Origin: a virus
Length of the DNA: 52,459 bases
Virus genome (UHGV): UHGV-0060500
Reading direction: 5' to 3' (one strand)
This document shows, piece by piece, positions 1 to 52,459 of this stretch. The position numbers and the translations under genes were made by a program. How positions within the stretch are numbered: the first letter of the stretch is position 1; each line of letters opens with the position of its first letter. Under the pieces are notes generated by a model, which ran no database searches, was not told where the DNA came from, and was given only the letters and a program-made list of their open reading frames with translations.

Positions 1-171
1 TCAACAGTCGCGCCGCGCTGTTGGCATAAATTAACTGTTCCTCAAAGGGCGAAACGATCCAGACAGGACCAGCGCACTATGTTTAAAGGCGTTTAACTCT
101 GTTCAATCTCTCCACTAAAATTACTTAAAAATCATCCGGTTGCAACCAAAACCAAGCATCACGTTTCTAAT

Positions 172-200
172 TCCGTACAATACTGTTAATATCCGTACAA
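172..200. promoter_or_regulatory. Direct repeat TCCGTACAA x2 (172-180, 192-200) upstream of integrase; possible int promoter or arm-type site
   Basis: Two identical 9-mers 20 bp apart, about 45 bp upstream of the int start codon. Confidence 0.25.
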
Positions 201-242
201 CAAAAACTGTGTACCAAAACGTGACCAAAATGGGGGGGCAAC

Positions 243-1433
243 ATGCTTACGGATACCAGGTTAAGGACTATTGCCAACAAGCCATATGACGGCCCAAGCG
301 AGATAGCTGATCGTGATGGCCTGTCAGCCAGGATAAGTCCAAAAGGGAAAATTACTTTCCAGTACCGTTACAGATTCAACGGTAAGCCAGTGCGAATGAA
401 GATCGGCGAGTACGGGAAAATGAGTCTGAAAGACGCCCGCTATGCGGTGGCTGAATACAGGGAGTTGCTTGCGAAAGGGAAGAATCCGGCACTGTGCGTA
501 AAGCAGGCCATAGCCTTTGAACAGGGCAAGAGATCGATAACAGACGTAGTGGAAGACTATCTATCCCTGCCGAACGTCATTAAGCTGGTGGCATATAAAG
601 AAGTCAAAAGCGCATTGATGCGCCATGTTGTCAACAAGTACGGCGACTACATAGCTGACGACGTAACGACAAAACAGTGGATGGATATATTTGGCGAGAT
701 CACTGCGGCGGGTCACGCGGTTACGGCTGGTTTGATATTGAAGCGAATGAAAATCATCGTTAACAGCGCAATCAGGCGCGGGCTAATGACTAACACGGCG
801 ATAAACAATATCCGTGTAGCTGACGTTGGCGAGCATTATGCGGTGGGGGAGCGTTACCTTTCATGTGAGGAGATAGGCCACTTCTGGCGCACGGTAGACA
901 GTTCGCAGATCTATCCGCAGAACAAAATAGCCTTAAAGCTATTATTGCTAACCGGGTGCAGGGTTGGTGAATTGCAGAAAATGAGAAGGGAACACCTAGA
1001 CCTGGACAACGGTGTGTGGACCGTTCCGGCGGCGGTGGCGAAGACAAGAAGTGAAATCAGGCGGGGATTATCTGACTTGTCGATAAAAATGCTCAGGGAG
1101 GTTTTAACCTCCCATGAGTATGATTATGTATTCCCGCCAGTGATTAACGGCGGCAACAGGCCAGTAAACGCATCAGTGATAAAAGTAGCTGCAATATTCG
1201 TGCGTAAAAGGATGGGCGGTAAATCATGGTCCTGTCACGACCTCCGCAGGACGTGCCGGACACACCTTTCAGCTATAGGTGTTCCGGTACATATTGCAGA
1301 AAAGGTCTTAGGCCATTCATTAAGGGGGATACTGGCGGTGTACGATAAATATGATTATCTTGATGAACAAAAGGAGGCACTAAATAAGTTTGCGGATTAT
1401 GTATTATCTTTGGCTGACGTTAAACCAATCTGA
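243..1433 (+). CDS. int: Tyrosine site-specific integrase (P4-like)
   Basis: 396 aa; N-terminal arm-binding-like region, C-terminal catalytic region with R...HDLRRT...H...Y pattern (CHDLRRTCRTHL, LGHS, VYDKYDY) typical of tyrosine recombinases. Confidence 0.85.
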   Translation: MLTDTRLRTIANKPYDGPSEIADRDGLSARISPKGKITFQYRYRFNGKPVRMKIGEYGKMSLKDARYAVAEYRELLAKGKNPALCVKQAIAFEQGKRSITDVVEDYLSLPNVIKLVAYKEVKSALMRHVVNKYGDYIADDVTTKQWMDIFGEITAAGHAVTAGLILKRMKIIVNSAIRRGLMTNTAINNIRVADVGEHYAVGERYLSCEEIGHFWRTVDSSQIYPQNKIALKLLLLTGCRVGELQKMRREHLDLDNGVWTVPAAVAKTRSEIRRGLSDLSIKMLREVLTSHEYDYVFPPVINGGNRPVNASVIKVAAIFVRKRMGGKSWSCHDLRRTCRTHLSAIGVPVHIAEKVLGHSLRGILAVYDKYDYLDEQKEALNKFADYVLSLADVKPI

Positions 1434-1627
1434 TCAAAGAACTGCATTACGTCCTGATAGCGGTACATAACGCCACGCCCGGTACCAAGTACATCAACAG
1501 GGGCCGGGAACGGAGTTCCGTTCCGTTCCCACTTTTTACGCCATAAATAAAACGTTCCCCTGCTAATTCCTCCCAGCATCCGGCAGATGGCAGGGCGACT
1601 AAGAAGAATTGTCCCGGTTTTATCCAT
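1397..1627 (-). CDS. AlpA-family phage transcriptional regulator / excisionase-like protein
   Basis: 76 aa; ICRMLGGISRGTFYLWRKK...RYQDVMQF resembles the AlpA/Xis HTH; convergent with and adjacent to int. Confidence 0.65.
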   Translation of the reverse strand: MDKTGTILLSRPAICRMLGGISRGTFYLWRKKWERNGTPFPAPVDVLGTGRGVMYRYQDVMQFFDQIGLTSAKDNT

Positions 1628-2286
1628 TATTCCCCCTTGTATTCAGTGAACGGGATATTGCCATCAATGATCTCGCAGGCCATGTTGCGATAATCATGCG
1701 ACCATTCGTTTTCATGATAAAAATCAATCTCTTTTGCCGCATCTTTACCAATAACGACAATAGCCAGAGATTTAGCTATTCTCCCCAACGCCTGGTTGCG
1801 CGGATCTATATACAGCTTGAAAGAGCATGTTTTCCATGATAGCGGCCTCTCGCCACCGCAATCTTCCTTGCTTTCACATATAGCCCATTTATCACCAACA
1901 TATTTAAATTTAACGACATCGAGAACCGTTCCGCTCGTAAGACCCACACAATCAAGCCATACATTAACAGGAGGTTTATCACCTGCGGCCCATTCCGTTT
2001 TTTCTGGTTGTGTTTCGCAGTCATGGCGTTCATCTTCGATTAATTCATCAATGATTTCACTTTCTTTATTCATGCCATCATCATCCTTATTAGATAAATT
2101 AGCGTATTTATCAAATTTCCAGCCCGCAGCCATAACAGAATAAGTGCCGCCAGTGTCAGCGCGAACACCCAATAAATAGTATGTTCCAAAATTATATTCT
2201 GTGCGGCATGTTGTTACCTCAAACGATGGGTAACACTCAGGGTTAGTGCGATGGCTAATCACACCGATTGCTTTTGATTTACTCAT
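1627..2286 (-). CDS. Hypothetical protein (219 aa)
   Basis: Long ORF in operon context on the minus strand; no motif recognised. Confidence 0.5.
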   Translation of the reverse strand: MSKSKAIGVISHRTNPECYPSFEVTTCRTEYNFGTYYLLGVRADTGGTYSVMAAGWKFDKYANLSNKDDDGMNKESEIIDELIEDERHDCETQPEKTEWAAGDKPPVNVWLDCVGLTSGTVLDVVKFKYVGDKWAICESKEDCGGERPLSWKTCSFKLYIDPRNQALGRIAKSLAIVVIGKDAAKEIDFYHENEWSHDYRNMACEIIDGNIPFTEYKGE

Positions 2287-2300
2287 TTGTTTATCCTCAA

Positions 2301-2477
2301 TTATGCCACTGGTACATCGTCAACTTTAATAAAATAATGTGGATGATTTCTAATATCTCTCAGGTAGTAGCATTGACACTCTCGCCACTCATTAGCCGCG
2401 CGATTAAGATAAAACACATTACCATTTTCTACCTTGTAATAAATCCCGGTCGGTTTAGCTTTAAAATACTCAACCAT
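2301..2477 (-). CDS. Hypothetical small protein (58 aa)
   Basis: ATG overlaps the NinB stop (TAATG); no recognised motif. Confidence 0.3.
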   Translation of the reverse strand: MVEYFKAKPTGIYYKVENGNVFYLNRAANEWRECQCYYLRDIRNHPHYFIKVDDVPVA

Positions 2478-2908
2478 TATTGCCCCCAGCGTTTTATGAA
2501 TTCCTCGTTTAATTTCGTATCACCCGACCATTGAACATCATGTTCAGCACCGAACGAGTAAATTAATTCGATTAGTTCACTGAATTCTGATTTACTCATT
2601 CGACTTGTAGATGTTCCCAATACAACGAAGCCGGATTTATCCAGATTAGGCACGACGCCATATTTTTTAAGCCCGGCGGTGAATACCGCTTTCCAGTCTT
2701 CCGGCGACAGCTTCTTACCGTACCAATTAACCTGATCACTAATGTCGGTTAGCAACGCCCATAGAAAGCTATTTTGGCTTAGCGAGCGGGTTTTCTCCTG
2801 GATGGTAATTATCAGCGGGCTTTTGCTATCAGGCTGGATCTCTCTTATCTGCCTGATAGCGTTTTCTTTTACGGCGTCGTTTACTATTTCAAATCTAATT
2901 TGCCTCAT
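2477..2908 (-). CDS. ninB: NinB-like recombination protein (Orf family)
   Basis: 143 aa; ITIQEKTRSLSQNSFLWALLTDISDQV...VVPNLDKSGFVVLGTSTSRMSKSEFSELIELI aligns closely with lambda NinB as recalled. Confidence 0.8.
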   Translation of the reverse strand: MRQIRFEIVNDAVKENAIRQIREIQPDSKSPLIITIQEKTRSLSQNSFLWALLTDISDQVNWYGKKLSPEDWKAVFTAGLKKYGVVPNLDKSGFVVLGTSTSRMSKSEFSELIELIYSFGAEHDVQWSGDTKLNEEFIKRWGQ

Positions 2909-3102
2909 AATACACCGTTACTGTTTTTCCACTGCGCCCGCGCATACATGATCGCCTGCAAAGAAATTAGACGTGAGCTTGTCATGAAAGCGCTTTTTAA
3001 GTATCTCATATCAACCACAACAGGTTTATCAGGATCGTCACCGCGCATGTATTCCGCAATAGTGCTAAAGTCTTCAATGGTTAAATCTAACTCCTTATTC
3101 AT
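2905..3102 (-). CDS. Hypothetical protein (65 aa)
   Basis: ORF with start/stop coupling to neighbours in the nin-like region. Confidence 0.4.
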   Translation of the reverse strand: MNKELDLTIEDFSTIAEYMRGDDPDKPVVVDMRYLKSAFMTSSRLISLQAIMYARAQWKNSNGVL

Positions 3103-3111
3103 GATCGCCCC

Positions 3112-3318
3112 TCACACAATACGCATTGTGTTTCGTAATTCACCGCGCAGCACCCGCAGTGCATCACGCATTGGTACAAAAAACCGGTTAAATTTTACGT
3201 GTTTATATTTCCGCATCAGTGGCGGTGTATACACCTTTGCGTCGTATACTTCCCACGGATAATAAACACGCGTATCGTCGACAAACGTTTCAACTGAATA
3301 AAAGATTACCCGTCTCAT
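3112..3318 (-). CDS. Hypothetical protein (68 aa)
   Basis: ORF coupled to the upstream gene (overlap at 3315-3318). Confidence 0.35.
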   Translation of the reverse strand: MRRVIFYSVETFVDDTRVYYPWEVYDAKVYTPPLMRKYKHVKFNRFFVPMRDALRVLRGELRNTMRIV

Positions 3319-3908
3319 AATTCTAACCCCGTTTCACCGTTAAGTTTTTCGATCTCAAATACTGGTTTATCCGGTAACAGTCCGTTATTTTTCCGGTATT
3401 CATTCAGGCGGCTGTCAAAATCAAACGCGAGATCATTAGCGTGACCAAAGCGACCAGGTTTAAACAGTGAGTAAAAATTAAGGCCGTGTTTATTGGTATC
3501 TATGCAAAGCGTTTCATCCAGCACCATTAAACGCAGCGTGCGCGAAAGGTAATTCCACGGAATACCAGTTTCCGCGCTAATATCTCTCATTCGCTTTCTA
3601 ACGTTGTAGTCAGTAAATAACGCGGCTACACGCTCGCGTCGTTGTTCGTATAAATATTTAATTCGATAGCCCAGCAAGCGGCGGCGCGGGCCAAAATATG
3701 TATACACCCGCTCAACCAGATTAGTGTCGATCAGGTGTTTAACTGTTTCCGGCAAGCATCCGGCTTCGTCGTATTCCGCTGATAATCCGGTTTTCTGGCG
3801 TAGCTGGTGCATTGTTGCGATGCCATCAAGTTCAAGGATATTGATAATTTTTGCTTCAAGTTCAATGCTCATTGTTTTTCGCCTCGTTTTAAGCGCGAAA
3901 ACAGCCAC
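3315..3908 (-). CDS. Hypothetical protein (197 aa), replication/nin region
   Basis: Long ORF immediately downstream of the helicase gene in the same operon. Confidence 0.5.
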   Translation of the reverse strand: MAVFALKTRRKTMSIELEAKIINILELDGIATMHQLRQKTGLSAEYDEAGCLPETVKHLIDTNLVERVYTYFGPRRRLLGYRIKYLYEQRRERVAALFTDYNVRKRMRDISAETGIPWNYLSRTLRLMVLDETLCIDTNKHGLNFYSLFKPGRFGHANDLAFDFDSRLNEYRKNNGLLPDKPVFEIEKLNGETGLEL

Positions 3909-3951
3909 CAGAAAGCGGTCAACTTTCCGGTAAGCCGTTTGCTCAAGTTAA

Positions 3952-5367
3952 TTAAAAAGATGCGTTGTTCTGGCTGTTTCGTGGGGAGAATCTACTTGCC
4001 GCCGGACGTTGTTGCATTGACTGAATGCAAGCGGACGCCGCGCGGGCCTGGTCGCATGGGATGATGTTGCCGTTATCGTCAAACCGCTGGTAAACAGTCC
4101 CCGTTTTCCCGTGACGGTTTTTTGAAACGATGATCTCCATATATTCGCGGGCAACCGATTGTTCGTTGTAGTAGCCGTCGCGGTAGACCATGATGATCCG
4201 GTCTGCGTCCTGCTCAAGATTACCGGAATCACGCAGATCAGAATTGTTCGGGCGCTTGTTCGGTCGTTCCTCAACGCGGCGGGATAATTGCGCCAGCGCC
4301 GCCACTGGCACGCGCAACTCTTTCGCCATCATTTTCAATGACCACGACAATTGCCCTACGGCGAGATCATGACGTTCGGCCTTAGCCAGCTTCATTAACC
4401 CGATGTAGTCAATCATTACCATCCCCAGGTTAGGATGGTCCTGTTTCATCCGTTCGACGGTGGCGCGTATTTCCTCGACCGTTAACTGCGATGCGTCAAC
4501 AATCCACACATCGAGATCGGCAAGGGCACTCATTCCCTGGGCGACGTGCGCCCAACCTTCGTCATCCAGTTTTACCGGATTACGTAGGCAATCCGTTGAT
4601 AAGTTCCCAGCGCCAGCGATAGCACGTTCAGTCATCTGATCGAGCGACATTTCAAGCGTGAACAGCAAAACGCCGACCCGCTGACCTTCGCCGCCAGGGT
4701 ATGGACGTTCAGCCGCCGCGCGGGCAATTGCCAACGCCAACGCCGATTTACCAGACCCTGGGCGTCCGGCGATAAGCACCAGATCAGTAGCATTAATGCC
4801 GCCTAACATTTCGTCGAGTGGGTCAATACCTGTTTTGATGTTGTCAGAGTTCACGCCACACTCCATGCGTTTACTTAGCACTTCCGTGTATTCCTGGACC
4901 GCATCGCGCAACAGCACCGGGATAATTTGATCTTTTGTTACCTTTAATTTTGAATACCGGGAATCAAAATCTTTCATCGTCTCTTTGACGACCTCAAGTG
5001 TCCCAGTTTCCAGTTTGTAGCGCATATCGTCGATGAGTTCCAACATCTGCCGCCGCTGGTGCTCTTCACGTAGTAGCTGTGCATATCCCTTCAGGTTGGC
5101 AGCAGAAGGGCACGATCGCGCCGTTTGCATTAGCGGTACAAAGTTTTCATTACCAATCTCATCACCAACCAGTAACGCGTCGATAAGATTTCTGTTTCTG
5201 GCTTGCGCCCGGATAATTTCAAAAGCCCGCTTATATAGCGGAATAGTGAATACTTCAGGATCGAGCGTAGCAAGAACGTCTTGCGCGTTAGGTGTAAGCC
5301 CGCCTAACAGGAGTCCGCCTATCACAGCAGACTCTCGTTCTTGTCGCAGTGAGTTAACAGAATCCAT
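3952..5367 (-). CDS. Replicative DNA helicase, DnaB family
   Basis: 471 aa; Walker A GRPGSGKSALALAIA, DnaB-like N-terminal and RecA-like C-terminal regions. Confidence 0.9.
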   Translation of the reverse strand: MDSVNSLRQERESAVIGGLLLGGLTPNAQDVLATLDPEVFTIPLYKRAFEIIRAQARNRNLIDALLVGDEIGNENFVPLMQTARSCPSAANLKGYAQLLREEHQRRQMLELIDDMRYKLETGTLEVVKETMKDFDSRYSKLKVTKDQIIPVLLRDAVQEYTEVLSKRMECGVNSDNIKTGIDPLDEMLGGINATDLVLIAGRPGSGKSALALAIARAAAERPYPGGEGQRVGVLLFTLEMSLDQMTERAIAGAGNLSTDCLRNPVKLDDEGWAHVAQGMSALADLDVWIVDASQLTVEEIRATVERMKQDHPNLGMVMIDYIGLMKLAKAERHDLAVGQLSWSLKMMAKELRVPVAALAQLSRRVEERPNKRPNNSDLRDSGNLEQDADRIIMVYRDGYYNEQSVAREYMEIIVSKNRHGKTGTVYQRFDDNGNIIPCDQARAASACIQSMQQRPAASRFSPRNSQNNASF

Positions 5368-5385
5368 TATGGCATTACCTCCGGT

Positions 5386-6504
5386 TTACAAAATGGAATA
5401 TTCAGGGTAATAAACAAAGCGCCCGATTTCCCCGTGATCAGGACTGTAAATTATTACCGCCGCCAGACGCCGCGACCGCCAGCCGCCATTCGTTGAATAA
5501 GCGTCTTTGCCCGCTAACGTGCCGTGATACTCAACAACGCCTAACGATGATTCAATCAACCGTTGGTGGTGCCAGTGCCCGCAATGAGCATAAACCGCCG
5601 CAGACTTACCGAAATCTTCCCGCCAGTCAGAGACGCAGGCAGACAACAAATTTTCTGGTTTTTTGATGGTGTGTCCGTGGTGGTAAGCAAGGAATGTTTT
5701 GCCGTACTGTGTGTGGTGTACGATAGCAGGTGACACGTCAACCGTTACGCGCGGTTCATCTTCGTAAAAAGCCGCCAGCGCAGCACGTAGCCAAATCATC
5801 CCCGACTGATCGTGATTACCTGATAATACCTGGATTTCGATTTCTTTGTGGTTTAACAACATCTTTCCTACAGCACGGCGGACTGACCGGATCGCCACAT
5901 AAACAAGTTTTGCGTAGCGTGAATCGCAATCAAGTACGTGATTGCTTGATGGCGTCACTGGCAACAGCCCATCAGTGTGAAGAACATCCCCACCGAGAAG
6001 CAATACAGCTTTTTCAGACATCGGCGCTGCGCCTACCGCGTAGTCAAAGAAATCATTTAGCACGCGTTCAGCGATCCCGGTGTCGTAGCTCTCACCGCAT
6101 TCAGCTTTATGAGCAAGCGCCCCGATATGCAGATCGAATACCGGATAAAGGGCCAGGCTTTTTTGGAAATCAATTTCCGGCACTGGCACGGCCTCCGCGC
6201 GTGGCATGTCTTCCGTGAAAGCATCGCAAGCCGCTTGCATTAGCCTTTCCATTTCATCGCGATCACGGGCTGTTTTAATCCAGCGCATAATCACATTGCC
6301 ATCCTTATCGACGAGCAATGACTCACCATTGACGCCAAAGCCCGGCGCGCGACGCGTGGATATTAAACCGCGTTTCGCCAACCGTGCGCCCAGGCGTTCG
6401 ACGTTGCGTTTTGCCATTCCATATTCTTCTGCTATTTGCTTGTAAGTTTTCCCCTTGTTGTACTCGGCGATCAGTTCCTCATCGCTGATCTTTCTTTGTG
6501 ACAT
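5386..6504 (-). CDS. HTH domain protein fused to calcineurin-like metallophosphoesterase domain (replication-module protein)
   Basis: 372 aa; N-terminal HTH (TYKQIAEEYGMAKRNVERL); phosphoesterase motifs FDLHIG, GGDVLHTDG, SGNHDQ, GHWHH. Confidence 0.6.
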   Translation of the reverse strand: MSQRKISDEELIAEYNKGKTYKQIAEEYGMAKRNVERLGARLAKRGLISTRRAPGFGVNGESLLVDKDGNVIMRWIKTARDRDEMERLMQAACDAFTEDMPRAEAVPVPEIDFQKSLALYPVFDLHIGALAHKAECGESYDTGIAERVLNDFFDYAVGAAPMSEKAVLLLGGDVLHTDGLLPVTPSSNHVLDCDSRYAKLVYVAIRSVRRAVGKMLLNHKEIEIQVLSGNHDQSGMIWLRAALAAFYEDEPRVTVDVSPAIVHHTQYGKTFLAYHHGHTIKKPENLLSACVSDWREDFGKSAAVYAHCGHWHHQRLIESSLGVVEYHGTLAGKDAYSTNGGWRSRRLAAVIIYSPDHGEIGRFVYYPEYSIL

Positions 6505-6681
6505 AACGTTATTACCTCCGGTTCGCGGAATGAGTATTTATTCATAAATAACTAATTTTTATTAACATGGATTTCACGGTGTCAAAAAATGCCAGTAGGG
6601 TTAATCAACAACTTATGCAAATTGAAATAACCACTTAATGAATAACTAATCGTATACATTGCGGTTTACAATTTGTATACA

Positions 6682-7818
6682 TTAGGATATAGCACAACGG
6701 AAAAACTTGCACCCCAAATAATCTTCAATGCGTTTTTGTCTTATCGCATCGCTTTTTACTTGCCGTTTGTGATGTGACTCATCAATTTCTACAGCAACGT
6801 TATTCACAGGATCGTAGCCATCAATAAAATACTTATTGCCAGCAACATCAACAGGATATTGCCTTATTAATTTAACTCCTTTTAGTTTTTCATACATAGT
6901 TAAGCCAGCATGTTCATAACGCTTCCTAATCATATTTTTACAATTATCTCTCATTTCTGATAATTTCGAGTCGTACTCCTTTTTTATTTCTTCAATTACA
7001 TTTTTATCGCTTTTTAATTCAATAAAGTTTTCTATGTCGTTATAATTCCCGCATTCAAAATTATTATTAAGACCTTTATTTTCACCCCATGCATGATACT
7101 TTTCTGCTATCTTATCGCTAATATATCTTTCATACCCATAATTTGTTTTAACTATAAAATATTCAATATTTAAATCAATGGTAAACTCATCATTATTGAG
7201 GTGTTCAGTTAAAAACGCATCTGGATCTGCAATATCGCTTGAATGGAACAACCTTACCCATAGCTTTTCTATTGATACTCCGCGAGTGACGAACAACCAT
7301 TTTTTGTACTTTTCAGCATCTTCTTTTGACACATACACAGAACATCGCCCAGGAGTATCACTCGTTTCAACATAATTGTTACACCATAAAATATAATTAT
7401 AAGCATAAGGACTATCTTTTTTGGTGTTATTTGAATATGTATTAAAGATATCTTGCAAGTCAACTAATCCACAAGATTCAATAACTGGCTTAACCCATTT
7501 TTCATTATATTCATAATGTCTATATTTACCAGGTGTAACGAATCTAATAAACGTTATGGGTGTGATATACACATCATCACCATCAACAATAAAATCCTTG
7601 TATTCCTCAAATCCGTAAAGATCAGAGTATTTAACAAATGATTTAAGTCTATCAATTTCAAGTTCAGAAACCAGATTATTAACAGACAGTAATTGCGTGT
7701 CCTTACAATTGAGTTTCATATGATAAGTAGCAATCACATATACCTCCTTTATTAATTTTCTATATAACGCCTCAGACGCGCTACAACGCAAAAATCCCAC
7801 CGCGTAACCCGTTTGCAC
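6682..7818 (-). CDS. AT-rich moron protein with C-terminal PD-(D/E)xK (DUF559/Vsr-like) nuclease-like domain; true start probably 7720-7745
   Basis: Markedly lower GC than neighbours; C-terminus YPVDVAGNKYFIDGYDPVNNVAVEIDESHHKRQ...RQKRIEDYLGCKFFR fits the restriction-endonuclease-like fold pattern; strong SD AAGGAGG near 7750. Confidence 0.55.
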   Translation of the reverse strand: MQTGYAVGFLRCSASEALYRKLIKEVYVIATYHMKLNCKDTQLLSVNNLVSELEIDRLKSFVKYSDLYGFEEYKDFIVDGDDVYITPITFIRFVTPGKYRHYEYNEKWVKPVIESCGLVDLQDIFNTYSNNTKKDSPYAYNYILWCNNYVETSDTPGRCSVYVSKEDAEKYKKWLFVTRGVSIEKLWVRLFHSSDIADPDAFLTEHLNNDEFTIDLNIEYFIVKTNYGYERYISDKIAEKYHAWGENKGLNNNFECGNYNDIENFIELKSDKNVIEEIKKEYDSKLSEMRDNCKNMIRKRYEHAGLTMYEKLKGVKLIRQYPVDVAGNKYFIDGYDPVNNVAVEIDESHHKRQVKSDAIRQKRIEDYLGCKFFRCAIS

Positions 7819-7890
7819 AGGTTGCAGTGTCTTATTGCGCCAGAGACGCTATCAGGTGGCTAATTTTCGGTTTACAGACTGGTAGGTAGG

Positions 7891-7992
7891 TTATGGATTA
7901 ACGAGAAGGTACAAACCGCCGAACAAAACGACGTTAACATCTATTGCCGCAGCTATGGCGAAAGCCAGGGCGAAAACGTGTTTACTATCCAT
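7891..7992 (-). CDS. Tiny hydrophobic peptide (33 aa, MDSKHVFALAFAIAAAIDVNVVLFGGLYLLVNP)
   Basis: ATG preceded by GAGAGGA; single predicted TM helix; between the O-like gene and the AT-rich moron. Confidence 0.3.
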   Translation of the reverse strand: MDSKHVFALAFAIAAAIDVNVVLFGGLYLLVNP

Positions 7993-8125
7993 TTTAAAAT
8001 CCTCTCTGTAACGCTCTCTAACGAGCTAATCGCAAAAAGGTAAGCAAGTGTAGCACCACATGCGATTTAGCTCGCTGGTGAGGTTGTTTTGTGGGTAATT
8101 TTGGATTTTTGCGGATCGTGGTTGG

Positions 8126-9067
8126 TCAAAGAGCGCCAGCGCGCGTATCACGTAGCGTTTTTGGTTTAAGCAGGAAATCAAGTGTCGCAGTGAAGCCATT
8201 GCCGAAGTAAAAATCTGAAGCCGTGTTTTTGAACGTTTCGAAGTAGGCGACAAAGCCGTTAATGCTTTTGTCTTTCAGGTAGTCAGTGAACGCATAGATC
8301 TTGCGTTCAAGATCCCGATCCAGTTCGGCAGGTGGTAACAGGCCGTCAAACGTGCTGTTAAATGCTTCCACCACGTCGGCAGCGTTTACAGTAGATGATA
8401 GCTTGCGCCATTGTTCAGCATCAGCCAGATACCCATCGAATTTAGTTACCCGGCAAATGTTAACAGGCTTAGGCACTCCACCACGGCTACGCCATTGTGT
8501 CAAAGCCCATTCGATTACTAATGTGATCTCATCCTCCGTGTATGCCTTACGTGTTTTTGTTTCTGTCAGTAGTTCGATAAATGGTTTAGCGTCACGACAC
8601 TTGCATCCTGCCTTGTCGTTGTAGAAGGCCAGGCAACGATAAGCCGCCAGATTAACCTCCCGATCTTCTTCGCTGATAGACCAGTCTTTTTCCAATACAC
8701 GGAGTGTATTGTTTTTAATGTTCTCTTTACTGGTTATATATGACTGGTTAGGGTGACTCTGTGACACTACCCCCGGTGACTCTGTGTCACTACCCCGGTG
8801 ACTCTGTGTCACTACCCCCGGTGTCACAGTGACACTACCATGCAATGACGGAAGGACTATTACATAGAAATTACTAGTTTGCTCTTTTCCTCCGATTAAG
8901 TATCTTGGTTGTTTAATCAACAACCCTTTTTCACAAAGTGAGTCTACAGCCCTCATAGCTGTTCTTTTGCTGATCTCACACTCCTTTGCTATGTGATGGT
9001 AAGAAGGGTAACACTCGCCGTTATCATTAGCGTTATCAGCTAACTTCAACAGCACTAGTTTGTGCAT
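8126..9067 (-). CDS. Replication initiation protein (lambda O-like, N-terminal winged HTH, conserved phage C-terminal domain)
   Basis: N-terminus LKLADNANDNGECYPSYHHIAKECEISKRTAMRAV typical of phage replication initiator HTH; iterons inside the gene; start taken at Met 9067 (SD GAGGT), longer ORF-track start to 9133 is unlikely. Confidence 0.75.
   Translation of the reverse strand: MHKLVLLKLADNANDNGECYPSYHHIAKECEISKRTAMRAVDSLCEKGLLIKQPRYLIGGKEQTSNFYVIVLPSLHGSVTVTPGVVTQSHRGSDTESPGVVSQSHPNQSYITSKENIKNNTLRVLEKDWSISEEDREVNLAAYRCLAFYNDKAGCKCRDAKPFIELLTETKTRKAYTEDEITLVIEWALTQWRSRGGVPKPVNICRVTKFDGYLADAEQWRKLSSTVNAADVVEAFNSTFDGLLPPAELDRDLERKIYAFTDYLKDKSINGFVAYFETFKNTASDFYFGNGFTATLDFLLKPKTLRDTRAGAL
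8752..8840. repeat. Origin iterons: three and a half copies of the 22-23 bp repeat GGTGACTCTGTGTCACTACCCC inside the O-like gene, followed by an AT-rich segment
   Basis: Direct tandem repeats each containing the inverted half-sites GTGAC/GTCAC; the AT-rich stretch 8690-8750 lies downstream in the O reading direction, as in lambda ori. Confidence 0.7.
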
Positions 9068-9232
9068 TGGGTCGCCGACCTCAGTATGGAAGACCTCTAC
9101 CATTAGCCGCATACTCATAAGCATTAACCTCATGGCGAACTAAAACATTAACTGATAAACACAGAAGAAACCTGGCAGCTGGCTGATTAGGCCGCTTCTT
9201 TTCAGTTGATGCAGTGCAGAGATAGTGTCGCG

Positions 9233-9385
9233 TTACGAAATTTCGCACATTTCCGCGATCTCTTCTGGCGTTACTTCGCTTTTGCCGTTGCATCCAGCCT
9301 TTGTTGCCAGTGCAATTAAGATGAGTTTTTGCGCCGGATCATTGTTATTCAGGCGAATATCAAAAGCCTTGCGCACGTAATACAT
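9233..9385 (-). CDS. Small protein (50 aa) paralogous to the N-terminal HTH segment of the O-like initiator
   Basis: DPAQKLILIALATKAGCNGKSEVTPEEIAEMCEIS aligns with O residues DPMHKLVLLKLADNANDNGECYPSYHHIAKECEIS; strong SD AGGAGA 8 nt upstream of the ATG at 9385. Confidence 0.45.
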   Translation of the reverse strand: MYYVRKAFDIRLNNNDPAQKLILIALATKAGCNGKSEVTPEEIAEMCEIS

Positions 9386-9427
9386 ATTCTTTTCTCCTAT
9401 GGTTAGAGTGAACGCGCGGGCGGGCAT

Positions 9428-9690
9428 CCCATTAGCATTAGATAGCAGTGACTGACCGCTGAACAGATCCCGCCGTTGCGTGATATTTGTTTTTCGCTTC
9501 GCAGCGACACCGGATTTTTAAAGAGCTTAAGGTAAGTGCCTTTTTGTGCCTTCAGTTATCTTTTTCCTTGCGTCTTTGCAAGTATGGCCTTACCTTGTCT
9601 GCAAGTTTACAAAATGGAATTTTAAGATCAAGGCTTAAAATACACGTTTTGTGACTTGCATCAAACTTTTTGAGGTTATAGGGTAGCGAC
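9428..9690. promoter_or_regulatory. Divergent immunity-region control region between the replication operon and the cI-like repressor
   Basis: 263 bp non-coding region between divergent operons; contains the repeated TGCAAGT elements and one copy of the dispersed GTTTACAAAATGG motif (9605-9617). Confidence 0.5.
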
Positions 9691-10338
9691 ATGAAAACAA
9701 AATGGTATGACTTAGCAAAGCAGCTCATGCGGGCGCAGGGCATGAGCCAGGATTCACTCGCGGATCGTATGGGGATAACTAAAGGCGGCCTGTCACACTG
9801 GCTGAACGGTCGCCGAGAGCCAAATCTTGAAGATATTGCGCGGATTATGCGCGAGCTTGGTCGTCGGCAGTTTACTGTTACACATGATGGCATGGTCATT
9901 GATGATTCTGTTTCTAATACACTTCAGGCCGTGCCGCCGCGTGATTTAGGTAGTTACCCGGTTATTGACTGGAAGGACACAGTAAACAATATGGATGACG
10001 CAAGGCGTTCAGCATTACGACACGTTACGACTAGCGTTATTTGTTCAGATGACAGTTACTGGCTGGTTGCCAAAGGTGAATCAATGAACGCGCCGCAGGG
10101 GTTGAGCATCCCGGCGGGGACGATGATACTTGTGGACCCGCACGCGCCAGCTATTGACGGCAAACTGGTTATAGCCCAGCTTGAGGAAGGGCAGATACCG
10201 ACGTTTAAACAGTTGATTATTGATGGAGGTCAAAGGCTTTTACGTTCGCTCAATCCGCTGTATCCGCCAATCCCTATGAATCCAGAATCAAAAATTATAG
10301 GCGTGGTGGTTGATGCGAAGATCGTAAACCTGCCATAA
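9691..10338 (+). CDS. cI: CI-like repressor (HTH_XRE plus S24 LexA-like peptidase domain)
   Basis: 215 aa; N-terminal HTH (QDSLADRMGITKGGLSHWLNGRREP); C-terminal GESM...K self-cleavage motif pattern. Confidence 0.85.
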   Translation: MKTKWYDLAKQLMRAQGMSQDSLADRMGITKGGLSHWLNGRREPNLEDIARIMRELGRRQFTVTHDGMVIDDSVSNTLQAVPPRDLGSYPVIDWKDTVNNMDDARRSALRHVTTSVICSDDSYWLVAKGESMNAPQGLSIPAGTMILVDPHAPAIDGKLVIAQLEEGQIPTFKQLIIDGGQRLLRSLNPLYPPIPMNPESKIIGVVVDAKIVNLP

Positions 10339-10343
10339 ACATT

Positions 10344-10369
10344 AGCCGCCGAATGGCGGCTTTTCTTTG
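10344..10369 (+). terminator. Rho-independent terminator after the repressor gene
   Basis: Hairpin AGCCGCCGAATGGCGGCT followed by TTTTCTTT. Confidence 0.55.
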
Positions 10370-10838
10370 CCTGGGAAACACCAAAACGTAAACAGAAAAC
10401 GTTATTTATTATTTAAATATCAATGGCATATAAAATATTTTAAAAAAGTATACAAAATGGATTGACTCGATGTTTTACGGGGCGTATATTGCGAGTCAAA
10501 GGAAGGGCGCAGGTAACAAAAGCAACTTCCTGGCACTTTAAAAATCAGGCTTAACACCTTGTCAACCGTGGAGTAACTCCCCGATGGGGGACCGAAAGCG
10601 GCACTGATAACAAGGCGCATGGGGTGTTTAAAGCGTTACATCCCCCACGAAACCGCACGCAAGGCGACGAGTCAGCTTGCTTGGAGTGAGCAAGGTCACG
10701 CCGGGAACGGCGATGATTGCGGGATTAGTTGAAAGATGTTAAGCCGCTCATTAACAATCTGGTCAGCCGCTGGAAGTGCGGCAATTAACGAAGATGATTT
10801 TTTATTAAGTATCATCAAGGATATACGGAGATCAGATT
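10370..10838 (+). promoter_or_regulatory. Long GC-rich untranslated region (candidate early leftward-type promoter and antitermination/structured RNA region)
   Basis: About 470 bp without a plausible ORF, several GC-rich hairpins (CCCCGATGGGGG, GGGGTGTTTAAAGCGTTACATCCCCC), one dispersed-motif copy at 10448-10460. Confidence 0.3.
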
Positions 10839-11129
10839 ATGAGCGTTACAATTATATATGGTAAATGTGATAGCAAAATGAATGCCAGGGAACGCAGAAG
10901 GATAAAAAGAGAAAACGAAAGAAAATCATCACCTGCAATCAATAAAACAGACAATGTGGATAAAGCTATTCGATTTGCAAACGAGGAAAGATGCAAACCA
11001 AATAGCATTAAAGAACGTCGCAAAGGATCAGTAAAATGGTATACGGAAAATGAAAGCGGCAGCTACTACCACGCAACGCAACCACGCCATTTAGGGGAAA
11101 AACCCCTGGATAAAGTCCGCTACCATTAA
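10839..11129 (+). CDS. Putative N-like antitermination protein (arginine-rich motif)
   Basis: 96 aa; MNARERRRIKRENERK resembles N-family arginine-rich RNA-binding motifs; first gene after the repressor; start may be the internal Met at 10878. Confidence 0.4.
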   Translation: MSVTIIYGKCDSKMNARERRRIKRENERKSSPAINKTDNVDKAIRFANEERCKPNSIKERRKGSVKWYTENESGSYYHATQPRHLGEKPLDKVRYH

Positions 11130-11159
11130 TACAAAATGTAAACATCCGGAGATGACATT

Positions 11160-11282
11160 ATGGTTATTCAGGCGCTTCAATTCAAACTGGCAGTAGCGGA
11201 AATGCTTCACGATGCCGAAATGTGGAGCGCCGCGAATAAAGCCTTATACATAGTGTTAACAGCACGGGAGATTAAATGGTGA
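11160..11282 (+). CDS. Hypothetical small protein (40 aa)
   Basis: ATG with GGAG 9 nt upstream; stop overlaps the erf start. Confidence 0.3.
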   Translation: MVIQALQFKLAVAEMLHDAEMWSAANKALYIVLTAREIKW

Positions 11283-11920
11283 AAACAGAGTTACATAAAA
11301 AGCTATGGACGATTCAGCAAACGCTGAACGCGCCGAAAAATCAGCGTAATAATTTTGGTGGATATAATTACAGGTCGGCGGAGGATATTTTAGAGGCGGT
11401 TAAACCACTGCTTCAAAGTATTACGCTGACTGTAAGCGATGAAATTGTCCTGATCGGCAATCGCTATTATGTGAAAGCTACGGCGACGCTAAGCGACGGT
11501 GAAGACGAAATAGCGGTAACGGCTTACGCCAGGGAAGAAGAAAGCAAGAAGGGAATGGACGCAAGCCAGCTAACAGGTGCGACATCAAGTTACGCGCGAA
11601 AATATGCTTTGAACGGTTTATTCTGCATTGATGATGCGCGAGATCCTGATACTGACGCATACGCTAAGCAGACAGGCCAGCAGCCTCGCCAGCAGAAAAA
11701 CCCACCAAAACAACAACCACAGCAGCAGAAAGCGCCGCCAAATCCTGATGAAGTATTAGCACGTTTCTGTGATGCAGCAGCGAAAGCGCAGGACGCTAAC
11801 AAGCTGCGTGAAATATTTGGCAAATGCTGGAAATTACTACCGGAAGGATCGGAACATCGAATCAAGGCAAAAGATGTTTATGACATCCGGGTAGCAGAGC
11901 TTAACGGGGAGATGGGTTAA
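11276..11920 (+). CDS. erf: Erf-family single-strand annealing protein
   Basis: 214 aa; N-terminal region (GGYNYRSAEDILEAVKPLL...VTAYARE...GATSSYARKYALNGLF) matches the Erf family as recalled; Q/P-rich linker. Confidence 0.7.
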   Translation: MVKTELHKKLWTIQQTLNAPKNQRNNFGGYNYRSAEDILEAVKPLLQSITLTVSDEIVLIGNRYYVKATATLSDGEDEIAVTAYAREEESKKGMDASQLTGATSSYARKYALNGLFCIDDARDPDTDAYAKQTGQQPRQQKNPPKQQPQQQKAPPNPDEVLARFCDAAAKAQDANKLREIFGKCWKLLPEGSEHRIKAKDVYDIRVAELNGEMG

Positions 11921-12324
11921 TGAGTTTAAATTCAATCACGCTGGGCGGGAATATCGGTAATGATATGGAGGTTCGCTACACACAAAACGGGAAAGCGATT
12001 GGTAGTTTTCCGTTAGCTGTAACGAATGGCTACGGCGATAATAAGCGGACAATGTGGGTCACTTGCCTGGTATTTGGTGAGCGTGCGGAAAAATTAGCGC
12101 CACATATCCGCAAGGGTGGAAAAATAGTGGTAAGCGGTCGCCTGGATGTTCGGCAATATGACCGGAACGACGGCACGAAGGGAACGGCGGTAGAAGTGGC
12201 GGTTAACGAATTTGAATTCATGAACGTTAACCAACAAGGCCAGCAGCAGAAAGCGCCTCCGCAGCAGCAGAATAATAACGGGAATAATCCGCCGATGGAC
12301 TTTGATGACGATATCCCGTTTTGA
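11920..12324 (+). CDS. ssb: Single-stranded DNA-binding protein
   Basis: 134 aa OB-fold protein with Gln/Pro-rich tail ending in the acidic DFDDDIPF, as in bacterial SSB. Confidence 0.9.
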   Translation: MSLNSITLGGNIGNDMEVRYTQNGKAIGSFPLAVTNGYGDNKRTMWVTCLVFGERAEKLAPHIRKGGKIVVSGRLDVRQYDRNDGTKGTAVEVAVNEFEFMNVNQQGQQQKAPPQQQNNNGNNPPMDFDDDIPF

Positions 12325-12339
12325 TCCAATAGGTTAGCG

Positions 12340-12618
12340 ATGGTTGATTATCTAAAACCGCCACCACCGCCACGAACAAAAGAGCAAGTATTAAAAGAAG
12401 CCCGTGATCAAATCGATCGCGGGCTTTTTTTATGCGGCACGGCAGCGGAACGGATGGCAAAAAGATTTAGTGACCTGTACGCAAAACAAATATGGTTCGA
12501 CAACTGGCAGGCAAGTTTTTATCCGCTGCAAAGAAAACCGGATATGCACTGGCCTGAATATGTCGATCCACGTATGCGCAAATATCGCGGGCGTATGGGC
12601 CAGGTCATTAACGATTAA
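12340..12618 (+). CDS. Hypothetical protein (92 aa)
   Basis: Plus-strand ORF in the tightly packed early operon. Confidence 0.4.
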   Translation: MVDYLKPPPPPRTKEQVLKEARDQIDRGLFLCGTAAERMAKRFSDLYAKQIWFDNWQASFYPLQRKPDMHWPEYVDPRMRKYRGRMGQVIND

Positions 12619-12630
12619 TGAGGTGTTATC

Positions 12631-12855
12631 ATGATTGAAGAAAAAGAAGTAGACAAGGAAATTCCTGACGGTTGTGATGAGCTTATTTGTTTTGACGGCG
12701 GCCTGTATGAGTTCGAAACGTCTGCAGGGTGGCACGATAAATGGCCTAAGCCTACTCGCCAGGAATTAAGCGACCGTAAATCATTCGGCGAAGATGCCGA
12801 ACGGCTGGCTAATAACAAATGGCTTGATAAGTTAATTGCGGAGGGTGGCAAATGA
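12631..12855 (+). CDS. Hypothetical protein (74 aa)
   Basis: ORF with coupled stop/start to the next gene. Confidence 0.4.
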   Translation: MIEEKEVDKEIPDGCDELICFDGGLYEFETSAGWHDKWPKPTRQELSDRKSFGEDAERLANNKWLDKLIAEGGK

Positions 12856-12965
12856 GCTTTGCAAAAATTGCCGCATTGCTTGCGGCTTTATCTATCGCCG
12901 TGCTGTATCTCAGTGTATCTCTTTATATCACGGTAGCGATCATTAAACTCATTACTAACATGTGA
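12852..12965 (+). CDS. Small membrane protein (37 aa)
   Basis: MSFAKIAALLAALSIAVLYLSVSLYITVAIIKLITNM; ATGA overlap with the upstream stop. Confidence 0.35.
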   Translation: MSFAKIAALLAALSIAVLYLSVSLYITVAIIKLITNM

Positions 12966-12973
12966 GGCCAATC

Positions 12974-13093
12974 ATGAAAGTCGGTAAGGATATTGTGACT
13001 GTCGCGTTTTGCATTATTTGCTTCCTGTTTGTGGTTGTTTCTTGTGGCGCATTTGCTGCGTTGGTTAGCTTTATTTTTAGAGGGTTGCCGTGA
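12974..13093 (+). CDS. Small membrane protein (39 aa)
   Basis: MKVGKDIVTVAFCIICFLFVVVSCGAFAALVSFIFRGLP; follows the previous small membrane ORF. Confidence 0.35.
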   Translation: MKVGKDIVTVAFCIICFLFVVVSCGAFAALVSFIFRGLP

Positions 13094-13365
13094 TGAAAAC
13101 ATGGGATGCAAAGGCTGGTGATCTTGTTGTGTTGCCTGAATATCGTGATGACCCTGGCCTGGTTGTACTGAATAAGATATATAACGATCTCGAGCGCCCG
13201 CTAGTGGTTAAATACCTGGACGGAACAATCATAGAACCGCGCTACTTTGATGAGATTGAACTAAAGGCCCACAATGTTCGCGTTAAGCCGTTCCGTGCTT
13301 ATGTTGAAAACCACTGGCGGAAATTGTTCGCCGGACTGAATGGGATGTTTGGCGTATGGCTATAA
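13093..13365 (+). CDS. Hypothetical protein (about 90 aa)
   Basis: ORF; ATG at 13093 preferred over the GTG at 13090. Confidence 0.4.
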   Translation: MKTWDAKAGDLVVLPEYRDDPGLVVLNKIYNDLERPLVVKYLDGTIIEPRYFDEIELKAHNVRVKPFRAYVENHWRKLFAGLNGMFGVWL

Positions 13366-13547
13366 AATTAGTGAAAGTTAAAGACCTGAAAGGCGGCGAA
13401 AAGATCCGCACGTGGTATGGCTATAAATTTATTGTCGCTGCCTTTTCTTTCGGGTCAGGGGGTCAAGTAACATTATTTGATGAAGAAGACGACGAGGTGG
13501 GTAAATGGCATCTTGAACAATATGTTGAGGTGTTAAATGAAAATTAA
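13356..13547 (+). CDS. Hypothetical protein (63 aa)
   Basis: ORF in operon. Confidence 0.35.
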   Translation: MAIKLVKVKDLKGGEKIRTWYGYKFIVAAFSFGSGGQVTLFDEEDDEVGKWHLEQYVEVLNEN

Positions 13548-13869
13548 ATTACATAAGGCCTATGATAGCGAAACAAATAAGCTATCACTATTTATTGAGT
13601 TCGAACGCCGGATCGTGTGTGTACCGTGGGCGCGTCGCTTTAATGATGCAGCAGGGCGGCGACAGTTCGCGTTAGACATGTTGTTGCGCGGTTGCGGCCT
13701 TATGCGCCCGCTATCTGATTTAAAACGGATGATGCCGGGATCGTTCGGTCAGATTGATGAAATAGAAATAAGCCCGGAAGAACTGAAACGTGAGCGTGAT
13801 TTATTCCTTTCAAGCGAAGGAAACCCGTTTAATTCAGAAACTGAAATGAAATGGCATCATCCACTATAA
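13537..13869 (+). CDS. Hypothetical protein (110 aa)
   Basis: ORF in operon. Confidence 0.4.
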   Translation: MKIKLHKAYDSETNKLSLFIEFERRIVCVPWARRFNDAAGRRQFALDMLLRGCGLMRPLSDLKRMMPGSFGQIDEIEISPEELKRERDLFLSSEGNPFNSETEMKWHHPL

Positions 13870-14501
13870 GGGTAAATATTATGAACAATATCAAAACGGC
13901 TTATTCACTCGGCAGCGAAGGCATGTTAATTACTCGCTACACAGAGGACGCGAGCTTTCACGAAGTGGTAACTAAGGATTATCACGAAGTTTTAAAAGAT
14001 ATGGAAGCAGGAGTGTATGACAGTGACTTAAATCTGGCGCTACAGATTGTTGATATTATGATGGATGCATCAATCCGCGATTACGTGTCTTTAAGCATGG
14101 AAGAAAAAACATCGGTAGCGCGTTATGTGTTCTGCCTCACTTTCGTAAGACGCATGGAGGAGGAATTCGGACGCGCACCAGTGCCGGAAGATGTTGATCC
14201 GCTCGCGTTCGGAAGTGCTGTTATTTTCCCGTTGAACAAGGATCGGCTTGGCAGTGTTTCACTGCATTCTATGCGCGCCCTGATGAAAAAGGTCTTTGAG
14301 GTTAAGATGTTGCAGAAATTTATTGAGGAAGGACACGAAGAAGTGAACGTTAAGGCGTTTATTCCGGTGCTTTACGGAAATTTTGTTGGCGATGATATGC
14401 GCGCTAATGAATTAGGCGTACAGGCGGCTATAGCTACGCTTAACGAAGCAATGAAAAGTGCACAGCCTATTCATGAACAGGAAAAACGTGTACTGCATTA
14501 A
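13851..14501 (+). CDS. Hypothetical protein (about 200 aa; start uncertain, possibly 13881)
   Basis: Long ORF, no motif recognised. Confidence 0.45.
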   Translation: MASSTIRVNIMNNIKTAYSLGSEGMLITRYTEDASFHEVVTKDYHEVLKDMEAGVYDSDLNLALQIVDIMMDASIRDYVSLSMEEKTSVARYVFCLTFVRRMEEEFGRAPVPEDVDPLAFGSAVIFPLNKDRLGSVSLHSMRALMKKVFEVKMLQKFIEEGHEEVNVKAFIPVLYGNFVGDDMRANELGVQAAIATLNEAMKSAQPIHEQEKRVLH

Positions 14502-14543
14502 CAGCGTGATTGCGATCACATAAATATACATTTTGTATTGTGA

Positions 14544-14819
14544 TTGCATATCCGTTTTGTAAGCCGAAATCAAAAGGTTTACGGTGCGGAGGAAGCAAAA
14601 ATGGAACGCGAATTGATGCTTTATTGCGTAGAAGGTGGCGTAGGTCACGATGCCTACGTCGCCGGGAAAGGCTATCCAGCCGATGAAGTGCTTTCTAATA
14701 TGCACTTCAGAGAAAATGAAAGCCAGGTGTCTGTGTGGAAACGGTGCATTGATGGTATTGAAGTTGTAAGTATCGAGCGGTATTTAGGCACGTTTGATTA
14801 CGGTGTTATTGAGGCTTAA
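14544..14819 (+). CDS. Hypothetical protein (start possibly 14601)
   Basis: ORF after an intergenic region carrying repeat motifs. Confidence 0.35.
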   Translation: MHIRFVSRNQKVYGAEEAKMERELMLYCVEGGVGHDAYVAGKGYPADEVLSNMHFRENESQVSVWKRCIDGIEVVSIERYLGTFDYGVIEA

Positions 14820-14917
14820 TTATGGACGATACATTGTTTTATATGTGCTGTTGCTGGGGTTTTATTGCTTTATGCCTGTTTATCAGGTGGTTTATTGAAT
14901 ACCATATGAGGTGATTT

Positions 14918-15109
14918 ATGAAATGCGTTGCATATTACAGGCTACCGGATAACGCCAAGTTAGCTGGGATCGGTCAATTTGGCTGTTATTACTATAACTC
15001 AATCGGTGATATTTACTTTGTAAATATTGTTGGTGGTGTGCAGCATTTTCGCTTGATGACTTGCACATTAAAAGAACTAAAACAGGCGGTAAAAATGTAT
15101 GAAGTATAA
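14918..15109 (+). CDS. Hypothetical protein (63 aa)
   Basis: ORF. Confidence 0.35.
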   Translation: MKCVAYYRLPDNAKLAGIGQFGCYYYNSIGDIYFVNIVGGVQHFRLMTCTLKELKQAVKMYEV

Positions 15110-15302
15110 ACGCTATAAAGAATGGAAAATACCGGAATCAGCAACAAAAGCAGCGCCAGGAAATTATTCTGGCGTTTACTTTTTTATGGATGGCAAATGG
15201 TATTTCGGCAGCAGGCCAGATCGCTATTATCAGGAAATATGCAAGCCTCACGTATGGGATATTAAAGAGCGCGTGAAAGGCGGGGTAATTGAGGACGTTT
15301 AA
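15099..15302 (+). CDS. Hypothetical protein (67 aa)
   Basis: ORF. Confidence 0.35.
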   Translation: MKYKRYKEWKIPESATKAAPGNYSGVYFFMDGKWYFGSRPDRYYQEICKPHVWDIKERVKGGVIEDV

Positions 15303-15303
15303 A

Positions 15304-15540
15304 ATGCTTAAGAGCTTTTTTAACTGGTTGGGGGCGTGGCTTTTGGCTACGCTTTTTGTTTTACTGGCGGCCCTGACTGTTATCGGTGTTATTATGCTGG
15401 GGGCTATGTTTATTACGTGGTCGCTTCCTGAATTTAACGACATTGGGAATATTCTTTTTGCAGCCCGCGCTTTATTGGCTGTTAGCGCATTCATTGGTTT
15501 TTGCTGGACTGCCGCGCCTGATTGGGCTGACACATGGTGA
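15304..15540 (+). CDS. Small membrane protein (about 78 aa, two predicted TM helices)
   Basis: MLKSFFNWLGAWLLATLFVLLAALTVIGVIMLGAMF...; SD GAGGACG. Confidence 0.4.
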   Translation: MLKSFFNWLGAWLLATLFVLLAALTVIGVIMLGAMFITWSLPEFNDIGNILFAARALLAVSAFIGFCWTAAPDWADTW

Positions 15541-15544
15541 TCCT

Positions 15545-15778
15545 ATGGCTTTATTCAATATGTCAGAGCCGCAATTTAACGCCGTAAAGACTGCCGCCCG
15601 CGCCGCGCTTTCGGCCTGCAAAGCGGAGGTAGAGAAGAACGGCTACAGCGATAAAGCCACGCGGCTGATATTAGACAAGCATTATCGCAAGGTCGCCCCG
15701 CTAATCAGTATTGAGCGTTTTGTGTGGTTGGTGGGGTATCTGAATAACCGCTGGGGAACAGATCAGGATTATTTCTAA
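15545..15778 (+). CDS. Hypothetical protein (about 77 aa)
   Basis: ORF; internal ATG start chosen to avoid a long overlap. Confidence 0.3.
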   Translation: MALFNMSEPQFNAVKTAARAALSACKAEVEKNGYSDKATRLILDKHYRKVAPLISIERFVWLVGYLNNRWGTDQDYF

Positions 15779-15787
15779 GGGGGCGTA

Positions 15788-16327
15788 ATGAAAAATGATT
15801 ACGGCGGCAGCCATACGCCGAAAGAAATAAAGGACTTATGGCAAACGCCAAAACCCGTTTTTAGAGGAATGGATCGTGAATTCGAATTCGTCGCGGACGT
15901 GGCGGCAAACAAGGCAAACGCATTAATCCCGCGATATATAACCGAAGAAATGGACACGCTGCATTATCCGTGGGGAGCGGTGGCAATGCCTGGTGAGTAT
16001 GTCTGGCTTAATCCGCCATATTCGAATCCGGGGCCATTCGTTGATAAGGCAGCGATGGAACATCACCGAAATCATATTGGCTGTGTAATGTTGTTGCCCG
16101 CTGATATCTCTGTTGGCTGGTTTATGAACGGCGTGGAGACGGCAAACGAATGCCGATTAATCACGCGCGGGCGGCTGGCGTTTATCAATGCTGCGACAGG
16201 GAAACCAGCAAGCGGAAACAATAAGGGTAGCTTGTTTTTGATCTGGCATCCACGGTGCAGACATGAATGTATTTTCACGCAGATAACACGTAAAGAGCTA
16301 TATGCAAGAGGTGCAGAAAATGAGTAA
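15788..16327 (+). CDS. dam: Phage DNA N6-adenine methyltransferase (Dam-like)
   Basis: 179 aa; catalytic NPPY motif (VWLNPPYSNPG) and overall pattern of the phage N-6-adenine methyltransferase family. Confidence 0.75.
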   Translation: MKNDYGGSHTPKEIKDLWQTPKPVFRGMDREFEFVADVAANKANALIPRYITEEMDTLHYPWGAVAMPGEYVWLNPPYSNPGPFVDKAAMEHHRNHIGCVMLLPADISVGWFMNGVETANECRLITRGRLAFINAATGKPASGNNKGSLFLIWHPRCRHECIFTQITRKELYARGAENE

Positions 16328-16832
16328 AGCGGCTGAATTGCTAAGACTTGCGGCTGAAACTATTGAGGCAAGAGGGGAACAAAACGGATACGATCGAAAA
16401 GAAGAAAAATCAGCGCCAAAAGTAGCGGCTATTTTCAACGCTAAGATGAATGCAAATTTAACCCCGCTTGATGTATGGGATCTACTAATTTGTCTCAAGG
16501 AAGCGCGTTTAGGGGCTATTTTAAGCAATGGTAGCGACCCGCTCGATACTCTTATAGACCTTATTGCTTATAACGCGCTAAAAGCGGAGCAAATATTAAC
16601 GGAGCGGGAGGAAGAGCAAAAGAAAAAACAGGGCGTTTTTGATCTCCCTATCGGTGGATTGAAGAAAACTTTTGCTGACCTTGCCGGACCAGAACCATCT
16701 ATTGTACCGGGGACAATCCCACCTGTGATGTTTAACGGTGGTGAGATTACTAATCGGCTTGATGTGAAGTTTGACAACGAATCGCTATTACGCGCGGCGG
16801 GGTATCATAAAAATGGAAAGGGTGACAATTGA
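16320..16832 (+). CDS. Hypothetical protein (about 170 aa)
   Basis: ORF between the two methyltransferase genes; SD GAGGTG before the ATG at 16320. Confidence 0.4.
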   Translation: MSKAAELLRLAAETIEARGEQNGYDRKEEKSAPKVAAIFNAKMNANLTPLDVWDLLICLKEARLGAILSNGSDPLDTLIDLIAYNALKAEQILTEREEEQKKKQGVFDLPIGGLKKTFADLAGPEPSIVPGTIPPVMFNGGEITNRLDVKFDNESLLRAAGYHKNGKGDN

Positions 16833-17316
16833 TAGGTTATTAGCCTGCGTTTATGTCGCCGTTTTTGTGATCATCAATCTTATTGTTAATCATTGCGGCC
16901 CGTGGGTAATTCCGATCACCACGGTAGCCGCCGTGTGTGTCAATATGATGATCCGTGACCTCCTGTTATATGACGGCGGCCTGAAATGGTCGGCTACAAC
17001 ATGCGCCGCCGCTGGCGCAATCACGGTGCTGATAAATTACGACGCCGGGATGGTGGCGATCGCGTCATTCGTCGCGGTTGTTTCCGGTGCGCTTATTTCT
17101 GGCGGCGTTTACCGGGTTTTGCCTGGTGGCTTTGATTCTAAACGTTGGCCTGCAAATATAGCGTCCGCCATTGGTGATGCGTTAATTTTTCCTACGCTAT
17201 CGTTTATGGCGTTTATGCCGGAAATATCAGCTATGCAATTCATCTCAAAAATGGCAGCGGTAACGGTGATTACTATCATCATGCGACGCTACTTCACGTT
17301 TGAGGGTAGAAAATGA
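16771..17316 (+). CDS. Multi-pass membrane protein, tentatively VUT/YhhQ-like (queuosine-precursor transporter family); start possibly 16813
   Basis: 4-5 predicted TM helices; loose resemblance to YhhQ segments (PANIASAIGDALIFPTLSFMAF versus YhhQ PTASTLFGNVSDTLAFFFIAF as recalled); assignment is tentative. Confidence 0.35.
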   Translation: MTTNRYYARRGIIKMERVTIDRLLACVYVAVFVIINLIVNHCGPWVIPITTVAAVCVNMMIRDLLLYDGGLKWSATTCAAAGAITVLINYDAGMVAIASFVAVVSGALISGGVYRVLPGGFDSKRWPANIASAIGDALIFPTLSFMAFMPEISAMQFISKMAAVTVITIIMRRYFTFEGRK

Positions 17317-18095
17317 GCAGGGCTAAACATTGGTTAAATAATTGGCTTAGAAGTTGGGTGGTGTGGTCGCTGTACGACGGCAGCGGGTACGCCGTTAAAG
17401 ATTGGGCGGAAGCAGGATATAAGTGCTATTGCTTCAACTATGACGGCGCAAATCACGGCGATTATGAAGGCGTTAAAATCATTCATCCAAATATTGAATA
17501 CGTTAACGTATGGATTGACAACCATTTCCTGGTAATGTTCTCCCCTGAATTGTCTGTTTATCCAGAGCCTGACATTATCTTGGGCTTTCCTCCGTGTGAT
17601 GATCTTGCCGTGTCCGGCGCTCGTTGGTTCGCTGACAAGCGGAAGAAAGATCCTCACTTCCAGCAAAAAGCAGCGTACAACGCAAAGTTAGTAGAAACGC
17701 TGGCGAGTATGTATAACGTCCCGTGGATGGTGGAAAATCCGGTGGGCGCACTGTCAACGCTATGGCGTAAACCGGATTTTATCTTCAATCCGTGCGCTTA
17801 CGGTGGCTACCTGCCGGAAGATGACAAACATCCTGCTTTCCCGGATGTTTACCCGCCGCGCGACGCGTATACGAAGAAAACTTGTATTTGGTGCGGCAAC
17901 GGATTTAAGCAGCCTCTTTTTAGGCCTGTAGATCTTAACTCTGGTGATAACCCTGGGTGGGCGAAAACCGGAGGCAGGACGAAACGAACAAAGATGATCC
18001 GCTCACTAACACCGCGTGGCTTTGCCCGTGCTGTATTCCTGGCTAACGACCGGGCCATCACGCGGACTACGCTTAACCGCGTTTTACCGGACTAA
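17313..18095 (+). CDS. DNA cytosine-5 methyltransferase-like protein (short)
   Basis: 260 aa; motif I-like LYDGSGY, motif IV-like GFPPCDDLAVSG (PC catalytic dipeptide), motif VI-like VENPVG. Confidence 0.55.
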   Translation: MSRAKHWLNNWLRSWVVWSLYDGSGYAVKDWAEAGYKCYCFNYDGANHGDYEGVKIIHPNIEYVNVWIDNHFLVMFSPELSVYPEPDIILGFPPCDDLAVSGARWFADKRKKDPHFQQKAAYNAKLVETLASMYNVPWMVENPVGALSTLWRKPDFIFNPCAYGGYLPEDDKHPAFPDVYPPRDAYTKKTCIWCGNGFKQPLFRPVDLNSGDNPGWAKTGGRTKRTKMIRSLTPRGFARAVFLANDRAITRTTLNRVLPD

Positions 18096-18254
18096 AGTTT
18101 ACAAAATGGCGTCATTGCGTGATATGGATCACATAATGGCGCTTTTCGCCTTGTTCTGGTGTATCCATTTTGTATACTTCAAGCAAACAAAATGCTCTTT
18201 AAAAATCCGGCAGCGCTGAAATGCGTAGAAATCACCTGAAAAGGAGAGAGCATT

Positions 18255-18431
18255 ATGTCTTTTGATGATTACCAATGGCATGACGACTATGAAAGAGAAA
18301 GCGTCATGCGTGCAATGTGCAATGTATGCAGCACGAAGAAAGGAGGCTGTAACGAGTGCAACGAATGCTTAGAACATTGGCTAAGGGCCGGACACGCCGA
18401 AAGGCTGAACGAAACAGAGAATCAAAAATAA
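18255..18431 (+). CDS. Small Cys-rich protein (58 aa)
   Basis: MSFDDYQWHDDYERESVMRAMCNVCSTKKGGCNECNEC...; strong SD AAGGAGAGAG. Confidence 0.4.
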   Translation: MSFDDYQWHDDYERESVMRAMCNVCSTKKGGCNECNECLEHWLRAGHAERLNETENQK

Positions 18432-18445
18432 TCGGGGTGGTTTTT

Positions 18446-19051
18446 ATGCAGAACCCTAAAAAACCCATAAGACGCCGTTGCAAATGCTGCGGCGTTTTTT
18501 TTGAGCCTAAATATCACAATCAAACGTGGTGCAGCGATGAATGTCTGGAAGAACTGAAGTTTGATCAGCTATGTCGCGACCGTGAGAAGGCTATGAAGGC
18601 TATGGAGCGGAAGAAACGCCGTGATAGCCAGCGTGAAGAACGCAACCGGAAGCGTAAACAGTTAAATCCGCGTAGTTATTGGATCAAACAAGTTCAAAAT
18701 GTATTTAACGCCTATATTCGCGAACGTGACGCGCGCTTGCCGTGTATATCTTGCGGGACTTACTACGGTGAGCAATGCGGGTGGGATGCGGGCCATTATA
18801 GGACGGTTGCCGCCGCCGGACACCTTCGCTTTAACGAGGATAATTGCCATAAACAATGCAGGCACTGCAACCAGACATTAGACGGAAACATAGGAGGGTA
18901 TCGCCCGGCACTGATTCGAAAAATTGGCCTCGCCAGGGTGGTGGCGCTGGAAAACAACAATGATACGCATAAATGGACGATCGCAGAATGTAAGGAGCTA
19001 ATAAACATCTATCAGGCTAAATTGGACGCCTTAAGGAGAAAGGCAGCATGA
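18446..19051 (+). CDS. ninG: NinG/Rap-like recombination protein
   Basis: Zinc-binding RRRCKCCG...WCSDEC and PRSYWIKQVQNVFNAYIRERDARLPCISCGT...WDAGHYRT...LRFNEDNCHKQC match lambda NinG closely as recalled; ORF-track start at 18356 is an upstream extension. Confidence 0.8.
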   Translation: MQNPKKPIRRRCKCCGVFFEPKYHNQTWCSDECLEELKFDQLCRDREKAMKAMERKKRRDSQREERNRKRKQLNPRSYWIKQVQNVFNAYIRERDARLPCISCGTYYGEQCGWDAGHYRTVAAAGHLRFNEDNCHKQCRHCNQTLDGNIGGYRPALIRKIGLARVVALENNNDTHKWTIAECKELINIYQAKLDALRRKAA

Positions 19052-19455
19052 ATGAATATTCTTTTAGCCTGCCTTACCCGCCATCGAATAATCGCTATTA
19101 CCGACATTCGCGCGGTTTTCACTATATCAGCAAAGTGGGGAAGGAATACAGGGAACAAGTAAGAGACATCATCGAGCTATTAAATTTAAATATTAACCTA
19201 CCTTGCCGACTGGCAATTGCCATTTACGCCGCGCCGCCGGATAACCGGATCAGAGATCTGGATAATATCCCTAAATGCCTTTTTGACAGCCTTACTTATG
19301 CCGGATTCTGGAGGGATGACGGGCAAATCGACTCAATAAAAATTGTTCGCTGCCGGAAGGCAAAAGGCGGACGCTTGTTTATTAAGATCCGCGAACGCGG
19401 CGACCTACTACCGGATATTGACGAATACGCGACTAATATGTGGGGTGAGCAATGA
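19048..19455 (+). CDS. rusA: RusA-family Holliday junction resolvase
   Basis: 135 aa; LPYPPSNNRYYRHSRG...DLDNIPKCLFDSL...WRDDGQI matches the RusA pattern. Confidence 0.8.
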   Translation: MNEYSFSLPYPPSNNRYYRHSRGFHYISKVGKEYREQVRDIIELLNLNINLPCRLAIAIYAAPPDNRIRDLDNIPKCLFDSLTYAGFWRDDGQIDSIKIVRCRKAKGGRLFIKIRERGDLLPDIDEYATNMWGEQ

Positions 19456-19634
19456 AAAACGAAGTTAAAGATCTGCAAATAGATATTCAGCGCGACGAGC
19501 GTGATTTAGAGACGGTCCGACAAATCCAGGCTTTCCACATGCGCGAATTACTTGCGCTGAAAGAGTTCGAAAGAAAGCTGGTGCAATCCATTTCTGATCG
19601 TAAACGTCTGGCGGCACGTTATGAGGGCAAATAA
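19452..19634 (+). CDS. Hypothetical coiled-coil protein (60 aa)
   Basis: ORF coupled to rusA. Confidence 0.35.
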   Translation: MKNEVKDLQIDIQRDERDLETVRQIQAFHMRELLALKEFERKLVQSISDRKRLAARYEGK

Positions 19635-20362
19635 TGAATTTAGAATCCATTCTAAAATTCCACTTTCCTAAATCACCGCGATTATCTGACGAAAGCCGGG
19701 GCACGTCCCCGGACGCTCTTAATACGACGGATGCGCTAACCGCTGCGGGTATGGCGCAATCGCGCGTAGAGCTTGGATATAGCGCTTTTTTAGGGAAGAT
19801 GGAACTATCACAAGCCGAAAAACACAGGGCCGTAGTTTTGCTTACAGAGCGTTTAAGGGCTATGGCGAAAGATTACGAATACGTGATGGAGTTAAACGAG
19901 GCACAACGCAATGATCTTATTATTCTTGTTGCCGTTTTCGCATTTCGGGATTATTGCCAGAGTGCGGCGACCGAAAAAGTTTGCCCTAAGTGCGGCGGTC
20001 ACGGGCATTTACCAAATCCATATGGCGAATACACATCAACAATTTGCGCACGGTGCGGCGGCAAAGGCTACGTTAAAAACCATTGCCAACGTTGCAAGGG
20101 GCGCGGCGAAGTACCGGATAAAACAGCCAGCGAAGCGGCGGAAATGCCAGTATTCAAAACGTGCCAGCATTGCGGCGGGCGCGGGTACTCGCGTTACCCT
20201 GTAGATCTTGTCCGGCAGGCAGTTAATCAGCTTGTTTTCCCGGTGAGCCGATCAACATGGTGGAAGAAATACCGTGCTTTCTATGAAGACGCCATTGCTG
20301 AATTGTTCAAAGAAGAGGCGCGGGCTGACAACGAAATTAAACGAGTGACGCGGGGTGAATAA
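19634..20362 (+). CDS. Putative late-gene antiterminator Q-like protein with DnaJ-type CxxCxGxG zinc-finger repeats
   Basis: Four CxxCGG(H/K/R)G repeats (CPKCGGHG, CARCGGKG, CQRCKGRG, CQHCGGRG); position after ninG/rusA as in lambdoid phages; assignment is tentative. Confidence 0.4.
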   Translation: MNLESILKFHFPKSPRLSDESRGTSPDALNTTDALTAAGMAQSRVELGYSAFLGKMELSQAEKHRAVVLLTERLRAMAKDYEYVMELNEAQRNDLIILVAVFAFRDYCQSAATEKVCPKCGGHGHLPNPYGEYTSTICARCGGKGYVKNHCQRCKGRGEVPDKTASEAAEMPVFKTCQHCGGRGYSRYPVDLVRQAVNQLVFPVSRSTWWKKYRAFYEDAIAELFKEEARADNEIKRVTRGE

Positions 20363-20565
20363 TGGATAAGTTAGAAATAAACGATCAGTTTGCCGTTATC
20401 TTGTTCGAAGATAAAACAGGCGGCGCATGGTGTAAGAAAGTCACTGGCGCAGAAGCGCGTTTGGTGTTGGGTATGGCAAGCGCGTTAAATGAAGGTGAAT
20501 TGCCAGCCGTACCTATTGAGCCTGTTCACATTTACGGGAGGAATAGAGAAGATGAAAATAATTAA
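20362..20565 (+). CDS. Hypothetical protein (67 aa)
   Basis: ORF. Confidence 0.35.
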   Translation: MDKLEINDQFAVILFEDKTGGAWCKKVTGAEARLVLGMASALNEGELPAVPIEPVHIYGRNREDENN

Positions 20566-20899
20566 TATCGGGTGGTTATATTGCAAAAACTGCGACGACG
20601 ACGGCATGGTTGTTAAGACTGAAAAAGGTTGCGGCTTCTTTTTGTATCAAGGCGATAAGTTTGTTTGTCCGCGATGCGGTGGTCATGGTGAGATAGAAAT
20701 TATTGAAGATAATGCTACAGCACCAGAGCCGGAGCGCATTGTTCTTGACGAAAAAATAAAAATTCATCCTGATTTATTGCAGCAAATTATCGATCACATA
20801 TCGGCAGCAGCAATCTATGCAGATAATAATTATCATCGTGAAATGAACGTAAAACGTGTTCTTGAGCAGTATTTCGAGGGTGGTGATAATGAAGCCTAA
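20552..20899 (+). CDS. Small zinc-ribbon protein (about 115 aa)
   Basis: CKNCDDDG...CPRCGGHG pair of CxxC motifs; SD GGGAGG. Confidence 0.4.
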   Translation: MKIINIGWLYCKNCDDDGMVVKTEKGCGFFLYQGDKFVCPRCGGHGEIEIIEDNATAPEPERIVLDEKIKIHPDLLQQIIDHISAAAIYADNNYHREMNVKRVLEQYFEGGDNEA

Positions 20900-21158
20900 A
20901 TTAAAAGAACATGAATTTAGGGATCTTGTAAACGGAATAACTGATAAGACCAGGACGTACTCAAATACACAACAATTAAGGGCGATGATAATTACGGAAT
21001 TAAGGAAATACATTGAGCCAGGCGGGCCAGGCGACGAAATGACTATGGACAAGGCCATCAAGCGCCGTTCGGCTGATTGGTCAGTCAGTAACACTGGATT
21101 AACCGGATACATCGAAGGCTATAACGACTGTTTACAGGATCATAGCAATGGCAAATAA
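20889..21158 (+). CDS. Hypothetical protein (about 89 aa)
   Basis: ORF; SD GAGGGTGGTGA. Confidence 0.35.
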   Translation: MKPKLKEHEFRDLVNGITDKTRTYSNTQQLRAMIITELRKYIEPGGPGDEMTMDKAIKRRSADWSVSNTGLTGYIEGYNDCLQDHSNGK

Positions 21159-21447
21159 ACACTTACATTTAAATTTAAAAGGGGAATACTTTCACGCTAT
21201 CCGGGCGGGAAAGAAGGTGGAGGAATACCGGCTTTATAATGACTATTGGCGTAAACGCCTGGAAGGGCGGGAATACACAAGATTAATCATCAAATGGGGA
21301 TACCCGGCTAACGACGAGAAGGAACGAATACTGATTCTTCCTTATATGGGGTACACAATCAAGACAATTCAGCATCCTTTATTTGGTGACGATCCTGTTA
21401 AAGTTTTTGCTATCAAATGCGATATTTATTGGCAATATAGGTTTTAG
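21148..21447 (+). CDS. ASCH/DUF3850-like PUA-fold protein
   Basis: HLNLKGEYFHAIRAGKKVEEYRLYNDYW...LIIKWGY resembles ASCH-domain proteins. Confidence 0.4.
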   Translation: MANKHLHLNLKGEYFHAIRAGKKVEEYRLYNDYWRKRLEGREYTRLIIKWGYPANDEKERILILPYMGYTIKTIQHPLFGDDPVKVFAIKCDIYWQYRF

Positions 21448-21450
21448 AAT

Positions 21451-21663
21451 ATGAAAAGTAACCGTAAACGCCTTGTAAGGGCATACGACAAAGCATTAAA
21501 GGCTTTTGATGATCTGCGACGCAATAAGCGCCAGCGCCGCAAATGGGCGCGAATGCTTGTTAGTGAATGGCATAACGAAGATTTCTTTCTGGAAGCGCGG
21601 CACATGACGCAAGAAGACGCGGATCAATTAGCTTACGATAACGTTTACTATATGATGTGGTGA
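21451..21663 (+). CDS. Hypothetical protein (70 aa)
   Basis: ORF. Confidence 0.35.
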   Translation: MKSNRKRLVRAYDKALKAFDDLRRNKRQRRKWARMLVSEWHNEDFFLEARHMTQEDADQLAYDNVYYMMW

Positions 21664-21667
21664 TAAT

Positions 21668-22033
21668 ATGCAGATAATCATTGATTACCTTTGCCACGCT
21701 GCAAATACAATTTTCGGTATGTATCAACAACCGTTTCTCAAAGAATGGGATGATATGCTAAACGACATCCTCGACAAAGGATTAATAATGGAGGTTGACG
21801 AGCTTACAATCAGATTTAATTATGAAGGTGAAGAATATCTAATTTGGGTGGGTAATAGATGGTATTCATACGGTCATATTTATTCAATTGGTGGTAAGTT
21901 CATTAAAAGAAACCAGGAATTCAGACCGCGCTTCCGCACTATGCGCCGCCTGCATGATCTGCATATAAAGCTATTCGAAGATCAGGAAGCGCGGGAATTA
22001 TTCAAAATTTACGGGGATAAATCATGGAGCTAA
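21668..22033 (+). CDS. Hypothetical protein (121 aa)
   Basis: ORF. Confidence 0.4.
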   Translation: MQIIIDYLCHAANTIFGMYQQPFLKEWDDMLNDILDKGLIMEVDELTIRFNYEGEEYLIWVGNRWYSYGHIYSIGGKFIKRNQEFRPRFRTMRRLHDLHIKLFEDQEARELFKIYGDKSWS

Positions 22034-22254
22034 AAATCTGGCAGGCTATCGACGTTGTTGATAACGAATTGTCTATGTTCGCCACTAACGGGAAACGCGT
22101 TGTGATCGCTACATGGACACGTAACCATGATGATATTGCTTTTCGTCGCGCTGCGGCGGAATTGCTTTTCTCTGATGGCGGCTACACGATGAACATCGCA
22201 CAGCTTGCCAGAATGAAAGATGAAAAGCTGGTGGACAGCTACACAACTGCGTAA
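22024..22254 (+). CDS. Hypothetical protein (76 aa)
   Basis: ORF. Confidence 0.35.
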   Translation: MELKIWQAIDVVDNELSMFATNGKRVVIATWTRNHDDIAFRRAAAELLFSDGGYTMNIAQLARMKDEKLVDSYTTA

Positions 22255-22264
22255 CGGGGTAAAT

Positions 22265-22498
22265 ATGCGTATCTATGAACACAAGCGGGATAAAACCCGC
22301 TTTTTTGTTCGTGCTGGCGTGGCGTACCAGTATCACGAATGCGGTTACATTGAGGCGCTAGCCTACGATCTGGATTTCGAACAGGAAAAAGCATGGTTCG
22401 ATTTTAAAATTTACCGGAAGCGCAAACCAACGCGCGACGAGCGACACGCTATCCGTGACTTTTTAATCAGTATTGAGCGCTGGGAGACAGAGGAATGA
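22265..22498 (+). CDS. Hypothetical protein (about 77 aa)
   Basis: ORF. Confidence 0.35.
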   Translation: MRIYEHKRDKTRFFVRAGVAYQYHECGYIEALAYDLDFEQEKAWFDFKIYRKRKPTRDERHAIRDFLISIERWETEE

Positions 22499-22722
22499 AG
22501 GTAAAATTCTTGCACGATCACGGTTATCCGTCACTGAAACAGGTTGTTGGTAAGGTGGTTAATGTCGTTCATGGCGATGATGTCACTTGCATGATTAACG
22601 GTGCTGATTTAATCGCCGCTGGCGCTGATGGCCATTACATAAATCCGGCATGGTCGTATACGTTCAGCCTGGGCGACTTCGTTGGCGATAAGGGGCGCGG
22701 GCTGGAAGTAGTCGAGGGTTAA
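22495..22722 (+). CDS. Hypothetical protein (75 aa)
   Basis: ORF. Confidence 0.35.
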   Translation: MKVKFLHDHGYPSLKQVVGKVVNVVHGDDVTCMINGADLIAAGADGHYINPAWSYTFSLGDFVGDKGRGLEVVEG

Positions 22723-22726
22723 CATC

Positions 22727-22975
22727 ATGGACGTTTACGAAGATCTATACCTCCAGACAAACACCCGCACTTTTTATTTTCTGAAAAACGGCGTCGTATA
22801 TCGCAGCGACGACGGGGTAATAATGAAGGAGTGGTTATTTAAGCGTAAAGACCTACTCGACGATTTGGTTTTTGCCGGAATATTTCGTAAACGTCCGGCT
22901 AACCTGGAAGAAGAAATGTTGATTGAGGTTATTAAAAATGAAAATCAGGGTAAGTTATTTCCGGGCGAAAGATAA
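22727..22975 (+). CDS. Hypothetical protein (82 aa)
   Basis: ORF. Confidence 0.35.
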   Translation: MDVYEDLYLQTNTRTFYFLKNGVVYRSDDGVIMKEWLFKRKDLLDDLVFAGIFRKRPANLEEEMLIEVIKNENQGKLFPGER

Positions 22976-23189
22976 GGCAACAGGAAAGCAGATGGCGATC
23001 CTGGTTAACGAGGCCAATTACATGTTTGTGCTTCAGCCGTGGTGTATAGCTGACTATAACGATGATTATCGCCGTCACGCGGCGCGGAGTGCGGTCGGGA
23101 TGAAAGGGTGGCAACCGCGCGACATGGAAAATTATTGCGACTGGAAACTGATTGCTAAATATACGGTTAATTATAAAGGGGTTTTCTGA
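22938..23189 (+). CDS. Hypothetical protein (about 83 aa)
   Basis: ORF; SD GAGGT. Confidence 0.35.
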   Translation: MKIRVSYFRAKDKATGKQMAILVNEANYMFVLQPWCIADYNDDYRRHAARSAVGMKGWQPRDMENYCDWKLIAKYTVNYKGVF

Positions 23190-23191
23190 TT

Positions 23192-23407
23192 ATGTTTGCA
23201 AGATGTGTTTATTCTGACACTACGTGCTTTACTACTGGCGAACTATATAGCGTTGATCTTCTTAATGGGTGCAAGCGCGGCGCTGGCCGGATTTATTATG
23301 TAAAAGATAATGATGGTGATGCGTGGCAATTTTACGGCGAGCATGCGAAAGGGGTTGTTAAGAGTAGTTTTGATAATCGTGTAATGGCGCATTTTGTTAA
23401 GTGGTGA
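23192..23407 (+). CDS. Hypothetical protein (71 aa)
   Basis: ORF. Confidence 0.35.
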   Translation: MFARCVYSDTTCFTTGELYSVDLLNGCKRGAGRIYYVKDNDGDAWQFYGEHAKGVVKSSFDNRVMAHFVKW

Positions 23408-23521
23408 GGTGTTGGACAACCATAAATGTGATCTGTATCACAATGTATACGAAATGGCATTGTTCCGGCAGTGCCGTTTTGTTATATATGAGCCACAGAA
23501 AGACGGAGGGGAGGCAAGAAG

Positions 23522-23662
23522 ATGAACGCAAACGCAAAATATCCTGCCTGGGTGTTTGAGTTATATGCCAGATACTTCGAACTACTGGCACCAGGTGAAG
23601 AAGCATTAAGCATTGACGAATACGCGGAGTGTCTGGGGTTCAAAGGAGGCAAAGAAGGATAA
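23522..23662 (+). CDS. Hypothetical small protein (46 aa)
   Basis: ATG with SD GACGGAGGGG upstream. Confidence 0.3.
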   Translation: MNANAKYPAWVFELYARYFELLAPGEEALSIDEYAECLGFKGGKEG

Positions 23663-23706
23663 AGCACGGGGTCGGATGGCCCCCATCAAACCAGAAGGGT
23701 TGAATT

Positions 23707-24006
23707 ATGAAAAGCGATAAATTCATAGCGTGCTGTTTTGTTGAAGTGCCTAAAGGTGATGTTTTCTGTAATTACGAATTTAAAGACAGTTTAGGCCGAT
23801 CTCATGTTGTTGTTGGTAAGCGCGGTGACTGGTTATATATAACAGACGACGACATGATTTTTACCAGAAATCAACTATTTCACATCAACTCGGTAAATAA
23901 TTATGCGCCAGTTGCCGCTATATCCATGATGGATCTTAAATCTAATATGTGGCTTGAAAAGGACACTGTGCATAAAGCGCGTAGCTTACCTGGTGCGGAG
24001 TTTTAA
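23707..24006 (+). CDS. Hypothetical protein (99 aa)
   Basis: ORF. Confidence 0.4.
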   Translation: MKSDKFIACCFVEVPKGDVFCNYEFKDSLGRSHVVVGKRGDWLYITDDDMIFTRNQLFHINSVNNYAPVAAISMMDLKSNMWLEKDTVHKARSLPGAEF

Positions 24007-24008
24007 TT

Positions 24009-24266
24009 ATGGTTGTGTTCAGGCTGTGGCGCGGCAATAGCATACTCGATGGCGAGTACAGCCGCGTGATTGAAGATGTTAATCGCGGGCGTTTTTATGA
24101 ACTGGCATACAGGGAGGCAATGGAGAACACCTATTTTGATGAGTCAATCCCTATGTGGCGGAAGATGTCTGGCGAAATAGCTTTCGCAATGCGCCACGGG
24201 TTTTATACAGATCATAACACGCTAATTGATGCCGAACTGGTGACAATTCTTTACGAAGGAGAATAA
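24009..24266 (+). CDS. Hypothetical protein (85 aa)
   Basis: ORF. Confidence 0.35.
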   Translation: MVVFRLWRGNSILDGEYSRVIEDVNRGRFYELAYREAMENTYFDESIPMWRKMSGEIAFAMRHGFYTDHNTLIDAELVTILYEGE

Positions 24267-24269
24267 CAA

Positions 24270-24593
24270 ATGTCTAAATTTATCAGCGTTAAGGTTTTCC
24301 GTGGCACTATTCCAGAAGATAAAAAATATGGACAATTCGCCGGACAACCTGGCGCATGTTTCCGTGTAGCCACTGACGACGAAGTTAGTGTCAAATGCTT
24401 CCATGTAGCTGAACCGCCTTTTGACGTGAAAGACCTTGATAATGCAGATCACGTTAAACATTTTGTTTTCGCATCGGTAGTGCTTAATCCTTGCCCTGAT
24501 GCTGAAGTGGAATTGCTTGGGGCTGAACTGGTTGCAGAATACCAAATGACTGAAGGAGAAAACGGAGGGATTGAAATTGAGCGCATCAAGTAA
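24270..24593 (+). CDS. Hypothetical protein (107 aa)
   Basis: ORF. Confidence 0.4.
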   Translation: MSKFISVKVFRGTIPEDKKYGQFAGQPGACFRVATDDEVSVKCFHVAEPPFDVKDLDNADHVKHFVFASVVLNPCPDAEVELLGAELVAEYQMTEGENGGIEIERIK

Positions 24594-24822
24594 GCTATAC
24601 AAGATCAGGTGTAAAGGCGAATATCCTGGCTTTACGATTGGTTGCGAATACATGGGCCACATTGGGTACGGCCCTTTCGGTGAATTAGGGATGAATACGC
24701 TGGACGACGACGGCGACAGCAGGACGCTTGATCTTGATTCTGATGATTTCGAATACATCCCGCCGATAACTTACCGCGACGTTGATGATTTCATGGCTGA
24801 ACATGACGACGAGGACGATTAA
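24571..24822 (+). CDS. Hypothetical acidic protein (83 aa)
   Basis: ORF with Asp-rich C-terminus. Confidence 0.35.
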   Translation: MKLSASSKLYKIRCKGEYPGFTIGCEYMGHIGYGPFGELGMNTLDDDGDSRTLDLDSDDFEYIPPITYRDVDDFMAEHDDEDD

Positions 24823-24954
24823 ATGGAAGAGTGGTATAAAAATTTATTAATCATGTTTCTTTCTGAAAATTGGGCGCTATTTGAGCGTTTTTGCGAGGAA
24901 CATGGTGAAGACCCTAACGATATTTATCACGATCTTGGTGGTGAAGATGACTGA
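24823..24954 (+). CDS. Hypothetical small protein (43 aa)
   Basis: ATG immediately after the upstream stop. Confidence 0.3.
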   Translation: MEEWYKNLLIMFLSENWALFERFCEEHGEDPNDIYHDLGGEDD

Positions 24955-25144
24955 ATGCCTTATTGTTGCGGTAGTTATAATTTACCTGGCTGGTGTCATT
25001 TTAATGGGCGCTTTTCAGAAGGCTGTTGATAGTGACGGCGTTATTTGGTTCGAGCTAGTCTTCTGGCCTTTCATTACGATATACGCATTCAGTGATGCTA
25101 TGCGTATTAACATCATGCGAGCCATTAAGGAGCGCAAAAAATGA
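24947..25144 (+). CDS. Small membrane protein (about 65 aa)
   Basis: MTECLIVAVVIIYLAGVILMGAF...; two hydrophobic helices. Confidence 0.35.
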   Translation: MTECLIVAVVIIYLAGVILMGAFQKAVDSDGVIWFELVFWPFITIYAFSDAMRINIMRAIKERKK

Positions 25145-25323
25145 TTGAAGATGGGGTGTACGCAGCAACAGTAGTCGACGGGTTGTTTTACCGCGTGGAA
25201 GGTGATGATATTCGTATCCGTGTTGGCGGTGGCGAGTGGGTAGCGCCAATCATTAAGACGACGCGAGAAACAATTAAAATATTTCTTGATGCTGGTGAAC
25301 TGGTAAAGGTTAGCGACCTATGA
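25141..25323 (+). CDS. Hypothetical protein (60 aa), paralogue of the next ORF
   Basis: MIEDGVYAATVVDGLFYRVEG... shares the IEDG.Y pattern with the ORF at 25320. Confidence 0.35.
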   Translation: MIEDGVYAATVVDGLFYRVEGDDIRIRVGGGEWVAPIIKTTRETIKIFLDAGELVKVSDL

Positions 25324-25496
25324 ACGAGATCGAAGATGGCATCTATTTGCATAAGGTATTTGACATCGCCTATTTGGTAAGAGGCGAAGAGGTGATGATA
25401 AGGAATGAAGATGTTCCTTATTGGGAATTAAGCGACATGGATCGCGAACACATGCAAACATTGCTTGATAACGGACTGATATACAGAACTGCGTAA
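25320..25496 (+). CDS. Hypothetical protein (58 aa), paralogue of the previous ORF
   Basis: MNEIEDGIYLHKVFDIAYLVRGEE...; ATGA overlap with the upstream stop. Confidence 0.35.
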   Translation: MNEIEDGIYLHKVFDIAYLVRGEEVMIRNEDVPYWELSDMDREHMQTLLDNGLIYRTA

Positions 25497-25560
25497 AGCC
25501 GTATTTGTGGGTCGAAAACAAACAGATTAAAATATTACCTAACAATGCGAAACTGTAACT

Positions 25561-25586
25561 ACCCGGCCCAGTGCCGGGTTTTTGCT
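25561..25586 (+). terminator. Hairpin plus T-tract immediately upstream of the lysis cassette (candidate late-operon terminator/antitermination site)
   Basis: ACCCGGCCCAGTGCCGGGT followed by TTTTGCTTTG, 18 bp before the holin start. Confidence 0.4.
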
Positions 25587-25603
25587 TTGTTGGAGGAAAA
25601 TCT

Positions 25604-25804
25604 ATGTTCGACAGAATACGGGAGGCGTGTGCGTATGTGACTGGGGCCGTAACTGCTTTTTTCGGCGCGATAACCATCAATGACATTGCCGTCTTTGTGG
25701 GTATTTTATCAACCGTAGGCACATTTGCCGTTAATTATTACTTCAAATCACAGGAGAACAAGCGAGCGCAAGAGGAACACGACGCGCGAATGGGGAATAA
25801 GTAA
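25604..25804 (+). CDS. Class II holin (pinholin-like)
   Basis: 66 aa, two TM helices then charged C-terminus (YFKSQENKRAQEEHDARMGNK); followed by a SAR endolysin; SD GGAGG. Confidence 0.7.
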   Translation: MFDRIREACAYVTGAVTAFFGAITINDIAVFVGILSTVGTFAVNYYFKSQENKRAQEEHDARMGNK

Positions 25805-26296
25805 ATGATTAGCCAATCGCTGAAAAACAAGATTGTTGCGGCGGCGGCTGGTGGGGCGATCGCTATTGCGGCGGTGATGATTAAGCCATTAGAGGGCGTG
25901 GAACACGATCCTTATCGTGATGTTGTTGGCGTATGGACTGTTTGCTACGGTCACACCGGAAAAGACATCATGCTTGGGAAGACTTACACGCAATCAGAAT
26001 GCGATGCTTTGTTGAACAAAGATCTACATAAGACCGCAAAAGCGATTGACCCATATATCAAAGTCGAAATATCAGATTTTACCCGCGCTGCACTTTATTC
26101 GTTCGCCTATAACGTAGGCGCAACCAACTTCAAAACATCAACCTTATTAAAGCTACTCAATGACGGCAAGAAATCAGAGGCGTGCGCACAGCTTAAGCGC
26201 TGGGTATACGCTGGCGGTAAGAAGTGGCAAGGCCTGGTTAACCGCCGCGAGGTTGAATATGCCGTTTGCGAATGGGGTGAGAAATGGACAAGGTGA
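25805..26296 (+). CDS. SAR endolysin (lysozyme, T4-lysozyme-like catalytic triad region)
   Basis: 163 aa; N-terminal signal-anchor-release helix [17 protein letters not shown], then E...D...T catalytic spacing ([16 protein letters not shown]). Confidence 0.8.
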
Positions 26297-26754
26297 AGAC
26301 GTTAATCATCGCCGTTGTTGTTTGCATTATTGCCGGACTAACCGCCGTAACGTGTTATTACCAGGGTGAGGCGGCAAGGTTACAGGAAGAAGTCACGGTG
26401 ACGAAAGGCGCACTGAAGACAGCAAGTAACACTATTCAGCAGATGAAGGAGCGAAACGCCGAACTGTCAAAACTTGATAAGAGGTATCACGATGAGATTA
26501 AAGCTATCAGATCTGACATTGCCGATCTGCGCACTGGCATTGATAACGGCACTATCAGGCTGCGCGTCAACGCAATACCGGTGCGAGTGTCTGACCCCAC
26601 CGGAACCGCCAGCGCCATTGATGGAGCCGCCTGTAGACTCACTCCCGACGCTGAATCGGCTTATCTATCCCTCAGAGAACAACTAAAAACGAAAGACGCT
26701 CAGATTACTGGTCTTCAGGACTACATCAAAACTCAGTGCTTACGCAAAGAATAA
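26284..26754 (+). CDS. Rz: Rz-like i-spanin
   Basis: 156 aa; N-terminal TM helix, coiled-coil periplasmic domain; embedded Rz1-like ORF in another frame. Confidence 0.75.
26474..26686 (+). CDS. Rz1: Rz1-like o-spanin lipoprotein (embedded in Rz); start probably the Met at 26492
   Basis: Lipobox LSGC followed by a Pro-rich sequence, entirely inside the Rz gene in the +1 frame. Confidence 0.7.
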   Translation: MIRGITMRLKLSDLTLPICALALITALSGCASTQYRCECLTPPEPPAPLMEPPVDSLPTLNRLIYPSENN

Positions 26755-27032
26755 CAGCGCGTGGACGTGTCGCCGTTTCTGCCAGCCAGCCATAACCGGG
26801 CCAATCCTTCCCGCGAGCGACGGCGGAAATTCAAAAACACGTAATACCGGATCAACAGTCCCATTAACAGGTCAGGCGCTACCTGGGTAGAAGAAAGCGC
26901 CATCCACCAATTTTATAAAATTCTGTAAACGGTACTCACACAGCGCCGTTTTCAGTGTTTTATAGCTGTTTTCACTCCCTGCGGTGTCCAGTTTTGCGGG
27001 GGTTATATTTTTCAGGATAGAGGAATATTCTG

Positions 27033-27575
27033 ATGGCTAAGGGTAAAGGCATTAAGTTGCCTCAATTCAAAGTCCCGCTCTTTGAGCATACAACAGTTTT
27101 CTTCTGCCCGACTCGCGACATGTTCTATGAATTTTGCGAAAAGGCAGGGATCCCAATCGAACCTGATTTCGAACTGGCTGGAGGATTGACGCTTACTTGC
27201 ACTGGTGAGAAAGGCGGTAACTTCTACGTGATCGCAGTATTCGACAATGAGTTGGGTACGCTGGTACATGAATGCGCCCACACTACATTCCACGTCTTAA
27301 GTGATGTAGGCGTCGTGGCGACCACTGATCCAATTCATCCGGCAAACGAGACTTACGCTTACATGGTGGGCCGCATCTTTGACGCATTCTTCCCAATCCT
27401 GGCTGAATCAAACGAAGCGCAGGTTGCAGCAATGCAGGCGGCTGAAGTCGTAGAGAAGGCATTAGAACAGGCAGAACAGCCGAAGGAAGAGGAAAAGCCC
27501 GCTAAGAAAGGCAAACGCAAGCCGAAAGCAAAAGATGCGCTTGTGCCGCGTGTAATGAGCTTTAAACGAGGCTGA
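27033..27575 (+). CDS. Hypothetical protein with HExxH motif and lysine-rich acidic/basic C-terminal tail
   Basis: 180 aa; LVHECAHTTFH (HExxH) and C-terminal EQAEQPKEEEKPAKKGKRKPKAK; SD GAGGAA. Confidence 0.5.
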   Translation: MAKGKGIKLPQFKVPLFEHTTVFFCPTRDMFYEFCEKAGIPIEPDFELAGGLTLTCTGEKGGNFYVIAVFDNELGTLVHECAHTTFHVLSDVGVVATTDPIHPANETYAYMVGRIFDAFFPILAESNEAQVAAMQAAEVVEKALEQAEQPKEEEKPAKKGKRKPKAKDALVPRVMSFKRG

Positions 27576-27577
27576 TT

Positions 27578-28154
27578 ATGGACGCTTACATCATCGCCGG
27601 ATTAATTGGTATTCTGTATTTCTGGTGAGTTTTGTTATTGCCGTACTGATAACCGTAAAGAGCAAGTATTAGATGTGGTGGCAATATGATTGACCCGCTA
27701 ATTATCCTTTCTGCCTGCGTCGCTGTATGGCTGGCGATCATGATATTCATTGAAAGCTGAAGGTATCCACAATGAACGCATACGAAATGCTATTGCTGGT
27801 GGCTGTTATTACAGTTATTGCCGTAGATGTTTATCGGGAGTTTAAAAAATGAAATGGCTTGATTTCTTTTTCCTGATCGTTGCGATTGTTCTCACTATGA
27901 CCGCGCTTGCTCAATAGGTGAAAGCATGAACGCTATTGATATTATGTTGATCGTGTGTACCGTTGCATTAGTTATTATTGGGGTGATTATCAATGTCTGA
28001 TGGTGATTTCTTAATCATGGCTATATGCACGCTGTTAACTGTTATTGTTTTCTTCGCGTAAAGGTAAACAATGAAAGAATTATTCGATTGGTTGGAAGTA
28101 TTAACATACTGTGCAAGTTTTGTTGCTTGCGTATATATCATCAATAAATATTGA
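27578..28154 (+). other. Array of seven tandem micro-ORFs encoding 16-27 aa hydrophobic peptides (27578-27628, 27686-27760, 27772-27852, 27849-27917, 27926-28000, 27993-28061, 28071-28154)
   Basis: Each ATG is preceded by an SD-like purine run; peptides MDAYIIAGLIGILYFW, MIDPLIILSACVAVWLAIMIFIES, MNAYEMLLLVAVITVIAVDVYREFKK, MKWLDFFFLIVAIVLTMTALAQ, MNAIDIMLIVCTVALVIIGVIINV, MSDGDFLIMAICTLLTVIVFFA, MKELFDWLEVLTYCASFVACVYIINKY. Confidence 0.4.
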
Positions 28155-28164
28155 GAGGTGAATT

Positions 28165-28680
28165 ATGGCCCGCACTAAAAAGGCAAAAGCTGACGACAAA
28201 AAGCCAGCCGCAAAAAGGGTGGGCCGTCCGCATGGTTATACCGAAGAAAAGGCGTTAGAAATCTGTGAACTGGTGGCGGACGGTCAGAGCGTTAACAAAA
28301 TTTCGAAGATGCCTGGTATGCCTACCCGTTCAACAATCCTGAAATGGTTTAGAGACGTGCCGGAATTCTCGGACATGTACATGCGCGCGAAGGAAATCGG
28401 CTTCGAGGTATTAGCTGATGAGATCCTCGATATAGCTGATGATGCTAAGAACGTTGATAAAGACCAACTACGCCGCCACCAATTAATGATTGAAACGCGT
28501 AAATGGTTATTGGCTAAGCTACAACCGCGCAAATACGGCGAACGCGTCACACAGGAGATCGTCGGTAACAAGGAAGAAGCACCCGTCCAGGTAGAAGTAA
28601 ATCAGACTACTGTCCTTGAGATAATCGATAACCTGAATAAGGAGTACAATACTCATGGAGACTGCGACGACAAAGATTGA
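28165..28680 (+). CDS. Terminase small subunit
   Basis: 171 aa; N-terminal basic HTH-like region (GRPHGYTEEKALEICELVADGQSVNKISKMPGMPTRSTI), immediately upstream of and overlapping the large subunit. Confidence 0.75.
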   Translation: MARTKKAKADDKKPAAKRVGRPHGYTEEKALEICELVADGQSVNKISKMPGMPTRSTILKWFRDVPEFSDMYMRAKEIGFEVLADEILDIADDAKNVDKDQLRRHQLMIETRKWLLAKLQPRKYGERVTQEIVGNKEEAPVQVEVNQTTVLEIIDNLNKEYNTHGDCDDKD

Positions 28681-30169
28681 CAGAGAGGTTCTAAGGGGGT
28701 TGTGTGTTAAAGGTTGTGCTCCCAAAGACATATCAGCACCTTTGTTTTTTAGTTCCTACTTTTATAAGCAACAGGTTGGCAAGGACTTTTTGGTTGGGCG
28801 TCATCACAGAATAATTGCCGATACGCTACAACGAGTTATTAATGGTGAAATCACCAGGTTGATAATCAACATCCCACCGGGCTATGGCAAAACAATGATT
28901 GCCACAATTCACATGATGGCCCGCTGCCTCGCAATAGAACCCCGCACCAGATTCCTGCATGTATCGTATTCACACGGACTCGCCTTGCTTAATTCCTCAG
29001 AGACAAGAAACATAATCACGATGCCGCAATATCAGGAATTGTGGCCTATGCAAATGCGCAACGATTCGAACGCGAAAAACCTGTGGTGGACCACTCAGGG
29101 TGGCGGCGTGTATGCGACGTCATCGCTTGGACAGGTGACAGGGTTCCGCGCCGGGTACATGGAACCTGGGTTTAACGGCGCAATGATTATTGATGACCCC
29201 CTGAAACCAGCTGACGCTTATTCTGATGTGGTGCGAAAGCAGGTTAATACCAATTACAACGACACGCTTTCTTCGCGCCTGGCTGTGCAAACAACGCCAG
29301 TGATCGTCATCATGCAGCGTATCCACTACGATGATTTATCCGGCTACCTGTTACGTGGCGGTAGTGGTGAGAAATGGCATCACCTTTGCCTGCCAGTGAA
29401 GATCGACAACAGTCTTGACTATTGGGATCTGTACCCGGAAAACAAATTCGCTATTCCTGTTCCTCACAACCTGCCGGATGGCTGGCTATGGTTGCATAAG
29501 CATAGTGATAAAGATGAATCAACTCTTAAATCACATCGCCGAACATTCGAAGCTCAATATATGCAGTGTCCGCGCAAGTTCGATCAAGAGGGCGCATTGT
29601 GGACTGAAGCGATGATAACCGCCGCGCACATGATGCAGATAACGCAGGAGAAAATTCGCACGGTGATAGCCATCGACCCGGCGACAACATCATCTGATGA
29701 GTCAGACGAAACAGGGATTGTAGCCTGTTCCGCTTATGGTGGTGGCAAGAATGCTCAGTATTCAGTAGACGGTGACTACTCAGGCCGCATGTCACCTAAT
29801 GACTGGGCGCAAGCAGCAATGAACGCCTACAACATCCATGAAGCTGACGCGATGGTTATCGAAACCAACCAGGGTGGTGATATGGCAGAGGCCACACTAC
29901 GCAATGCAGGATTTAAGGGCCGCATTGTTAAGGTGCACGCAAGCAAGGGTAAATTTGCCCGCGCCGAACCAATATCTGCATTGTATGCACAGGGTAGGGT
30001 AGCCCACACTGGCAGCCTGTACACGCTGGAAAATCAAATGATGGAATATGTGCCAGCCACCGCTAAAAAATCCCCTGACCGTATGGATGCTATGGTATGG
30101 GGTATCACTGAACTAAGCCAGCCACAGGCGATGGGCCTCATGTTACCTAAGCGCCTGCGAGGGTTTTAA
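28655..30169 (+). CDS. Terminase large subunit
   Basis: 504 aa; Walker A-like PPGYGKTM, ATPase then nuclease domain arrangement. Confidence 0.85.
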   Translation: METATTKIDREVLRGLCVKGCAPKDISAPLFFSSYFYKQQVGKDFLVGRHHRIIADTLQRVINGEITRLIINIPPGYGKTMIATIHMMARCLAIEPRTRFLHVSYSHGLALLNSSETRNIITMPQYQELWPMQMRNDSNAKNLWWTTQGGGVYATSSLGQVTGFRAGYMEPGFNGAMIIDDPLKPADAYSDVVRKQVNTNYNDTLSSRLAVQTTPVIVIMQRIHYDDLSGYLLRGGSGEKWHHLCLPVKIDNSLDYWDLYPENKFAIPVPHNLPDGWLWLHKHSDKDESTLKSHRRTFEAQYMQCPRKFDQEGALWTEAMITAAHMMQITQEKIRTVIAIDPATTSSDESDETGIVACSAYGGGKNAQYSVDGDYSGRMSPNDWAQAAMNAYNIHEADAMVIETNQGGDMAEATLRNAGFKGRIVKVHASKGKFARAEPISALYAQGRVAHTGSLYTLENQMMEYVPATAKKSPDRMDAMVWGITELSQPQAMGLMLPKRLRGF

Positions 30170-30317
30170 GTTATTGATTATTATCAACTTCGAAAAATTT
30201 TCGAAGATGAACAATAATAATTCTCAATTAGCTACACAAAATCTGCCTCACAATCCCTCACGAATTTTTCTATTTTTCGCGTAGCAACGCGTAAACATGT
30301 ATTCAGGAGTAAACATT

Positions 30318-31688
30318 ATGCCATCCAATTTAGAATTGGCGGTTAATGCTGCCTTGTCTCAACGCCAGGCGGCCTTTGCCCGCTATGCAGCGGCACATCC
30401 GTTCACTATGGGGATAGATGCCAAACGTGATGCTGCGTGGAGTGAATACGGATTTAAAGAAGAGATCACGTATCACGATCTATACAAACTGTACAGACGC
30501 GGCGGCATCGCTCACGGTGCTGTAGAAAAGATTGTTACTACTTGCTGGCGCACCAAGCCAAAGATGATTGAAGGAACTGAAGACGAGAAAGCGAAAAAGG
30601 AAACACCGTGGGAAAGAGAAATCAAGAAGAAATTTAACAACAGATTTTGGCGCACTGTTGCTGAATGTGATCGCCGCCGCCTCATTGGTCGTTACTCTGG
30701 TCTGTTAATTCATATCAGAGATAACAAGCCGTGGGATCAGCCAGTGACAAAAGGCGTAGGCATTGCAAAATTTACCCCTGTGTGGGCTGGCGCTCTTACA
30801 CCGAAGGACTTCGAAGAAAACCCGGATAATGAAAACTATGGCCTGCCAACGTGGTGGGAATACAAAGAACGCATTAACAGTAAGACCATTGCCAGAAAGA
30901 TCCACCCTGACCGCATATTCATCTTTGGCGACTATTCTGATGATGTCATCGCTTTCCTTGAACCTTCCTACAACGCATTCGTATCACTGGAAAAAGTGGA
31001 AGGCGGTAGTGGTGAATCATTCCTGAAAAACGCAGCGCGTCAGCTTGCCATTTCGTTCGATAAAGAGATTGACTTCCGTTCCCTGGCTGCAACATACGAT
31101 TGCGACGTTACAGAGTTACGCGAAAGATTCAATGAGGCTACGGCTGAAATGAATAAGGGTAATGACGTAATGATGGCGTTACAGGGTGCGACAGTAAGCC
31201 CGCTGGTTACTGCCGTATCTGACCCGTCATCAACCTATGACGTAAACCTGCAAACCGCCGCCGCTGGTGTTGATATTCCAACCCGCATCTTGGTTGGGAA
31301 CCAGCAGGGAGAACGCGCATCAACCGAAGACCTGCGTTACTTCAACAGCCGCTGCATGACCCGCAGGGAGGAAATCGGTGGCGAGATTGAAGATCTGTTT
31401 CGCAAGATGGCAGATCTACGCCTTATCAGTATGCCAGTAGATGTATCAGTGCTATGGGACGACCTTAACGCCATGACCAAAGCAGAGCTACTGGAAGCCG
31501 CAGACAAGATGGCGCAAATCAATCAGGCTTGTTTGGCTACTGGTGAAGAAATATTTAGCGGCGATGAGATCCGCGAGGCTGCCGGATACGATGGCCCAGC
31601 CAGTGAAGTAGAAACGGAAGAGGATGACGATGATGAAGGTGAAGAAAATAATCAGGCGAATACCTCCAGCCGCGATAATGCCATCTAA
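30318..31688 (+). CDS. Portal protein
   Basis: About 456 aa following terminase, acidic C-terminus; SD AGGAGT before the ATG at 30318 (ORF-track start 30297). Confidence 0.7.
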   Translation: MPSNLELAVNAALSQRQAAFARYAAAHPFTMGIDAKRDAAWSEYGFKEEITYHDLYKLYRRGGIAHGAVEKIVTTCWRTKPKMIEGTEDEKAKKETPWEREIKKKFNNRFWRTVAECDRRRLIGRYSGLLIHIRDNKPWDQPVTKGVGIAKFTPVWAGALTPKDFEENPDNENYGLPTWWEYKERINSKTIARKIHPDRIFIFGDYSDDVIAFLEPSYNAFVSLEKVEGGSGESFLKNAARQLAISFDKEIDFRSLAATYDCDVTELRERFNEATAEMNKGNDVMMALQGATVSPLVTAVSDPSSTYDVNLQTAAAGVDIPTRILVGNQQGERASTEDLRYFNSRCMTRREEIGGEIEDLFRKMADLRLISMPVDVSVLWDDLNAMTKAELLEAADKMAQINQACLATGEEIFSGDEIREAAGYDGPASEVETEEDDDDEGEENNQANTSSRDNAI

Positions 31689-32574
31689 CACCGAAGACCC
31701 GACCATGACAGGGAAGTTAAGGTCGGGAGCTATTAAGCGTTTTAAAGCCTGCCTGAAGAAAGTTGCGGATCCGTATATCGCCATATTGGACAGAATCCAA
31801 TATAGCCTGGCTGTTAATAAGAAATACACCTTTCAGATTTACATGGATGAATTTCACGACATGCTGGAGGACGCAAGCGACATGATTGATGAGATATTCG
31901 AGTTAACAGACCCGGAAAACTTCTGGTTCTGGCAGAATTACGTGAAGGTGGCCTATCAGCGCGGCACGGCACAGGAATATGCCAACCTCGCTAACCAGTC
32001 TGTCACGTACTCAAGCGTTTATCCCGATGTATCTGCCGTACTATCAAGCACAACCTACCGCACGCGCCTTGCCCTGGTCCGTACCCGTGTATTTGAGGAA
32101 ATGCGCGGGCTGACAGCACAGATCAAAAAGGATATGGCCCGCCGACTAACTGAAGGCATGGCCCGTGGTTTAAACCCACTGGAAATAGCGCGCACATTGA
32201 ATCAGGAGACGCAATTACCGCTATACAGGTGTAAACGTATTGCTCGAACTGAAATATGCACAGCGTTACGCACAGCGCGTATGGATGAGGCAGAAGCGGC
32301 GACAGAAGAATTTAATCTGCGCACTATGCAAATGCACATTTCGGCATTATCACCGACTACCAGGCTATCGCACGCGCAGCGGCACGGTAAAACATACACC
32401 ATAGATGAGCAGCGCGAATGGTGGAGTAGATCCCCTAATTCAATTAACTGCAAATGTAGCACGATTACCGTATTAGTTGACGAAGACGGTAACATATTAA
32501 ACGAACGAATATTAGATCGGGCGCAAGAAAACTATAAAGTTGCGCACGCTAAATATGGCGAAGATTGGGAGTAA
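31624..32574 (+). CDS. Head morphogenesis protein (Mu F-like minor head protein); start uncertain
   Basis: 316 aa; C-terminal HGKTYT...CKCS pattern typical of the Mu F / SPP1 gp7 family; position after portal. Confidence 0.6.
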   Translation: MTMMKVKKIIRRIPPAAIMPSNTEDPTMTGKLRSGAIKRFKACLKKVADPYIAILDRIQYSLAVNKKYTFQIYMDEFHDMLEDASDMIDEIFELTDPENFWFWQNYVKVAYQRGTAQEYANLANQSVTYSSVYPDVSAVLSSTTYRTRLALVRTRVFEEMRGLTAQIKKDMARRLTEGMARGLNPLEIARTLNQETQLPLYRCKRIARTEICTALRTARMDEAEAATEEFNLRTMQMHISALSPTTRLSHAQRHGKTYTIDEQREWWSRSPNSINCKCSTITVLVDEDGNILNERILDRAQENYKVAHAKYGEDWE

Positions 32575-33893
32575 AAACCGTGAGTAAAGAACTGATTCAG
32601 GTTAATACCAAATTAACCGCTAATACCATACGCCGGGAAACTTATAACGGACGCGAGCACATTGTTGTGCCATCATATACGCTGCCATTCAATATCGTTA
32701 TGAATCGTGAATATTACCCGGAAGCTGAAATTATCGCTAATTACCAGTCACTGGAGGGTACGCTTGCCCCGCTGGGCCATCCTACCGTTGACGGTAAATT
32801 TGTTTCAGCATTTAGCCCGGAAGGATTAAACACGGGTTTTTGTGGTGCGTGGAACAGAAACGTTGAGTTACGCGGCAACCGTGTTTATGTGGAAAAATGG
32901 GTGGATGTGGAAACCGCCAGCCATTCAAGCCAGGGCCGCGAATTATTAGCCCGACTGGAAGCACTGGAGAAAGGAGAAAGCAAAGATCCTATCTGGTCGT
33001 CCGTCGCTGTATATCGCCAGCGTATGCCAGCCACCGAAAAAATGAAAGCCCAGGGTGCTGACCATGTAGTGAAAATCATGTCGATCGACCATGACGCTAT
33101 CTTGCTGCATGAGCCGCCAGCCGCTTCGCCGGAACAGGGCGTAGGCTTAATGGTTAATACCGACCAGGCGAAGCCGTTAATGGCGGTGGCGATGAAAGAA
33201 AACAGCTACAGAACACTTGAGAAACAATTAACAGACGCGGCGCGGGATTTATTCCCTGATGCTGATTATGTGTATGTGGTGGACTTCACTGATAAAGAGG
33301 TGACGATCGCCACTAATGCGGAAAGTGCTCAAGTTTGCGCATATGAAAAACAGGCTGATAAAATTATTCTCAATAATGGCGAGCTTGCAACCAACGAGGA
33401 AAGTAAATCATGGTTTGCTCAGTTCGCTGAACACCTTTCTAATCTTTTCTCCCTGAATGAAAAAATTAAGGCCAATAAATCGGAGGACGATCCCATGCCT
33501 TTGACCAAAGAAGAACGCGCCGAACTGGTAAAAGAAATTAACGAAGGCTTAGCCGCCAACATCGCTAATGCAGTAGCAGAGGCATTAAAACCAGTACAGG
33601 CAAGCGTAGAAGAATTACAGACCAACCAAGAAGAATTACAGACCAACCAAGAAGAATTACAGACCAACCAGAAAGCAATTAAAGAAGAAATTGCAGCAAA
33701 CGCAGATAAAGAAGTAGCAGAAAAACGCGCCGCAGTAGCAAAAGTTCACGGCGAAATTGTTGCTAACGCATTAAGCGGTGAAGCGTTAGACGCAATGTTT
33801 AAATCCCTGGGTAAAGCAGCACCAATGGCAGCAAACTCAGCCGCTGGTGGAAATAAACCTGCCACCCCTGACATTAACAACTATTTCGCATAA
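32565..33893 (+). CDS. Putative head scaffolding protein with coiled-coil C-terminal half
   Basis: 442 aa; position between the morphogenesis and capsid genes; (EELQTNQ)x3 heptad tandem repeat. Confidence 0.45.
   Translation: MGVKTVSKELIQVNTKLTANTIRRETYNGREHIVVPSYTLPFNIVMNREYYPEAEIIANYQSLEGTLAPLGHPTVDGKFVSAFSPEGLNTGFCGAWNRNVELRGNRVYVEKWVDVETASHSSQGRELLARLEALEKGESKDPIWSSVAVYRQRMPATEKMKAQGADHVVKIMSIDHDAILLHEPPAASPEQGVGLMVNTDQAKPLMAVAMKENSYRTLEKQLTDAARDLFPDADYVYVVDFTDKEVTIATNAESAQVCAYEKQADKIILNNGELATNEESKSWFAQFAEHLSNLFSLNEKIKANKSEDDPMPLTKEERAELVKEINEGLAANIANAVAEALKPVQASVEELQTNQEELQTNQEELQTNQKAIKEEIAANADKEVAEKRAAVAKVHGEIVANALSGEALDAMFKSLGKAAPMAANSAAGGNKPATPDINNYFA
33609..33671 (+). repeat. 3 x 21 bp perfect/near-perfect tandem repeat GAAGAATTACAGACCAACCAA inside the scaffold gene
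   Basis: Direct tandem repeat read from the sequence; in frame (EELQTNQ). Confidence 0.8.
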
Positions 33894-33903
33894 GAGGTGA
33901 ATT

Positions 33904-34305
33904 ATGGCCCGTTTTCGTCGTGTAAATATTGACGGCAAATCCGTTACTGAAACAGCAGTATCTGCCGCAGCACTTAAGCCGGGTACTCCGGTAAAAATGG
34001 CGTCTGGTAAATTCGCTGCCGCAACTGATACCACAGGACGTATTTATGTTGTTAACCCTGCATACCATGAAGGTTTAGGCATTGAAGATGCGATCCCGGT
34101 TGGTCATTCCGTGGTTGCTGACTACGCAGAAGAAGGACGTGAATTTGCGATTCTGCTTCCTGAAGGTGCTTACACCAAAGACGCTGCCATCACCATTGGT
34201 GAAGGTGGCTTTAAATTGGTTACATCTGATGAACCTGTTTTCGCTTTCTGCCAGGAAACTGTAACCCTTGAAGCGGCTGATTTTGTACGTGTCCGCGTTG
34301 CATAA
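33904..34305 (+). CDS. Putative head decoration / capsid accessory protein
   Basis: 133 aa, immediately upstream of the major capsid gene. Confidence 0.4.
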   Translation: MARFRRVNIDGKSVTETAVSAAALKPGTPVKMASGKFAAATDTTGRIYVVNPAYHEGLGIEDAIPVGHSVVADYAEEGREFAILLPEGAYTKDAAITIGEGGFKLVTSDEPVFAFCQETVTLEAADFVRVRVA

Positions 34306-34324
34306 TAATAAGAGGTGAAAAACT

Positions 34325-35377
34325 ATGTTGTTTAATAAACACAACCTTGCTACCAACAGCCGCATTCGTGCCCAGTGGGATCACCTTTGGGCGCAGCGCA
34401 ACATGTTCAATGATCAGGACGGCGCTCTTATTGCCGCAAATATGGCAAACATGACCGCTGACATCCTGGCATGTAATGCCGTTGGCGGCTTCGATCAGGA
34501 GTTCTGGAAAGCTGTCGATAACCAGATTATCGAAATGAGCACCGAAGAGACTGGTATTGAAATCGTAAACGATTTGATGGCTGTGCAAACCGTATTGCCA
34601 ATCGGTAAAACCGAGAAAATGTACAGCGTATCCGGTGATATTAACGATGAAGTTGTCGTTAGTATCGATGGTCAAGCCCCGCATGGCTTCGATCACACTG
34701 AATATGGCAGCGATGGCGACCCGATCCCGATGTTCGCAGCGGGTTACGGTGTCAGCTGGCGTCATTCCGAAGGTCTGAAAACTGTTGGTATTGACCTTGC
34801 ACTGGATAGCCAGCGCCTGAAACTGCAAAAATTCAACAAGGCCCGCGTTGATTATTACCTTAACGGTAACGCAAAAATCAACGTCAACGGTAAACCTGGC
34901 CAGGGTATTAAAAATCACCGCAATACCCAGCAACTAGTCATGACCTCCGAAGATCTCACCACTGACGGATTCGATGCTCTCATCAAATTCTTCACCACTG
35001 GTGCATTCGGTGTTATGGCCCGCAACAACCGCGTTGACCAGTATGATCTCATGTGGGTGTCACCTGAAATTATGGCTAACCTGGCAGCGCCGCACATTGC
35101 AAACGGGACTGTCGTAGGCAGTGTTCTGAATATCGTTAAACCGTTCATTCCGGTTAAAGAAATCCGTCAGACCTATGCACTGAAAGGCAACGAGTTCATT
35201 GCCTATCAACGCCGCCGCAACGTCATTACCCCGCTGGTTGGTATGACTACTGGCGTAGTGCCTCTGCCGCGCACCATGCCTACCGATAACTACAACTTCA
35301 AAATCATGTCTGCCGAAGGCTTACAAATCACCTGCGACATGCTGGGCCGTTCCGGTGTTGTTTACGGTCACAAATAA
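34325..35377 (+). CDS. Major capsid protein
   Basis: 350 aa; position, size and terminator directly downstream. Confidence 0.75.
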   Translation: MLFNKHNLATNSRIRAQWDHLWAQRNMFNDQDGALIAANMANMTADILACNAVGGFDQEFWKAVDNQIIEMSTEETGIEIVNDLMAVQTVLPIGKTEKMYSVSGDINDEVVVSIDGQAPHGFDHTEYGSDGDPIPMFAAGYGVSWRHSEGLKTVGIDLALDSQRLKLQKFNKARVDYYLNGNAKINVNGKPGQGIKNHRNTQQLVMTSEDLTTDGFDALIKFFTTGAFGVMARNNRVDQYDLMWVSPEIMANLAAPHIANGTVVGSVLNIVKPFIPVKEIRQTYALKGNEFIAYQRRRNVITPLVGMTTGVVPLPRTMPTDNYNFKIMSAEGLQITCDMLGRSGVVYGHK

Positions 35378-35394
35378 TTTCGTATTTCCTGTAA

Positions 35395-35424
35395 CTCCCC
35401 GGCGCGATGCCGGGGATTTTTTTT
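35395..35424 (+). terminator. Rho-independent terminator after the major capsid gene
   Basis: CTCCCCGGCGCGATGCCGGGGA followed by TTTTTTTT. Confidence 0.7.
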
Positions 35425-35442
35425 GTATGTGGAGCAAACAAA

Positions 35443-35829
35443 ATGGTCACTACAGAACAGGCGCGGGAATATCTTGAAAGCCAGGGTATTGACCTGCCAG
35501 ACATTATCTTATCTTTGCTGGTGGAGCAGGCAAATAGCGTTAATGAATGCCTTGATGCCAACTATCCGGCCTCCACTGCAACATTGATTCAGCTTTATCT
35601 GATTGGCCTGTTAGGACTAAGCCAGGCTGATAAATACGTTTCCTCGCAGACTGGGCCGAACGGTGCGAGTCAGTCATACCGCTATGTCGATTTCAACAAA
35701 CGATGGAAGGCGGCCTATTCGTTGCTTTACTCCATTGATAAACATCACTGTACAGCCGAACTGATTCCAGCAGATCCAGAAAACACCGCGCACGCAGGGC
35801 TTTGGATAGGTAAAAGTGGGAGGATGTAA
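35443..35829 (+). CDS. Head-tail connector / DNA packaging protein
   Basis: About 128 aa after the capsid terminator; SD GGAG. Confidence 0.45.
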   Translation: MVTTEQAREYLESQGIDLPDIILSLLVEQANSVNECLDANYPASTATLIQLYLIGLLGLSQADKYVSSQTGPNGASQSYRYVDFNKRWKAAYSLLYSIDKHHCTAELIPADPENTAHAGLWIGKSGRM

Positions 35830-35831
35830 CA

Positions 35832-36017
35832 ATGTGGAACGACCTGACATTACCGGATCCGTTATTGCCGAAACTGTTTACCCGCGTATGGGTGAAGACA
35901 GACACCGGGCGACAGGTAGCCGCCTACCTCAATGATGCTGGCGAATGGGTAATTCTTTGCCCGCGCGTGGCGAAAACCCATCCGAAAATTGTTAAATGGA
36001 GCTATGGCTATGAGTAA
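35832..36017 (+). CDS. Hypothetical head-tail joining protein (61 aa)
   Basis: ORF in the structural operon. Confidence 0.4.
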   Translation: MWNDLTLPDPLLPKLFTRVWVKTDTGRQVAAYLNDAGEWVILCPRVAKTHPKIVKWSYGYE

Positions 36018-36378
36018 GATCGCGAGATTCAGTTACAAGGCATTAGCCACCATTTACCCCGTAACGCGTGACGACTGGACAAACTCCGACGTATACGGTG
36101 CGCCATACCTGGTAGATTGTGCATGGGAGCGTACTGACGGAACCGCAACAGACGCAAACGGGAATGAGGTTAGCAACACGATAACCGTATATACCGAACT
36201 GCTTCACAAGATGCAGCCAGTGCAGCTCCCGGAAAAAGGATGGATGCTTGCCACTGGTGACACTACTGCTATTTCCGACCCGCTGGCGGCTGGGGCCAAC
36301 TTTATAACCGGAATCGTTGAATGGGACATGAGCATGTTTAACGACACGCCGGATTATAAGATCGTAACAGGGGGTTAA
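35989..36378 (+). CDS. Head-tail joining protein (about 125 aa)
   Basis: ORF in the structural operon; start uncertain (36004/36010). Confidence 0.45.
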   Translation: MLNGAMAMSKIARFSYKALATIYPVTRDDWTNSDVYGAPYLVDCAWERTDGTATDANGNEVSNTITVYTELLHKMQPVQLPEKGWMLATGDTTAISDPLAAGANFITGIVEWDMSMFNDTPDYKIVTGG

Positions 36379-36380
36379 TT

Positions 36381-36845
36381 ATGCCTATTAAGGGCGTTAA
36401 ACGCGTCAGGGAGCGATTGAAGCAGGAGCTAAAGGAAATTACAGACAGAAAAACGCACGATGTATTATGGCGAGTGGGGCTTGTTGCTGGTGGATTTGCT
36501 GCAAATATGACGCCGATCGATACTGGTTTTTTAATTAACAGTCAATTCCAGTATATAGGTGACACTCCTGAGGGTATGCAATTACGTCTGGGTTATACCG
36601 CCCGCTACGCTGAATGGGTGCATGACATGCCGGGCACATTAAAAGGCCAGCCGCGCGAACATTTCGGGAAAACAAATAACCTTTCAGATTTCGGGCCGAA
36701 ACAGGTAATTGAGTTCGGCGGCGGTACTGGAAAAGGTAAATATTGGGACCCAAACGCGGAGCCGGAATTTTTGCGCAAGGCATTCGAAGATCCAAACAAC
36801 GCCGACGATATTTATAAAGAGATTGTAGAAGGTTACAAAACATGA
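36381..36845 (+). CDS. Tail component (HK97 gp10-like)
   Basis: 154 aa in the head-tail joining block. Confidence 0.45.
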   Translation: MPIKGVKRVRERLKQELKEITDRKTHDVLWRVGLVAGGFAANMTPIDTGFLINSQFQYIGDTPEGMQLRLGYTARYAEWVHDMPGTLKGQPREHFGKTNNLSDFGPKQVIEFGGGTGKGKYWDPNAEPEFLRKAFEDPNNADDIYKEIVEGYKT

Positions 36846-37228
36846 AACGCAGCGAAGTATACGACGAAATAAGGGATTGGATTAAATCCCACGGATACGA
36901 TGAGGGCTATATTTTGCAGGCCCGTTTCTGGAATGAGCGGAGCAATTCGAATAATGACAGATACATCGTAATCCAGCAAAACGGCGGCGCGGCGGGAGAA
37001 GAGGCGATAACCCGTGACTATTTTCGCATCCTGGTTATTTCAGCGCGTAACGATGCAAATATTAGTGAAGTGGAAGACCTCGCCGACGCAATACGTCAAA
37101 GTATGATAACCGAGTATAAAACTGATAAAATTACACACATGAAGCCAGTTGGCGCTATTCCCGCAATGCAGACGAGAGAAGGGCGCTTTATTTTTACCGT
37201 AGCTTTTCAAACCATAATATCCAGATAA
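36842..37228 (+). CDS. Tail completion / terminator-like protein
   Basis: 128 aa immediately upstream of the major tail gene. Confidence 0.45.
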   Translation: MKRSEVYDEIRDWIKSHGYDEGYILQARFWNERSNSNNDRYIVIQQNGGAAGEEAITRDYFRILVISARNDANISEVEDLADAIRQSMITEYKTDKITHMKPVGAIPAMQTREGRFIFTVAFQTIISR

Positions 37229-37241
37229 GAGGTAACTAAAC

Positions 37242-37718
37242 ATGTCTCAGACTTGCGAAAAAGGCACGTTTACAGGCCGTGACGTTGCTGTATTCTTCGC
37301 TATCGCTTGTCCAAATGCGAAGCCGGAAGCTGAAGCGTACAAAGCGTTAGGCATGATGCGTGGTAAAACACTTTCCGTTGAATGGGAAACCGCTGACGCC
37401 ACCGCCGATAAATCAGCCGATTACACGAAAGAATCAATGGTTACTTACAAATCCGTTTCTTTCTCCGGCGACGGTGTGTCCCGCACTGAAGAAATCCATA
37501 ATCAGAAAGCGCTGAAACGCCACGTAATTACGCCAGGTGAAACCACCGGATCACAACCTTATGTATGGCTGAAGATCGTTTCTCCTGTAGACGTAACTGA
37601 AGGCCCATTCCTTTGCACTTCCTTTAAAGAAGAAGATCCGCATGATGATGTTTCCACCTGGTCTATTGAGTGCGAAAGCGCTGGCAAGGTAACGGTAGGC
37701 GACGTTCCGCCAGCATAA
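37242..37718 (+). CDS. Major tail protein
   Basis: 158 aa; followed by a terminator and a chaperone-like gene, upstream of the tape measure. Confidence 0.6.
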   Translation: MSQTCEKGTFTGRDVAVFFAIACPNAKPEAEAYKALGMMRGKTLSVEWETADATADKSADYTKESMVTYKSVSFSGDGVSRTEEIHNQKALKRHVITPGETTGSQPYVWLKIVSPVDVTEGPFLCTSFKEEDPHDDVSTWSIECESAGKVTVGDVPPA

Positions 37719-37735
37719 CAGCCAATATTAACAAT

Positions 37736-37761
37736 CGGGGCCATTTGGCCCCTTTTCTTTT
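37736..37761 (+). terminator. Rho-independent terminator after the major tail gene
   Basis: GGGGCCATTTGGCCCC followed by TTTTCTTTT. Confidence 0.65.
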
Positions 37762-37773
37762 AAGGTGAATACT

Positions 37774-38472
37774 ATGATCCATGTTCGTACAGGACAATTT
37801 GCTGCCGTGGTGAACGGTAAGCGCTATGAGTTTAATCCTTGCTTTGCTGCGATGGCTAAAATCGGCAACGATAGTGAGCTTGTCGAATATTTCGCACTTA
37901 TCCACGGCGGCAAATATCCATCACGATTGCCAGCAGATCCAGACCTACGCAATCGCATTCTGGCGCGGTGTTATGGTGAAATAGTTAAGACATCAATGCA
38001 CATCCTGAAATGTTGCTCAGACGACGAAATAGGCCCGTTATTGGGCGAATGCTGGTTTACTCCTTCGGGTAAGTTAAAGTTAAAGCCCGGATTAATGCCG
38101 ATCGAGGATATCATCACGCTTGCGCAGCACTGCATGTACCACGGTCTTATTGGTGATGGCCCGGAAGAAGAGTCCGGGGAAATCCCGGAAGGGGAATATA
38201 AGCCGACTTTTAACGTCCTTGAATTCGTCTATTCTGCCGTTGCTCACCTGGGCTTGTCAGAATCGGAAGCATGGAATATGACAATGACCGGATATAGGGC
38301 CGCTGTACGCGCTAAAACGCCGCCAGACGAAAGAAACGAGAAAAGCAAGCCAAACATTCACATAAATAAACGTGCTTATGACGAGCAAATGGAGGCCGCT
38401 AAAAAGGCACTAGAAAGAATGAAAAATCGTGAGCAAGAAAAGCCCGGTAGATCCGGGCGTTTTGCTAATTGA
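37774..38472 (+). CDS. Putative tail assembly chaperone
   Basis: About 233 aa between the major tail and tape measure genes; SD AAGGTGA. Confidence 0.45.
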   Translation: MIHVRTGQFAAVVNGKRYEFNPCFAAMAKIGNDSELVEYFALIHGGKYPSRLPADPDLRNRILARCYGEIVKTSMHILKCCSDDEIGPLLGECWFTPSGKLKLKPGLMPIEDIITLAQHCMYHGLIGDGPEEESGEIPEGEYKPTFNVLEFVYSAVAHLGLSESEAWNMTMTGYRAAVRAKTPPDERNEKSKPNIHINKRAYDEQMEAAKKALERMKNREQEKPGRSGRFAN

Positions 38473-38839
38473 AATCTTTAATTGCTGTACCTGGTGAACT
38501 GTGTGTGATTGTATTGTATACAGACTTTGCCTTACTGCGATCTTTCCATTCTTTTAGGATGCAGTTATCAAACTTTGCGATAACCCTTGAAGGGGATAAT
38601 TCTTCAACATCCATGTAAGTAAATCCTATCGTGCTGGTTACTGAATACCATACGTGATAACTATAATTACCGTCATGCTCGATTCTTTGTGGTTCCCCCA
38701 TTATTTTATTCACTTGCTCACAAGTCATTCCAACTTGCAAATTTTTATCAGCTAACTTAACGAAATCAGTTGATCTTGCGCACCCTGTAAGAGCTAAAGC
38801 CATAACACCAATGAGAACCGCTTTGATTATTTTTTTCAT
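38465..38839 (-). CDS. Lipoprotein (124 aa), antisense moron in the tail module
   Basis: Signal peptide with lipobox LTGC (MKKIIKAVLIGVMALALTGC). Confidence 0.6.
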   Translation of the reverse strand: MKKIIKAVLIGVMALALTGCARSTDFVKLADKNLQVGMTCEQVNKIMGEPQRIEHDGNYSYHVWYSVTSTIGFTYMDVEELSPSRVIAKFDNCILKEWKDRSKAKSVYNTITHSSPGTAIKDFN

Positions 38840-38849
38840 GATTTACCCC

Positions 38850-39509
38850 TTAATTCCAGTTGCAAGCGTTTTTCACTTTGTCGATGTGGTTATAAAGACC
38901 ATCAATGTTAAACACTGCTTTCTCAATGTCGCCAGCTTCCGGCACTACTTCAATGATGAATTGTTTTTCGTTAACCAGTTTTTTAATCATTGGGATGGCT
39001 TTTTTGCCGTCCCATAATCCAAGAGCTTTATAATTAGTTGACCGCCACCACTCAGTAGCTACAGCTTTGTGAACGCCGATCCGGTAGTTAATATAAGTAG
39101 TGTCCCCGGCGTCAGTTACATGGTGTGACCATGCTACGAACATTTTTGTTTTATTACCCTGGCAAGCGATTGTTAATACCGGTTTATTCTTATCCTGTGC
39201 CTTCAGTGTCGGGAAAGCATCAAGACTTCCGCTGAATTGTTCTGCTTTCACAAAAAGGAATACGTTTTTTGCGTCCTGCATATCATCTTTTCTTTCAACT
39301 ACAAGCCACTGTTTACCAGCATTTTCTTTTTCTAACTGTGCATCGTATGCGGCTTGTTTTGCTTGTTGTTCTGCAAGCCATTTAGCATTTTTCTCTGCTA
39401 ATGCTTGTTGCTCTTGATTGGTCACTATAGGCGCTTTTTCATTATCCTCATTGCAACCAACCAGACCCAATACCGCCGCAATCATTGCCACTTTTGCTAA
39501 CCGTTTCAT
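38850..39509 (-). CDS. Lipoprotein (219 aa), antisense moron in the tail module
   Basis: Signal peptide with lipobox LVGC (MKRLAKVAMIAAVLGLVGC); Gln/Ala-rich linker. Confidence 0.6.
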   Translation of the reverse strand: MKRLAKVAMIAAVLGLVGCNEDNEKAPIVTNQEQQALAEKNAKWLAEQQAKQAAYDAQLEKENAGKQWLVVERKDDMQDAKNVFLFVKAEQFSGSLDAFPTLKAQDKNKPVLTIACQGNKTKMFVAWSHHVTDAGDTTYINYRIGVHKAVATEWWRSTNYKALGLWDGKKAIPMIKKLVNEKQFIIEVVPEAGDIEKAVFNIDGLYNHIDKVKNACNWN

Positions 39510-39636
39510 AACCCACCACGCTAACTTGATTTACTGACCATTCCCTTTAGCTTCCTTATACAAAATGGAGTCGTTGAAGTAAAGCCATTTTGTATAAAAT
39601 AGATACACAGATCACATTTTTGCATGAGGTTAAATC

Positions 39637-41979
39637 ATGGCTACCAGTGTAGGTACAATTTATTACGAAGTTGATGCGAAAACTGGTCAACTTCTCGTTG
39701 CACAACGACAGGCAGACCAGGCCTTTGATCGTATAGAGCGCGGCGCAAAACAGGCTGACCGCCAGGTAAACACCCTGAAAACATCCATCAAGGCACTGAC
39801 CAGGGTTATCCATCTGCTAATTGCTGCGGAGGCTGTGCGCCAATTTATGGATATGGCGGAGCAAGCAAAAATGCTTCGCGTAAAAATCAAAATGCTTACG
39901 GGCGATGCGGAGTCCGCCGGACGGGTTTTCGACGGCCTGAAAGCAATATCCAGGGAGACGGGGCAGAGCCTGAAAGATACTGGCGAATTATGGCAAGGCC
40001 TGGCTATCTCACTAAAAAACACCTCCGCTACGGAAGGGCAATTGCTTAACCTGGTTGGCACTATTCAGAAAATGGGTGCATTAGGCGGCGCGTCAGCGGA
40101 ACAGATGTCTAACTCAATGCGTCAATTCCGTCAGTCTATCGACGGCGGTGTTCTTCGTGCCGAAGAATTTAACAGCCTGCTTGAAAATACGCCGACCATC
40201 GTACAAACAATGGCCCGCCATATGGGATTATCAATGGGCCAGTTCCGCGCCGAAATGCTGGACGGCAAGATCACGGCTGAAAGGATGGTTAACGCAATAC
40301 AGGCGGCTACGCAGGAAACAAACGATAAGTTTGCTCAGTTGCCGCGCACATCCGGCATGGCTATCAATGAGCTTAAAGTAGAAATTATGGGCCTTGTTGA
40401 GCAGTTGGATGATCTTTTTGGCGTGTCAGATGGCGTTGTTTCAGCTATCGACTTGATCACGAAAGGCGTTAAAGGGCTTGGCGATGGCGCTAAATTCGCT
40501 AAAACCTGCTTCGACACACTCAAAACGGCTGGTAGCGAATTTATCGACATGTTTGATGATGTGGCTGTTAAGGCTGGAGAGGTGGCAGAGAAGATCATCG
40601 CAATGGTGACGCCAATCAAGGCGCTAATGGATGGCTATAAATGGATGAAGGAGGTAGTAGGAGAGCAAACCGACGAATATAACAGCAACTACGAGAAGAA
40701 ATACGGGAAGACCGTTGGCAAGGTCATGCAACTACAGGATGATCTGACCGCAGCAATCCAGGCTACAGAAGAAGCAAGGAAAAATGAACAGAATGCTGCC
40801 AATGACGGAGCGATTACCGGATTCGACAAGCCAGTAGACAAGCCGAAAAAACAGAAAAAAGAGAAGAAATCGGAAGCTGATCGGCTTGGTGACAAAGGTA
40901 TAAGCGTTTCTGATCAGTATAACAAAGACGCCGCCGCCATGCGCAAAGCGTTGGAGAACGGCAAGGCCATTGATGCTGCATTTGCCCAGGGTAAAATCAC
41001 GCTCCTTGAGTACCGCGCCGCGCAAAAAGGGATCGGCAAGGAACTGAAAGAAGAATTAGCACAAATTCCGGTAGATGAATTGCGTGATAAATGGTCACAA
41101 ATAGTAAGCCCGATGGATCAGCTAAAAGGCGAAGTTGACCCCATCCAGCAGGCGCAAAATGAATGGGCCATCCGTAAGCAAATGCTTATAGACCTGGGCG
41201 CTACTGAAGCGCAACAGAAACAGGAATTGTTAGCCTATGAGCAACAGATCCGCGATCTGAAATGGGAACAATGGCAGGCGCAAAGCGACACAAACGGCCT
41301 TATCGGTGATTGTGTTAATGGCCTTAAAGGCGGAATGAGTAATGCGCTTGTTGGCCTGTTAAACGGCACTCAATCATTGAGTGATGTTTTTGCTAACTTA
41401 GGAAGCAATATACTCGGCAATATCGGTAACAGACTCTCAGACATAGCTGCAAACTGGATAGCAGATCAGATCATGATGGAGACACAAAGCAAGGCCACGC
41501 AAACAAGTACAACAGCAAGCGCGGTAGCAGCTCAGGGAAGCATTGCTGCGGCGGCGGCCCCAGCAGCGGCGGCAACTGCGGCGTCAACTGGCGGTAGCTG
41601 GGCGGCGGCTGGTTCGGCGGCGCTCACTGCGATCATGTCGCTGGCTACGTCAATTTTCGGCGGCGGTCGCTTTAATGGTGGTAGCGTCATTGGTGGTAAT
41701 ATGTACCGCGTAGGGGAACACAACAGGCCGGAGCTATTCCAGACATCTAACGGCAATCAATATATGATCCCTGGCGAGAACGGCAGAGTTATTCCTGGCC
41801 GTGATATTGGCGGCGGTGGCGGTATTAGTATGCCTGTCAGTATCAGCATTCAGACCACGAACGGATTCAGCGACGAAGACAGCCGCAGACTTGAATTAAC
41901 AATGGAACGTGTAGCCATGAAAATGATAACAAGGGAATCTCAAAGACCAGGCGGAATGTTGCAACCTCGCCGCAAATAA
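39637..41979 (+). CDS. Tail tape measure protein
   Basis: 780 aa, helical N-terminal two thirds, Gly/Ala-rich C-terminal region; position before gpM/L/K/I/J homologues. Confidence 0.8.
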   Translation: MATSVGTIYYEVDAKTGQLLVAQRQADQAFDRIERGAKQADRQVNTLKTSIKALTRVIHLLIAAEAVRQFMDMAEQAKMLRVKIKMLTGDAESAGRVFDGLKAISRETGQSLKDTGELWQGLAISLKNTSATEGQLLNLVGTIQKMGALGGASAEQMSNSMRQFRQSIDGGVLRAEEFNSLLENTPTIVQTMARHMGLSMGQFRAEMLDGKITAERMVNAIQAATQETNDKFAQLPRTSGMAINELKVEIMGLVEQLDDLFGVSDGVVSAIDLITKGVKGLGDGAKFAKTCFDTLKTAGSEFIDMFDDVAVKAGEVAEKIIAMVTPIKALMDGYKWMKEVVGEQTDEYNSNYEKKYGKTVGKVMQLQDDLTAAIQATEEARKNEQNAANDGAITGFDKPVDKPKKQKKEKKSEADRLGDKGISVSDQYNKDAAAMRKALENGKAIDAAFAQGKITLLEYRAAQKGIGKELKEELAQIPVDELRDKWSQIVSPMDQLKGEVDPIQQAQNEWAIRKQMLIDLGATEAQQKQELLAYEQQIRDLKWEQWQAQSDTNGLIGDCVNGLKGGMSNALVGLLNGTQSLSDVFANLGSNILGNIGNRLSDIAANWIADQIMMETQSKATQTSTTASAVAAQGSIAAAAAPAAAATAASTGGSWAAAGSAALTAIMSLATSIFGGGRFNGGSVIGGNMYRVGEHNRPELFQTSNGNQYMIPGENGRVIPGRDIGGGGGISMPVSISIQTTNGFSDEDSRRLELTMERVAMKMITRESQRPGGMLQPRRK

Positions 41980-41983
41980 ACTA

Positions 41984-42012
41984 AACCCCGGTGCAATGCC
42001 GGGGTTATTTTT
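41984..42012 (+). terminator. Rho-independent terminator after the tape measure gene
   Basis: AACCCCGGTGCAATGCCGGGGTT followed by ATTTTT. Confidence 0.7.
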
Positions 42013-42065
42013 CGTATTTATAAACGACCATTCCGCGCGATATATCCCCTTTCGAATATCTCGAC

Positions 42066-42320
42066 TCACTTATGAGTGCCTTTCACGCCACATAACTTGT
42101 TATAGGCATGGTGCTCAACAATTAACCAAACCTTCAAATCTTCGCTAAACAGCCTCCAATCAAGATTGATATCCATTTTGTATCCGTAACCGTCGCGTAA
42201 CTTTTTGGGGTAAACTTCTTTTCTCAGAAAGGCTTTAAGTAATTCCTTACCTTTCTTGATGATCCGGTCCTGTGCGTTTTTCTGTGCTTTCAGATTTCTG
42301 TCAATCGCTACCAGTTTCAT
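42066..42320 (-). CDS. Small basic protein (84 aa), possible RelE/YafQ-like toxin; antisense moron
   Basis: C-terminal ...DW...GTHK loosely resembles the YafQ C-terminal pattern (EPDW...RTGTHAALF) as recalled; low certainty. Confidence 0.4.
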   Translation of the reverse strand: MKLVAIDRNLKAQKNAQDRIIKKGKELLKAFLRKEVYPKKLRDGYGYKMDINLDWRLFSEDLKVWLIVEHHAYNKLCGVKGTHK

Positions 42321-42337
42321 AACTCACCCCATCATCC

Positions 42338-42493
42338 TTAGTTAAGTGCCTTCAGGAAGAAGTCCCGGTATTCATCTTCTTTCGCATTCATCATGAATTG
42401 ACCGTATTTGAATGCGTCGTCGAAACCCTTAACGATTGCTATTTCCACTTGTTCGAATGCGTTATTTAGCATTACTACTACATAGCGTTTCAT
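42338..42493 (-). CDS. Small protein (51 aa) upstream of and coupled to the 84 aa gene (possible antitoxin)
   Basis: ORF ending 17 bp before the next start; MKRYVVVMLNNAFEQVEIAIVKGFDDAFKYG... Confidence 0.35.
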   Translation of the reverse strand: MKRYVVVMLNNAFEQVEIAIVKGFDDAFKYGQFMMNAKEDEYRDFFLKALN

Positions 42494-42660
42494 TTTGGGC
42501 CTCCTTCGTTGGTACTACTTTCTTCTTGCTTTCTATATACATCTTGTTGCGTGCTATGTGAAGCCATTTTGTAAACTAGCTATAATCATTGTGACAATGA
42601 TCTTATTTTTCGCGTAGAAGCGCGTAAAGATATATACAAAATGTAACTTGTGGGGGTTTT

Positions 42661-43014
42661 ATGCCGGAAGTGTTCAGATGGACGCCGCAAAGAAGCTACA
42701 GCGTGACCAGGAAGCCAGACGTATCTGTTGTTAAGCTGGGCGATGGTTATGAGCAAAGACAGGTAAAAGGTATCAATCCATTGCTTGATAGCTACACCCT
42801 GGTGTTTAAAGGCAGTAGCGCCGGATGTGGTGATGGTGGAAACGTAGCAATCCAGGCGGAAGCATTCTTGAGGGCGCGCGGCGCGGTCGAGGCTTTTTAC
42901 TGGTCGCCGTCAATGGATAACGTGCAAAGGCTTTTTGTCTGTCGGCAATGGAGCATGACTAAAGACGGGCCTTTGTACACGCTAAACGCAACGTTTGAGC
43001 AAGTTGTTGGCTAA
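42661..43014 (+). CDS. Minor tail protein M (lambda gpM homologue)
   Basis: 117 aa; FRW...GDGYEQRQ...FYWSP...TFEQVVG matches lambda M closely as recalled. Confidence 0.85.
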   Translation: MPEVFRWTPQRSYSVTRKPDVSVVKLGDGYEQRQVKGINPLLDSYTLVFKGSSAGCGDGGNVAIQAEAFLRARGAVEAFYWSPSMDNVQRLFVCRQWSMTKDGPLYTLNATFEQVVG

Positions 43015-43211
43015 TGGGGGTTGTTATGTACGGGACTTGTGTAGTTGACAAAACTTACGCTTTTACATTGTTTGACGACTATGAGATCAACGACCTTACT
43101 GTAAAAGCTGACAACGGCGATATATGGTATCTTCACGACGTTGGTGATGGGTACGTTGGGTGTAGATCCCGGGAAGGGAAGGAGGTTTTATTTTTGGTTG
43201 ATGGCGTATAA
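43014..43211 (+). CDS. Hypothetical protein (65 aa)
   Basis: ORF coupled to gpM and followed by a terminator. Confidence 0.4.
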   Translation: MGVVMYGTCVVDKTYAFTLFDDYEINDLTVKADNGDIWYLHDVGDGYVGCRSREGKEVLFLVDGV

Positions 43212-43213
43212 AC

Positions 43214-43243
43214 ACGACCCCGCGCGAAGCGGGGTTATTTTTA
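43214..43243. terminator. Bidirectional rho-independent terminator
   Basis: GACCCCGCGCGAAGCGGGGTT followed by ATTTTTATT; between convergent genes. Confidence 0.65.
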
Positions 43244-43367
43244 TTCTATTTCCATTAATGCTATATTTTCTGCTATCGTTTTCCAGTCCAGATCTACAGC
43301 ATGAACGCCAAATACTATCAACCCCATTATTATTAGCGCCAAAACTTCTATTTTTATAATCAGTCAC

Positions 43368-43616
43368 CTATAAGTTATCACGCAGATAATTAACGCCCTT
43401 ATCAGTGACGAATGAATGGTTAACCTGGTTTTCATCCGTCATGATGATGAATAACTTTTCATGTAGGTATTTCGCTTTCGGGTACAGCGTTAAACAGACC
43501 TGGTACAGTATCCCGCGCTCAATCAGCAAATCAATAAATTCGTGTTCATGATAACCGATGAGGCGGGCGGCCTGTTTCAACGTGTACACATAATCACCGT
43601 GATTGCGCCGCCCCAT
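43368..43616 (-). CDS. Small HTH-like protein (82 aa), antisense moron
   Basis: YTLKQAARLIGYHEHEFIDLL resembles a helix-turn-helix. Confidence 0.4.
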   Translation of the reverse strand: MGRRNHGDYVYTLKQAARLIGYHEHEFIDLLIERGILYQVCLTLYPKAKYLHEKLFIIMTDENQVNHSFVTDKGVNYLRDNL

Positions 43617-43625
43617 GTTGCCGCC

Positions 43626-43973
43626 TTATTTATCGAATGCTGAAAGGTTATCGATACAGAAATCTTTCGCCGCTTTTTCGTATTCGCGTTTTGCTTCTGG
43701 ATCGTCAGCCGGGAAACCTTTTGCGTGTATTTCACCAGGGCAAGACTGGTCCATAGAATCTGCATAATAAGCAGTGAAGCTACCATTAATATCTTTCGGG
43801 TTCATATCTTCCACCTCATCAACTATCTGTACCGGATTAGCAGCATATTTCACTGGATGGCCTAAACTACATTCAAGAATCCTGCCTTCTTCCAGGGCTA
43901 CTTCTTCGCTATCAAATAATCCGAAACACTCCTTGCTACCACTTAACCACACATCAAGACTGTATTTTTTCAT
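43626..43973 (-). CDS. Hypothetical protein (about 115 aa) with N-terminal region paralogous to the upstream small gene
   Basis: MKKYSLDVWLSGSKECFGLFDSEEVALEEGRILECSLGHPVKY; SD GAGG before the ATG at 43973. Confidence 0.45.
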   Translation of the reverse strand: MKKYSLDVWLSGSKECFGLFDSEEVALEEGRILECSLGHPVKYAANPVQIVDEVEDMNPKDINGSFTAYYADSMDQSCPGEIHAKGFPADDPEAKREYEKAAKDFCIDNLSAFDK

Positions 43974-44142
43974 TTTTGTTAGCCTCATATTTGACAGGTT
44001 CGATCTGGTATCCCAAAAGGCGGTCATCCTCAGCAAGTAAAAGCGCGTCAACCAATGCTTCACCCTCGTCGTCATACAGGGCGATAACCTTTTCCCTACC
44101 GTCTGTCATGAATACCGTCAACTTCCATAGCTTTTCAGTCAT
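43954..44142 (-). CDS. Hypothetical small protein (about 62 aa), paralogue of the N-terminus of the next gene
   Basis: MTEKLWKLTVFMTDGREKVIALYDDEGEALVDALLLAEDDRLLGYQIEPVKY; SD GGAGGTG. Confidence 0.45.
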   Translation of the reverse strand: MTEKLWKLTVFMTDGREKVIALYDDEGEALVDALLLAEDDRLLGYQIEPVKYEANKNEKIQS

Positions 44143-44271
44143 AACGCACCTCCGCGCCATTTTGTTAACTATGCTTCCGTTTGAGTAAAATATACATATT
44201 GTAAAAACCGCGATCAATCCATTTTGGTATGATTTAGCGTGACGCAGATCACAGAATGACAAGGTGAGAAA

Positions 44272-44976
44272 ATGCGCAATATTCCGAGAGAAATGATTAT
44301 TGATTCCGTCGATGCCGGAGTCGGCGCGGTAATTGACTTGTTTGAATTAGACCTCACGCCCCTGGGTGGCGAGGTTATCCGCTTCCATTCCGGCGTGAAT
44401 GGCTATTACGGCCCGGTTATCTGGAAGGGGGTGGCTTACAACAGCTACCCTATCGAGGCCACTGGCTTCGAAATGAAAAACGAGGGTGTCTATTCACGCC
44501 CGCAAATGGTTGTAGCCAACATTGGCGGCCTAATCACCGGGATGAATAACGATTTCAACGACCTGCGAGGAATGAAAGTTACACGCCGCCAGGTGGAAGT
44601 AAAATACCTGGACGCCATCAACTTCCCCAACGGCAACCCGGATGCAGATCCGTCTATCGAGGCGGTGTCTTTTTACGTCGTTGAGGCGATGAGCGAAGAA
44701 ACAGCCGACCAGGTGCAATATGAGCTGTCAACGCCAATTGATGCTGACAAGGCGGTTATCCCAGGGCGCACAATCCTTGCTGACGTTTGCCAATGGCAAT
44801 ATCGCGGCGACGGTTGCGGATACAGTGGCGGCCCTGTAGCTACTGATAAAGACGAATCGACCAGCGATCCAAAGCTGGATAAATGCAGCCACCGCCTGAG
44901 CGGTTGCCGTTTACGTTTCCCGCGCCCGAATCCGTTACCAATTTCATGTTTCCCAGGATCGAGCAAGGTGGGTTGA
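44272..44976 (+). CDS. Minor tail protein L (lambda gpL homologue)
   Basis: 234 aa; CQWQYRGDGCGYSG cysteine cluster and overall similarity to lambda L as recalled. Confidence 0.85.
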   Translation: MRNIPREMIIDSVDAGVGAVIDLFELDLTPLGGEVIRFHSGVNGYYGPVIWKGVAYNSYPIEATGFEMKNEGVYSRPQMVVANIGGLITGMNNDFNDLRGMKVTRRQVEVKYLDAINFPNGNPDADPSIEAVSFYVVEAMSEETADQVQYELSTPIDADKAVIPGRTILADVCQWQYRGDGCGYSGGPVATDKDESTSDPKLDKCSHRLSGCRLRFPRPNPLPISCFPGSSKVG

Positions 44977-44978
44977 TT

Positions 44979-45710
44979 ATGGCACTTGAAGATAAAATGA
45001 TTCGCTATGCAGCAGCCCACCCGCGCGAGGAAGTGTGCGGGCTGGTGATAGATAACGATTATTTTTACCCGTGCGCTAACGTGTCTGAAACGCCGCACAA
45101 CAGCTTTAAAATCTCGCCTGACGATTATATCAAAGCTGACGAATTGGGCGTTATAACAGCCGTTTTCCACTCTCACGTTGAAGATATTCCGGTATTGTCG
45201 GCACGGGATCGACAACAGCAGGTTATTTCCGGCCTGCCGTGGTTTTTATGTTCCGGTGGCATGGTGAGGAAATTCCGCCCGGTGGCGCACCTGTTAGGCC
45301 GTAAATTTGAACACGGGAAAACAGATTGCTACTCGCTTTTTCGTGACGCCTATCACCTTTGCGGCGTGGATCTGCCTGACTTTGAACGCCACGATGGGTG
45401 GTGGCTGCGTGGGGAAAACCTGTACATAAAAAACCTGCCATTGAACGGGTTTTTCATGGTTGATGCGCAAAGCATTCAGCCTGGTGACGTGATTATTCGC
45501 CAGCCGTTCAAGGGTGCTGACCCATGTCACGCGATGATTTACCTGGGCGATAACACTGTTTTGCATCATGACAATGCCGGACTGCTAAGCCGCCGCGAGC
45601 AAATGCGGCCCGCGTATGTTCGACAAACGCATTCAATATGGAGATCTGACAAATGCTCAAATTTAGATTTACGGGCAATCTTCGAAGATATTACGGCAAA
45701 GTGTGTTTAA
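44979..45710 (+). CDS. Tail assembly protein K (JAB/MPN plus NlpC/P60 domains)
   Basis: JAMM motif HSHVEDIPVLSARD; NlpC/P60-type Cys in DCYSLFRDAYHLCG; start Met after the L stop. Confidence 0.85.
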   Translation: MALEDKMIRYAAAHPREEVCGLVIDNDYFYPCANVSETPHNSFKISPDDYIKADELGVITAVFHSHVEDIPVLSARDRQQQVISGLPWFLCSGGMVRKFRPVAHLLGRKFEHGKTDCYSLFRDAYHLCGVDLPDFERHDGWWLRGENLYIKNLPLNGFFMVDAQSIQPGDVIIRQPFKGADPCHAMIYLGDNTVLHHDNAGLLSRREQMRPAYVRQTHSIWRSDKCSNLDLRAIFEDITAKCV

Positions 45711-46183
45711 ACGTTGATACGCCAGCACAAGGACTTAGCCTATTGACCGCGCAGAATCAGGAGTTCAAGAAGGCTTTTTTAAATACACCTTTGCGGTTAC
45801 GGATTGCCGGGAAAGATTATAACGAAAAGACGGCCCCGGCAGCGGTTAATAGTAAATACCCTGACGGAACTACCGTCATTATTGCGCCAGTAGTTGAAGG
45901 CGGTATTGCTGGGATTGGTGTTGTAGGCTGGATCCTGATTGGTGTTTCGGTGGTTAGCGTTGCGTTCTCAATCTTTATGTCCCGCAACATGAAGATAAAA
46001 ACATCGGCAGAAAGCGCACAAGATAACACCATAACGAACAACACCTACACCAGCATTGAAAACAAGGTGGGCCAGGGTAGACCAGTGCCAATACTATTAG
46101 GTGAAATGAAAATAGGTTCAAACGTCGGATCGTTAGGCATAGACACAAGCAACAATAGAGACGCCTTAGACGTTGTAAGTTAA
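45653..46183 (+). CDS. Tail assembly protein I-like
   Basis: 176 aa between K and J, hydrophobic central segment; overlaps the K 3' end as in lambda. Confidence 0.6.
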   Translation: MLKFRFTGNLRRYYGKVCLNVDTPAQGLSLLTAQNQEFKKAFLNTPLRLRIAGKDYNEKTAPAAVNSKYPDGTTVIIAPVVEGGIAGIGVVGWILIGVSVVSVAFSIFMSRNMKIKTSAESAQDNTITNNTYTSIENKVGQGRPVPILLGEMKIGSNVGSLGIDTSNNRDALDVVS

Positions 46184-46196
46184 CAGGAGAAAAACC

Positions 46197-49100
46197 ATGA
46201 GTAGCGGCGGCGGCAAAGCCAAAACACCAACATTATTGAACGATAACCTGTATCACAAACAGTTTTATCGTGTTTTAGATATTCTCAGCGAAGGGCCGAT
46301 ATACGGTCCGGTAAACCAGAAAGCGCCATTGAATGACGTGATGCTTAATGACACTCCTGTTACTGACGCAAACGGGAATACATCAATTCCGGGGATTAGT
46401 ATAGCCTGGCGCAACGGCACGGCTGACCAATCGCCGATTAATGGTTTTAACGCCATTGAGTCAACCGTTATTGTCAACGCAAAGGTAACTCACGACACAC
46501 CAATAATCAGGACTGTTTCAGATCCAAACGTTACCCGCGTCAGGTTGAATCTTGGTGTTGATGCTCTCGTTCAGTCAGATGAAAAGGGCAATCAATATAA
46601 TACATCCGTCATGTTGATGGTTGATGTTAAACCGTCATCATCTTCTACGTGGTCGCTGATTAAAGACATACACATTGGCCCTGGTAAACAAAGCGGTGAA
46701 TACCTGGAAGCTCACATCATTAAAGCGCCGGATGAAAAACCGTTTGATATTCGCGTTCGTCGCATAACACCAGACAGCAACGGCGATCTATTGCGGAATG
46801 ATACGCGGTGGAGTAGTTACAGCGAAATAATAGATGATAATCTGTCTTATCCTCATACCGCTGTAGCTGGCGCCGTAATTGACCATGATCAGTATACTGA
46901 TACGCCTACCCGCACCTATCACCTTCGCGGCCTGATTGTTGATGTGCCTGACAACTACAACCCTGAAACGCGCACATATTCAGGTTTATGGCTTGGTGGA
47001 TTTAAAAAGGCGTATACCAATAACCCTGCATGGCTTTTCCGGTATCTGGTTAAAAACGAGCGCTTTGGACTTGCTCGACATGCTGGTTACATTGATGTTG
47101 ATGATGGCGCTTTGTACGTGCTTTCTCAATACTGCGATCAGTTGGTTGATGATGGCTATGGTGGCCTTGAACCTCGCATGACGCTTAACGCTTACATTAC
47201 GGAGCAAATGAGCGCCCGCGACCTACTGGATAACATCGCAGGTATGTTCCGTGGTATCGCGTTATGGGACGGACAACGTCTTACCGTGATGATTGATGCG
47301 CCACAAGATCCAATCGCCACCATCACAAATGCAAACGTCGTTGATGGCGCGTTTACTCGTTCAAGTATCGCACGCGCAGAATGCTACAACGCCGTGATCG
47401 TATCCTGGACTGACCCTGAAAACGGCTGGGAGCAATCAAAAGAATATGTCGCAGATGATAAACTAATCGCCCGTGATGGTTATAACGAAACCACGTTGGA
47501 GGCGTTCGGTTGCACTTCACGCGGGCAAGCGCACCGCGCTGGTAAATGGCTGATCGAAACAGCGAAACGCGAGCCGTCAAAATTCACATTTAAAATGGCC
47601 CGTGACGCCATTCACTTTACGCCGGGGGATATAATCGAGATCCTCGATAATAATCGCGCAGGCGCTCGTTTAGGCGGTCGCATCGTGGCGAACAATGGCA
47701 GAGCGATCACGGTCGACAAGGTTGATTCTGAATATATCGCGGCTGGCGACACCATCAGCTTACTTGATAGCGATGGTAAATTTAAAAAACACCAGATCAT
47801 CGGAGTTAACGGGAACATTATCACCCTTGCAGCCGCCCCGGCGTGGATTCGTAACGGCACTGTTTTTGCTGTATCAACCAACGCAGCAAAACCCGTTTTA
47901 TGTCGAATCACCAGTGTAGCAGAAACAGAAAATAACAGCGTATACACCATCGAGGCCGCACAGCATGATCCACATAAGCAGGCCGTAGTCGATAATGGCG
48001 CAATCTTCGAGATCAATAACGACACGCTTAATCACTTCCGCGTGCCGAACATTGAAAATCTGAAGGTGTTAAACGTTGGATCTGAAACGGTTCAATGTCG
48101 CGCAACATGGGAAACACAGACGACAACGCGTCGCCTGACCTTTGAGATTCGCGTGTATAACGCCGAAGGCGCTGTAGTTAAAAGCTACGAAACCACGAAT
48201 TACAGTTATGATTTTTATGGCATTGATGCTGGCAACTACTCATTAGGCATTCGTGGCAGAAATGACACGGGCATGAAGGGTGCGGAAAGCATTGTCGATC
48301 TGGTTATTGGCGCACCAGCGGCCCCAGTTGGCGTTAATTGGGTTCCCGGTGTATTCCAGGCTACAGTTTACCCGATCAGCAGAACAACGCTCACCACTGA
48401 TACCAGTTACGAGTTTTATTACTCAGGTGAAACGCAGATCACTGATCCGGCATCAATAACCACTAAAGCACAATATACCGGGCGTGGTCATCAGTGGACG
48501 TTTGGCGGCATGAATACAGGTCACACATATTACGTTTATGTGCGCGCGCGTAACGCTTTTGGTGTGTCTGACTTTGTGGAAGCGTCAGGTAAGCCAACAG
48601 AAAACTTTGATGAAATTACCGATTACGTCACCAAAGACGTAATGAATTCCAAACAATTTAAAGAAATGGTTGGTGACATTAAAGATCTAGGCGACCGCAC
48701 TGATCTTATCGAAAGCGCTACGAATGACCTTAAAACTGCTACTGACAACCTCAAAACTGCAACTGATAATCTGACCAACATAACTGACGATTTAAGGACT
48801 GAAACTGACAACCTAACCATAGAAACAGGATCAATAAAAGCTGATACTGATACGCTCAAAAAAGAAACGGAAGATCTTTATAAAAAAGTTAAGGAAAACG
48901 CCGATGATATTGGACAGCATGAGTCGAGAATCGACTCGCTGGAGGTGTCTAGCGAAAAAGTTGGCAGCGAACTGGCGCAAGCAAAAGCAAGTCTGCAAAA
49001 CGCCTCACTTGCTCTTATTAATAACTCGCTTGCACAGACTAACACTCGCGTAACTCTTACCGCTCAGTACAAGAAAGGCAGGACAGAGACGAAAGCGGAA

Positions 49101-51167
49101 ATTGACCGCATTGACAACGTTATCGCTGAAGAGAAAAAAGCGACAGCGGAATCACTGGAAACCATCACGGCAGAAATGAATGTGATGGACACAAACCTTA
49201 AAGGTCAGATCTCTAATGTGCAACGCGCAGTAGCTGACGAGGCCAGCGCCCGCGCTGAAGCTATTAACGGTGTAAATGCCTCAATAAGCAATCTTGACAA
49301 GAAAACTGACGCCAGCGTAAACCGTCTTGATCAGGCAATTGCAGACGAAACAAGTGCGCGTACTCAGGCTATCAGCGACGTGAACGCAAGTATCTCAACA
49401 CTTGACAAGAAAACTGACGCCAGCGTTAAGCGCCTCGATAATGCAATATCAGATGAAACGCAGGCAAGAAGCGACGCAATAACAGTGGTTAAAGCTGATT
49501 TAACAACGCTTGAAAATAACACAAATGCCAGTGTTAGCCGTCTTGATCAAGCTATCGCTGATGAATCAAGCGCACGTGCTCAGGCGATATCAGGTATCAG
49601 CGCGACGCTTGGCGGCGTTAAAAGTGAGGTTGATAAAAACAGCGACGAGATAGATCAGGCGAAAGCAAGTCTGCAAAACGCATCTCTGGCGCTTATTAAT
49701 AACTCAATGGCGCAAAGCAAGATGAGCACTGTTATTGAGGCGAAATACAGGAAAGGACAAACAAAAACAAAAGCGGAAATAGCAAGGGTAGACACAGCAA
49801 TCGCAGATGAGGCGAGCGCACGCGCAGAAGCTATTAGCAACGTTAACGCCAGCGTCAGTAGTCTTGAAAGCAAAACCGACGCGAGCGTTTCCCGTCTTGA
49901 TAAAGCAATCGCAGATGAGGCGAGCGCACGCGCAGAAGCTATTAGCGGGGTTAATGCGTCAATTTCCACGCTCGATAGCAAGGTGACAAGCAACGTAACC
50001 AGGATGGATAAAGCGATCGCAGATGAGAAGAATGCACGCACTGACGCAATCAGCAGCCTTAACTCATCGCTTACCAGTACGATTAATTCGAAAGTATCCG
50101 AAGTGTCAACTGCACTTTCTACGCATGAAACATCAAGCGCGGAAAAATTTGGCCAGATCTCGGCATCTTTCGACGATGTAAACTCAAGCATCACGGAATG
50201 GTCACAGGCTATGGCAACGGCAGACGAGGCATTGTCAACCAGAATCGACCAGTTGAAAGTAACTATTAACGGAAACACAACGGCGATAGAAACGACATCA
50301 AAAGCACTGACTGACTTCAAAGGTAACGTTGATGCGTCATATTCAATTAAGATTGCCACTGATAAAAACGGTATGAAATACGCTACAGGAATGTCGCTCG
50401 GCCTTACTGGTAGCGGGACTAACGTTCAATCGCAGTGTATTTTCCTCGTTGACCGTTTCGTGCTTATGACTGCGGCAGGTGGCTCCTATCAGACCCCGTT
50501 CTATGTTACTAACGGTGCTTGCTACATCCGTGATGCGTGGATCAGAGACGCATCAATCACTACCGCGAAGATTGCGCAGCAAATTCAGTCAACCAACTAT
50601 AAAGCTGGTTCGGCTGGCTGGATGCTAAATAAAAACGGCAATGCGGAGTTCAACAACGTCACTGTACGCGGTACGGTGTACGCAACATCTGGTAAATTCA
50701 CTGGTGAGATTCAGGCCACAAGCGGGAAGTTTAAAGGTACAGTAGAGGCAAAGTCATTTGTCGGTGACGTTGCTAACATGGGGGTTGGTCCAGATCGAGT
50801 GCTTGGGCATAACGGAAGTTATAGCGCAACCATCACATATAAAGACAGCACGGATAATGCATTGACGAAATCAGTTATGCTTATGGCGACTATTTCATTA
50901 ATGTCTGGTGAATATAGATCCACTTATAACGTAACGTTTAGTTGCGGAGATAAAAACAAAACAATTTCATATTACGTGCCTTATGGTGGATGCACATTAA
51001 CAGTGCAATGCGCTTTTTCTGGTTTAAAAGCATCAGATATTATCGGGAAAATATATTGTCCTCAAACATCATCATCTGAAGGATACGCATATTGTACCGC
51101 GTTGTATTCTCCAACAATGATAGTAGCAAGAGGCACCGGATCATTTAGAACATCAACGACAGCATAA
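46197..51167 (+). CDS. Host specificity protein J (central tail fibre / tip attachment protein)
   Basis: 1656 aa; N-terminal two thirds typical of lambda J-like proteins, followed by a long coiled-coil repeat region and a C-terminal receptor-binding region. Confidence 0.85.
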   Translation: MSSGGGKAKTPTLLNDNLYHKQFYRVLDILSEGPIYGPVNQKAPLNDVMLNDTPVTDANGNTSIPGISIAWRNGTADQSPINGFNAIESTVIVNAKVTHDTPIIRTVSDPNVTRVRLNLGVDALVQSDEKGNQYNTSVMLMVDVKPSSSSTWSLIKDIHIGPGKQSGEYLEAHIIKAPDEKPFDIRVRRITPDSNGDLLRNDTRWSSYSEIIDDNLSYPHTAVAGAVIDHDQYTDTPTRTYHLRGLIVDVPDNYNPETRTYSGLWLGGFKKAYTNNPAWLFRYLVKNERFGLARHAGYIDVDDGALYVLSQYCDQLVDDGYGGLEPRMTLNAYITEQMSARDLLDNIAGMFRGIALWDGQRLTVMIDAPQDPIATITNANVVDGAFTRSSIARAECYNAVIVSWTDPENGWEQSKEYVADDKLIARDGYNETTLEAFGCTSRGQAHRAGKWLIETAKREPSKFTFKMARDAIHFTPGDIIEILDNNRAGARLGGRIVANNGRAITVDKVDSEYIAAGDTISLLDSDGKFKKHQIIGVNGNIITLAAAPAWIRNGTVFAVSTNAAKPVLCRITSVAETENNSVYTIEAAQHDPHKQAVVDNGAIFEINNDTLNHFRVPNIENLKVLNVGSETVQCRATWETQTTTRRLTFEIRVYNAEGAVVKSYETTNYSYDFYGIDAGNYSLGIRGRNDTGMKGAESIVDLVIGAPAAPVGVNWVPGVFQATVYPISRTTLTTDTSYEFYYSGETQITDPASITTKAQYTGRGHQWTFGGMNTGHTYYVYVRARNAFGVSDFVEASGKPTENFDEITDYVTKDVMNSKQFKEMVGDIKDLGDRTDLIESATNDLKTATDNLKTATDNLTNITDDLRTETDNLTIETGSIKADTDTLKKETEDLYKKVKENADDIGQHESRIDSLEVSSEKVGSELAQAKASLQNASLALINNSLAQTNTRVTLTAQYKKGRTETKAEIDRIDNVIAEEKKATAESLETITAEMNVMDTNLKGQISNVQRAVADEASARAEAINGVNASISNLDKKTDASVNRLDQAIADETSARTQAISDVNASISTLDKKTDASVKRLDNAISDETQARSDAITVVKADLTTLENNTNASVSRLDQAIADESSARAQAISGISATLGGVKSEVDKNSDEIDQAKASLQNASLALINNSMAQSKMSTVIEAKYRKGQTKTKAEIARVDTAIADEASARAEAISNVNASVSSLESKTDASVSRLDKAIADEASARAEAISGVNASISTLDSKVTSNVTRMDKAIADEKNARTDAISSLNSSLTSTINSKVSEVSTALSTHETSSAEKFGQISASFDDVNSSITEWSQAMATADEALSTRIDQLKVTINGNTTAIETTSKALTDFKGNVDASYSIKIATDKNGMKYATGMSLGLTGSGTNVQSQCIFLVDRFVLMTAAGGSYQTPFYVTNGACYIRDAWIRDASITTAKIAQQIQSTNYKAGSAGWMLNKNGNAEFNNVTVRGTVYATSGKFTGEIQATSGKFKGTVEAKSFVGDVANMGVGPDRVLGHNGSYSATITYKDSTDNALTKSVMLMATISLMSGEYRSTYNVTFSCGDKNKTISYYVPYGGCTLTVQCAFSGLKASDIIGKIYCPQTSSSEGYAYCTALYSPTMIVARGTGSFRTSTTA
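48960..50060 (+). repeat. Nested in-frame repeats within J: duplicated block of about 690 bp (starting near 48963 and 49661) containing repeats of a 34 aa unit
   Basis: Repeated peptide DASV.RLD.AIADE.SARA.AIS.VNASIS.LD.KT and duplicated QAKASLQNASLALINNS...KAEI segments visible in the translation. Confidence 0.7.
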
Positions 51168-51197
51168 AAAACGGGGCATAAGCCCCGTTTTTTTTTA
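51166..51197. terminator. Strong bidirectional rho-independent terminator after J
   Basis: AAAAACGGGGCATAAGCCCCGTTTTTTTTT. Confidence 0.8.
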
Positions 51198-51207
51198 TGC
51201 ATTGTTT

Positions 51208-51453
51208 TTATTTTTTACACCCATCATTTACACCAGAAAAATGGATAGGTAAATTACATTCACTGTCAATAATTTTACCTTGTAGTTGTTTTTCTTTCCA
51301 TGAGTCAGTATTGAAATAACTCGAACGTTGGTTATCAAGGCCAGTATCACCATATTGAGCAGTGCCAGCATCACTCTTATCTGTCGAATTTACAGAAGCA
51401 AAAGCACCAAAAGACAGAGCTGATAAGATGCAAGCAACAATTAGTTTTTTCAT
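51208..51453 (-). CDS. Small secreted protein (about 81 aa, signal peptide), moron downstream of J
   Basis: MKKLIVACILSALSFGAFA signal peptide; SD AAGGTGA; longer ORF-track start to 51510 unlikely. Confidence 0.5.
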   Translation of the reverse strand: MKKLIVACILSALSFGAFASVNSTDKSDAGTAQYGDTGLDNQRSSYFNTDSWKEKQLQGKIIDSECNLPIHFSGVNDGCKK

Positions 51454-51651
51454 TGTATTCACCTTACTGTTTGTTTTACTGTCATTTGTTGTTCGTGATG
51501 ATCCACCCATCCGATGAGCAAATCACCGCAGAAGCTATCATTTCGTATGTTGATATAGATCAAAAAAATACATTATGTATAAGCCCAAAGTGTAACACAG
51601 ATCACAAAATGGTAGAATTGTTTAGTTAATTAACAAAACGGAGTTATTGCG

Positions 51652-52459
51652 ATGATTTACACAACAGGCACTATAGCTGTTAGCGGAAACACAGTTACCG
51701 GGGCAGGGACTGAATTCAACGCCGCATTATCTCTGATCAGAGTGGGTTGCACTCTTATTGCCATTAGCGATCCGGTGCAGATTTTTTCAATCACAAAGGT
51801 AAAAAGCGCAACAAGTTTGTCGGTAACTCCTGCGGCAAGTCCGGCTATTCCGGCTGGAACTAAATTTAGCATCCTGCTTTCAGATTCGATCTCTGTGGAT
51901 GGTCTTGCTCAGGATGTTGCCGAAACACTGCGTTACTACCAGGGCAAAGAATCAGAAATAGCTGACGCTGTGGAGTTTTTCAGCGACAACAAAGATGTGA
52001 TTTCAGCATCAAAATTAGCATTAGCATCAGCTACCACTGCAACCAATGCGGCAACAACAGCGACAAGCGCCGCCGATTCAGCTAAGACATACAGAGACGA
52101 AGCCCACGAATACGCCAATCAGACCGCACAGCCTTACGCGTATGTTTTGCAACCGCTGCCGGACGTATGGATACCGTTTAACGATTCTCTCGATATGATC
52201 ACGGGCTACGGCCCTGGTACTAAAAAAGTAACCATTAATGGGGAAGAAAAAACAATATCATCAGATAAAGTTGTTTCTTTCTCACGCGCAAGCACTGCTA
52301 CTTACATTAACAAATCAGGTGTTTTAACTGTGGCTGGTATTAATGAGCCACGTTTTGAACGCGAAGGATTACTGATTGAGGGGACGCGCACAAACCTGTT
52401 AATAAACAGTACAGACCCTTCGAAGTGGAATAAGTCAACTTCACTGGACGTTACAGAAA
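51652..52459 (+). CDS. Putative tail fibre protein (5' part; continues beyond window)
   Basis: Open frame from the ATG at 51652 (SD AACGGAG) to the window end with no stop; Ala/Thr/Ser-rich repeats typical of fibre shafts; location after J. Confidence 0.5.
   Translation, partial: MIYTTGTIAVSGNTVTGAGTEFNAALSLIRVGCTLIAISDPVQIFSITKVKSATSLSVTPAASPAIPAGTKFSILLSDSISVDGLAQDVAETLRYYQGKESEIADAVEFFSDNKDVISASKLALASATTATNAATTATSAADSAKTYRDEAHEYANQTAQPYAYVLQPLPDVWIPFNDSLDMITGYGPGTKKVTINGEEKTISSDKVVSFSRASTATYINKSGVLTVAGINEPRFEREGLLIEGTRTNLLINSTDPSKWNKSTSLDVTE

Follow-up and report, generated by a model that had tools for sequence, protein, structure and literature searches.

The 52,459-nt window, by which we mean the whole stretch of DNA analysed here, is a complete mEp021-like (mEpimmI) E. 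coli prophage, running from integrase through J. Within its tail module, two lipoprotein genes are read antisense to the tail operon from what appears to be a cargo exchange point directly before the gene of the tape measure protein (TMP). The larger product, of 219 aa, has a VasI/TagO-family domain as judged from its sequence, and the smaller one, of 124 aa, is modelled with a BamE/OsmE/BLIP-like fold. We tentatively propose that the two are prophage-expressed envelope lipoproteins that exclude superinfecting phages, the VasI-like protein most likely acting after adsorption; this is the reading we favour, and we hold it with some reserve.

The positions of the features are given in Table 1. 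Both antisense ORFs are genuine genes and no chance ORFs, as indicated by dN/dS, SD-like motifs, a hairpin after the second stop codon and conserved lipoboxes. The dN/dS was 0.20-0.26 for the 219-aa gene (against alleles of 92-95% identity) and 0.07 for the 124-aa gene (against that of mEp013), and SD-like motifs lie 4-7 nt 5' of both ATGs. The two genes are separated by 10 nt, and because the SD-like motif of the 124-aa gene falls within this gap, the sequence suggests that the 124-aa gene is co-transcribed with the 219-aa gene upstream of it. Directly past the second stop codon, a G+C-rich hairpin closes the antisense cassette; it falls within the 3' end of the DUF6246 gene, and ARNold terminators are annotated at the corresponding place in mEp013, mEp044, mEp010 and mEp021. 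A strict promoter scan found no site 5' of the 219-aa gene and no convincing sigma-70 promoter there, while a permissive scan returned one weak candidate 46 nt 5' of the 219-aa ATG. Rfam models gave chance-level matches only over 38300-39750.

Table 1. Features of the antisense lipoprotein cassette and its flanks (positions are those of the window)
Feature	Position	Strand	Description
Major tail protein	37242-37718		PF06199
DUF6246 protein	37765-38472	+	235 aa; left backbone flank; PF19759 183.6 bits, phrog_791
Terminator-like hairpin	38442-38458	.	bidirectional; GCCCGG-TAGAT-CCGGGC, T-runs on both strands; terminator scan
124-aa lipoprotein gene	38465-38839	-	LTGC lipobox, Ala at +2; predicted BamE/OsmE/BLIP-like alpha-alpha-beta fold; narrow E. 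coli/Shigella family
SD-like motif of 124-aa gene	38846-38849	-	GGGG, within the 10-nt gap; read from sequence
219-aa lipoprotein gene	38850-39509	-	LVGC lipobox, Asn at +2; linker; predicted long helix 31-63; predicted VasI/TagO-family beta-sandwich about 66-218; C116 and C216
SD-like motif of 219-aa gene	39512-39519	-	GTGGTGGG; read from sequence
Weak promoter candidate	39555-39583	-	TTTACT, 17-nt spacer, TATAAG; permissive scan, 9/12 matches, without the conserved T at -7
Palindrome	39556-39597	.	perfect 13-bp inverted repeat TTATACAAAATGG / CCATTTTGTATAA, 16-nt loop; backbone, just 5' of the TMP gene
Tape measure protein	39637-41979	+	780 aa; right backbone flank; PF20155 (TMP_3) 169 bits, phrog_1538 534 bits

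The 124-aa protein begins with MKKIIKAVLIGVMALALTG followed by CARS, and the 219-aa protein with MKRLAKVAMIAAVLGLVG followed by CNED. Both have a basic n-region, a hydrophobic h-region and a lipobox of the form [LVI][ASTVI][GAS]C with a conserved Cys, which are the features by which lipoproteins were defined here. The lipobox Cys together with the Gly/Leu is invariant across all homologues, down to 54-64% identity. When the whole window was scanned with a regular expression for lipoprotein signals, only the two cassette proteins and the Rz1-type spanin were returned, besides three short ORFs that are probably spurious. Residue +2 of a lipoprotein predicts its membrane sorting, and the Asn and Ala found at this position would direct the 219-aa and the 124-aa protein to the outer membrane; allele P0007 has Asp at +2. 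Both products are predicted to be lipid-anchored and to face the periplasm. The claim of an earlier sequence-only reading of this DNA, that two genes with lipoboxes LTGC and LVGC lie antisense to the tail operon, is confirmed by the sequence and by the conservation of the lipobox Cys.

Profile comparison places the C-terminal part of the 219-aa protein in the VasI/TagO family. The PF11319 profile scored 58.1 bits (gathering threshold 26.5), aligning residues 55-218 with profile positions 25-184 of 184, and all five family-invariant residues (C116, T121, R143, C216 and W218) are kept in a 54-sequence alignment that includes this protein. The likeness to VasI/TagO proteins thus covers a C-terminal domain of about 155 residues above the Pfam threshold, and both are exported. 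In contrast, the canonical members examined have a Sec signal and one or more Cys-x8-RLxCYD motifs, an N-terminus that the 219-aa protein lacks; a lipobox and a 33-residue helix (31-63) stand in for it. Many of the 147 distant representatives listed carry the Cys-x8-RLxCYD motif, as does every one of the five homologues read from phages or prophages. The combination of lipid anchor and helix is a new architecture for the family. The 219-aa protein belongs to a small divergent clade, with only 5 of 1879 representatives below E 1e-30. Structural models of both lipoproteins were of moderate confidence (pLDDT about 70). Sequence search of the PDB gave no match for either protein, and a fold search of BFVD with the model of the 219-aa protein yielded nothing beyond uncharacterised phage proteins, at TM-scores of about 0.5 or less.

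PGAP names the 219-aa protein 'type VI secretion system-associated protein TagO', and TagO/VasI is listed as a T6SS accessory whose role is unknown (PMC13584744). This naming, that listing and the PF11319 score above threshold speak for a genuine accessory TagO that tunes the host's own T6SS. On the other hand, the NCBIfam equivalog for T6SS VasI (TIGR03360) gave 47.4 bits against a cutoff of 124.2, the Cys-RLxCYD motif is missing from the N-terminus, and the gene is missing from most relatives of this phage. The founding members of the family lie in T6SS clusters, whereas the 219-aa gene lies in a phage tail module with tail genes as neighbours, and the proteins scanned over the 52 kb of the prophage yielded no T6SS gene. 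Likewise, none of eight sampled cellular or distant homologues lies in a T6SS cluster. On context, NCBIfam cutoff and missing N-terminal motif, we rejected the identification of this protein as a true T6SS TagO.

For the 124-aa protein, a BamE/OsmE/BLIP-like fold is suggested by the structural model. Unlike in BamE, OsmE and BLIP (SmpA_OmlA, PF04355), every HMM score stayed below its curated cutoff (PF04355, 18.9 against 23.2 bits; OsmE NF008423, 17.8 against 65 bits), and the 124-aa protein has an extra C-terminal tail. Its family is restricted to a few E. coli and Shigella prophages. PHROG held no functional label for either lipoprotein, and PADLOC gave no match for either of them or for the neighbouring small ORFs. 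The function that had been left open by the sequence-only reading is therefore partly narrowed, to a VasI/TagO domain in one protein and a putative BamE/OsmE-like fold in the other.

The cassette had been described as inserted between the tail chaperone and tape measure genes. The TMP on the right is borne out by PF20155; the DUF6246 protein on the left (PF19759), encoded between the major tail protein and the TMP, can be called a tail assembly chaperone from its position only. Between these two backbone genes, which are common to the group, the slot content differs among mEp013, mEp044, mEp010, mEp021, MagusPhagus, M1/5 and L021, and none of the relatives compared has an empty slot. MagusPhagus and mEp021 carry a 137/138-aa protein with a Sec signal, mEp044 a 100-aa protein with a hydrophobic N-terminus, mEp013 the 124-aa lipoprotein together with a 59-aa hydrophobic protein, M1/5 a 106-aa partner protein that has no signal peptide, and mEp010 an ORF of matching size. 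The cargo of the other phages is thus unrelated to that of the window in most cases, and of the five alternative proteins looked at, four begin with a Sec signal or a hydrophobic N-terminus.

The cassette has a GC content of 0.40 (0.397), compared with 0.474 in the tail genes and 0.500 in the TMP gene (flanks 0.47-0.50). Low GC, the cassette's own terminator and the different cargo of related phages together support a horizontally acquired, swappable cassette of 1.1 kb, at about 38460-39555. The right boundary of the slot is marked by the palindrome before the TMP gene, which is almost invariant in eight phages or prophages carrying different cargo. Folded as RNA, the palindrome gives a hairpin of -19.5 kcal/mol (z -2.2), and it has no Rfam match. 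Sequence comparison points to the chaperone-TMP junction of mEpimmI phages as a place where cargo is exchanged, with a terminator on one side and a conserved palindrome on the other, although this site may be no more than a permissive hot spot for insertions. In the Hendrix/Juhala sense of the word, the moron character proposed earlier is upheld by the low GC, the terminator, the variable cargo and the position, which is that of HK97 gene 15.

The two lipoproteins need not travel together. Among 18 IMG/VR loci, both genes are present in 10, the VasI-like gene lies over a shorter, M1/5-like slot in six and stands alone in one, and the remaining locus ends before the chaperone gene. mEp013 has the 124-aa gene only, without a VasI-like gene. 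The genes therefore assort independently, and obligate pairing was rejected. The cassette is rare, being found in only 17 of 5426 complete E. coli genomes.

VasI-like genes occur in 24 phage records, and the six that were looked at are from Brucella phage BiPBO1, a Labrenzia phage and P2-like coliphages. With a query alignment of nine sequences, we collected 37 non-redundant, unrelated viral loci, the counts from which ignore phylogeny. A CI-type repressor gene (Peptidase_S24) lies directly upstream on the same strand in 8 of the 37, at gaps of 8-112 bp in the six measured, and inside a prophage, the gene of one cellular homologue (Pontibaca) overlaps with the last part of an S24 repressor gene. 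In 5/37 the TMP start diverges from the VasI start across 37-328 bp, the topology seen in the window, and in at least two further loci the VasI gene immediately precedes the gene of a TMP_3 protein and is read in the same direction, so that at least 7 of the 37 VasI genes abut the 5' end of a TMP gene. Both the TMPs and the VasI proteins at these junctions are deeply divergent, which indicates at least four lineages.

Based on these associations, we consider the following course of events. The cassette would be read antisense to the tail operon, stopping at its own hairpin terminator, and both proteins would be made by the lysogen, expression in lysogeny being presumed. In the 219-aa protein as modelled, the lipid anchor, a short linker and a helix of about 50 angstroms would hold the VasI/TagO beta-sandwich off the membrane. 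The envelope so altered would exclude superinfecting phages, and the VasI-like protein may interfere, in the periplasm, with the TMP-dependent crossing of the tail tip and DNA of the infecting phage, by a mechanism analogous to that of HK97 gp15, encoded at the same genome position, and of TP-J34 Ltp, whose target is the TMP. Blocking of the phage receptor, suggested by the sequence-only reading, found no specific pointer; the CI-operon and TMP-junction associations appear to fit a periplasmic block of DNA entry at least equally well. A broader version of the proposal is that the VasI/TagO fold is primarily a widespread and so far overlooked periplasmic superinfection-exclusion family of temperate phages, placed in CI operons or at the TMP 5' end and directed against the TMP-mediated crossing of the periplasm, with the T6SS copies co-opted and the E. 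coli lipoprotein form newly tethered. We regard this extension as rather doubtful.

Genes of the VasI family are also met on chromosomes in housekeeping contexts and in T6SS clusters, and loss of VCA0118 in V. cholerae lowered killing while Hcp secretion was unaffected (PMC3166118); hence the target of the VasI domain may lie in the cell and not in a phage. It is possible, though unlikely, that the lipoproteins neutralise toxins acting in the periplasm, such as T6SS amidases or lipases, colicins and lysozymes, serving as orphan immunity proteins or inhibitors to the benefit of the lysogen. Somewhat harder to sustain is a host-interaction or fitness factor of the Bor/Lom/IalB kind, serving colonisation, serum resistance or resistance to grazing or invasion with no phage exclusion: the same family is carried by phages whose hosts are marine alphaproteobacteria and not pathogens (Labrenzia, Pontibaca), the predicted location of the protein is the periplasmic side and not the surface, and so few E. 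coli genomes carry the cassette. We find it quite improbable that the cassette is a late lytic helper like T5 Llp, which would stop new virions from re-adsorbing to debris or being triggered prematurely on it. The VasI-like gene does stand in sense orientation within the tail operon, directly before the TMP gene, in some unrelated phages (L049, L086) and after Mor in Mu-like elements, and no strong independent promoter was found for the cassette; however, in the window the two genes run against the late operon and are closed off by a terminator, and a lysogeny repressor precedes the gene in the eight viral loci described above. An accessory role in the host's own T6SS is, on the evidence given above, the least probable of all.

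Regardless of which function applies, a divergent, lipid-anchored member of the VasI/TagO family occupies the classic moron slot in a group of gut coliphages. Its relatives recur beside CI repressor and TMP genes in unrelated phages, and the cellular homologues sampled are not linked to T6SS. RefSeq passes the TagO name onto prophage genes, a misleading annotation that could be corrected, and a function could be assigned to a family of at least 1879 sequence clusters. If there is no exclusion, the finding is an ordinary pair of lysogenic-conversion genes.

Phage lipoproteins encoded by antisense morons in the coliphage tail region are already known in Cor, Llp and the mEpimmI Lpp proteins, of which Lpp021 and Lpp010 exclude phages that use OmpA or LamB (PMC11893012). 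These proteins are 60-82 aa long and their genes adjoin gene J, whereas the cassette proteins of 124 and 219 aa occupy another slot and fall in separate PHROGs (phrog_12984 against phrog_18614 and phrog_1848). The difference in size from Cor/Llp had been pointed out before, together with a proposed HMM comparison with the Cor/Llp/Bor families; this was carried out and gave no Pfam or PHROG match at E<=0.01-0.1. BLASTP against Lpp010 aligned residues 1-21 only, which is the signal peptide. We therefore rejected the identity of the cassette genes with the published mEpimmI exclusion lipoproteins, Lpp021 and Lpp010 being short and encoded next to J. That the demonstrated exclusion proteins of this phage group are Cor-like and lie next to J, in the other slot, counts against an exclusion role for the cassette (PMC11893012).

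HK97 gp15, the product of the original "moron", is made from the prophage and keeps DNA from entering, and sensitivity to it maps to the tail tube and TMP (PMC3594210). It is small, lies in the inner membrane and has a YebO-like transmembrane helix, whereas the cassette encodes two lipoproteins of other folds, is antisense and has no sequence relation to gene 15; family scans gave no match of either lipoprotein to the YebO-like single-pass inner-membrane family. In common with the cassette, gene 15 has the tail assembly chaperone gene on one side and the TMP gene on the other (PMC3594210), encodes an envelope-targeted product and is extra DNA of foreign composition. Ltp of Streptococcus phage TP-J34 is reported to be a prophage lipoprotein that excludes phages via the TMP (cited in PMC3952083). 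Ltp differs in being surface-exposed on a Gram-positive host, with a helix-turn-helix-repeat fold, a place in the lysogeny module and no homology to the proteins described here. As an exclusion lipoprotein that targets the TMP, it nevertheless offers the mechanistic model for the action we tentatively propose for the VasI-like protein.

The sequence-only reading had described two antisense ORFs with canonical lipoboxes between the tail chaperone gene (here a DUF6246 gene, a "chaperone" by position) and the tape measure protein (TMP) gene, and we found both on the minus strand, exactly where it had placed them (Table). Both predicted proteins open with a basic n-region, followed by a hydrophobic core and then a canonical lipobox. 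Purine-rich Shine-Dalgarno-like motifs stand ahead of both ATG codons, and the two genes are 10 nt apart. Scanning the entire window with a regex returned this pair and a nested Rz1-type spanin as the only plausible lipoproteins. Since that scan singled them out, the lipobox Cys and adjacent residues are unchanged across all homologues (as low as 54-64% identity), and dN/dS comes to 0.20-0.26 in the 219-aa gene and 0.07 in the 124-aa gene, both ORFs are real genes under purifying selection.

Features of the window
Feature	Coordinates	Strand	Remarks
Integrase	243-1433		
DnaB helicase			present
S24 CI-type repressor	9691-10338		
Terminase and portal			present
Rz-like gene	26284-26754		
Rz1-type o-spanin ORF	26492-26686	+	lipobox LSGC; out of frame inside Rz-like gene
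Major tail protein	37242-37718		
DUF6246 protein	37765-38472		
Terminator hairpin	38442-38458		G+C-rich, T-runs on both strands
124-aa lipoprotein	38465-38839	-	signal peptide MKKIIKAVLIGVMALALTG, then CARS from the lipobox Cys
219-aa lipoprotein	38850-39509	-	signal peptide MKRLAKVAMIAAVLGLVG, then CNED from the lipobox Cys
Inverted repeat	39556-39597		perfect, 13 bp, TTATACAAAATGG ... CCATTTTGTATAA, 16-nt loop
TMP	39637-41979		
Second antisense island	42066-42493	-	low GC
Third antisense island	43368-44262	-	between minor tail genes
J-like tip protein	46197-51167		
Exported protein	51208-51510	-	Sec-type signal, no lipobox

The residue after the lipid-modified Cys (+2) predicts membrane sorting, and Asn in the 219-aa protein and Ala in the 124-aa protein both predict the outer membrane. 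One allele of the 219-aa protein, P0007, has Asp-Glu at +2/+3, which in E. coli signals retention in the inner membrane; other alleles have Asn, Arg, Gly or Glu. Because Asp occurs at +2 in one allele, the membrane of anchorage is perhaps not critical, and judging from these residues it may vary among alleles.

By gene content and family matches, the window is a complete prophage. Its nearest phages are mEp013, mEp044, mEp554, mEp010, mEp515, mEp021 and MagusPhagus, which belong to the Nus-dependent, non-lambdoid "mEpimmI" gut coliphages (PMC11893012). The DUF6246 and TMP backbone occurs in 34 of 5426 complete E. coli genomes, with the 219-aa gene in 15 of the 34 and both genes in 14; all copies are chromosomal and, where the host is stated, mostly from humans.

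The cassette has a GC content of 0.40, compared with 0.47-0.50 in its flanks, and relatives carry different minus-strand cargo in the same slot. It holds an 82% identical 124-aa lipoprotein and a hydrophobic 59-aa protein in mEp013, a 137/138-aa protein with a Sec signal in MagusPhagus and mEp021, a minus-strand ORF that matches the latter in mEp010 when compared by ORF size alone, a 100-aa protein with a hydrophobic N-terminus in mEp044, a VasI-like gene and an unrelated 106-aa protein in E. coli M1/5, and a VasI-like gene alone (61% identical) in the IMG/VR locus L021. Among 18 IMG/VR loci, 10 have both genes, and in 6 the VasI-like gene sits over a shorter, M1/5-like slot; of the remaining two, one breaks off ahead of the chaperone gene and the other carries only the VasI-like gene. 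These varied combinations show that the two genes are independent modules. The slot position is that of HK97 gene 15, the element that gave rise to the term "moron" (PMC3594210). With low GC, variable cargo and this classic position, the earlier view of the pair as lysogenic-conversion morons is sound.

On its left, the slot is bounded by the terminator hairpin, directly 3' of the 124-aa stop codon. The DUF6246 and 124-aa genes are convergent, with 3' ends overlapping by 8 bp (38465-38472), and the hairpin that they share falls inside the DUF6246 coding sequence; to reach TMP, late transcription must therefore pass through it. Such read-through would fit the antitermination reported for mEpimmI phages. 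The right edge is a backbone segment with the inverted repeat, 40 nt before the TMP start, which is nearly invariant in all eight mEpimmI-type phages aligned, whichever cargo adjoins. As RNA it folds at -19.5 kcal/mol (z -2.2) and has no Rfam match; it could be an operator, a divergent-promoter core or an RNA hairpin of the late transcript.

The second island, directly past the TMP gene, holds genes for a ParE-like toxin domain protein of 84 aa (PF24732) and, upstream of it, for one of 51 aa (phrog_29810). The two may form a toxin-antitoxin pair, and E. coli M1/5 has the same ParE-like gene after TMP. In the third, an 82-aa KilAC/ANT-like protein (PF03374, 29 bits) is encoded alongside two ORFs, 149 and 102 aa long, that match no family significantly. 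Together with the cassette, the tail module thus holds at least three antisense cargo islands.

The larger gene is identified here as a re-tethered VasI/TagO domain. Residues 55-218 match Pfam VasI (PF11319) with 58.1 bits (gathering score 26.5), and the protein also matches phrog_1848, labelled as of unknown function. All five residues invariant in a 54-sequence family alignment (C116, T121, R143, C216 and W218) are kept, and C116 and C216 are probably joined as a periplasmic disulfide. The canonical members examined, which are not lipoproteins, combine a Sec signal with between one and three Cys-x8-RLxCYD motifs; in the 219-aa protein these give way to a lipobox, a linker of 10 residues and a predicted helix (31-63). 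Its AlphaFold model has a mean pLDDT of 69, with 75-85 over most of the domain. Searching 1.84 billion representatives with a profile yielded 1879 relatives, of which just 5 scored under E 1e-30; the coliphage clade is therefore a small and divergent one. PGAP names the protein "type VI secretion system-associated protein TagO", yet against TIGR03360 it reaches 47.4 bits, far short of the 124.2 set as equivalog cutoff. TagO/VasI is entered as "Unknown" in a 2026 review covering T6SS accessory factors (PMC13584744).

Around eight distant cellular homologues sampled on long contigs, no T6SS cluster was found (0/8): integrative elements or defence islands account for three, one lies between divergently transcribed prophage gene blocks, three are among housekeeping genes, and one, in a Pontibaca salina prophage, adjoins a repressor gene. 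The "T6SS-associated" label is probably misleading for the 219-aa gene. VasI-like relatives occur in 24 annotated phage records. In Brucella phage BiPBO1 (L026 2410-3827) the gene comes immediately after an S24 CI-type repressor gene in the same orientation, and in the Pontibaca salina prophage among the cellular cases (L029 7364-8627) it overlaps the end of such a gene, again in the same orientation; both layouts imply co-transcription with the lysogeny repressor. It lies within the immunity region of a Labrenzia phage and at the prophage end, beside host genes, in P2-like coliphages. The VasI-like proteins of these P2-like coliphages, as in Escherichia phage 500465-2 (L025 3195-4088) and relatives, have three tandem Cys-x8-RLxCYD motifs before the VasI domain.

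An IMG/VR scan gave 59 VasI-like loci, 37 of them non-redundant and outside the coliphage clade. As raw locus counts with related loci weighted equally, 8 of the 37 have a Peptidase_S24 repressor as upstream same-strand neighbour (gap 8-112 bp in six measured), 5 have an opposite-strand TMP start-to-start with the VasI gene at 37-328 bp, the topology of the window, and 3 have a Mor activator upstream. In two further lineages the VasI gene is directly upstream of a TMP_3 protein in the same direction. Because the TMPs and VasI proteins at these junctions are deeply divergent, the association is present in at least four lineages. The chaperone-TMP junction may, in addition, be a hot spot for insertions in general. 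The VasI family is a recurrent temperate-phage cargo with two preferred positions, repressor operons and TMP junctions.

We tentatively propose, by analogy, that the cassette would be transcribed in the lysogen and that both products would reside in the periplasm and protect it, most likely through exclusion of superinfecting siphophages after adsorption, as these make their TMP-dependent way across the periplasm. Against exclusion stand the chromosomal and T6SS-linked VasI members, the moderate confidence of the models, and the strict and permissive scans upstream of the 219-aa gene, which found no convincing promoter for the cassette. That the products neutralise a toxin seems unlikely, and a host-interaction factor more so; a late lytic helper is improbable, and a true T6SS accessory very improbable. 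The cassette is an ordinary kind of element, yet it offers a direct experimental handle on the large VasI family.

The earlier reading had noted that the pair is larger than the classical Cor/Llp proteins; neither gene is of Cor/Llp/Bor type. The 124-aa protein belongs to phrog_18614 (labelled as of unknown function), and its homologues form only ten clusters, from E. coli, Shigella or metagenomes. HMM matches to BamE, OsmE and DUF7738 are all under curated cutoffs; the model (pLDDT 70), with topology alpha-alpha-beta-beta...beta-beta, suggests a BamE/OsmE-like fold. The signal peptide is all that it shares with Lpp010, an exclusion lipoprotein of mEp010 that has been tested experimentally. 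Lpp010 and Lpp021 are short proteins whose genes adjoin J, whereas the cassette occupies another slot. In the window, the J-adjacent slot holds an antisense gene for an exported non-lipoprotein with only a weak phrog_2243 match, where mEp010 has Lpp010. The exclusion proposal is modelled on HK97 gp15 and on Ltp of TP-J34, the target of which, according to a citation in PMC3952083, is the TMP.

Follow-up and report, generated by a model that had tools for sequence, protein, structure and literature searches.

A perfect 13-bp inverted repeat lies at positions 39556–39597 of the stretch of DNA analysed here (the window, 52,459 nucleotides), in a 127-bp gap between a leftward lipoprotein gene, whose start codon is at 39509, and the rightward tape-measure gene. 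By direct reading the repeat is TTATACAAAATGG-agtcgttgaagtaaag-CCATTTTGTATAA; the left arm, TTATACAAAATGG, occupies 39556–39568 on the plus strand, and the right arm, CCATTTTGTATAA, occupies 39585–39597 and is its exact reverse complement, with a spacer of 16 nt between them. The repeat region begins 46 nt past the start codon of the lipoprotein gene, and the distances to the tape-measure ATG (39637) are 81 nt from the beginning of the left arm and 40 nt from the end of the right arm. This is the sole perfect inverted repeat of at least 13 bp with a loop of up to 60 nt in the whole window, against a mean of 0.07 in 100 first-order Markov simulations, so that the perfect repeat with its 16-bp separation, described before the tape-measure gene in an earlier note on this DNA, is borne out by both the reading and the simulations. 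Perfection over 13 bp is limited to this phage and its closest relatives, the innermost pair being broken in 15 of 24 distinct relatives to leave 12 bp. The genes that frame the repeat, and the repressor gene to which we return below, are as follows.

38850–39509, minus strand: first antisense-island gene, encoding a 219-aa lipoprotein (VasI-like domain, Pfam PF11319, E 1.2e-15; phrog_1848).
39637–41979, plus strand: tape-measure gene (ribosome-binding site GAGG at 39626–39629; DNA 87% identical to the mEp021 tape-measure gene).
9691–10338, plus strand: rep, a CI-like repressor gene (HTH_3 and Peptidase_S24), the proposed binder of the repeated motif.

The lipoprotein begins MKRLAKVAMIAAVLGLVGC and has the lipobox LVGC; its island ends at a bidirectional terminator at 38442–38458. 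The tape-measure annotation is carried in E. coli genomes.

The window is a mEp021-like (mEpimmI) E. coli prophage, and the region is 81–87% identical to mEp021, mEp010, mEp044, mEp554 and MagusPhagus. The mEpimmI phages, Nus-dependent temperate coliphages, form a group described only recently and are reported to occur in human faeces as often as do lambdoid phages from the same collection, and Rep021 is the immunity repressor of the group, its immunity having been shown experimentally (PMC11893012). The literature searched, that paper (PMC11893012) included, yielded no definition of the operators of the mEpimmI repressor, and searches for the motif strings returned unrelated papers only. The genes run in the order integrase, leftward replication operon, rep, N-like antiterminator, recombination and nin genes, Q, lysis, head and tail, and the tail block is broken by three leftward islands (38465–39509, ∼42000–42493 and ∼43368–44130), each of which ends at a bidirectional terminator. 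The closest solved relative of Rep is lambda CI (3BDN, E 1.4e-20), with homology that includes the C-terminal domain; a profile search of the genome contigs with the repressor alignment gave no matches. No Cro-like HTH gene was found next to rep, and the first leftward gene there (9233–9427) has no HTH Pfam match and resembles the N-terminus of a replication initiator. This first gene of the leftward operon (9081–9427, minus strand) is 96% identical to mEp021 gp14 (81 aa) over residues 1–50 only and then stops, a second overlapping ORF (9081–9293) following it, which suggests a frameshift or truncation in this prophage. Two tandem repeats of other kinds were also seen. Four copies of a 23-bp unit, GGTGACTCTGTGACACTACCCCC, lie at 8752–8839 inside the replication-protein gene (8126–9133) and are probably origin iterons, as in lambda O. 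At 33608–33685, inside the ORF at 32565–33893, a 21-bp repeat, AGAAGAATTACAGACCAACCA, occurs in 3.7 copies with a 92% match; it is in frame and therefore encodes a 7-residue protein repeat.

The inverted repeat and its spacer are kept in six isolated phages and in all 45 related IMG/VR loci (32 distinct upstream sequences), and of 5,426 complete E. coli genomes 22 contain the region, each a single time. Every repeat-bearing relative has a Rep at least 90% identical. The pair is retained even where both flanks have diverged, as in mEp013, and leftward similarity among relatives breaks at ∼39530, with different cargo genes beyond. Variation in the arms is one-sided: on the left TGG becomes TGT or CGG, and on the right CCA becomes ACA. 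Among the 24 distinct relatives none of the 13 pairs has both sides altered in a compensatory manner, and the observed pairing does not rise above column shuffles, while the sequence of the spacer, or loop, is itself conserved.

These patterns bear on whether the repeat might act as a nucleic-acid hairpin. Such a hairpin could terminate or attenuate transcription, affect the stability or processing of the tape-measure or lipoprotein mRNA from its 5′ end, or form in the DNA as a cruciform. The perfect 13-bp stem would favour such a role, as would its fold energies of −13.5 (plus strand) and −14.6 (minus strand) kcal/mol, with z-scores of −3.9 and −4.7 against shuffles; these energies, however, simply reflect the perfect repeat. 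The stem is AU-rich, with G-C pairs at 3 of 13 positions and a 16-nt loop, and the stem is followed by AATAGAT on the plus strand or GGAAGCT on the minus strand without a T-run. The repeat does not appear in the intrinsic-terminator scan and has no Rfam match at the gathering threshold; the motif from which it is built, moreover, occurs mostly in single copies. With no compensatory changes, no T-run, a conserved 16-nt loop and no Rfam match, the repeat is therefore to be read as a double-stranded DNA site and not as a structure, and we regard a hairpin function as very improbable.

Both arms, as the earlier note had stated, are copies of a dispersed motif. This motif, GTWTACAAAATGG, is the most over-represented in the genome (top 9-mer and 10-mer of the window), with 13 matches at up to 2 mismatches against 2.5 expected, a number reached in none of 100 shuffles; TACAAAATGG, with 9 copies, is the commonest 10-mer in the window. 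Copies away from the inverted repeat include the following.

5384 (5384–5396): upstream of the helicase gene.
9605 (9605–9617): in the PL region.
10448 (10448–10460): abutting the −35 of PR.
11127: after the N-like gene.
14552 (14552–14564): motif copy.
18097 and 18165: motif pair adjoining nutR2.
42564, 42632 and 44157: motif copies.

About 14 of 15 copies are intergenic, including every copy that is syntenically conserved; the single copy in a coding region, at 42173, is not conserved. The motif occupies syntenic intergenic positions in the window, mEp021 and mEp013. It is found mostly as single copies, at about a dozen intergenic sites besides the inverted repeat, and its orientation is mixed, both orientations occurring in each arm of the genome. 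Besides the nut boxA, it is the only repeat common to the PL and PR regions that flank rep, and it is kept there in mEp021 and mEp013. Directly beside the operator copy that precedes the helicase gene, mEp021 has an inserted HNH endonuclease gene (6062–6583); that gene is missing from the window, where the motif (5384–5396) overlaps the stop codon of the preceding gene. Known elements were also considered as the identity of the motif. As a sigma-70 −35 (TTTACA) or −10 (CAAAAT) it would have no consistent partner hexamer across the flanks of the copies, and the consensus sequences of DnaA, IHF, OmpR, TyrR and LexA match poorly or in part and leave the conserved TGG unexplained.

Comparison with repressor homologues points to a different identity. 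Five loci with distant Rep homologues (38–51% identity; recognition helices TKGAVSHW, TQGGLGHW and SKGAVGHW) carry three copies of a 13-bp palindrome, ATACA-N3-TGTAT, examples being ATACATTTTGTAT and ATACAGTTCGTAT. These triplets belong to the divergent switch region, at ∼82, 49 and 22 bp before the repressor ATG, with neighbouring palindromes 25–33 bp apart, and further pairs of palindromes 25 bp apart are found downstream, in front of boxA. In a phage whose Rep is 55% identical, with an identical recognition helix (ITKGGLSHW) and a like genome layout, the motif is again the top 9-mer and is again found at PL, PR and the nutR2 region. When the ATACA-N3-TGTAT model is applied to the window, 2 perfect sites are found against 0.03 expected (ATACATTTTGTAT at 14526–14538 and ATACATTATGTAT at 51568–51580), and 10 sites score at least 9/10 against 2.1 expected. 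The palindrome at 14526–14538 lies 24 bp from the motif copy at 14552–14564, between two early rightward genes, and that at 51568–51580 lies in the gap after the host-specificity gene J. The copy at 18161–18177 (GTATACAAAATGGATAC) is a near-perfect 17-bp palindrome. Set against the model, the window motif reads WTACA-AAA-TGGnn, that is, its first half fits the consensus, the centre follows, and the second half is weakened. From these comparative sequence data we infer that repressors of the Rep family have this motif as their operator. A second motif (TGTGATC...), considered as the true Rep operator, was rejected, as PR has no copy of it and the orientation of its half-sites does not suit an ATACA...TGTAT dyad. 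The analysis thus gives a concrete operator model (ATACA-N3-TGTAT, ∼17 bp, neighbours 25 or 33 bp apart) together with a map of sites.

On this model the inverted repeat resolves into two candidate operators, here called O-left and O-right, that overlie predicted promoter elements.

39556–39572, plus strand: candidate operator O-left, TTATACAAAATGGAGTC (centre 39564), the first 13 nt of which are the left arm.
39581–39597, minus strand: candidate operator O-right, TTATACAAAATGGCTTT (centre 39589), with the right arm at 39585–39597.
39578–39583, minus strand: predicted −35, TTTACT, of a leftward promoter P(−), one nt after O-right.
39555–39560, minus strand: predicted −10, TATAAG, of P(−), inside O-left, with a predicted start near 39548.
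39593–39600, plus strand: candidate rightward −10, TATAAA (39593–39598) or TAAAAT (39595–39600), inside or abutting O-right.
39598–39619, minus strand: CRP-like site, AAATGTGATCTGTGTATCTATT (centre 39608.5, about −60.5 from the predicted P(−) start).

The O-left core, ATACAAAATGGAG, matches ATACA-N3-TGTAT at 8 of 10 positions and is invariant in the 24 distinct relatives except at positions 11–13, and none of the 24 departs from CATTTTGTATA in O-right. The distance between the two centres is 25 bp, and the consensus halves face outward. The arms themselves hold only ATACA-AAA-TGG, and in both of them the second half is symmetric at 3 of 7 positions, an unusual degree of asymmetry for a site bound by a dimeric HTH protein.

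The leftward promoter emerged from a permissive scan, which places the operators at about −41 and −16 of TTTACT-17-TATAAG; a stricter consensus scan gave no promoter at the site on either strand. P(−) has no T at −7 and was therefore missed by the consensus scan. The −16 geometry is partly circular, the outer half of the operator (GTATAA or GTATAC) being itself like a −10 hexamer. Among relatives the −35 is TTTACT, TTCACT or TTTATT, and the −10 is TATAAA in most. The lipoprotein gene (38850–39509) is presumably transcribed from P(−). For a rightward promoter, the −10 region, GTATAAAATAGA, is nearly invariant (TAGAAT in two relatives), and a good −35 is absent, the available hexamers being GTCGTT at 17 bp and TTGAAG at 15 bp. 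The suggestion in the earlier note that the tail block contains internal regulated promoters thus fits the evidence as a general idea, but the better-supported promoter is the leftward TTTACT-17-TATAAG, and its rightward counterpart has no convincing −35. The CRP-like site has one perfect consensus half (AAATGTGATCT, which is AGATCACATTT on the plus strand) and a poor second half (39601–39616); its GATCACA is kept in all relatives. A class I CRP-dependent promoter would have its CRP site (TGTGA-N6-TCACA) centred near −61.5, with DNA for the alpha-CTD before the −35. In many relatives (L018, L017, L022 and ∼20 other loci) the stretch between the right arm and the ribosome-binding site includes a third operator-like site, TCACATCTTGTAT or TCACATTTTGTAT, which lies ∼29 bp from the right operator and ∼22 nt short of the tape-measure ATG. 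In the window this third site is degenerate (TCACATTTTTGCAT, with one extra T, 39612–39625).

Other intergenic copies of the motif lie in similar arrangements with promoter-like sequences, and CRP-like palindromes occur at six further positions.

10448–10490, plus strand: PR, the reference module, with GTATACAAAATGGATTG (centre −41), TTGACT-17-TATATT and a second operator, TTACGGGGCGTAT, at 10475–10487 (centre −16).
9604–9652, minus strand: leftward early promoter region (PL), TTGATC-16-TAAACT, overlapped by an operator at 9605–9621 (centre −16).
18097–18178, plus strand: second inverted pair, with operators at 18097–18113 (plus strand) and 18161–18177 (minus strand).
42534–42586, minus strand: island 2 module, with an operator at 42576–42560 (centre −41), TTCACA-17-TATATA and a −16 operator at 42537–42549.
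44153–44233, minus strand: island 3 module, ATACCAAAATGG-a-TTGATC-17-TATATT, with a −16 operator, ATACATATTGTAA, at 44192–44204.
9650–9665, 14505–14520, 18118–18133, 23427–23442 (perfect), 44238–44253 and 51591–51606: CRP-like palindromes.

At PR the operators are 25 bp apart (10456 and 10481) and the layout is GTATACAAAATGG-a-TTGACT, that is, the motif, 1 nt and the −35. The leftward strand of the inverted repeat is in the same register, reading TTATACAAAATGG-c-TTTACT-17-TATAAG, and so is island 2, which reads GTTTACAAAATGG-c-TTCACA-17-TATATA, with its −35 TTCACA at 42562–42557 and ATACATCTTGTTG at −16. Four promoter-like modules therefore have operators at −41 and −16, 25 bp apart (PR, the inverted-repeat site, 42576–42534 and 44233–44189), and the inverted repeat is the most symmetric instance of this recurring PR-like module. 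The same 25-bp spacing is found in the pairs of three homologue loci. Island 2 has syntenic copies of its module in most relatives, and island 3 has a further motif copy at 44169–44157, in the 5′ leader. At PL and at the promoter upstream of nutR2 the operator covers the spacer and the −10. The PL region also has a second operator-like site at 9640–9652, 33 bp away, and the nutL boxA lies downstream at 9526–9510. The second inverted pair, with wider spacing, is present as had been claimed (18097–18109 on the plus strand and 18165–18177 on the minus strand). Its operator at 18161–18177 shares bases with the −10 of TTGTTC-16-TATACT, a short distance before the nutR2 boxA.

Several further features of these regions were observed. 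The operator-overlapped TTGTTC-16-TATACT sequence (within 18151–18215) is promoter-like and lies directly 5′ of the nutR2 boxA, GCTCTTTAAAAATCCGG, which suggests that nutR2 has its own repressor-controlled promoter and does not depend only on read-through from PR; the PL–nutL stretch (9631–9510, minus strand) looks like a paralogue of this nutR2 promoter stretch. Divergent from the island 2 promoter, and sharing its −35 region, is a rightward GTGAAG-17-TATAAT (42558–42586) whose perfect −10, TATAAT at 42581–42586, lies inside the tail block; the sequence is overlapped by the operator at 42560–42576 and stands ∼75 bp before a minor tail gene (42661). Island 3 contains, at 43368–43616 on the minus strand, a homologue of mEp021 gp71, which its depositors annotated as a putative antirepressor and whose PHROG function is unknown. 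The promoter of this island has operators at about −41, −16 and +21, an arrangement that would fit an antirepressor kept off by Rep. The CRP-like palindromes (TGTGA-N6-TCACA) number 6 at up to 1 mismatch, against 1.1 expected in the window. All six are intergenic and adjoin operator copies, several of them ∼60 bp upstream of predicted starts, and their TCACA resembles the operator half-site TTACA.

Taken together, the sequence comparisons make it probable, in our judgement, that the inverted repeat consists of adjacent operators for the lambda-CI-like Rep, which would most likely repress the antisense-island promoter and rightward starts into the tail genes in the lysogen. Rep binding, promoter activity and the sign of regulation are what we infer on this reading. 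Each arm would be the consensus half (ATACA with the AAA centre) of a ∼17-bp operator of the ATACA-N3-TGTAT family, and the 25-bp spacing, within the range of 20–25 bp (about two helical turns) that allows adjacent operators to cooperate in pairs, would seat two Rep dimers side by side, binding cooperatively as lambda CI does. The operator pair would overlie a compact two-way promoter region, with the leftward island promoter seeing operators at −41 and −16 and a weaker rightward promoter seeing the mirrored geometry. In a lysogen, Rep dimers on both operators would keep the leftward promoter shut and prevent transcription from starting rightward into the tail genes, a block that induction would lift. 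Repression is the simplest reading because PR has a like module and must be off for immunity. Of six features that define a CI-type operator pair the site counts on four, with symmetry and promoter overlap seen only in part. The earlier proposal that the symmetric site is a dimeric repressor operator thus holds in its general idea, but the two arms do not appear to be half-sites of one operator; each would be a complete operator of ∼17 bp. Similarly, the leftward gene described there as an antisense lipoprotein moron is present, with its lipobox, but the antisense genes look repressor-controlled and not constitutive, because the module copies the PR layout.

As a serious rival reading, Rep might instead work here as an activator, as lambda CI does at PRM, where OR2 (at −42) activates and OR3 (at about −19) represses. 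O-right, at −41, would then stimulate a weak leftward promoter and keep the lipoprotein island on in lysogens, while O-left, at −16, would serve only to limit expression when Rep is abundant and to block the rightward start. The positions −41 and −16 closely match those of OR2 and OR3 relative to PRM. The leftward promoters here and at 42562–42534 have a decent −35 and a −10 without the T at −7, which is typical of activator-dependent promoters; in most relatives O-left (TGT or CGG) is more degenerate than O-right, so that the two sites would be occupied in order, and a lipoprotein is typical cargo for lysogenic conversion. Against these points, PR, which is repressed for immunity, has a like two-operator layout, the arms in the window are identical and show no affinity hierarchy in their cores, and no positive-control surface is evident on Rep. 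Island 3, moreover, has a like module and holds the depositor-annotated antirepressor gene, which should be off in lysogens. We consider activation unlikely, and a binder other than Rep somewhat more so. That binder might be the alpha-CTD of the host RNA polymerase, or CRP, the motif then serving as an UP-like element with a CRP site on one side at ∼−60 and the −35 on the other, or it might be a phage Cro-like or late-gene factor. The proximal UP subsite is AAAAAARNR, and ACAAAATGG occupies its position, −45 to −37, in four modules; the enriched CRP-like sites adjoin motif copies and lie at ∼−60 from several predicted promoters. An UP-like element, however, leaves unexplained the invariant G/T-rich edges of the motif, the palindromic versions at 14526 and 51568, the copies that lie over the −10 at PL and at the promoter upstream of nutR2 (PR2), and the operator triplets at homologous repressors, and the neighbourhood of rep offers no Cro-like gene.

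It has also to be asked whether the repeat is mainly a recombination or module-boundary sequence, a docking point for the exchange of antisense cargo with no regulatory role. Homology breaks just left of ∼39530, the cargo beyond differs (the 219-aa lipoprotein here, a 138-aa protein in mEp021 and others elsewhere), motif copies flank all three variable islands, and the HNH endonuclease gene of mEp021 adjoins the copy upstream of the helicase gene. A like pattern would, however, arise from a conserved promoter whose downstream cargo can be exchanged. The motif is also found at PL, PR and the nutR2 promoter, where cargo does not vary, and no recombinase is linked to it, so that a boundary sequence of this kind seems improbable.

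If the repeat is indeed a pair of Rep operators, the predicted reach of immunity control extends past the switch region into the late genes. The dispersed modules suggest that this phage family keeps extra promoters along its genome under immunity control, which would explain the silence of a prophage that has several strong-looking internal promoters, such as that with TATAAT at 42581, and would make the antisense accessory genes of the tail block regulated cargo and not free-running morons. More speculatively, and with considerable doubt on our part, a CI-type repressor may run a genome-wide regulon of ∼15–20 dispersed operators that wires three antisense islands and internal rightward tail promoters to immunity. 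In the strongest version of this idea Rep at −41 activates the islands, making lysogenic-conversion genes repressor-dependent, while the bound operators block transcription towards the tail genes.

Comparison with known systems shows both shared and distinct features. In lambda, CI operators are 17 bp long and neighbouring operators in OR are 23–24 bp apart. The present arrangement resembles lambda OR and OL in that Rep is homologous to CI over both domains, each ∼17-bp site joins a consensus half to a weaker one, neighbouring sites are spaced at 25 bp, and the sites overlap the predicted −35 and −10. It differs in that lambda has operators only at OL and OR, whereas here there are ∼15–20 predicted sites over 50 kb, three pairs of them inside the tail block. 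The sites are also of the ATACA-N3-TGTAT type, rep has the orientation of the rightward early genes, and a Cro gene is not in evidence. In phage P1 one repressor, C1, controls many scattered promoters through asymmetric ∼17-bp operators that are single or arranged as inverted pairs, and the dispersed asymmetric sites described here, of the same length and likewise single or in inverted pairs, are similar. C1, however, is unrelated in sequence and fold to the CI/LexA-type repressors and binds as a monomer, and the P1 operators are not derived from a palindrome.

The stoperators of mycobacteriophage L5, recognised by its gp71, are asymmetric 13-bp repressor sites in many short intergenic regions across the prophage genome, and the motif in the window is likewise a 13-bp asymmetric site repeated genome-wide in intergenic regions. 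Stoperators are oriented with transcription and block elongation, whereas orientation is mixed here and the sites pair at divergent promoter regions, coincide with predicted core promoter elements and do not lie within operons; the repressor family also differs. Finally, the lipoprotein island resembles the classical morons in having its own upstream promoter region and terminator between tail genes. It departs from them in that this promoter region carries immunity-type operators arranged as at PR, so that its expression is predicted to be repressor-controlled and not autonomous.

Follow-up and report, generated by a model that had tools for sequence, protein, structure and literature searches.

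Prophage 'morons' carry their own promoters inside late operons, as in the case of lambda bor and lom, and we know of no description of a shared CRP (cAMP receptor protein) site as the common regulatory input of moron-type genes. The class I arrangement of CRP promoters is found at lac P1, where the site spans 22 bp with two-fold symmetry about a TGTGA-N6-TCACA core and is composed of a perfect promoter-distal half and a weaker proximal half. When the lac P1 sequence is measured in the same way as the sites described below, its CRP site is centred at -61.5, 25.5 bp ahead of the point where the -35 element begins. The 22-bp CRP consensus is AAATGTGATCTAGATCACATTT (PMC2504297). In phage T1, cAMP-CRP directly controls the pir, dam and recE promoters, acting there as a repressor and controlling the switch from lysogeny to lysis (PMC6737242). 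CRP sites can also contain targets of Dam methylation: undermethylated GATCs lie inside the CRP sites of nanA and dgoR in Salmonella, where CRP blocks Dam, and loci of this kind can be bistable (PMC7708049).

The window (the whole 52,459-nt stretch of DNA analysed here) is 100% identical to chromosomal prophages of E. coli and is an E. coli prophage of the mEp021/mEpimmI group. It contains a recurrent 9-mer, CAGATCACA, which on the opposite strand reads TGTGATCTG, one half of the CRP-type palindrome TGTGA-N6-TCACA. The three plus-strand copies reported in a first-pass annotation are exact (within sites 1-3; Table 1) and, as claimed there, lie upstream of tail-gene starts, ending 20, 18 and 45 nt ahead of the tape measure (39637), gpL (44272) and tail fibre (51652) start codons. 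An additional copy, absent from that annotation, is present on the minus strand at 23427-23435. From the observed sequence match, enrichment, conservation pattern and geometry we infer, with a probability of roughly 0.65, that CAGATCACA is the well-conserved half of sites bound by host CRP, and that the direction of action is class I activation, at sites 1 and 2 of leftward accessory promoters.

Table 1. Putative CRP sites, predicted promoters and associated genes in the prophage, with scores from the approximate CRP matrix
Feature	Position	Strand	Sequence or description	Score (bits)
9650 site	9650..9665		TGTGA-CTTGCA-TCAAA; no GATC	17.0
14505 site	14505..14520		CGTGA-TTGCGA-TCACA; contains a GATCACA variant of the first-pass annotation	13.6
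Dam-family N6-adenine methyltransferase gene	15788..16327	+	PF05869, E = 2.5e-51
18118 site	18118..18133		CGTGA-TATGGA-TCACA; contains a GATCACA variant of the first-pass annotation	17.5
Predicted rightward promoter	18151..18178	+	TTGTTC-16-TATACT; upstream of nutR2, ninG and Q
23427 site (fourth copy)	23427..23442		Perfect TGTGA-TCTGTA-TCACA; 9-mer on - strand; window's best	19.7
Predicted rightward promoter	23460..23488	+	TTGTTC-17-TATATA with TGn (extended -10); 23427 site centred at -60.5
VasI/TagO-like lipoprotein gene	38850..39509	-	Accessory; PF11319, E = 1.2e-15
Predicted leftward promoter, site 1	39555..39583	-	-35 TTTACT (39583 to 39578), 17-bp spacer, -10 TATAAG (39560 to 39555)
Site 1	39601..39616		AGATA-CACAGA-TCACA; includes 9-mer 39608-39616	9.9 (in the window)
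42590 site	42590..42605		TGTGA-CAATGA-TCTTA; weaker CRP-like site in the gap ahead of gpM
Operon of small genes	43368..44142	-	Function not assigned
Predicted leftward promoter, site 2	44189..44217	-	TTGATC-17-TATATT; stringent tool and own scan
Candidate rightward extended -10 before gpL	44226..44233	+	TGgTATGAT; site 2 centre would be +5.5
Site 2	44238..44253		CGTGA-CGCAGA-TCACA; includes 9-mer 44245-44253	16.6
81-aa protein gene	51208..51453	-	Signal-peptide-like N-terminus; left of site 3
Site 3	51591..51606		TGTAA-CACAGA-TCACA; includes 9-mer 51598-51606	15.6
Candidate rightward extended -10 before tail fibre gene	51610..51618	+	TGgTAGAAT; site 3 centre would be -26.5

The palindrome is enriched in the window beyond the 9-mer itself. 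Four copies of CAGATCACA compare with 0.33 expected, and GATCACA occurs 13 times against 5.8 expected; of the two GATCACA variants cited in the first-pass annotation, that at 14514-14520 is correctly placed and the other lies at 18127-18133 rather than 18126-18132. TGTGA-N6-TCACA with at most one mismatch is found six times (1.47 expected), with no mismatch at 23427 and one each at 44238, 51591, 18118, 14505 and 9650, and exact GTGA-N6-TCAC is found seven times (0.56 expected), a count reached in 0 of 100 shuffles. An approximate CRP matrix, built from classical sites, scores five sites at 14 bits or higher, where the null mean is 0.44 (0 of 200 simulations). By unweighted counting against the 22-bp consensus the signal is close to background, and the 23427 site alone stands out, matching AAATGTGATCTAGATCACATTT at 18 of 22 positions. 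The match of the sites extends into the CRP flanks (AAATGTGATCT). The six top-scoring sites all fall within promoter gaps, as do all of the at least six to eight CRP-like sites that the prophage holds; the repeated modules may be paralogous, and the sites are therefore not independent of one another.

Comparison with about 30 distinct related E. coli prophages (25-33 sequences per site) indicates which parts of these sites are constrained. At site 2, CGTGA is present in 33/33 relatives and TCACA in 32/33 across 11 spacer variants, and at 18118 both pentamers are present in all 32 relatives across 14 spacer variants. Both sites therefore display the constrained pentamers and free central spacer of cAMP-CRP sites. 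At 23427 and site 1, the promoter-distal half alone is invariant: GTGATCT is kept in 25/25 relatives at the former and TCACA in 31/31 at the latter, where the left half varies. The 14505 site retains GTGA..TCAC in 20 of 32 relatives, one of which has a wholly different spacer with no GATC and perfect pentamers. Site 1 is a poor match in the window, with only the TCACA half in place and a left half that reads AGATA, compared with AGAGA in 13/31 relatives. Its score is not significant alone, with about seven such sites expected by chance, and ranges from 6.8 to 15.8 bits in the 31 relatives, reaching at least 12 in 13 of them. The first-pass annotation had been right to treat the element as a real, conserved regulatory sequence within promoter regions. 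Its description of the 9-mer as a GATC-centred unit does not fit the relatives, where the conserved unit is the two-fold symmetric TGTGA-N6-TCACA and the pentamers outlast the GATC.

All promoters, start sites and centre positions given here are predictions. A stringent promoter tool found the leftward promoter at site 2 alone, so the remaining promoters rest on our own, looser scan. Within 75 bp of 23427, 18118, 9650 and site 1 (leftward), the highest-ranking sigma-70-like promoter has a -35 element that begins 25.5-26.5 bp from the site centre, as at lac P1. The centre of the 18118 site is 25.5 bp from the -35 element, at about -59.5; that of the 9650 site, which is flanked by the repressor gene and the leftward early promoter, is 26.5 bp from the -35 of a predicted minus-strand TTGATC-16-TAAACT, at -60.5; and that of site 1 is at -60.5 of the best-scoring promoter in its vicinity, the spacer of which contains CCATTTTG. 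A weak promoter read by hand at 14505 has its -35 at 25.5 bp (centre at -59.5). The promoter at 23460..23488 is conserved among relatives with three different downstream gene sets, and the one at 18151..18178 precedes nutR2, the second rightward nut (antitermination) site.

Besides -61.5, class I sites may be centred near -71.5, -82.5 or -92.5. The 42590 site fits this series: it is centred 35.5 bp from the -35 of a predicted leftward TTCACA-17-TATATA, at about -70.5, one helical turn further out. Unlike lac P1, site 2 is centred at about -63.5 of its leftward promoter, which misses the ideal class I phasing by 2-3 bp; both hexamers of this promoter are almost invariant in relatives. Our scan found no convincing leftward promoter at site 3, which would be centred at about -73.5 relative to a weak promoter, or upstream of the rightward candidate listed in Table 1, with no clean class I fit. 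In all four copies of CAGATCACA, the half-site farther from the promoter reads TGTGATCTG; at 23427 and at site 1 it is the nearer half that is degenerate, an asymmetry resembling that of lac. On the minus strand site 1 reads TGTGATCTGTGTATCT, and its perfect half is the one farther from the leftward promoter. Unlike lac P1, these putative sites belong to a prophage, where they occupy divergent promoters placed back to back and sit within a repeated motif specific to the phage.

Under the CRP interpretation, high cAMP resulting from a poor carbon supply would lead a CRP dimer to bind the sites and to recruit RNA polymerase via the C-terminal domain of the alpha subunit, with the -35 element beginning about 25 bp away, the class I mode of lac P1. 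At site 1, and with worse phasing at site 2, the promoter faces left and would drive accessory genes that interrupt the tail cluster on the reverse strand, namely the VasI/TagO-like lipoprotein gene and small genes without assigned function. CRP bound at +3.5 to +8.5 of weak rightward promoters could damp those as well. The likely target of the site 1 promoter is the lipoprotein gene, which is annotated as TagO in E. coli chromosomes, and that of the site 2 promoter is likely the reverse-strand operon. A search for the VasI-like gene in other genomic contexts gave none in genome contigs, and viral contigs gave the same phage group only. On sequence grounds, the accessory genes that face away from the tail genes are probably controlled by these sites.

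These genes resemble morons in being autonomous or reverse-strand accessory genes that have separate promoter regions and are interspersed with tail genes, and in being present or absent as units among relatives. Site 3 is absent from three relatives (L021, where the position scores -6.4 bits, L015 and L035), all of which lack the reverse gene there. Counting against the CRP interpretation, site 2 is retained in L029 although the reverse operon is missing, with the edge of the deletion at a dispersed-motif copy (44157), and site 3 is retained in L010 and L041, where no reverse ORF reaches 45 aa. As in T1, host CRP is proposed to act on several promoters of one coliphage, tying expression to carbon status. 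Unlike in T1, activation is the mode mainly suggested by the geometry here, with accessory genes and internal promoters as the clearest targets.

The palindromes could instead be operators of a phage regulator, or of another host factor, that shares the TGTGA-N6-TCACA specificity and perhaps acts together with a protein recognizing the dispersed motif CCATTTTGTA. The sites are tightly linked to this phage-specific motif, and relatives show almost no variation in it. Each of the three plus-strand 9-mers follows a copy of CCATTTTGTA(T/A)A, exact or nearly so (at 39585, 44219 and, with two mismatches, 51570), as the first-pass annotation had observed. Site 3 overlaps a reverse-oriented copy, ACAAAATGG, at 51604-51612, and the right half at site 3 and 18118 continues into motif-like ACA(A/T)AATGG. 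A shared recognition of this kind nevertheless appears unlikely, in view of the match to the CRP flanks and the lac-like class I spacing. No Pfam match to the Crp/Fnr family (cNMP_binding, HTH_Crp) was found among the ORFs scanned, 15 of at least 170 aa, mostly in the early region, and some smaller ones. No palindrome of this kind is present at the main rightward early promoter (10461-10495), and the sites are therefore not immunity operators. The dispersed motif itself does not fit an IHF or TyrR box by eye, and was rejected as a regular extended -10 because its TG usually abuts TA. An Rfam search of the window gave no matches. The mEpimmI paper makes no mention of CRP, and we found nothing on late promoters, CRP or the dispersed motif in the mEp021 literature.

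The GATC could itself be the functional core, with methylation by host or phage Dam altering the binding of a regulator (possibly CRP) or of RNA polymerase; promoter activity would then follow methylation state or replication, perhaps with ON/OFF subpopulations. The phage does encode a Dam-family enzyme, as previously annotated, and each of the six main sites has one GATC flush with a pentamer, i.e. within the putative regulator site. Across relatives, 159 of 181 site instances retain the GATC, and at sites 1-3 the GA adjoining TCACA varies less than the other spacer positions, to a degree that exceeds the preference of CRP there. The block of Dam by CRP and the bistability described in Salmonella would fit such a scheme as well. 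However, the pentamers are under stricter constraint than the GATC, which is missing from 22 of the 181 instances; at 18118, it is present in just 23/32 relatives and lost in 9/32 with both half-sites intact. Some relatives carry CATATCACA or CATACATCACA at sites 2 and 1, and the strong 9650 site has no GATC at all. GATC is also common throughout the window, with 253 sites against 171 +/- 14 expected and a density of 4.8 per kb overall versus 6.5 per kb in promoter gaps. The GATC as a constrained unit, expected of Dam switches of the pap, agn43 and opvAB type, is therefore not seen here, and its presence is accounted for by the CRP consensus alone, which includes GATC. We regard methylation as the core function of the element as improbable.

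As at nanA and dgoR, a GATC within a putative CRP half-site would allow CRP and Dam to compete, and such competition may take place here; in contrast to those loci, each site has a single GATC, and other parts of the element are better conserved. A combined scheme, in which GATC-bearing CRP sites at the divergent promoters of accessory genes and at internal early and late promoters, together with host and phage Dam, would give carbon-dependent, possibly heritable ON/OFF prophage expression and entry into late development, is conceivable from the sequence, although we give it little credence. The sites that a CRP/Dam scheme takes in include the best in the window, at -60.5 of the promoter at 23474 that heads lysis and structural genes, and the one upstream of nutR2 and Q (promoter at 18165).

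The association with tail genes could also mean that the element belongs to rightward tail-gene promoters, as an initial transcribed or pause element past a motif-type -10 that, for example, loads the Q antiterminator. The phage carries a Q-family gene (PF03589). At sites 1-3 and at 42590, a candidate rightward -10 element precedes the 9-mer by 7-14 nt, and transcription is predicted to start 3.5-8.5 bp ahead of the centre of the site. ACAGAT also resembles the lambda pause element AACGAT. A lambda-style late promoter was sought beside Q, with no gap after that gene and no clear candidate up to 22340. The -10-like reading changes in relatives to ATAGAT, GTAGAT, CTGGAT or ATACAT, and a sigma-70 pause element was rejected because this reading is not conserved. 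At site 2, the gpL candidate hexamer is disrupted in 4 of 13 distinct sequences shown (TGTGAT or CATGAT). The two-fold symmetry of 23427, 18118, 14505 and 44238 would be left unexplained, and the 23427 copy has no downstream gene in that orientation. The three relatives without site 3 retain the ribosome binding site of the tail fibre gene and its candidate -10, as TAAAAT. Together with the predicted class I geometry of site 1, which faces a leftward promoter, and of site 2, about 2 bp off, these observations make the proposed link to tail-gene starts doubtful and a role in tail-gene promoters quite improbable. Least plausible is a chance recurrence of a functionless 9-mer: 4 copies also arose in 1 of 100 shuffles, but the sites are conserved, palindromic, confined to promoter gaps and at fixed spacing to promoters, and given the comparative data this explanation is very unlikely.

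CRP control, the interpretation we favour, is an ordinary kind of regulation that involves no new mechanism and is so far undescribed for this phage group. It corrects the view that methylation of the element switches tail genes. If CRP binds, a widespread group of gut E. coli prophages (mEpimmI) couples the expression of accessory genes to host carbon status, including those for a lipoprotein, a secreted protein and several products without assigned function; the same coupling may extend to some of the internal promoters that precede Q and the lysis and structural genes. CRP control would thus provide a handle on when such accessory genes are expressed in lysogens.

The 9-mer CAGATCACA occurs exactly where the first-pass annotation placed it (39608, 44245 and 51598, + strand). 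The three elements end 18–45 nt 5′ of the tape measure, gpL and tail fibre start codons, and a copy or near-copy of the dispersed motif precedes each. The window contains four copies of the 9-mer versus 0.33 expected; the fourth (23427–23435, −) has no gene whatever in the orientation assumed by the annotation. The reverse complement of the 9-mer is TGTGATCTG. Extended into the sequence on its other flank, the 9-mer becomes a 16-bp TGTGA-N6-TCACA-type site, which by sequence corresponds to the core of the Escherichia coli CRP site. GATCACA is found 13 times in the window versus 5.8 expected; of the two variants noted in the first pass, one is correctly placed at 14514 and the other lies one base from its reported position, at 18127–18133.

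CRP-like sites, neighboring reverse genes and dispersed-motif copies. Conservation is given as left pentamer; right pentamer; number of spacer forms; GATC.
Feature	Position	Sequence or strand	Conservation in relatives	Reverse gene to the left
Site 1	39601	AGATA-CACAGA-TCACA	varies (AGAGA, AGATA, others); TCACA 31/31; 9; 30/31	VasI/TagO-like lipoprotein gene, 38850–39509
Site 2	44238	CGTGA-CGCAGA-TCACA	CGTGA 33/33; TCACA 32/33; 11; 31/33	operon of small genes, function unknown, 43368–44142
Site 3	51591	TGTAA-CACAGA-TCACA		81-aa protein, signal-peptide-like N-terminus, 51208–51453
CRP-like site	23427	TGTGA-TCTGTA-TCACA	GTGATCT invariant 25/25; right half drifts; 7; 25/25	
CRP-like site (first-pass variant)	18118	CGTGA-TATGGA-TCACA	(C/T)GTGA 32/32; TCACA 32/32; 14; 23/32	
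CRP-like site (first-pass variant)	14505	CGTGA-TTGCGA-TCACA		
CRP-like site	9650	TGTGA-N6-TCACA type		
CRP-like site (weaker)	42590	TGTGA-N6-TCACA type		
Dispersed motif, examples	5387–5396, 9608–9617, 10449–10460, 39557–39568	−		
Dispersed motif, examples	18165–18176, 39585–39596, 42564–42575, 44157, 44219	+		

Sites of this type are clearly over-represented in the window. Six match TGTGA-N6-TCACA with at most one mismatch (1.47 expected), and GTGA-N6-TCAC is matched exactly seven times (0.56 expected), a count reached in 0 of 100 shuffles. An approximate CRP matrix, built from 16 classical sites and only indicative in its scores, gives five sites at ≥14 bits (null mean 0.44) and eight at ≥12 bits (null mean 1.76), with neither count reached in 200 simulations. 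The six top-scoring sites by this matrix (23424, 18115, 9647, 44235, 51588 and 14502) all lie within promoter gaps. Site 1 is the weak one, scoring 9.9 bits in the window and 6.8–15.8 bits in relatives on the same approximate scale. Two more exact GTGA-N6-TCAC matches, at 45343–45356 and 47602–47615 (GTGACGCCTATCAC and GTGACGCCATTCAC), are inside the tail genes K and J; both have spacers beginning with CGCC.

Comparison with related viral contigs (~30 distinct versions per region) indicates which part of the element is constrained. GATC is absent from 22 of 181 instances of six sites in relatives, so the constrained unit is the pentamer pair rather than the Dam tetranucleotide, with the caveat that in sites 1–3 the GA beside TCACA is less variable than the remaining spacer. 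A conserved pentamer pair is the signature expected of a dimeric CRP-type protein. The first-pass observation is borne out, while its interpretation, promoters coupled to methylation state, is only partly supported. The phage does encode a Dam-family methylase (15788–16327, PF05869), and CRP is known to protect GATCs within its binding sites against Dam, which can result in heterogeneous expression (PMC7708049); an interplay of CRP and Dam is therefore conceivable here. We consider it improbable. GATC is common throughout the window (253 sites versus 171 ± 14 under a first-order Markov model), and its presence in these sites is explained by the CRP consensus, whose symmetric form AAATGTGATCTAGATCACATTT has GATC twice; natural CRP sites usually have one half off consensus (PMC2504297). 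A role as immunity operators is ruled out because the main early rightward promoter has no CRP-like site. That promoter, TTGACT-17-TATATT, is flanked by a perfect 8-bp inverted repeat, TTGACTCG ... CGAGTCAA (10461–10499), a possible repressor operator pair.

We favor, with a probability of roughly 0.65, a reading in which the sites are targets of host cAMP-CRP, which would act as a class I activator and possibly also as a repressor. No match to a Crp-family protein was found among 15 scanned ORFs of ≥170 aa. Bound CRP would activate leftward accessory-gene promoters together with three rightward ones (14552, 18165 and 23474), and may repress overlapping rightward promoters. A scan for sigma-70-like promoters covered both strands up to 75 bp from each site; for 23427, 18118, 9650 and site 1, the −35 of the best predicted promoter starts 25.5–26.5 bp from the site center. 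The predicted spacing resembles that of lac P1, where the same measurement on a sequence matching E. coli genomes at 100% identity gives 25.5 bp, the classical −61.5 position. For 14505 the distance is also 25.5 bp, to a weak, hand-read promoter below the scan threshold (TTGTGA-16-TAAGCC; the −10 is TAAACT in many relatives).

The predicted promoter at site 1, TTTACT-17-TATAAG (−), faces the lipoprotein gene rather than the tape measure gene. Site 2 lies at about −63.5 of a predicted leftward promoter, TTGATC-17-TATATT, that a stringent promoter tool also picked up, and the 42590 site lies at −70.5 of another; the scan gave no convincing leftward promoter within 75 bp of site 3. Relative to weak predicted rightward promoters, the same sites would fall at +3.5 to +8.5. 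Site 3 would be at −26.5 of a well-conserved candidate extended −10 (TGgTAGAAT, rightward), which bound CRP would be predicted to repress. In all four copies of the 9-mer, TGTGATCTG is the promoter-distal half.

Each of the three tail-cluster elements lies in a gap flanked on the left by a reverse accessory gene and on the right by a forward tail gene. Site 3 is present in 28/28 relatives that have a reverse gene there. Three relatives with a J–tail fibre gap of only ~110 bp lack both a reverse gene and the site and keep the −10 and ribosome binding site of the tail fibre gene. Where the gap is 210 bp, in two relatives, site 3 occurs with no reverse ORF of ≥45 aa, and site 2 remains in contig L029 though the reverse operon is gone; the link to accessory genes is therefore suggestive rather than strict. 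Mosaic or deletion boundaries coincide with these elements. The L029 junction (about 9876–10000) is at motif copy CCATTTTGTTAAC (window 44157), and in L007, L041 and L042 similarity 5′ of the tape measure gene stops directly after GATCACA(AAA).

The dispersed motif, CCATTTTGTA(T/A)A, has ~20 copies on both strands and is nearly invariant among relatives. Within one predicted promoter it occupies the spacer together with the −10 region and, read in reverse, it lies immediately 5′ of the −35 hexamer of the opposite promoter; the main early promoter provides an example of the latter, TATACAAAATGG-ATTGACT (10449–10466). Inverted pairs 28 bp apart are found at 23446/23474 and 39557/39585, and the palindrome ATACA-N3-TGTAT is seen in some copies. 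The window also has two perfect palindromes of the FNR type, TTGAT-N4-ATCAA (51550–51563 and 30174–30187); the former, which has the reverse secreted-protein gene on one side and site 3 on the other, takes the form TTGAT- or TTGAC-N4-ATCAA in the majority of relatives.

The DNA belongs to a temperate E. coli phage from the mEp021/mEpimmI group; it matches the published members at ~85% identity and prophages on several E. coli chromosomes at 100%. The sole paper on this group covers the repressor, the N-like antiterminator and nut sites, and makes no mention of CRP, late promoters or the dispersed motif. Its putative cytosine methyltransferase, a 260-aa ORF (17313–18095), has no Pfam match, whereas the Dam-family ORF is a clear methylase. 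In coliphage T1 several promoters are controlled by host CRP (PMC6737242), a precedent for the arrangement proposed here from sequence. Within 18118–18185, the 18118 site, with perfectly conserved pentamers, is ~25 bp 5′ of a predicted promoter, TTGTTC-16-TATACT, that precedes the published nutR2 (the second rightward nut site), ninG and the Q gene. The best CRP-like site of the window, 23427, is at −60.5 of a conserved predicted extended −10 promoter (23460–23495) heading a block of small-ORF, lysis and structural genes. Because no non-coding gap follows the Q gene (19634–20362), the promoter at 23460–23495 is a candidate late promoter, and catabolite status might influence late expression.

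Follow-up and report, generated by a model that had tools for sequence, protein, structure and literature searches.

We found that the antisense two-gene cassette between the tape measure gene and gpM of the window (the whole stretch analysed, 52,459 nt of UHGV virus genome UHGV-0060500) is laid out like a toxin-antitoxin (TA) module but is probably not an obligate addiction module, because its downstream gene stays intact and selected in phages and strains without the upstream one. The cassette encodes a 51-aa protein (A51) followed by an 84-aa protein (T84). Our reading, held tentatively and at a little below an even chance, is that of a TA-like accessory operon, in which T84 is probably an RNA-cleaving protein of Pfam family PF24732 and A51 is a lineage-specific, dispensable moderator of it. 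An earlier sequence-only reading had proposed a TA pair; the layout and the fold of T84 bore this out, whereas the pairing did not, as A51 has no antitoxin match, T84 occurs intact without A51, and relatives of T84 elsewhere have unrelated neighbours.

Layout of the cassette and coding status of its genes

Both genes are antisense to the two genes that flank them, the 780-aa tape measure gene (39637-41979, plus strand) and gpM (42661-43014, plus strand; match to PF05939, E 1e-27). The coordinates confirmed the earlier description of two antisense ORFs of 51 and then 84 aa, lying 17 nt apart between these genes. The features of the locus are as follows.

41984-42006, both strands: bidirectional intrinsic terminator, common to the tape measure gene and the cassette (terminator scan; inverted repeat)
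42066-42320, minus strand: T84, 84-aa ORF with ATG start, downstream of A51; basic, Pfam PF24732 ParE_like, predicted RelE/YoeB/YafQ-like fold
42202-42210, minus strand: C4A5 homopolymer tract in T84 codons 38-40, a frameshift hot spot in database variants
42321-42337, minus strand: 17-nt spacer between A51 and T84
42323-42330, minus strand: Shine-Dalgarno-like GGGGTGAG of the T84 gene, within the spacer (sequence)
42338-42493, minus strand: A51, 51-aa ORF with ATG start; mildly acidic, PHROG 29810, putative partner of T84 (ORF, PHROG match and dN/dS)
42500-42505, minus strand: Shine-Dalgarno AGGAGG of the A51 gene, 6 nt ahead of the ATG (sequence)
42534-42539, minus strand: candidate -10 hexamer TATATA (TATACA in some alleles), with TG ahead
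42557-42562, minus strand: TTCACA, candidate -35 hexamer of a promoter for the cassette (from sequence and conservation)
42585-42601: ATCATTGTgACAATGAT, a perfect palindrome farther upstream than the candidate promoter; weak candidate for an operator

The adjacent, same-strand arrangement expected of a type II TA operon was found, with a 17-nt spacer, a common candidate promoter and a single terminator. The intergenic region between A51 and gpM is 167 nt long and contains TTCACA-17 nt-TATATA (42562-42534), a pair of hexamers that probably serves as the promoter of the cassette. No minus-strand promoter was flagged by the consensus promoter scan, which skipped the candidate -10 because its last base is not the consensus T. 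Across 42 unique upstream regions, TGTATA was invariant and TTCAC was kept in nearly all, while the 17 nt between the hexamers were variable in the alignment.

The earlier reading had the cassette bracketed by a terminator and by a copy of a dispersed motif. The terminator was confirmed at 41984-42006, where a G+C-rich hairpin with the inverted repeat AACCCCGG/CCGGGGTT scored on both strands. The dispersed motif was not borne out: on the gpM side, the palindrome and the strongly conserved block that adjoins it (GTTACATTTTGTATATATCTTTACGCGCTTCTACGCGAAAAAT, minus strand, about 42609-42650) each occur once in the window. The palindrome (8+1+8) is free of mismatches only in the lineage of the window, other alleles having degenerate forms of it, and is therefore probably not essential. 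Block and palindrome lie in the divergent region between A51 and gpM, where they may act as promoter or operator of either the cassette or gpM. As to known RNA antitoxins and sRNAs, scanning 41800-42800 against Rfam gave only sub-threshold chance matches.

Over the cassette region the window was 100% identical to prophages in E. coli M1/5, FAH and MS 21-1, and it was 81-84% identical to the group of mEp021, mEp554 and mEp010 (Nus-dependent non-lambdoid coliphages). The paper on the genomes of the mEp021 group does not discuss the cassette genes (PMC11893012). About 0.6% of closed E. coli genomes carry coliphages of the cassette type.

IMG/VR was scanned with both proteins and the loci were re-mapped by tblastn, yielding about 50 related phage contigs. 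At the nucleotide level, these contained 23 different A51 alleles and 34 different T84 alleles, all of them uninterrupted, and the dN/dS values (0.05 for A51 and 0.08 for T84) indicated strong purifying selection on both genes, A51 being the better conserved. Because the alleles are unbroken and dN/dS is low, A51 and T84 are, as judged from sequence, real genes rather than chance ORFs, and the upstream ORF appears to be translated as far as its 23 unbroken alleles and its dN/dS can tell. The two products are complementary in charge: T84 has a pI of 9.9 with a net charge of +10, as basic as had been noted earlier, versus a pI of 5.1 for A51.

Broken T84 variants were also present in databases. 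Four of them (P0035, P0036, P0039 and P0040) were broken at the C4A5 tract and three further truncated ones (P0034, P0037 and P0038) at nearby A-runs. The tract may be a mutational on/off switch, or the frameshifts may be sequencing errors; such alleles could fit a gene that is sometimes costly, and sequencing error could equally account for them.

Family membership and predicted fold of T84

T84 passed the Pfam profile PF24732 ParE_like with 45.3 bits (gathering cutoff 24.4, E 9e-12), the match spanning residues 19-75 of the protein and positions 2-67 of the 67 in the profile, and it also matched PHROG 1525. No Pfam family besides PF24732 was found even at E<=10, the ParE family PF05016 being absent, and there was no match in NCBIfam or PADLOC, nor in the PDB by sequence or profile. 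A profile search of 1.84 billion representatives returned 9 matches only. The four distant relatives (27-54% identity) are all PF24732 members; a profile re-search with one distant member, P0100, returned that protein alone, and viral contigs gave nothing. PGAP labels the identical gene "ParE family toxin-like protein" in closed genomes, E. coli M1/5 and N25 among them, and relatives were independently named "YafQ-like ribonuclease toxin" or "ParE family toxin-like protein" by RefSeq/PGAP curators. For PF24732 or "ParE family toxin-like" our literature search found no papers and no experimental characterisation. T84 is a further member of this known, experimentally uncharacterised family.

The earlier guess that T84 has a RelE-type fold was upheld by the PF24732 profile and by structure prediction. 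A first AlphaFold2 model built with close homologues only had a pLDDT of 64; its Foldseek matches (MPND, WW domains) were noise, and it was discarded. The second model, with four distant members added, reached a pLDDT of 88.5 and a pTM of 0.77. Its top Foldseek matches were YoeB of S. aureus and E. coli, followed by YafQ, an Agrobacterium YoeB/ParE toxin, ParE2 and GraT, with weak E-values and a best probability of 0.94. In the PDB the model is closest to the YoeB, YafQ, RelE, HigB and ParE toxins, and it shows the compact alpha/beta arrangement of the RelE/ParE superfamily, in which an N-terminal helix packs on an antiparallel sheet of 3-5 strands. With moderate confidence, T84 is predicted to have the RelE/YoeB/ParE fold.

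Across 11 diverse PF24732 members, residues L41, G44, R56, H70 and N74 of T84 were invariant and K40 and Y73 nearly so, giving the family-wide signature (K/R)(K/R)L...G...R(L/I)...HxxYN. The cue that had first suggested a RelE/YafQ-type toxin, a C-terminal "...DW...GTHK", did not survive this comparison, as GTHK is confined to the close subgroup. In the RNase branch of the superfamily, conserved basic and aromatic catalytic residues lie on the sheet and at the C-terminus, among them E46, R65, H83 and Y84 in YoeB and R61, R81 and Y87 in RelE. R56 of T84 lies within WRL, which in a manual motif alignment parallels HRL of YoeB (R65) and YRL of RelE (R61), and by eye the HxxYN motif is located where YoeB and RelE hold their C-terminal catalytic residues. 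Because of these placements, an RNase mechanism seems likelier for T84 than poisoning of gyrase in the manner of ParE. At the position aligned by hand, T84 lacks the acidic general base that YoeB has.

T84 differs from the known systems that it resembles, and by sequence it belongs to none of the YoeB/Txe, YafQ, RelE or ParE families. Its assignment to YoeB by sequence was rejected, hhalign against E. coli YoeB covering 15 helix columns with a probability of 1.5%; neither the YoeB Pfam family nor any PDB sequence was matched. Where YoeB has its first helix the T84 model has a beta-hairpin, and where YoeB ends in RYHY, T84 has the HxxYN motif and a short C-terminal helix; moreover, the gene upstream of T84 is not YefM/Phd-like, unlike in YefM-YoeB. 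YafQ (DinJ-YafQ) and RelE (RelBE) are ribosome-dependent mRNA endonucleases. The GTHK-to-GTH(A) cue that would link T84 to them is not conserved in PF24732, and K52 and K54 of RelE are not conserved in T84. ParE (ParDE; PaaR2-PaaA2-ParE2 of E. coli O157 prophages) ranked below the RNases in the fold searches; in contrast to ParE systems, T84 retains an RNase-like set of conserved residues and the cassette has no third regulator gene.

Linkage of A51 to T84 and genes of the family elsewhere

A51 matched PHROG 29810 only (E 9e-40), a family of unknown function. It had no match in Pfam, NCBIfam or PADLOC, and among antitoxin, RHH, HTH, Phd and AbrB families there was none either; single-sequence and profile searches against the PDB gave nothing below E 0.4. 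That A51 might be a ribbon-helix-helix protein, or kin to the small ORFs at the head of the second antisense cluster of the window, was at most a possibility raised by eye. A51 therefore does not fall into a recognisable antitoxin or DNA-binding class of the type II kind, and the palindrome ahead of it is unconserved. It is confined to mEp021-type phages and was never found elsewhere, so that within the PF24732/PHROG 1525/PGAP family the A51 partner is limited to these phages.

Where A51 is present, T84 follows it. At every A51 locus, which covers about 50 phage contigs as well as 34 closed genomes of E. coli, T84 lies 16-21 nt downstream. The cargo beyond T84 is variable: the window has none, mEp021 and MagusPhagus have two genes each, and mEp515 has five, one of which encodes an HNH endonuclease. 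This endonuclease gene of mEp515 (L090, 1822-2570) overlaps the T84 homologue at its 3' end, and four more small antisense genes come after it; the position downstream of T84 therefore seems to be a hot spot at which cargo is inserted.

The linkage does not hold in the opposite direction. In two contigs, L021 and L024, T84 is intact while A51 and the spacer are cleanly missing, so that the AGGAGG site of A51 is fused to the start codon of T84. L024 is identical to a prophage of the closed genome E. coli UMNK88, in which A51 was not found anywhere at the sensitivity of blastn. The two contigs have the same junction but are 6.6% divergent across it, and their T84 genes differ by 7 synonymous versus 3 nonsynonymous changes (pN/pS 0.10). 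Thus, the state without A51 has persisted, with T84 still under selection. In a third case, E. coli MFDS1019527, a 1-nt deletion outside homopolymers truncates A51 to MKRYE*, and T84 is intact and annotated. The rule for type II modules that an intact toxin is not kept without its antitoxin is therefore broken here. We also found one identical A51 protein paired with T84 alleles of 100%, 82% and 67% identity, and a recombination joint inside the 5' end of T84; there is thus no sign of co-evolution between the two proteins.

Outside the mEp021 group, PF24732 genes have other neighbours. In virulent phages they stand within small same-strand gene runs (Alcyoneusvirus K64-1 gp471, annotated "YafQ-like ribonuclease toxin"; Asteriusvirus 121Q/PBECO4; Sortsnevirus; Murrayvirus), and on metagenomic phage-like contigs they belong to arrays of short genes on a single strand. 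When A51 was compared by BLASTP with the genes next to other PF24732 members, nothing was found, and among the loci compared there was neither an A51-like or known-antitoxin neighbour nor a partner conserved family-wide.

Some local arrangements recur within lineages. A conserved protein of 118-134 aa (38-52% identity, no Pfam match) is encoded ahead of the PF24732 gene in the jumbo phages (Alcyoneusvirus, Asteriusvirus) and in contigs related to them, as in L093 (1066-1749, K64-1 gp470-gp471), L006 (1606-2251) and L089 (2034-2755). The PF24732 gene of Sortsnevirus and Murrayvirus shares 4 nt with an unrelated gene upstream, and 5-9 nt beyond its end comes a conserved gene for an acidic protein of 92-103 aa (41% identity between the two phages), as in phage sortkaff (L094, 1558-2063) and phage vB-Eco-KMB41 (L095, 800-1357); this pair could be a toxin-first partner arrangement. 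The strongest PF24732 matches (E 1e-20) were single genes on ICE-like (MPF_G) plasmids of Pantoea agglomerans (L097, 2001-2249; L098, 1956-2204), in a conserved backbone with the order ParB, DUF2857, the PF24732 gene, the STY4528 replication protein and PFL_4669, with no small partner gene adjacent.

Possible roles of the cassette

We suggest that the cassette is a two-gene "moron" of an mEp021-type temperate coliphage, which would be transcribed from its own promoter, antisense to the tail genes, up to the terminator that it has in common with the tape measure gene. Three marks of a moron were found, namely its own terminator, antisense orientation and variable cargo, with the promoter standing as a candidate. 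T84 would cleave RNA in the way RelE does, its target probably being mRNA under translation, as R56, H70, N74, K40 and Y73 suggest. A51, which would be co-transcribed with T84, most likely binds or tempers it. The cassette may serve to exclude other phages, or to reshape translation while the element is active.

Two other readings draw on much of the same evidence. A classical type II addiction or abortive-infection module, in which a labile A51 continuously neutralises a growth-arresting T84 and a cell that loses the prophage or A51 is stopped by the T84 thus set free, would account for the gene order, the sizes, the 17-nt spacing and the single operon, for the toxin-superfamily fold of T84, for an acidic upstream and a basic downstream product, and for the near-universal linkage of the two genes in the mEp021 group; several frameshifted T84 alleles in the databases are also what a costly toxin would leave. 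We nevertheless consider it distinctly unlikely: in UMNK88 an intact T84 sits on the ribosome-binding site of A51 in a genome where blastn found no A51, the same junction recurs in a 6.6%-diverged phage whose T84 is under purifying selection, MFDS1019527 carries an intact T84 beside a five-codon remnant of A51, A51 matches none of the antitoxin, RHH, HTH, Phd or AbrB families, and no partner of PF24732 is conserved across the family. That T84 survives without A51 would fit a T84 that is an antitoxin-independent effector of mobile elements with a RelE/YoeB fold, produced while the element is active and cutting or binding RNA so as to redirect translation or hinder competitors, with A51 as a small, functionally unrelated accessory neighbour. 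The PF24732 neighbours in virulent phages, metagenomic contigs and Pantoea plasmids, which are unrelated to A51, agree with this, and there is a precedent in T4 RegB, a phage RNase structurally similar to YoeB and RelE with no known antitoxin (PMC3014915). RegB is a conceptual precedent for the solo PF24732 genes of virulent phages; it is about twice as long as T84, has another active-site arrangement and no sequence similarity, and was not among the Foldseek matches of T84. Against a mere neighbour stands the behaviour of A51 and T84 as one unit in the mEp021 group, where the 16-21-nt spacer is constant while the downstream side varies and A51 is never found elsewhere; moreover, the acidic gene downstream in Sortsnevirus/Murrayvirus and the upstream gene in jumbo phages could be lineage-specific partners. 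We consider an independent T84 unlikely, though slightly less so than the addiction module.

The remaining two readings concern the activity of T84 itself. A gyrase poison of the ParE type, trapping DNA gyrase without cleaving RNA, is what the name of the Pfam family suggests; yet RNases (YoeB, HigB, YafQ and RelE) make up the top of the fold matches with ParE lower, the invariant Arg, His and Asn and the near-invariant Lys and Tyr lie at the end of the sheet, in the position of the RelE-type active site, and no PF05016 match appears even at E<=10, so that we regard such a poison as highly improbable. The tolerance of T84 without A51, the PF24732 gene embedded in the partition and replication operons of ICE-like plasmids, and the missing YoeB general base in the manual alignment would all suit a catalytically inert, toxin-fold regulator or decoy that binds nucleic acids, the cassette then being non-toxic. 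R56, H70 and N74 are, however, strict and Y73 nearly strict among proteins that are 23-30% identical, which is more typical of an active site, and we give this reading the smallest chance of all.

Returning to the TA-like accessory operon with an RNA-cleaving T84 and a dispensable A51, we note that T84 already belongs to a Pfam family and is annotated by PGAP, and the present work is therefore mainly a refinement of annotation. It adds natural controls that lack A51, a set of conserved residues like that of RNases, and the wide occurrence of the family in virulent phages and ICE-like elements. The A51-less and A51-frameshift variants are ready controls for telling a TA module from a solo effector. 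If T84 is an active RNase, it would be a compact and testable toxin-fold enzyme in the tail region of gut coliphages, and a first way to approach by experiment PF24732, a family with members in virulent, jumbo and temperate phages as well as in ICE-like plasmids. As a wider conjecture, in which we place rather little confidence, PF24732 proteins might be RelE/YoeB-fold RNases that mobile elements use solo to reprogram or sabotage translation, as T4 does with RegB, with A51-type partners being optional tuners and not antidotes. If this were true, the phages without A51 would give the first hint of a "toxin" family that is routinely deployed solo by mobile elements.

Further antisense genes occur in the tail operon of the window. 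Two lipoprotein-like genes on the minus strand (38465-39509) separate the DUF6246 gene from the tape measure gene, encoding a protein of 219 aa that matches the type VI secretion VasI family (PF11319, E 1e-15) and one of 124 aa with weak matches to BamE and DUF7738; they look like another accessory insertion. A second antisense cluster (43368-44262, minus strand), between the 65-aa gene that follows gpM and gpL, comprises an 82-aa fragment of a KilAC/ANT-like antirepressor (PF03374, E 1e-6) together with small ORFs, two or three in number. Judged by eye, the products of these small ORFs resemble A51 in their pattern, opening with a hydrophobic hairpin and going on to an acidic helix.

Follow-up and report, generated by a model that had tools for sequence, protein, structure and literature searches.

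Lambdoid morons are independent units of promoter, gene and terminator that lie between late genes, and in lambda itself the tail genes M and L are adjacent. In the immI regions of P22 (mnt-arc-ant) and P1, an antirepressor-family gene follows small genes, forming a separate unit in or beside the late genes; in P22, this unit sits within the late region. The KilAC domain has been assigned protein-directed activities: in AriS it inhibits the SOS response (PMC9043618), while CreP, a stand-alone KilAC protein, blocks cell division, causes filamentation and co-precipitates FtsZ (bioRxiv 10.1101/2024.01.05.574328). DNA binding by the domain is reported in neither of these studies. Two motifs, AKxLxL and TxKG, have been described for CreP and P1 KilA (bioRxiv 10.1101/2024.01.05.574328).

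The window analysed here, the whole 52,459-nucleotide stretch of UHGV virus genome UHGV-0060500, is a prophage from E. coli and belongs to the mEp021 (mEpimmI) type. An antisense unit of three genes (A, B and C) had been predicted between the tail genes gpM and gpL, and both the unit and its position are confirmed: all three reading frames lie on the minus strand at the predicted coordinates, tightly packed, and the two flanking genes match their Pfam families (Table 1). In addition, the prophage of E. coli M1/5, which is 100% identical, carries the identical three coding sequences in its RefSeq annotation. The G+C content of the cassette (0.39-0.46) differs from that of the flanking tail genes (0.49-0.54), a difference in base composition of the kind by which morons are recognised, and it is similarly low in two other antisense units of the window. 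The neighbouring antisense unit encodes a ParE-like protein (PF24732, ParE_like; E 9e-12) with a 51-aa partner, and a VasI-like unit is present in some relatives. The paper describing the mEpimmI group reports nothing functional on the A, B and C genes (PMC11893012).

Table 1. The antisense cassette, its control elements and its flanking tail genes, in coordinates of the window.
Feature	Coordinates	Strand	Properties
gpM	42661-43014		PF05939; one flank of the cassette
Bidirectional intrinsic terminator	43216-43236	both	found by scan of both strands; common to the cassette and the gpM-o65 unit
tm, small hydrophobic signal-peptide-like ORF	43241-43342	-	TTG-started 33-aa remnant in the window
Gene C	43368-43616	-	82 aa; starts 9 nt past B
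Gene B	43626-43973	-	115 aa; 20-nt overlap with the end of A
Gene B C-domain (aa 57-115)	43626-43805	-	orphan, nearly invariant
Gene B N-domain (aa 1-52)	43818-43973	-	paralogue of A; ββαβ (predicted); hypervariable
Gene A	43954-44142	-	62 aa; ATG start preceded by GGAGGTG; phrog_29559
Gene A product			acidic, pI 4.4; ββαβ fold (predicted); tail disordered beyond residue 52
ACAAAATGG in the 5′ leader	44157-44165	-	follows the -10 hexamer and precedes A's ribosome-binding site
Sigma-70-like promoter TTGATC-17-TATATT (predicted)	44189-44217	-	consensus scan, 9/12 positions
CCAAAATGG, variant of the signature word ACAAAATGG	44219-44227	-	adjoins the -35 hexamer
CRP-consensus-like dyad TGTGATCTGCGTCACG	44238-44253	-	exact TGTGA-N6-TCAC match; centre about 62-64 bp upstream of the putative transcription start
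gpL	44272-44976		PF05100; other flank of the cassette

The product of gene C had been described as an HTH-like protein. An HTH-like stretch is indeed present (a weak UPF0175 match), which suggests an HTH-like fold, but the protein is not a generic HTH protein; by profile comparison, C is a stand-alone KilAC/ANT domain protein (PF03374). In particular, residues 10-82 align with positions 23-105 of the 108 positions of the PF03374 profile (29.4 bits, E 1.1e-6), above the Pfam gathering cut-off of 25.3 bits, and the precomputed Pfam assignment of C homologues agrees. Residues 71-74 (TDKG) match the TxKG motif exactly, and residues 16-21 (AARLIG) differ from AKxLxL conservatively. Beyond the group, the closest relatives are the C-termini of Ant/Rha proteins (30-38% identity), and neither a Bro-N, KilA-N, AntA/B nor Rha N-terminal domain is found in C, whose 82 residues comprise the KilAC domain only. 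Its predicted pI is 7.0, and its identity across loci is 88-100%.

The A protein is paralogous to the N-terminal half of B. The similarity claimed for them in the original prediction is above chance according to BLASTP (E 7e-5; 35% identity across 52 aa), to the alignment of their family profiles by hhalign (score 21.5 over 44 columns, versus a null of 9.3±2.2 with a maximum of 17.3 from 300 column shuffles) and to their predicted folds. AlphaFold models of the paralogous domain yield ββαβ in both cases, with the same order of elements in A (E3-12, E17-23, H26-37 and E42-52) and in the N-terminal part of B (E2-10, E13-20, H23-37 and E42-49). Within the motif said to be common to both proteins, the similarity holds, but the PVKY portion is particular to this B allele, as other alleles read ARDFxVTPVQ; here, the PVKY..AN motif is encoded by a 20-nt DNA repeat with 80% identity between its copies (43837-43856 and 43979-43998). 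Both proteins are strongly acidic, with net charges of -6.5 (A) and -12.3 (B).

These modules, which had been described as sensor-like, are putative sensors at most; each is a small acidic ββαβ domain whose fold matches are all generic. In Foldseek searches of BFVD with A and the B N-domain, every hit was to a small phage protein of uncharacterised type, DUF7336 among them, with E values of 0.004 or higher (target TM-score, TMt, 0.65-0.8 for the best-fitting small targets), and there were no informative PDB matches for the cassette proteins. Membership of DUF7336 was rejected, as 14 members of the A family have no Pfam sequence match to it even at E values up to 10. A relationship between B and HepS/HEPN proteins was considered because HepS is a prophage defence protein and B has a weak PDB profile match to it (E 0.17); this was rejected as well, since the aligned N-terminal part is predicted to be ββαβ and not all-helical, the conserved Rx4-6H motif is absent, and the likeness is confined to a short C-terminal helix.

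The C-domain of B has the invariant columns SMDQSCPGEIHxKGFPADDP...DFCIDNL. A search of 1.84 billion representative proteins with the B profile yielded 14 hits, with no annotated relative among them; all were fragments, close relatives or low-complexity repeats. The domain also occurs alone in other phage contigs, as a protein of 56-60 aa, and in the two contigs L049 and L050 its genomic context consists of small unknown genes only.

The order A-B-C is found in 47 of 48 related loci, and in the sole exception A alone is replaced. This distribution indicates a fixed feature of the lineage, not a sporadic defence island; patchy presence among close relatives, another mark of morons, was not observed. 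Likewise, of 5426 complete E. coli genomes, 35 contain the cassette and 25 contain the gpM-o65 unit next to it, once per genome each, and no cassette-free relatives were seen. The A protein, found in 47 of 48 loci, has identities of 44-100%. The dN/dS ratios of A (0.28), B residues 1-50 (0.22), B residues 71-115 (0.07) and C (0.11) show that all three genes are under purifying selection, and the mean distances of C and the B C-domain (0.05-0.08) correspond to the level of conservation of the tail genes.

The 129 bp upstream of the cassette are 84-92% conserved; the synonymous sites of gene L have a dS of about 0.7. Taken by itself, the promoter's consensus match is no better than chance (5 found, 5.0 expected), but both of its hexamers are invariant or nearly so in 35 distinct upstream sequences. 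The signature word ACAAAATGG is among the two most over-represented 9-mers, with 13 copies in the window versus 0.8 expected; its leader copy is found in 46 of 47 loci, and it also flanks the repressor gene (9609 and 10452). If ACAAAATGG is the repressor's operator, then the cassette would be silent in lysogens. The variant copy next to the -35 hexamer, CCAAAATGG, reads CCAAAACGG in some relatives. Moreover, the layout of word, 1 nt, -35 hexamer, 17 nt and TATAxx recurs at 10452, in a PR-like promoter (10452-10490), and is identical at 42572 (the ParE cassette) and 39593 (the VasI-like cassette).

Further upstream, the dyad TGTGATCTGCGTCACG agrees with TGTGA-N6-TCACA at 9 of 10 core positions, and the window contains four TGTGA-N6-TCAC sites versus 0.29 expected. 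The half-sites are retained in 44 of 47 related loci, with the central 4 nt in 10 forms. The dyad is centred at 44245.5, and 28.5 bp separate this point from the -35 hexamer's first base, which would place the dyad at about -62.5 to -63.5 from a putative start; this is not exactly -61.5, the class I CRP position (others being -72.5, -82.5 and so on). Three of the four dyads deviate from the CRP consensus in an identical way (TCACGC), which could mean that the binder is phage-encoded.

At the other end, the terminator hairpins have energies of -16.3 and -19.0 kcal/mol and correspond to TERM_11/TERM_12 in the mEp021 annotation. The cassette had been described as flanked by a bidirectional terminator; the terminator exists, but it lies at the 3′ end only, outside the range assigned to the cassette. 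Between gene C and the terminator, 35 of 49 loci contain the tm reading frame (MKIEVLALIxMGLIVFGVHA..., 38-49 aa), whose ancestral ATG (43355-43357) is ATA in the window; in L049, this reading frame is likewise located behind the stand-alone B C-domain.

On this evidence, we tentatively favour a fixed, moron-type operon of mEp021/mEpimmI phages that forms an insulated accessory module, directed at the host or at a repressor, with the KilAC protein as its effector; a regulatory or host-modulating role of the cassette is plausible. According to this proposal, a self-contained minus-strand unit, consisting of a promoter region, A, B, C, an optional membrane or secreted peptide and the bidirectional terminator, would have been inserted between M and L. 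Late transcription of the tail genes would have to cross the cassette along the other strand, with terminators insulating it, so that the operon is probably on while late transcription is off, in the prophage or in early infection. Control of its expression by cAMP-CRP is possible. The C protein would be the probable effector, acting through protein-protein contact with a conserved target, candidates for which are the host division or SOS machinery and the group's single conserved repressor. The acidic A and B proteins, which are unlikely to bind DNA, may modulate or direct C, with the invariant C-domain of B as a constant interface and the variable ββαβ modules as a specificity surface. Several observations weigh against this proposal: the chance-level promoter match, the position of the dyad and its recurrent departure from the CRP consensus, the occurrence of ACAAAATGG around the repressor gene, and a lack of co-variation between A and the B N-domain across loci (rho 0.16-0.24).

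A new system of anti-phage defence or superinfection exclusion, in which the ββαβ modules of A and B sense invader proteins and C, with or without the membrane peptide, stops the infection, is rather unlikely. It draws on the separate low-G+C antisense unit with its ParE-like and, in some relatives, VasI-like neighbours, on the existence of an optional small hydrophobic peptide, on the ability of a stand-alone KilAC protein to arrest growth (bioRxiv 10.1101/2024.01.05.574328) and on variability. The B N-domain has the highest mean pairwise distance (0.40) of all protein segments in the tail region of about 14 kb and, together with A (mean distance 0.28), is the most variable and fastest-evolving there; it reassorts independently of the flanking segments. 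Both shuffle as modules, and fast evolution combined with such shuffling resembles an arms race. However, dN/dS is far below 1, no domain of an enzymatic or pore-forming effector was detected, in the window the start codon of the tm peptide is gone, and the near-universal presence of the cassette is unlike typical defence cargo. A search of PADLOC-DB 2.0 at E values up to 1 identified no family for A, B, C, o65, the ParE-like protein or its 51-aa partner, and the earlier label of a defence cassette has no positive support, the cassette not being one that comes and goes. Co-variation of A or of the B N-domain with segments of M, L, K, I, H or J is weak or absent. In particular, no tail protein of the phage itself, not even J, is linked with the alleles of the B N-domain (rho at most 0.26), so that a HepS-style tail sensor with self-evasion is not indicated.

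It is more doubtful that the cassette confers a secondary immunity like that of P22 or P1 immI, with C as a minimal antirepressor of the group repressor and A and B as anti-antirepressors or dosage controllers. The resemblance is one of family and layout, as C belongs to the antirepressor-associated KilAC family and the operon, within the late region as in P22 immI, has small genes before an ant-like gene. Further, C is nearly invariant, like the repressor of this single-immunity group (PMC11893012). Against this, C has no counterpart of the N-terminal domain found in characterised antirepressors (Bro-N, AntA/B, Rha or KilA-N), and A and B are acidic ββαβ proteins, unlike the ribbon-helix-helix Arc and Mnt. 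No LexA box is found in the promoter region, and the cassette region has no match to any Rfam family, including the c4 antisense RNA of P1 immI.

Equally doubtful is a toxin-antitoxin-like or abortive module, where C would be a bacteriostatic toxin that blocks division, the C-domain of B would neutralise it and A would be a paralogous competitor or chaperone. Toxicity has been published for a stand-alone KilAC protein (bioRxiv 10.1101/2024.01.05.574328), acidic proteins are encoded upstream of the neutral C with tight or overlapping junctions, and a ParE-like toxin pair forms the antisense unit next to the cassette, with a promoter of similar layout. However, toxicity of C would follow by analogy only, A, B and C have no match in NCBIfam, and no known toxin or antitoxin family or domain is recognised in them by Pfam, NCBIfam or PADLOC. 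In addition, some loci accommodate extra genes (gp72-like or an HNH endonuclease) between B and C, which makes an obligatory toxin-antitoxin coupling less likely.

With similarly low confidence, the cassette could be a new kind of prophage module that responds to the nutrient state through cAMP-CRP, in which the paralogous, fast-diversifying A/B recognition pair gates a minimal KilAC effector and so controls an arrest of host division or of the SOS response; it would then be a three-component system for defence or addiction of an undescribed type, or else a switch for secondary immunity. An early lytic function in host takeover or anti-defence, with A and B as small acidic inhibitors repressed in lysogens by the ACAAAATGG binder, is the least likely, as the PR-like promoter layout, the presence of the word around the repressor gene, the fast evolution of these small proteins and their fold, shared with many small uncharacterised phage proteins, are set against a location odd for early genes, the same word in the ParE-like unit, and no homology to known anti-defence proteins in searches made without a dedicated library.

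KilAC/ANT is among the commonest domains of temperate phages, and here it occurs in a minimal, stand-alone form, invariably accompanied by these two partner proteins. If gating of a KilAC effector by A and B is true, these would be the first defined partners for a long-uncharacterised domain, in a tractable E. coli phage; since phages of the mEp021 group are amenable to growth and engineering in E. coli K-12, identification of partners and targets is straightforward. The combination of invariant parts (C and the B C-domain) with hypervariable, reassorting parts (A and the B N-domain) suggests that the effector is constant and its specificity changeable, an arrangement known from conflict systems. 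This phage group is common in the human gut, and the signature word shared by the promoters, together with the CRP-like dyads, hints that its regulation has a layer not yet described. The cassette would be of local interest if it is merely an accessory regulator.

Compared with known systems, the cassette resembles the classical lambdoid morons in having its own promoter region (here predicted) and terminator, a lower G+C content and a location between tail genes; it differs from them in that it is not variably present and is wired with the phage's recurrent regulatory word. Similar to P22 and P1 immI, it places an ant-family gene behind small genes in a separate unit in or beside the late region, but it has neither ribbon-helix-helix repressors nor a c4-like Rfam match, and C is of a truncated Ant type for which an antirepressor role would be drawn from analogy. 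DUF7336 and other small ββαβ phage proteins share the fold of A and the B N-domain (E about 0.01-0.1); for DUF7336 the resemblance is at the fold level only, and the fold is generic. AriS of Listeria phage phi10403S and other Ant/Bro/Rha-KilAC regulators of temperate phages have a C-terminal PF03374 domain like that of C (PMC9043618), which in AriS acts on host physiology through the SOS response; however, AriS has an AntA/AntB N-terminal domain and is encoded in the early region, whereas C is the KilAC domain alone. Finally, CreP of Acinetobacter baylyi ADP1 (103 aa) and C (82 aa) are both single KilAC domains without an N-terminal partner, and C retains TxKG (T71-G74) and the AKxLxL-like stretch AARLIG, a likeness known here from these motifs. 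CreP belongs to a CRISPR-Cas locus, where it is repressed by a CRISPR-like RNA, whereas C comes third in a phage operon, after the genes for two acidic proteins.

Between the tail genes gpM and gpL, three minus-strand genes (A, 62 aa; B, 115 aa; C, 82 aa) lie in a complete temperate prophage of 52.5 kb, which belongs to the mEp021/mEpimmI group of E. coli phages described in 2025 (PMC11893012). The three-ORF antisense cassette of the original prediction is confirmed at its positions: over 43200-44280 the window matches, with 100% identity, the chromosome of E. coli M1/5, whose RefSeq annotation has exactly the CDSs A, B and C, and, with 83-90% identity, phages mEp021, mEp010, mEp013, mEp044, mEp515, mEp554 and MagusPhagus. 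In a comparison set of 45 related loci from IMG/VR plus annotated E. coli and phage records, pairwise dN/dS is 0.28 for A, 0.11 for C and, within B, 0.22 for residues 1-50, 0.51 for the linker (51-70) and 0.07 for residues 71-115; the flanking genes gpL and gpM have 0.04 and 0.06. A, B and C are real genes, each with its own PHROG family whose function is not annotated.

A bidirectional terminator had also been predicted to flank the cassette. The hairpin scores on both strands, and its counterpart in the mEp021 record is annotated as two terminators; however, it closes only the 3′ end, where it is common to the cassette and the gpM-o65 unit, while at the 5′ end lies an intergenic region of 129 bp. 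The ORF o65 (dN/dS = 0.10), found in all relatives, is an extra gene of the late operon; we know of no counterpart between M and L of lambda.

Coordinates of the cassette, its surroundings and recurrent DNA elements (in the window unless a related locus is named)
Feature	Position	Strand	Description
A	43954-44142	-	62 aa; GGAGGTG six bases 5′ of ATG
B	43626-43973	-	115 aa; 20-nt overlap with end of A
C	43368-43616	-	82 aa; starts 9 nt past B
gpM	42661-43014	+	PF05939; one flank of cassette, then o65
o65	43014-43211	+	conserved 65-aa ORF, phrog_3249; start overlaps gpM stop
gpL	44272-44976		PF05100; other flank of cassette
Bidirectional intrinsic terminator	43216-43236	both	hairpin -16.3 and -19.0 kcal/mol
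Cassette promoter, sigma-70-like	44217-44189	-	TTGATC-17-TATATT
CCAAAATGG, variant of signature word			adjoins -35 hexamer of cassette promoter
Dyad TGTGATCTGCGTCACG	44253-44238	-	9/10 core positions of CRP consensus TGTGA-N6-TCACA
Signature word ACAAAATGG	44165-44157	-	5′ leader of cassette
CRP-consensus-like dyads	14505-14520, 18118-18133, 23427-23442, 44238-44253		near-match 51591-51606
ACAAAATGG/TACAAAATG	5388, 9609, 9697, 10452, 18101, 18165, 35438, 39560, 39585, 42173, 42564, 44157, 51604
Inverted pairs of ACAAAATGG	9600-9660, 39556-39597
CI-like repressor gene	9691-10338	+	HTH_3 and Peptidase_S24; same strand as late genes; terminator 3′
Strong promoter-like site	10462-10497		TTGACT-17-TATATT, past repressor terminator; bracketed by 8-bp inverted repeat TTGACTCG/CGAGTCAA
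VasI-like unit	38465-39509	-	before tape-measure gene; G+C 0.37-0.42
ParE-like unit	42066-42493	-	between tape-measure gene and gpM; promoter region about 42530-42601
Signal-peptide-like ORF	43241-43357	-	counterparts L049 3164-3301, L001 2938-3075

The proposal that A is paralogous to B's N-terminal half is supported by four comparisons that agree. In particular, a single BLASTP comparison aligns 52 residues at 35% identity (E = 7e-5), and hhalign aligns 44-46 columns of the family profiles (14-16 sequences for A, 28 for B) with E from 3e-4 to 3e-3, its score of 21.5 exceeding all 300 column-shuffled controls (mean 9.3, sd 2.2, maximum 17.3). Structure prediction of the shared domain, as originally suggested, yields the same ββαβ topology in the AlphaFold models of A and the B N-domain (core pLDDT 85-91), and 9 of the 50 top matches in a BFVD structure search are common to both. 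The motif that first drew attention is present, and its 'PVKY..AN' part overlies a 20-nt direct repeat (16/20 identical); in B, however, this part is peculiar to the window's allele, others having 'ARDFxVTPVQ', which makes it likely that A and B underwent local gene conversion in this lineage. Several homologues of A (for example, L003 3287-3442 and L004 3787-3975) are labelled 'transporter' in RefSeq and nr, a name unsupported because A is a soluble acidic ββαβ domain and no Pfam or NCBIfam match backs it.

B is a two-domain protein, with a hypervariable A-like part (residues 1-52) and an almost invariant C-domain (residues ~57-115; SMDQSCPGEIHxKGFPADDPxAKREYEKAAKDFCIDNL, 24 invariant columns). 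AlphaFold leaves residues 55-88 uncertain and predicts a single long helix at 92-113. The C-domain is an orphan: when 1.84 billion representative proteins were searched with a profile, only 14 hits were returned (close relatives, fragments, two stand-alone 56-aa forms or low-complexity noise). The stand-alone forms, found in L049 (a viral contig of 121 kb) and L050 (a phage contig of 58 kb), lie among small genes without assigned function and begin where B has its nearly invariant Met57. Inside the window's B allele only, a strong ribosome-binding sequence, GAGGTG (within 43803-43817, minus strand), lies 6 nt 5′ of the Met57 codon; an internal start there, giving a separate 59-aa product, is conceivable.

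This invariance stands beside extreme modular variability. Across about 14 kb of the tail region in related loci, mean pairwise protein distances are 0.40 for the B N-domain and 0.28 for A, versus 0.05 for C, 0.08 for the B C-domain and 0.05 for gpL; even the receptor-binding end of J reaches only 0.31. Nucleotide identity falls from ~0.9 to 0.56-0.7 exactly over A and the B N-domain and then returns to ~0.9. B N-domain alleles reassort independently of all neighbours (Spearman rho ≤ 0.26 against A, M, L, K, I, H and J segments).

The order A-B-C is kept in 47 of 48 loci, the exception having an unrelated 52-aa ORF in place of A. Among 5426 complete E. coli genomes, the cassette occurs in 35 and the gpM-o65 unit in 25, always one per genome, and no relative without the cassette was seen. 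Some relatives have additions: B and C can be separated by a gp72-like gene or an HNH homing endonuclease, and C can be followed by two small hydrophobic ORFs and by ORFs of 67 and 58 aa. The HNH insertions are of homing-endonuclease type; an HNH/AP2-like pair lies between B and C in an IMG/VR locus (L028 3357-3842) and, in mEp021, an HNH endonuclease is annotated between tail genes I and J (L001 6167-6733); the window has neither. A signal-peptide-like hydrophobic ORF (MKIEVLALIxMGLIVFGVHA..., 38-49 aa) follows C in 35 of 49 loci and directly follows the stand-alone B C-domain in the unrelated contig L049; the window copy may be inactive because its ATG start codon has become ATA (43355-43357).

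The 129 bp 5′ of A are 84-92% conserved across related loci, although synonymous sites in the adjoining gpL have diverged (dS about 0.7). Of 47 loci, 44 retain the half-sites of the dyad, whereas ten versions of its central four bases occur; this is the signature expected of a site bound by a dimeric protein. Dyads of the form TGTGATC-N4-RTCAC(G/A) occur four times in the window (0.29 expected); three share the identical right half TCACGC, with the same deviation from the CRP consensus, and TGTGATCTGTATCACA, at 23427, is perfectly palindromic. The mEp021 counterpart of the dyad at 18118 falls within an annotated 'terminator', TERM_4. From spacing, the cassette dyad is centred around -62.5 to -63.5, slightly off the class I position. 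Further, ACAAAATGG (13 copies, 0.8 expected) and TACAAAATG (12 copies; expectation about 0.6-0.9 for either) are the two most over-represented 9-mers of the prophage. Their copies are mostly intergenic, and some flank the repressor gene; ACAAAATGG adjoins the -35 of the PR-like promoter beside that gene (10452-10490) and of promoter-like sites of both other antisense units (42572, 39593). This recurrence suggests that the cassette is wired into the phage's own regulatory vocabulary. The dyad is a candidate site for host CRP or a phage protein, and ACAAAATGG a candidate UP-like element, activator site or repressor operator. The mEpimmI paper describes no motif like ACAAAATGG (PMC11893012); the cassette upstream region has no LexA box, and no Rfam family was found anywhere in the window.

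The tail region holds three minus-strand units in all, with G+C of 0.37-0.46 versus about 0.5. In the VasI-like unit, one product (219 aa) has a type VI secretion VasI domain (PF11319, E = 1.2e-15) and the other (124 aa) matches DUF7738 weakly; unlike the other two units, this one is variable cargo, being in only 16 of 44 relatives. The ParE-like unit, in all related loci, encodes an 84-aa ParE-like toxin (PF24732, E = 9e-12) with a 51-aa gene (phrog_29810) upstream, and is closed by its own bidirectional terminator (41984-42006). Its promoter-like site has the cassette layout (ACAAAATGG, 1 nt, TTCACA, 17 nt, TATAT), and just upstream of it, at 42585-42601, lies ATCATTGTcACAATGAT, a perfect palindrome. 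On its way from gpH to gpL, late transcription has to pass two bidirectional terminators and to traverse two of the units in antisense direction, consistent with the Q-type antitermination known from this group (PMC11893012); the cassettes would therefore be expressible only with late transcription off.

With a pI of 4.4, A and B are strongly acidic and unlikely to bind DNA; C is neutral. The invariant parts (C and the B C-domain) should contact something conserved, be it the other invariant part, a protein of the host or the one conserved repressor of the group, and the variable ββαβ modules something variable. We tentatively favour a fixed accessory operon, on in the prophage or early phase and possibly under cAMP-CRP control, in which C would act as the effector, with a conserved protein as its target, and would be modulated or directed by A and B. 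The 'defence cassette' of the original prediction gained no positive evidence; a new defence or exclusion system is unlikely. No known defence family was matched. Fold searches gave generic matches only, and a weak match to HepS was examined and rejected. Rather improbable are an immI-like secondary immunity switch and a toxin-antitoxin-like module with C as the toxin; early genes for host takeover or anti-defence that the lysogen would repress are more doubtful still. Interest would rise if C with A/B proved to be a new conflict or immunity system. Overall, the original reading is partly supported: its cassette, paralogues and terminator stand, and its 'HTH protein' needs correction.

The genes were already annotated as hypothetical or KilAC proteins in a described phage group, whose near-core genes include a 'KilAC-like antirepressor' and for which the function of the cassette genes is not given (PMC11893012); new are the paralogy, the domain structure, the variability beside invariance, the lineage fixation and the conserved dyad with the signature word. 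C does contain a helix-turn-helix-like stretch, TLKQAARLIGYHEHEFIDLLIERGIL, with a sub-threshold UPF0175 match, but it should be read as a stand-alone KilAC domain (PF03374, ANT, 'phage antirepressor KilAC domain'; 29.4 bits, curated threshold 25.3), a name also given by PGAP. Its nearest out-group relatives, at 30-38% identity, are C-termini of 200-300-aa Ant/Rha proteins of Vibrio, Cronobacter, Hafnia and Stx phages. 'HTH protein' is too simple because documented KilAC activities target proteins, not DNA. The KilAC domain of AriS from Listeria phage phi10403S suffices for SOS inhibition, probably via RecA (PMC9043618). CreP, a stand-alone KilAC protein of 103 aa from Acinetobacter baylyi, acts bacteriostatically, makes cells filament and co-precipitates FtsZ, with similar effects for P1 KilA and phi11 Gp07 (bioRxiv 10.1101/2024.01.05.574328); the TxKG motif noted for CreP's family is also present in C.
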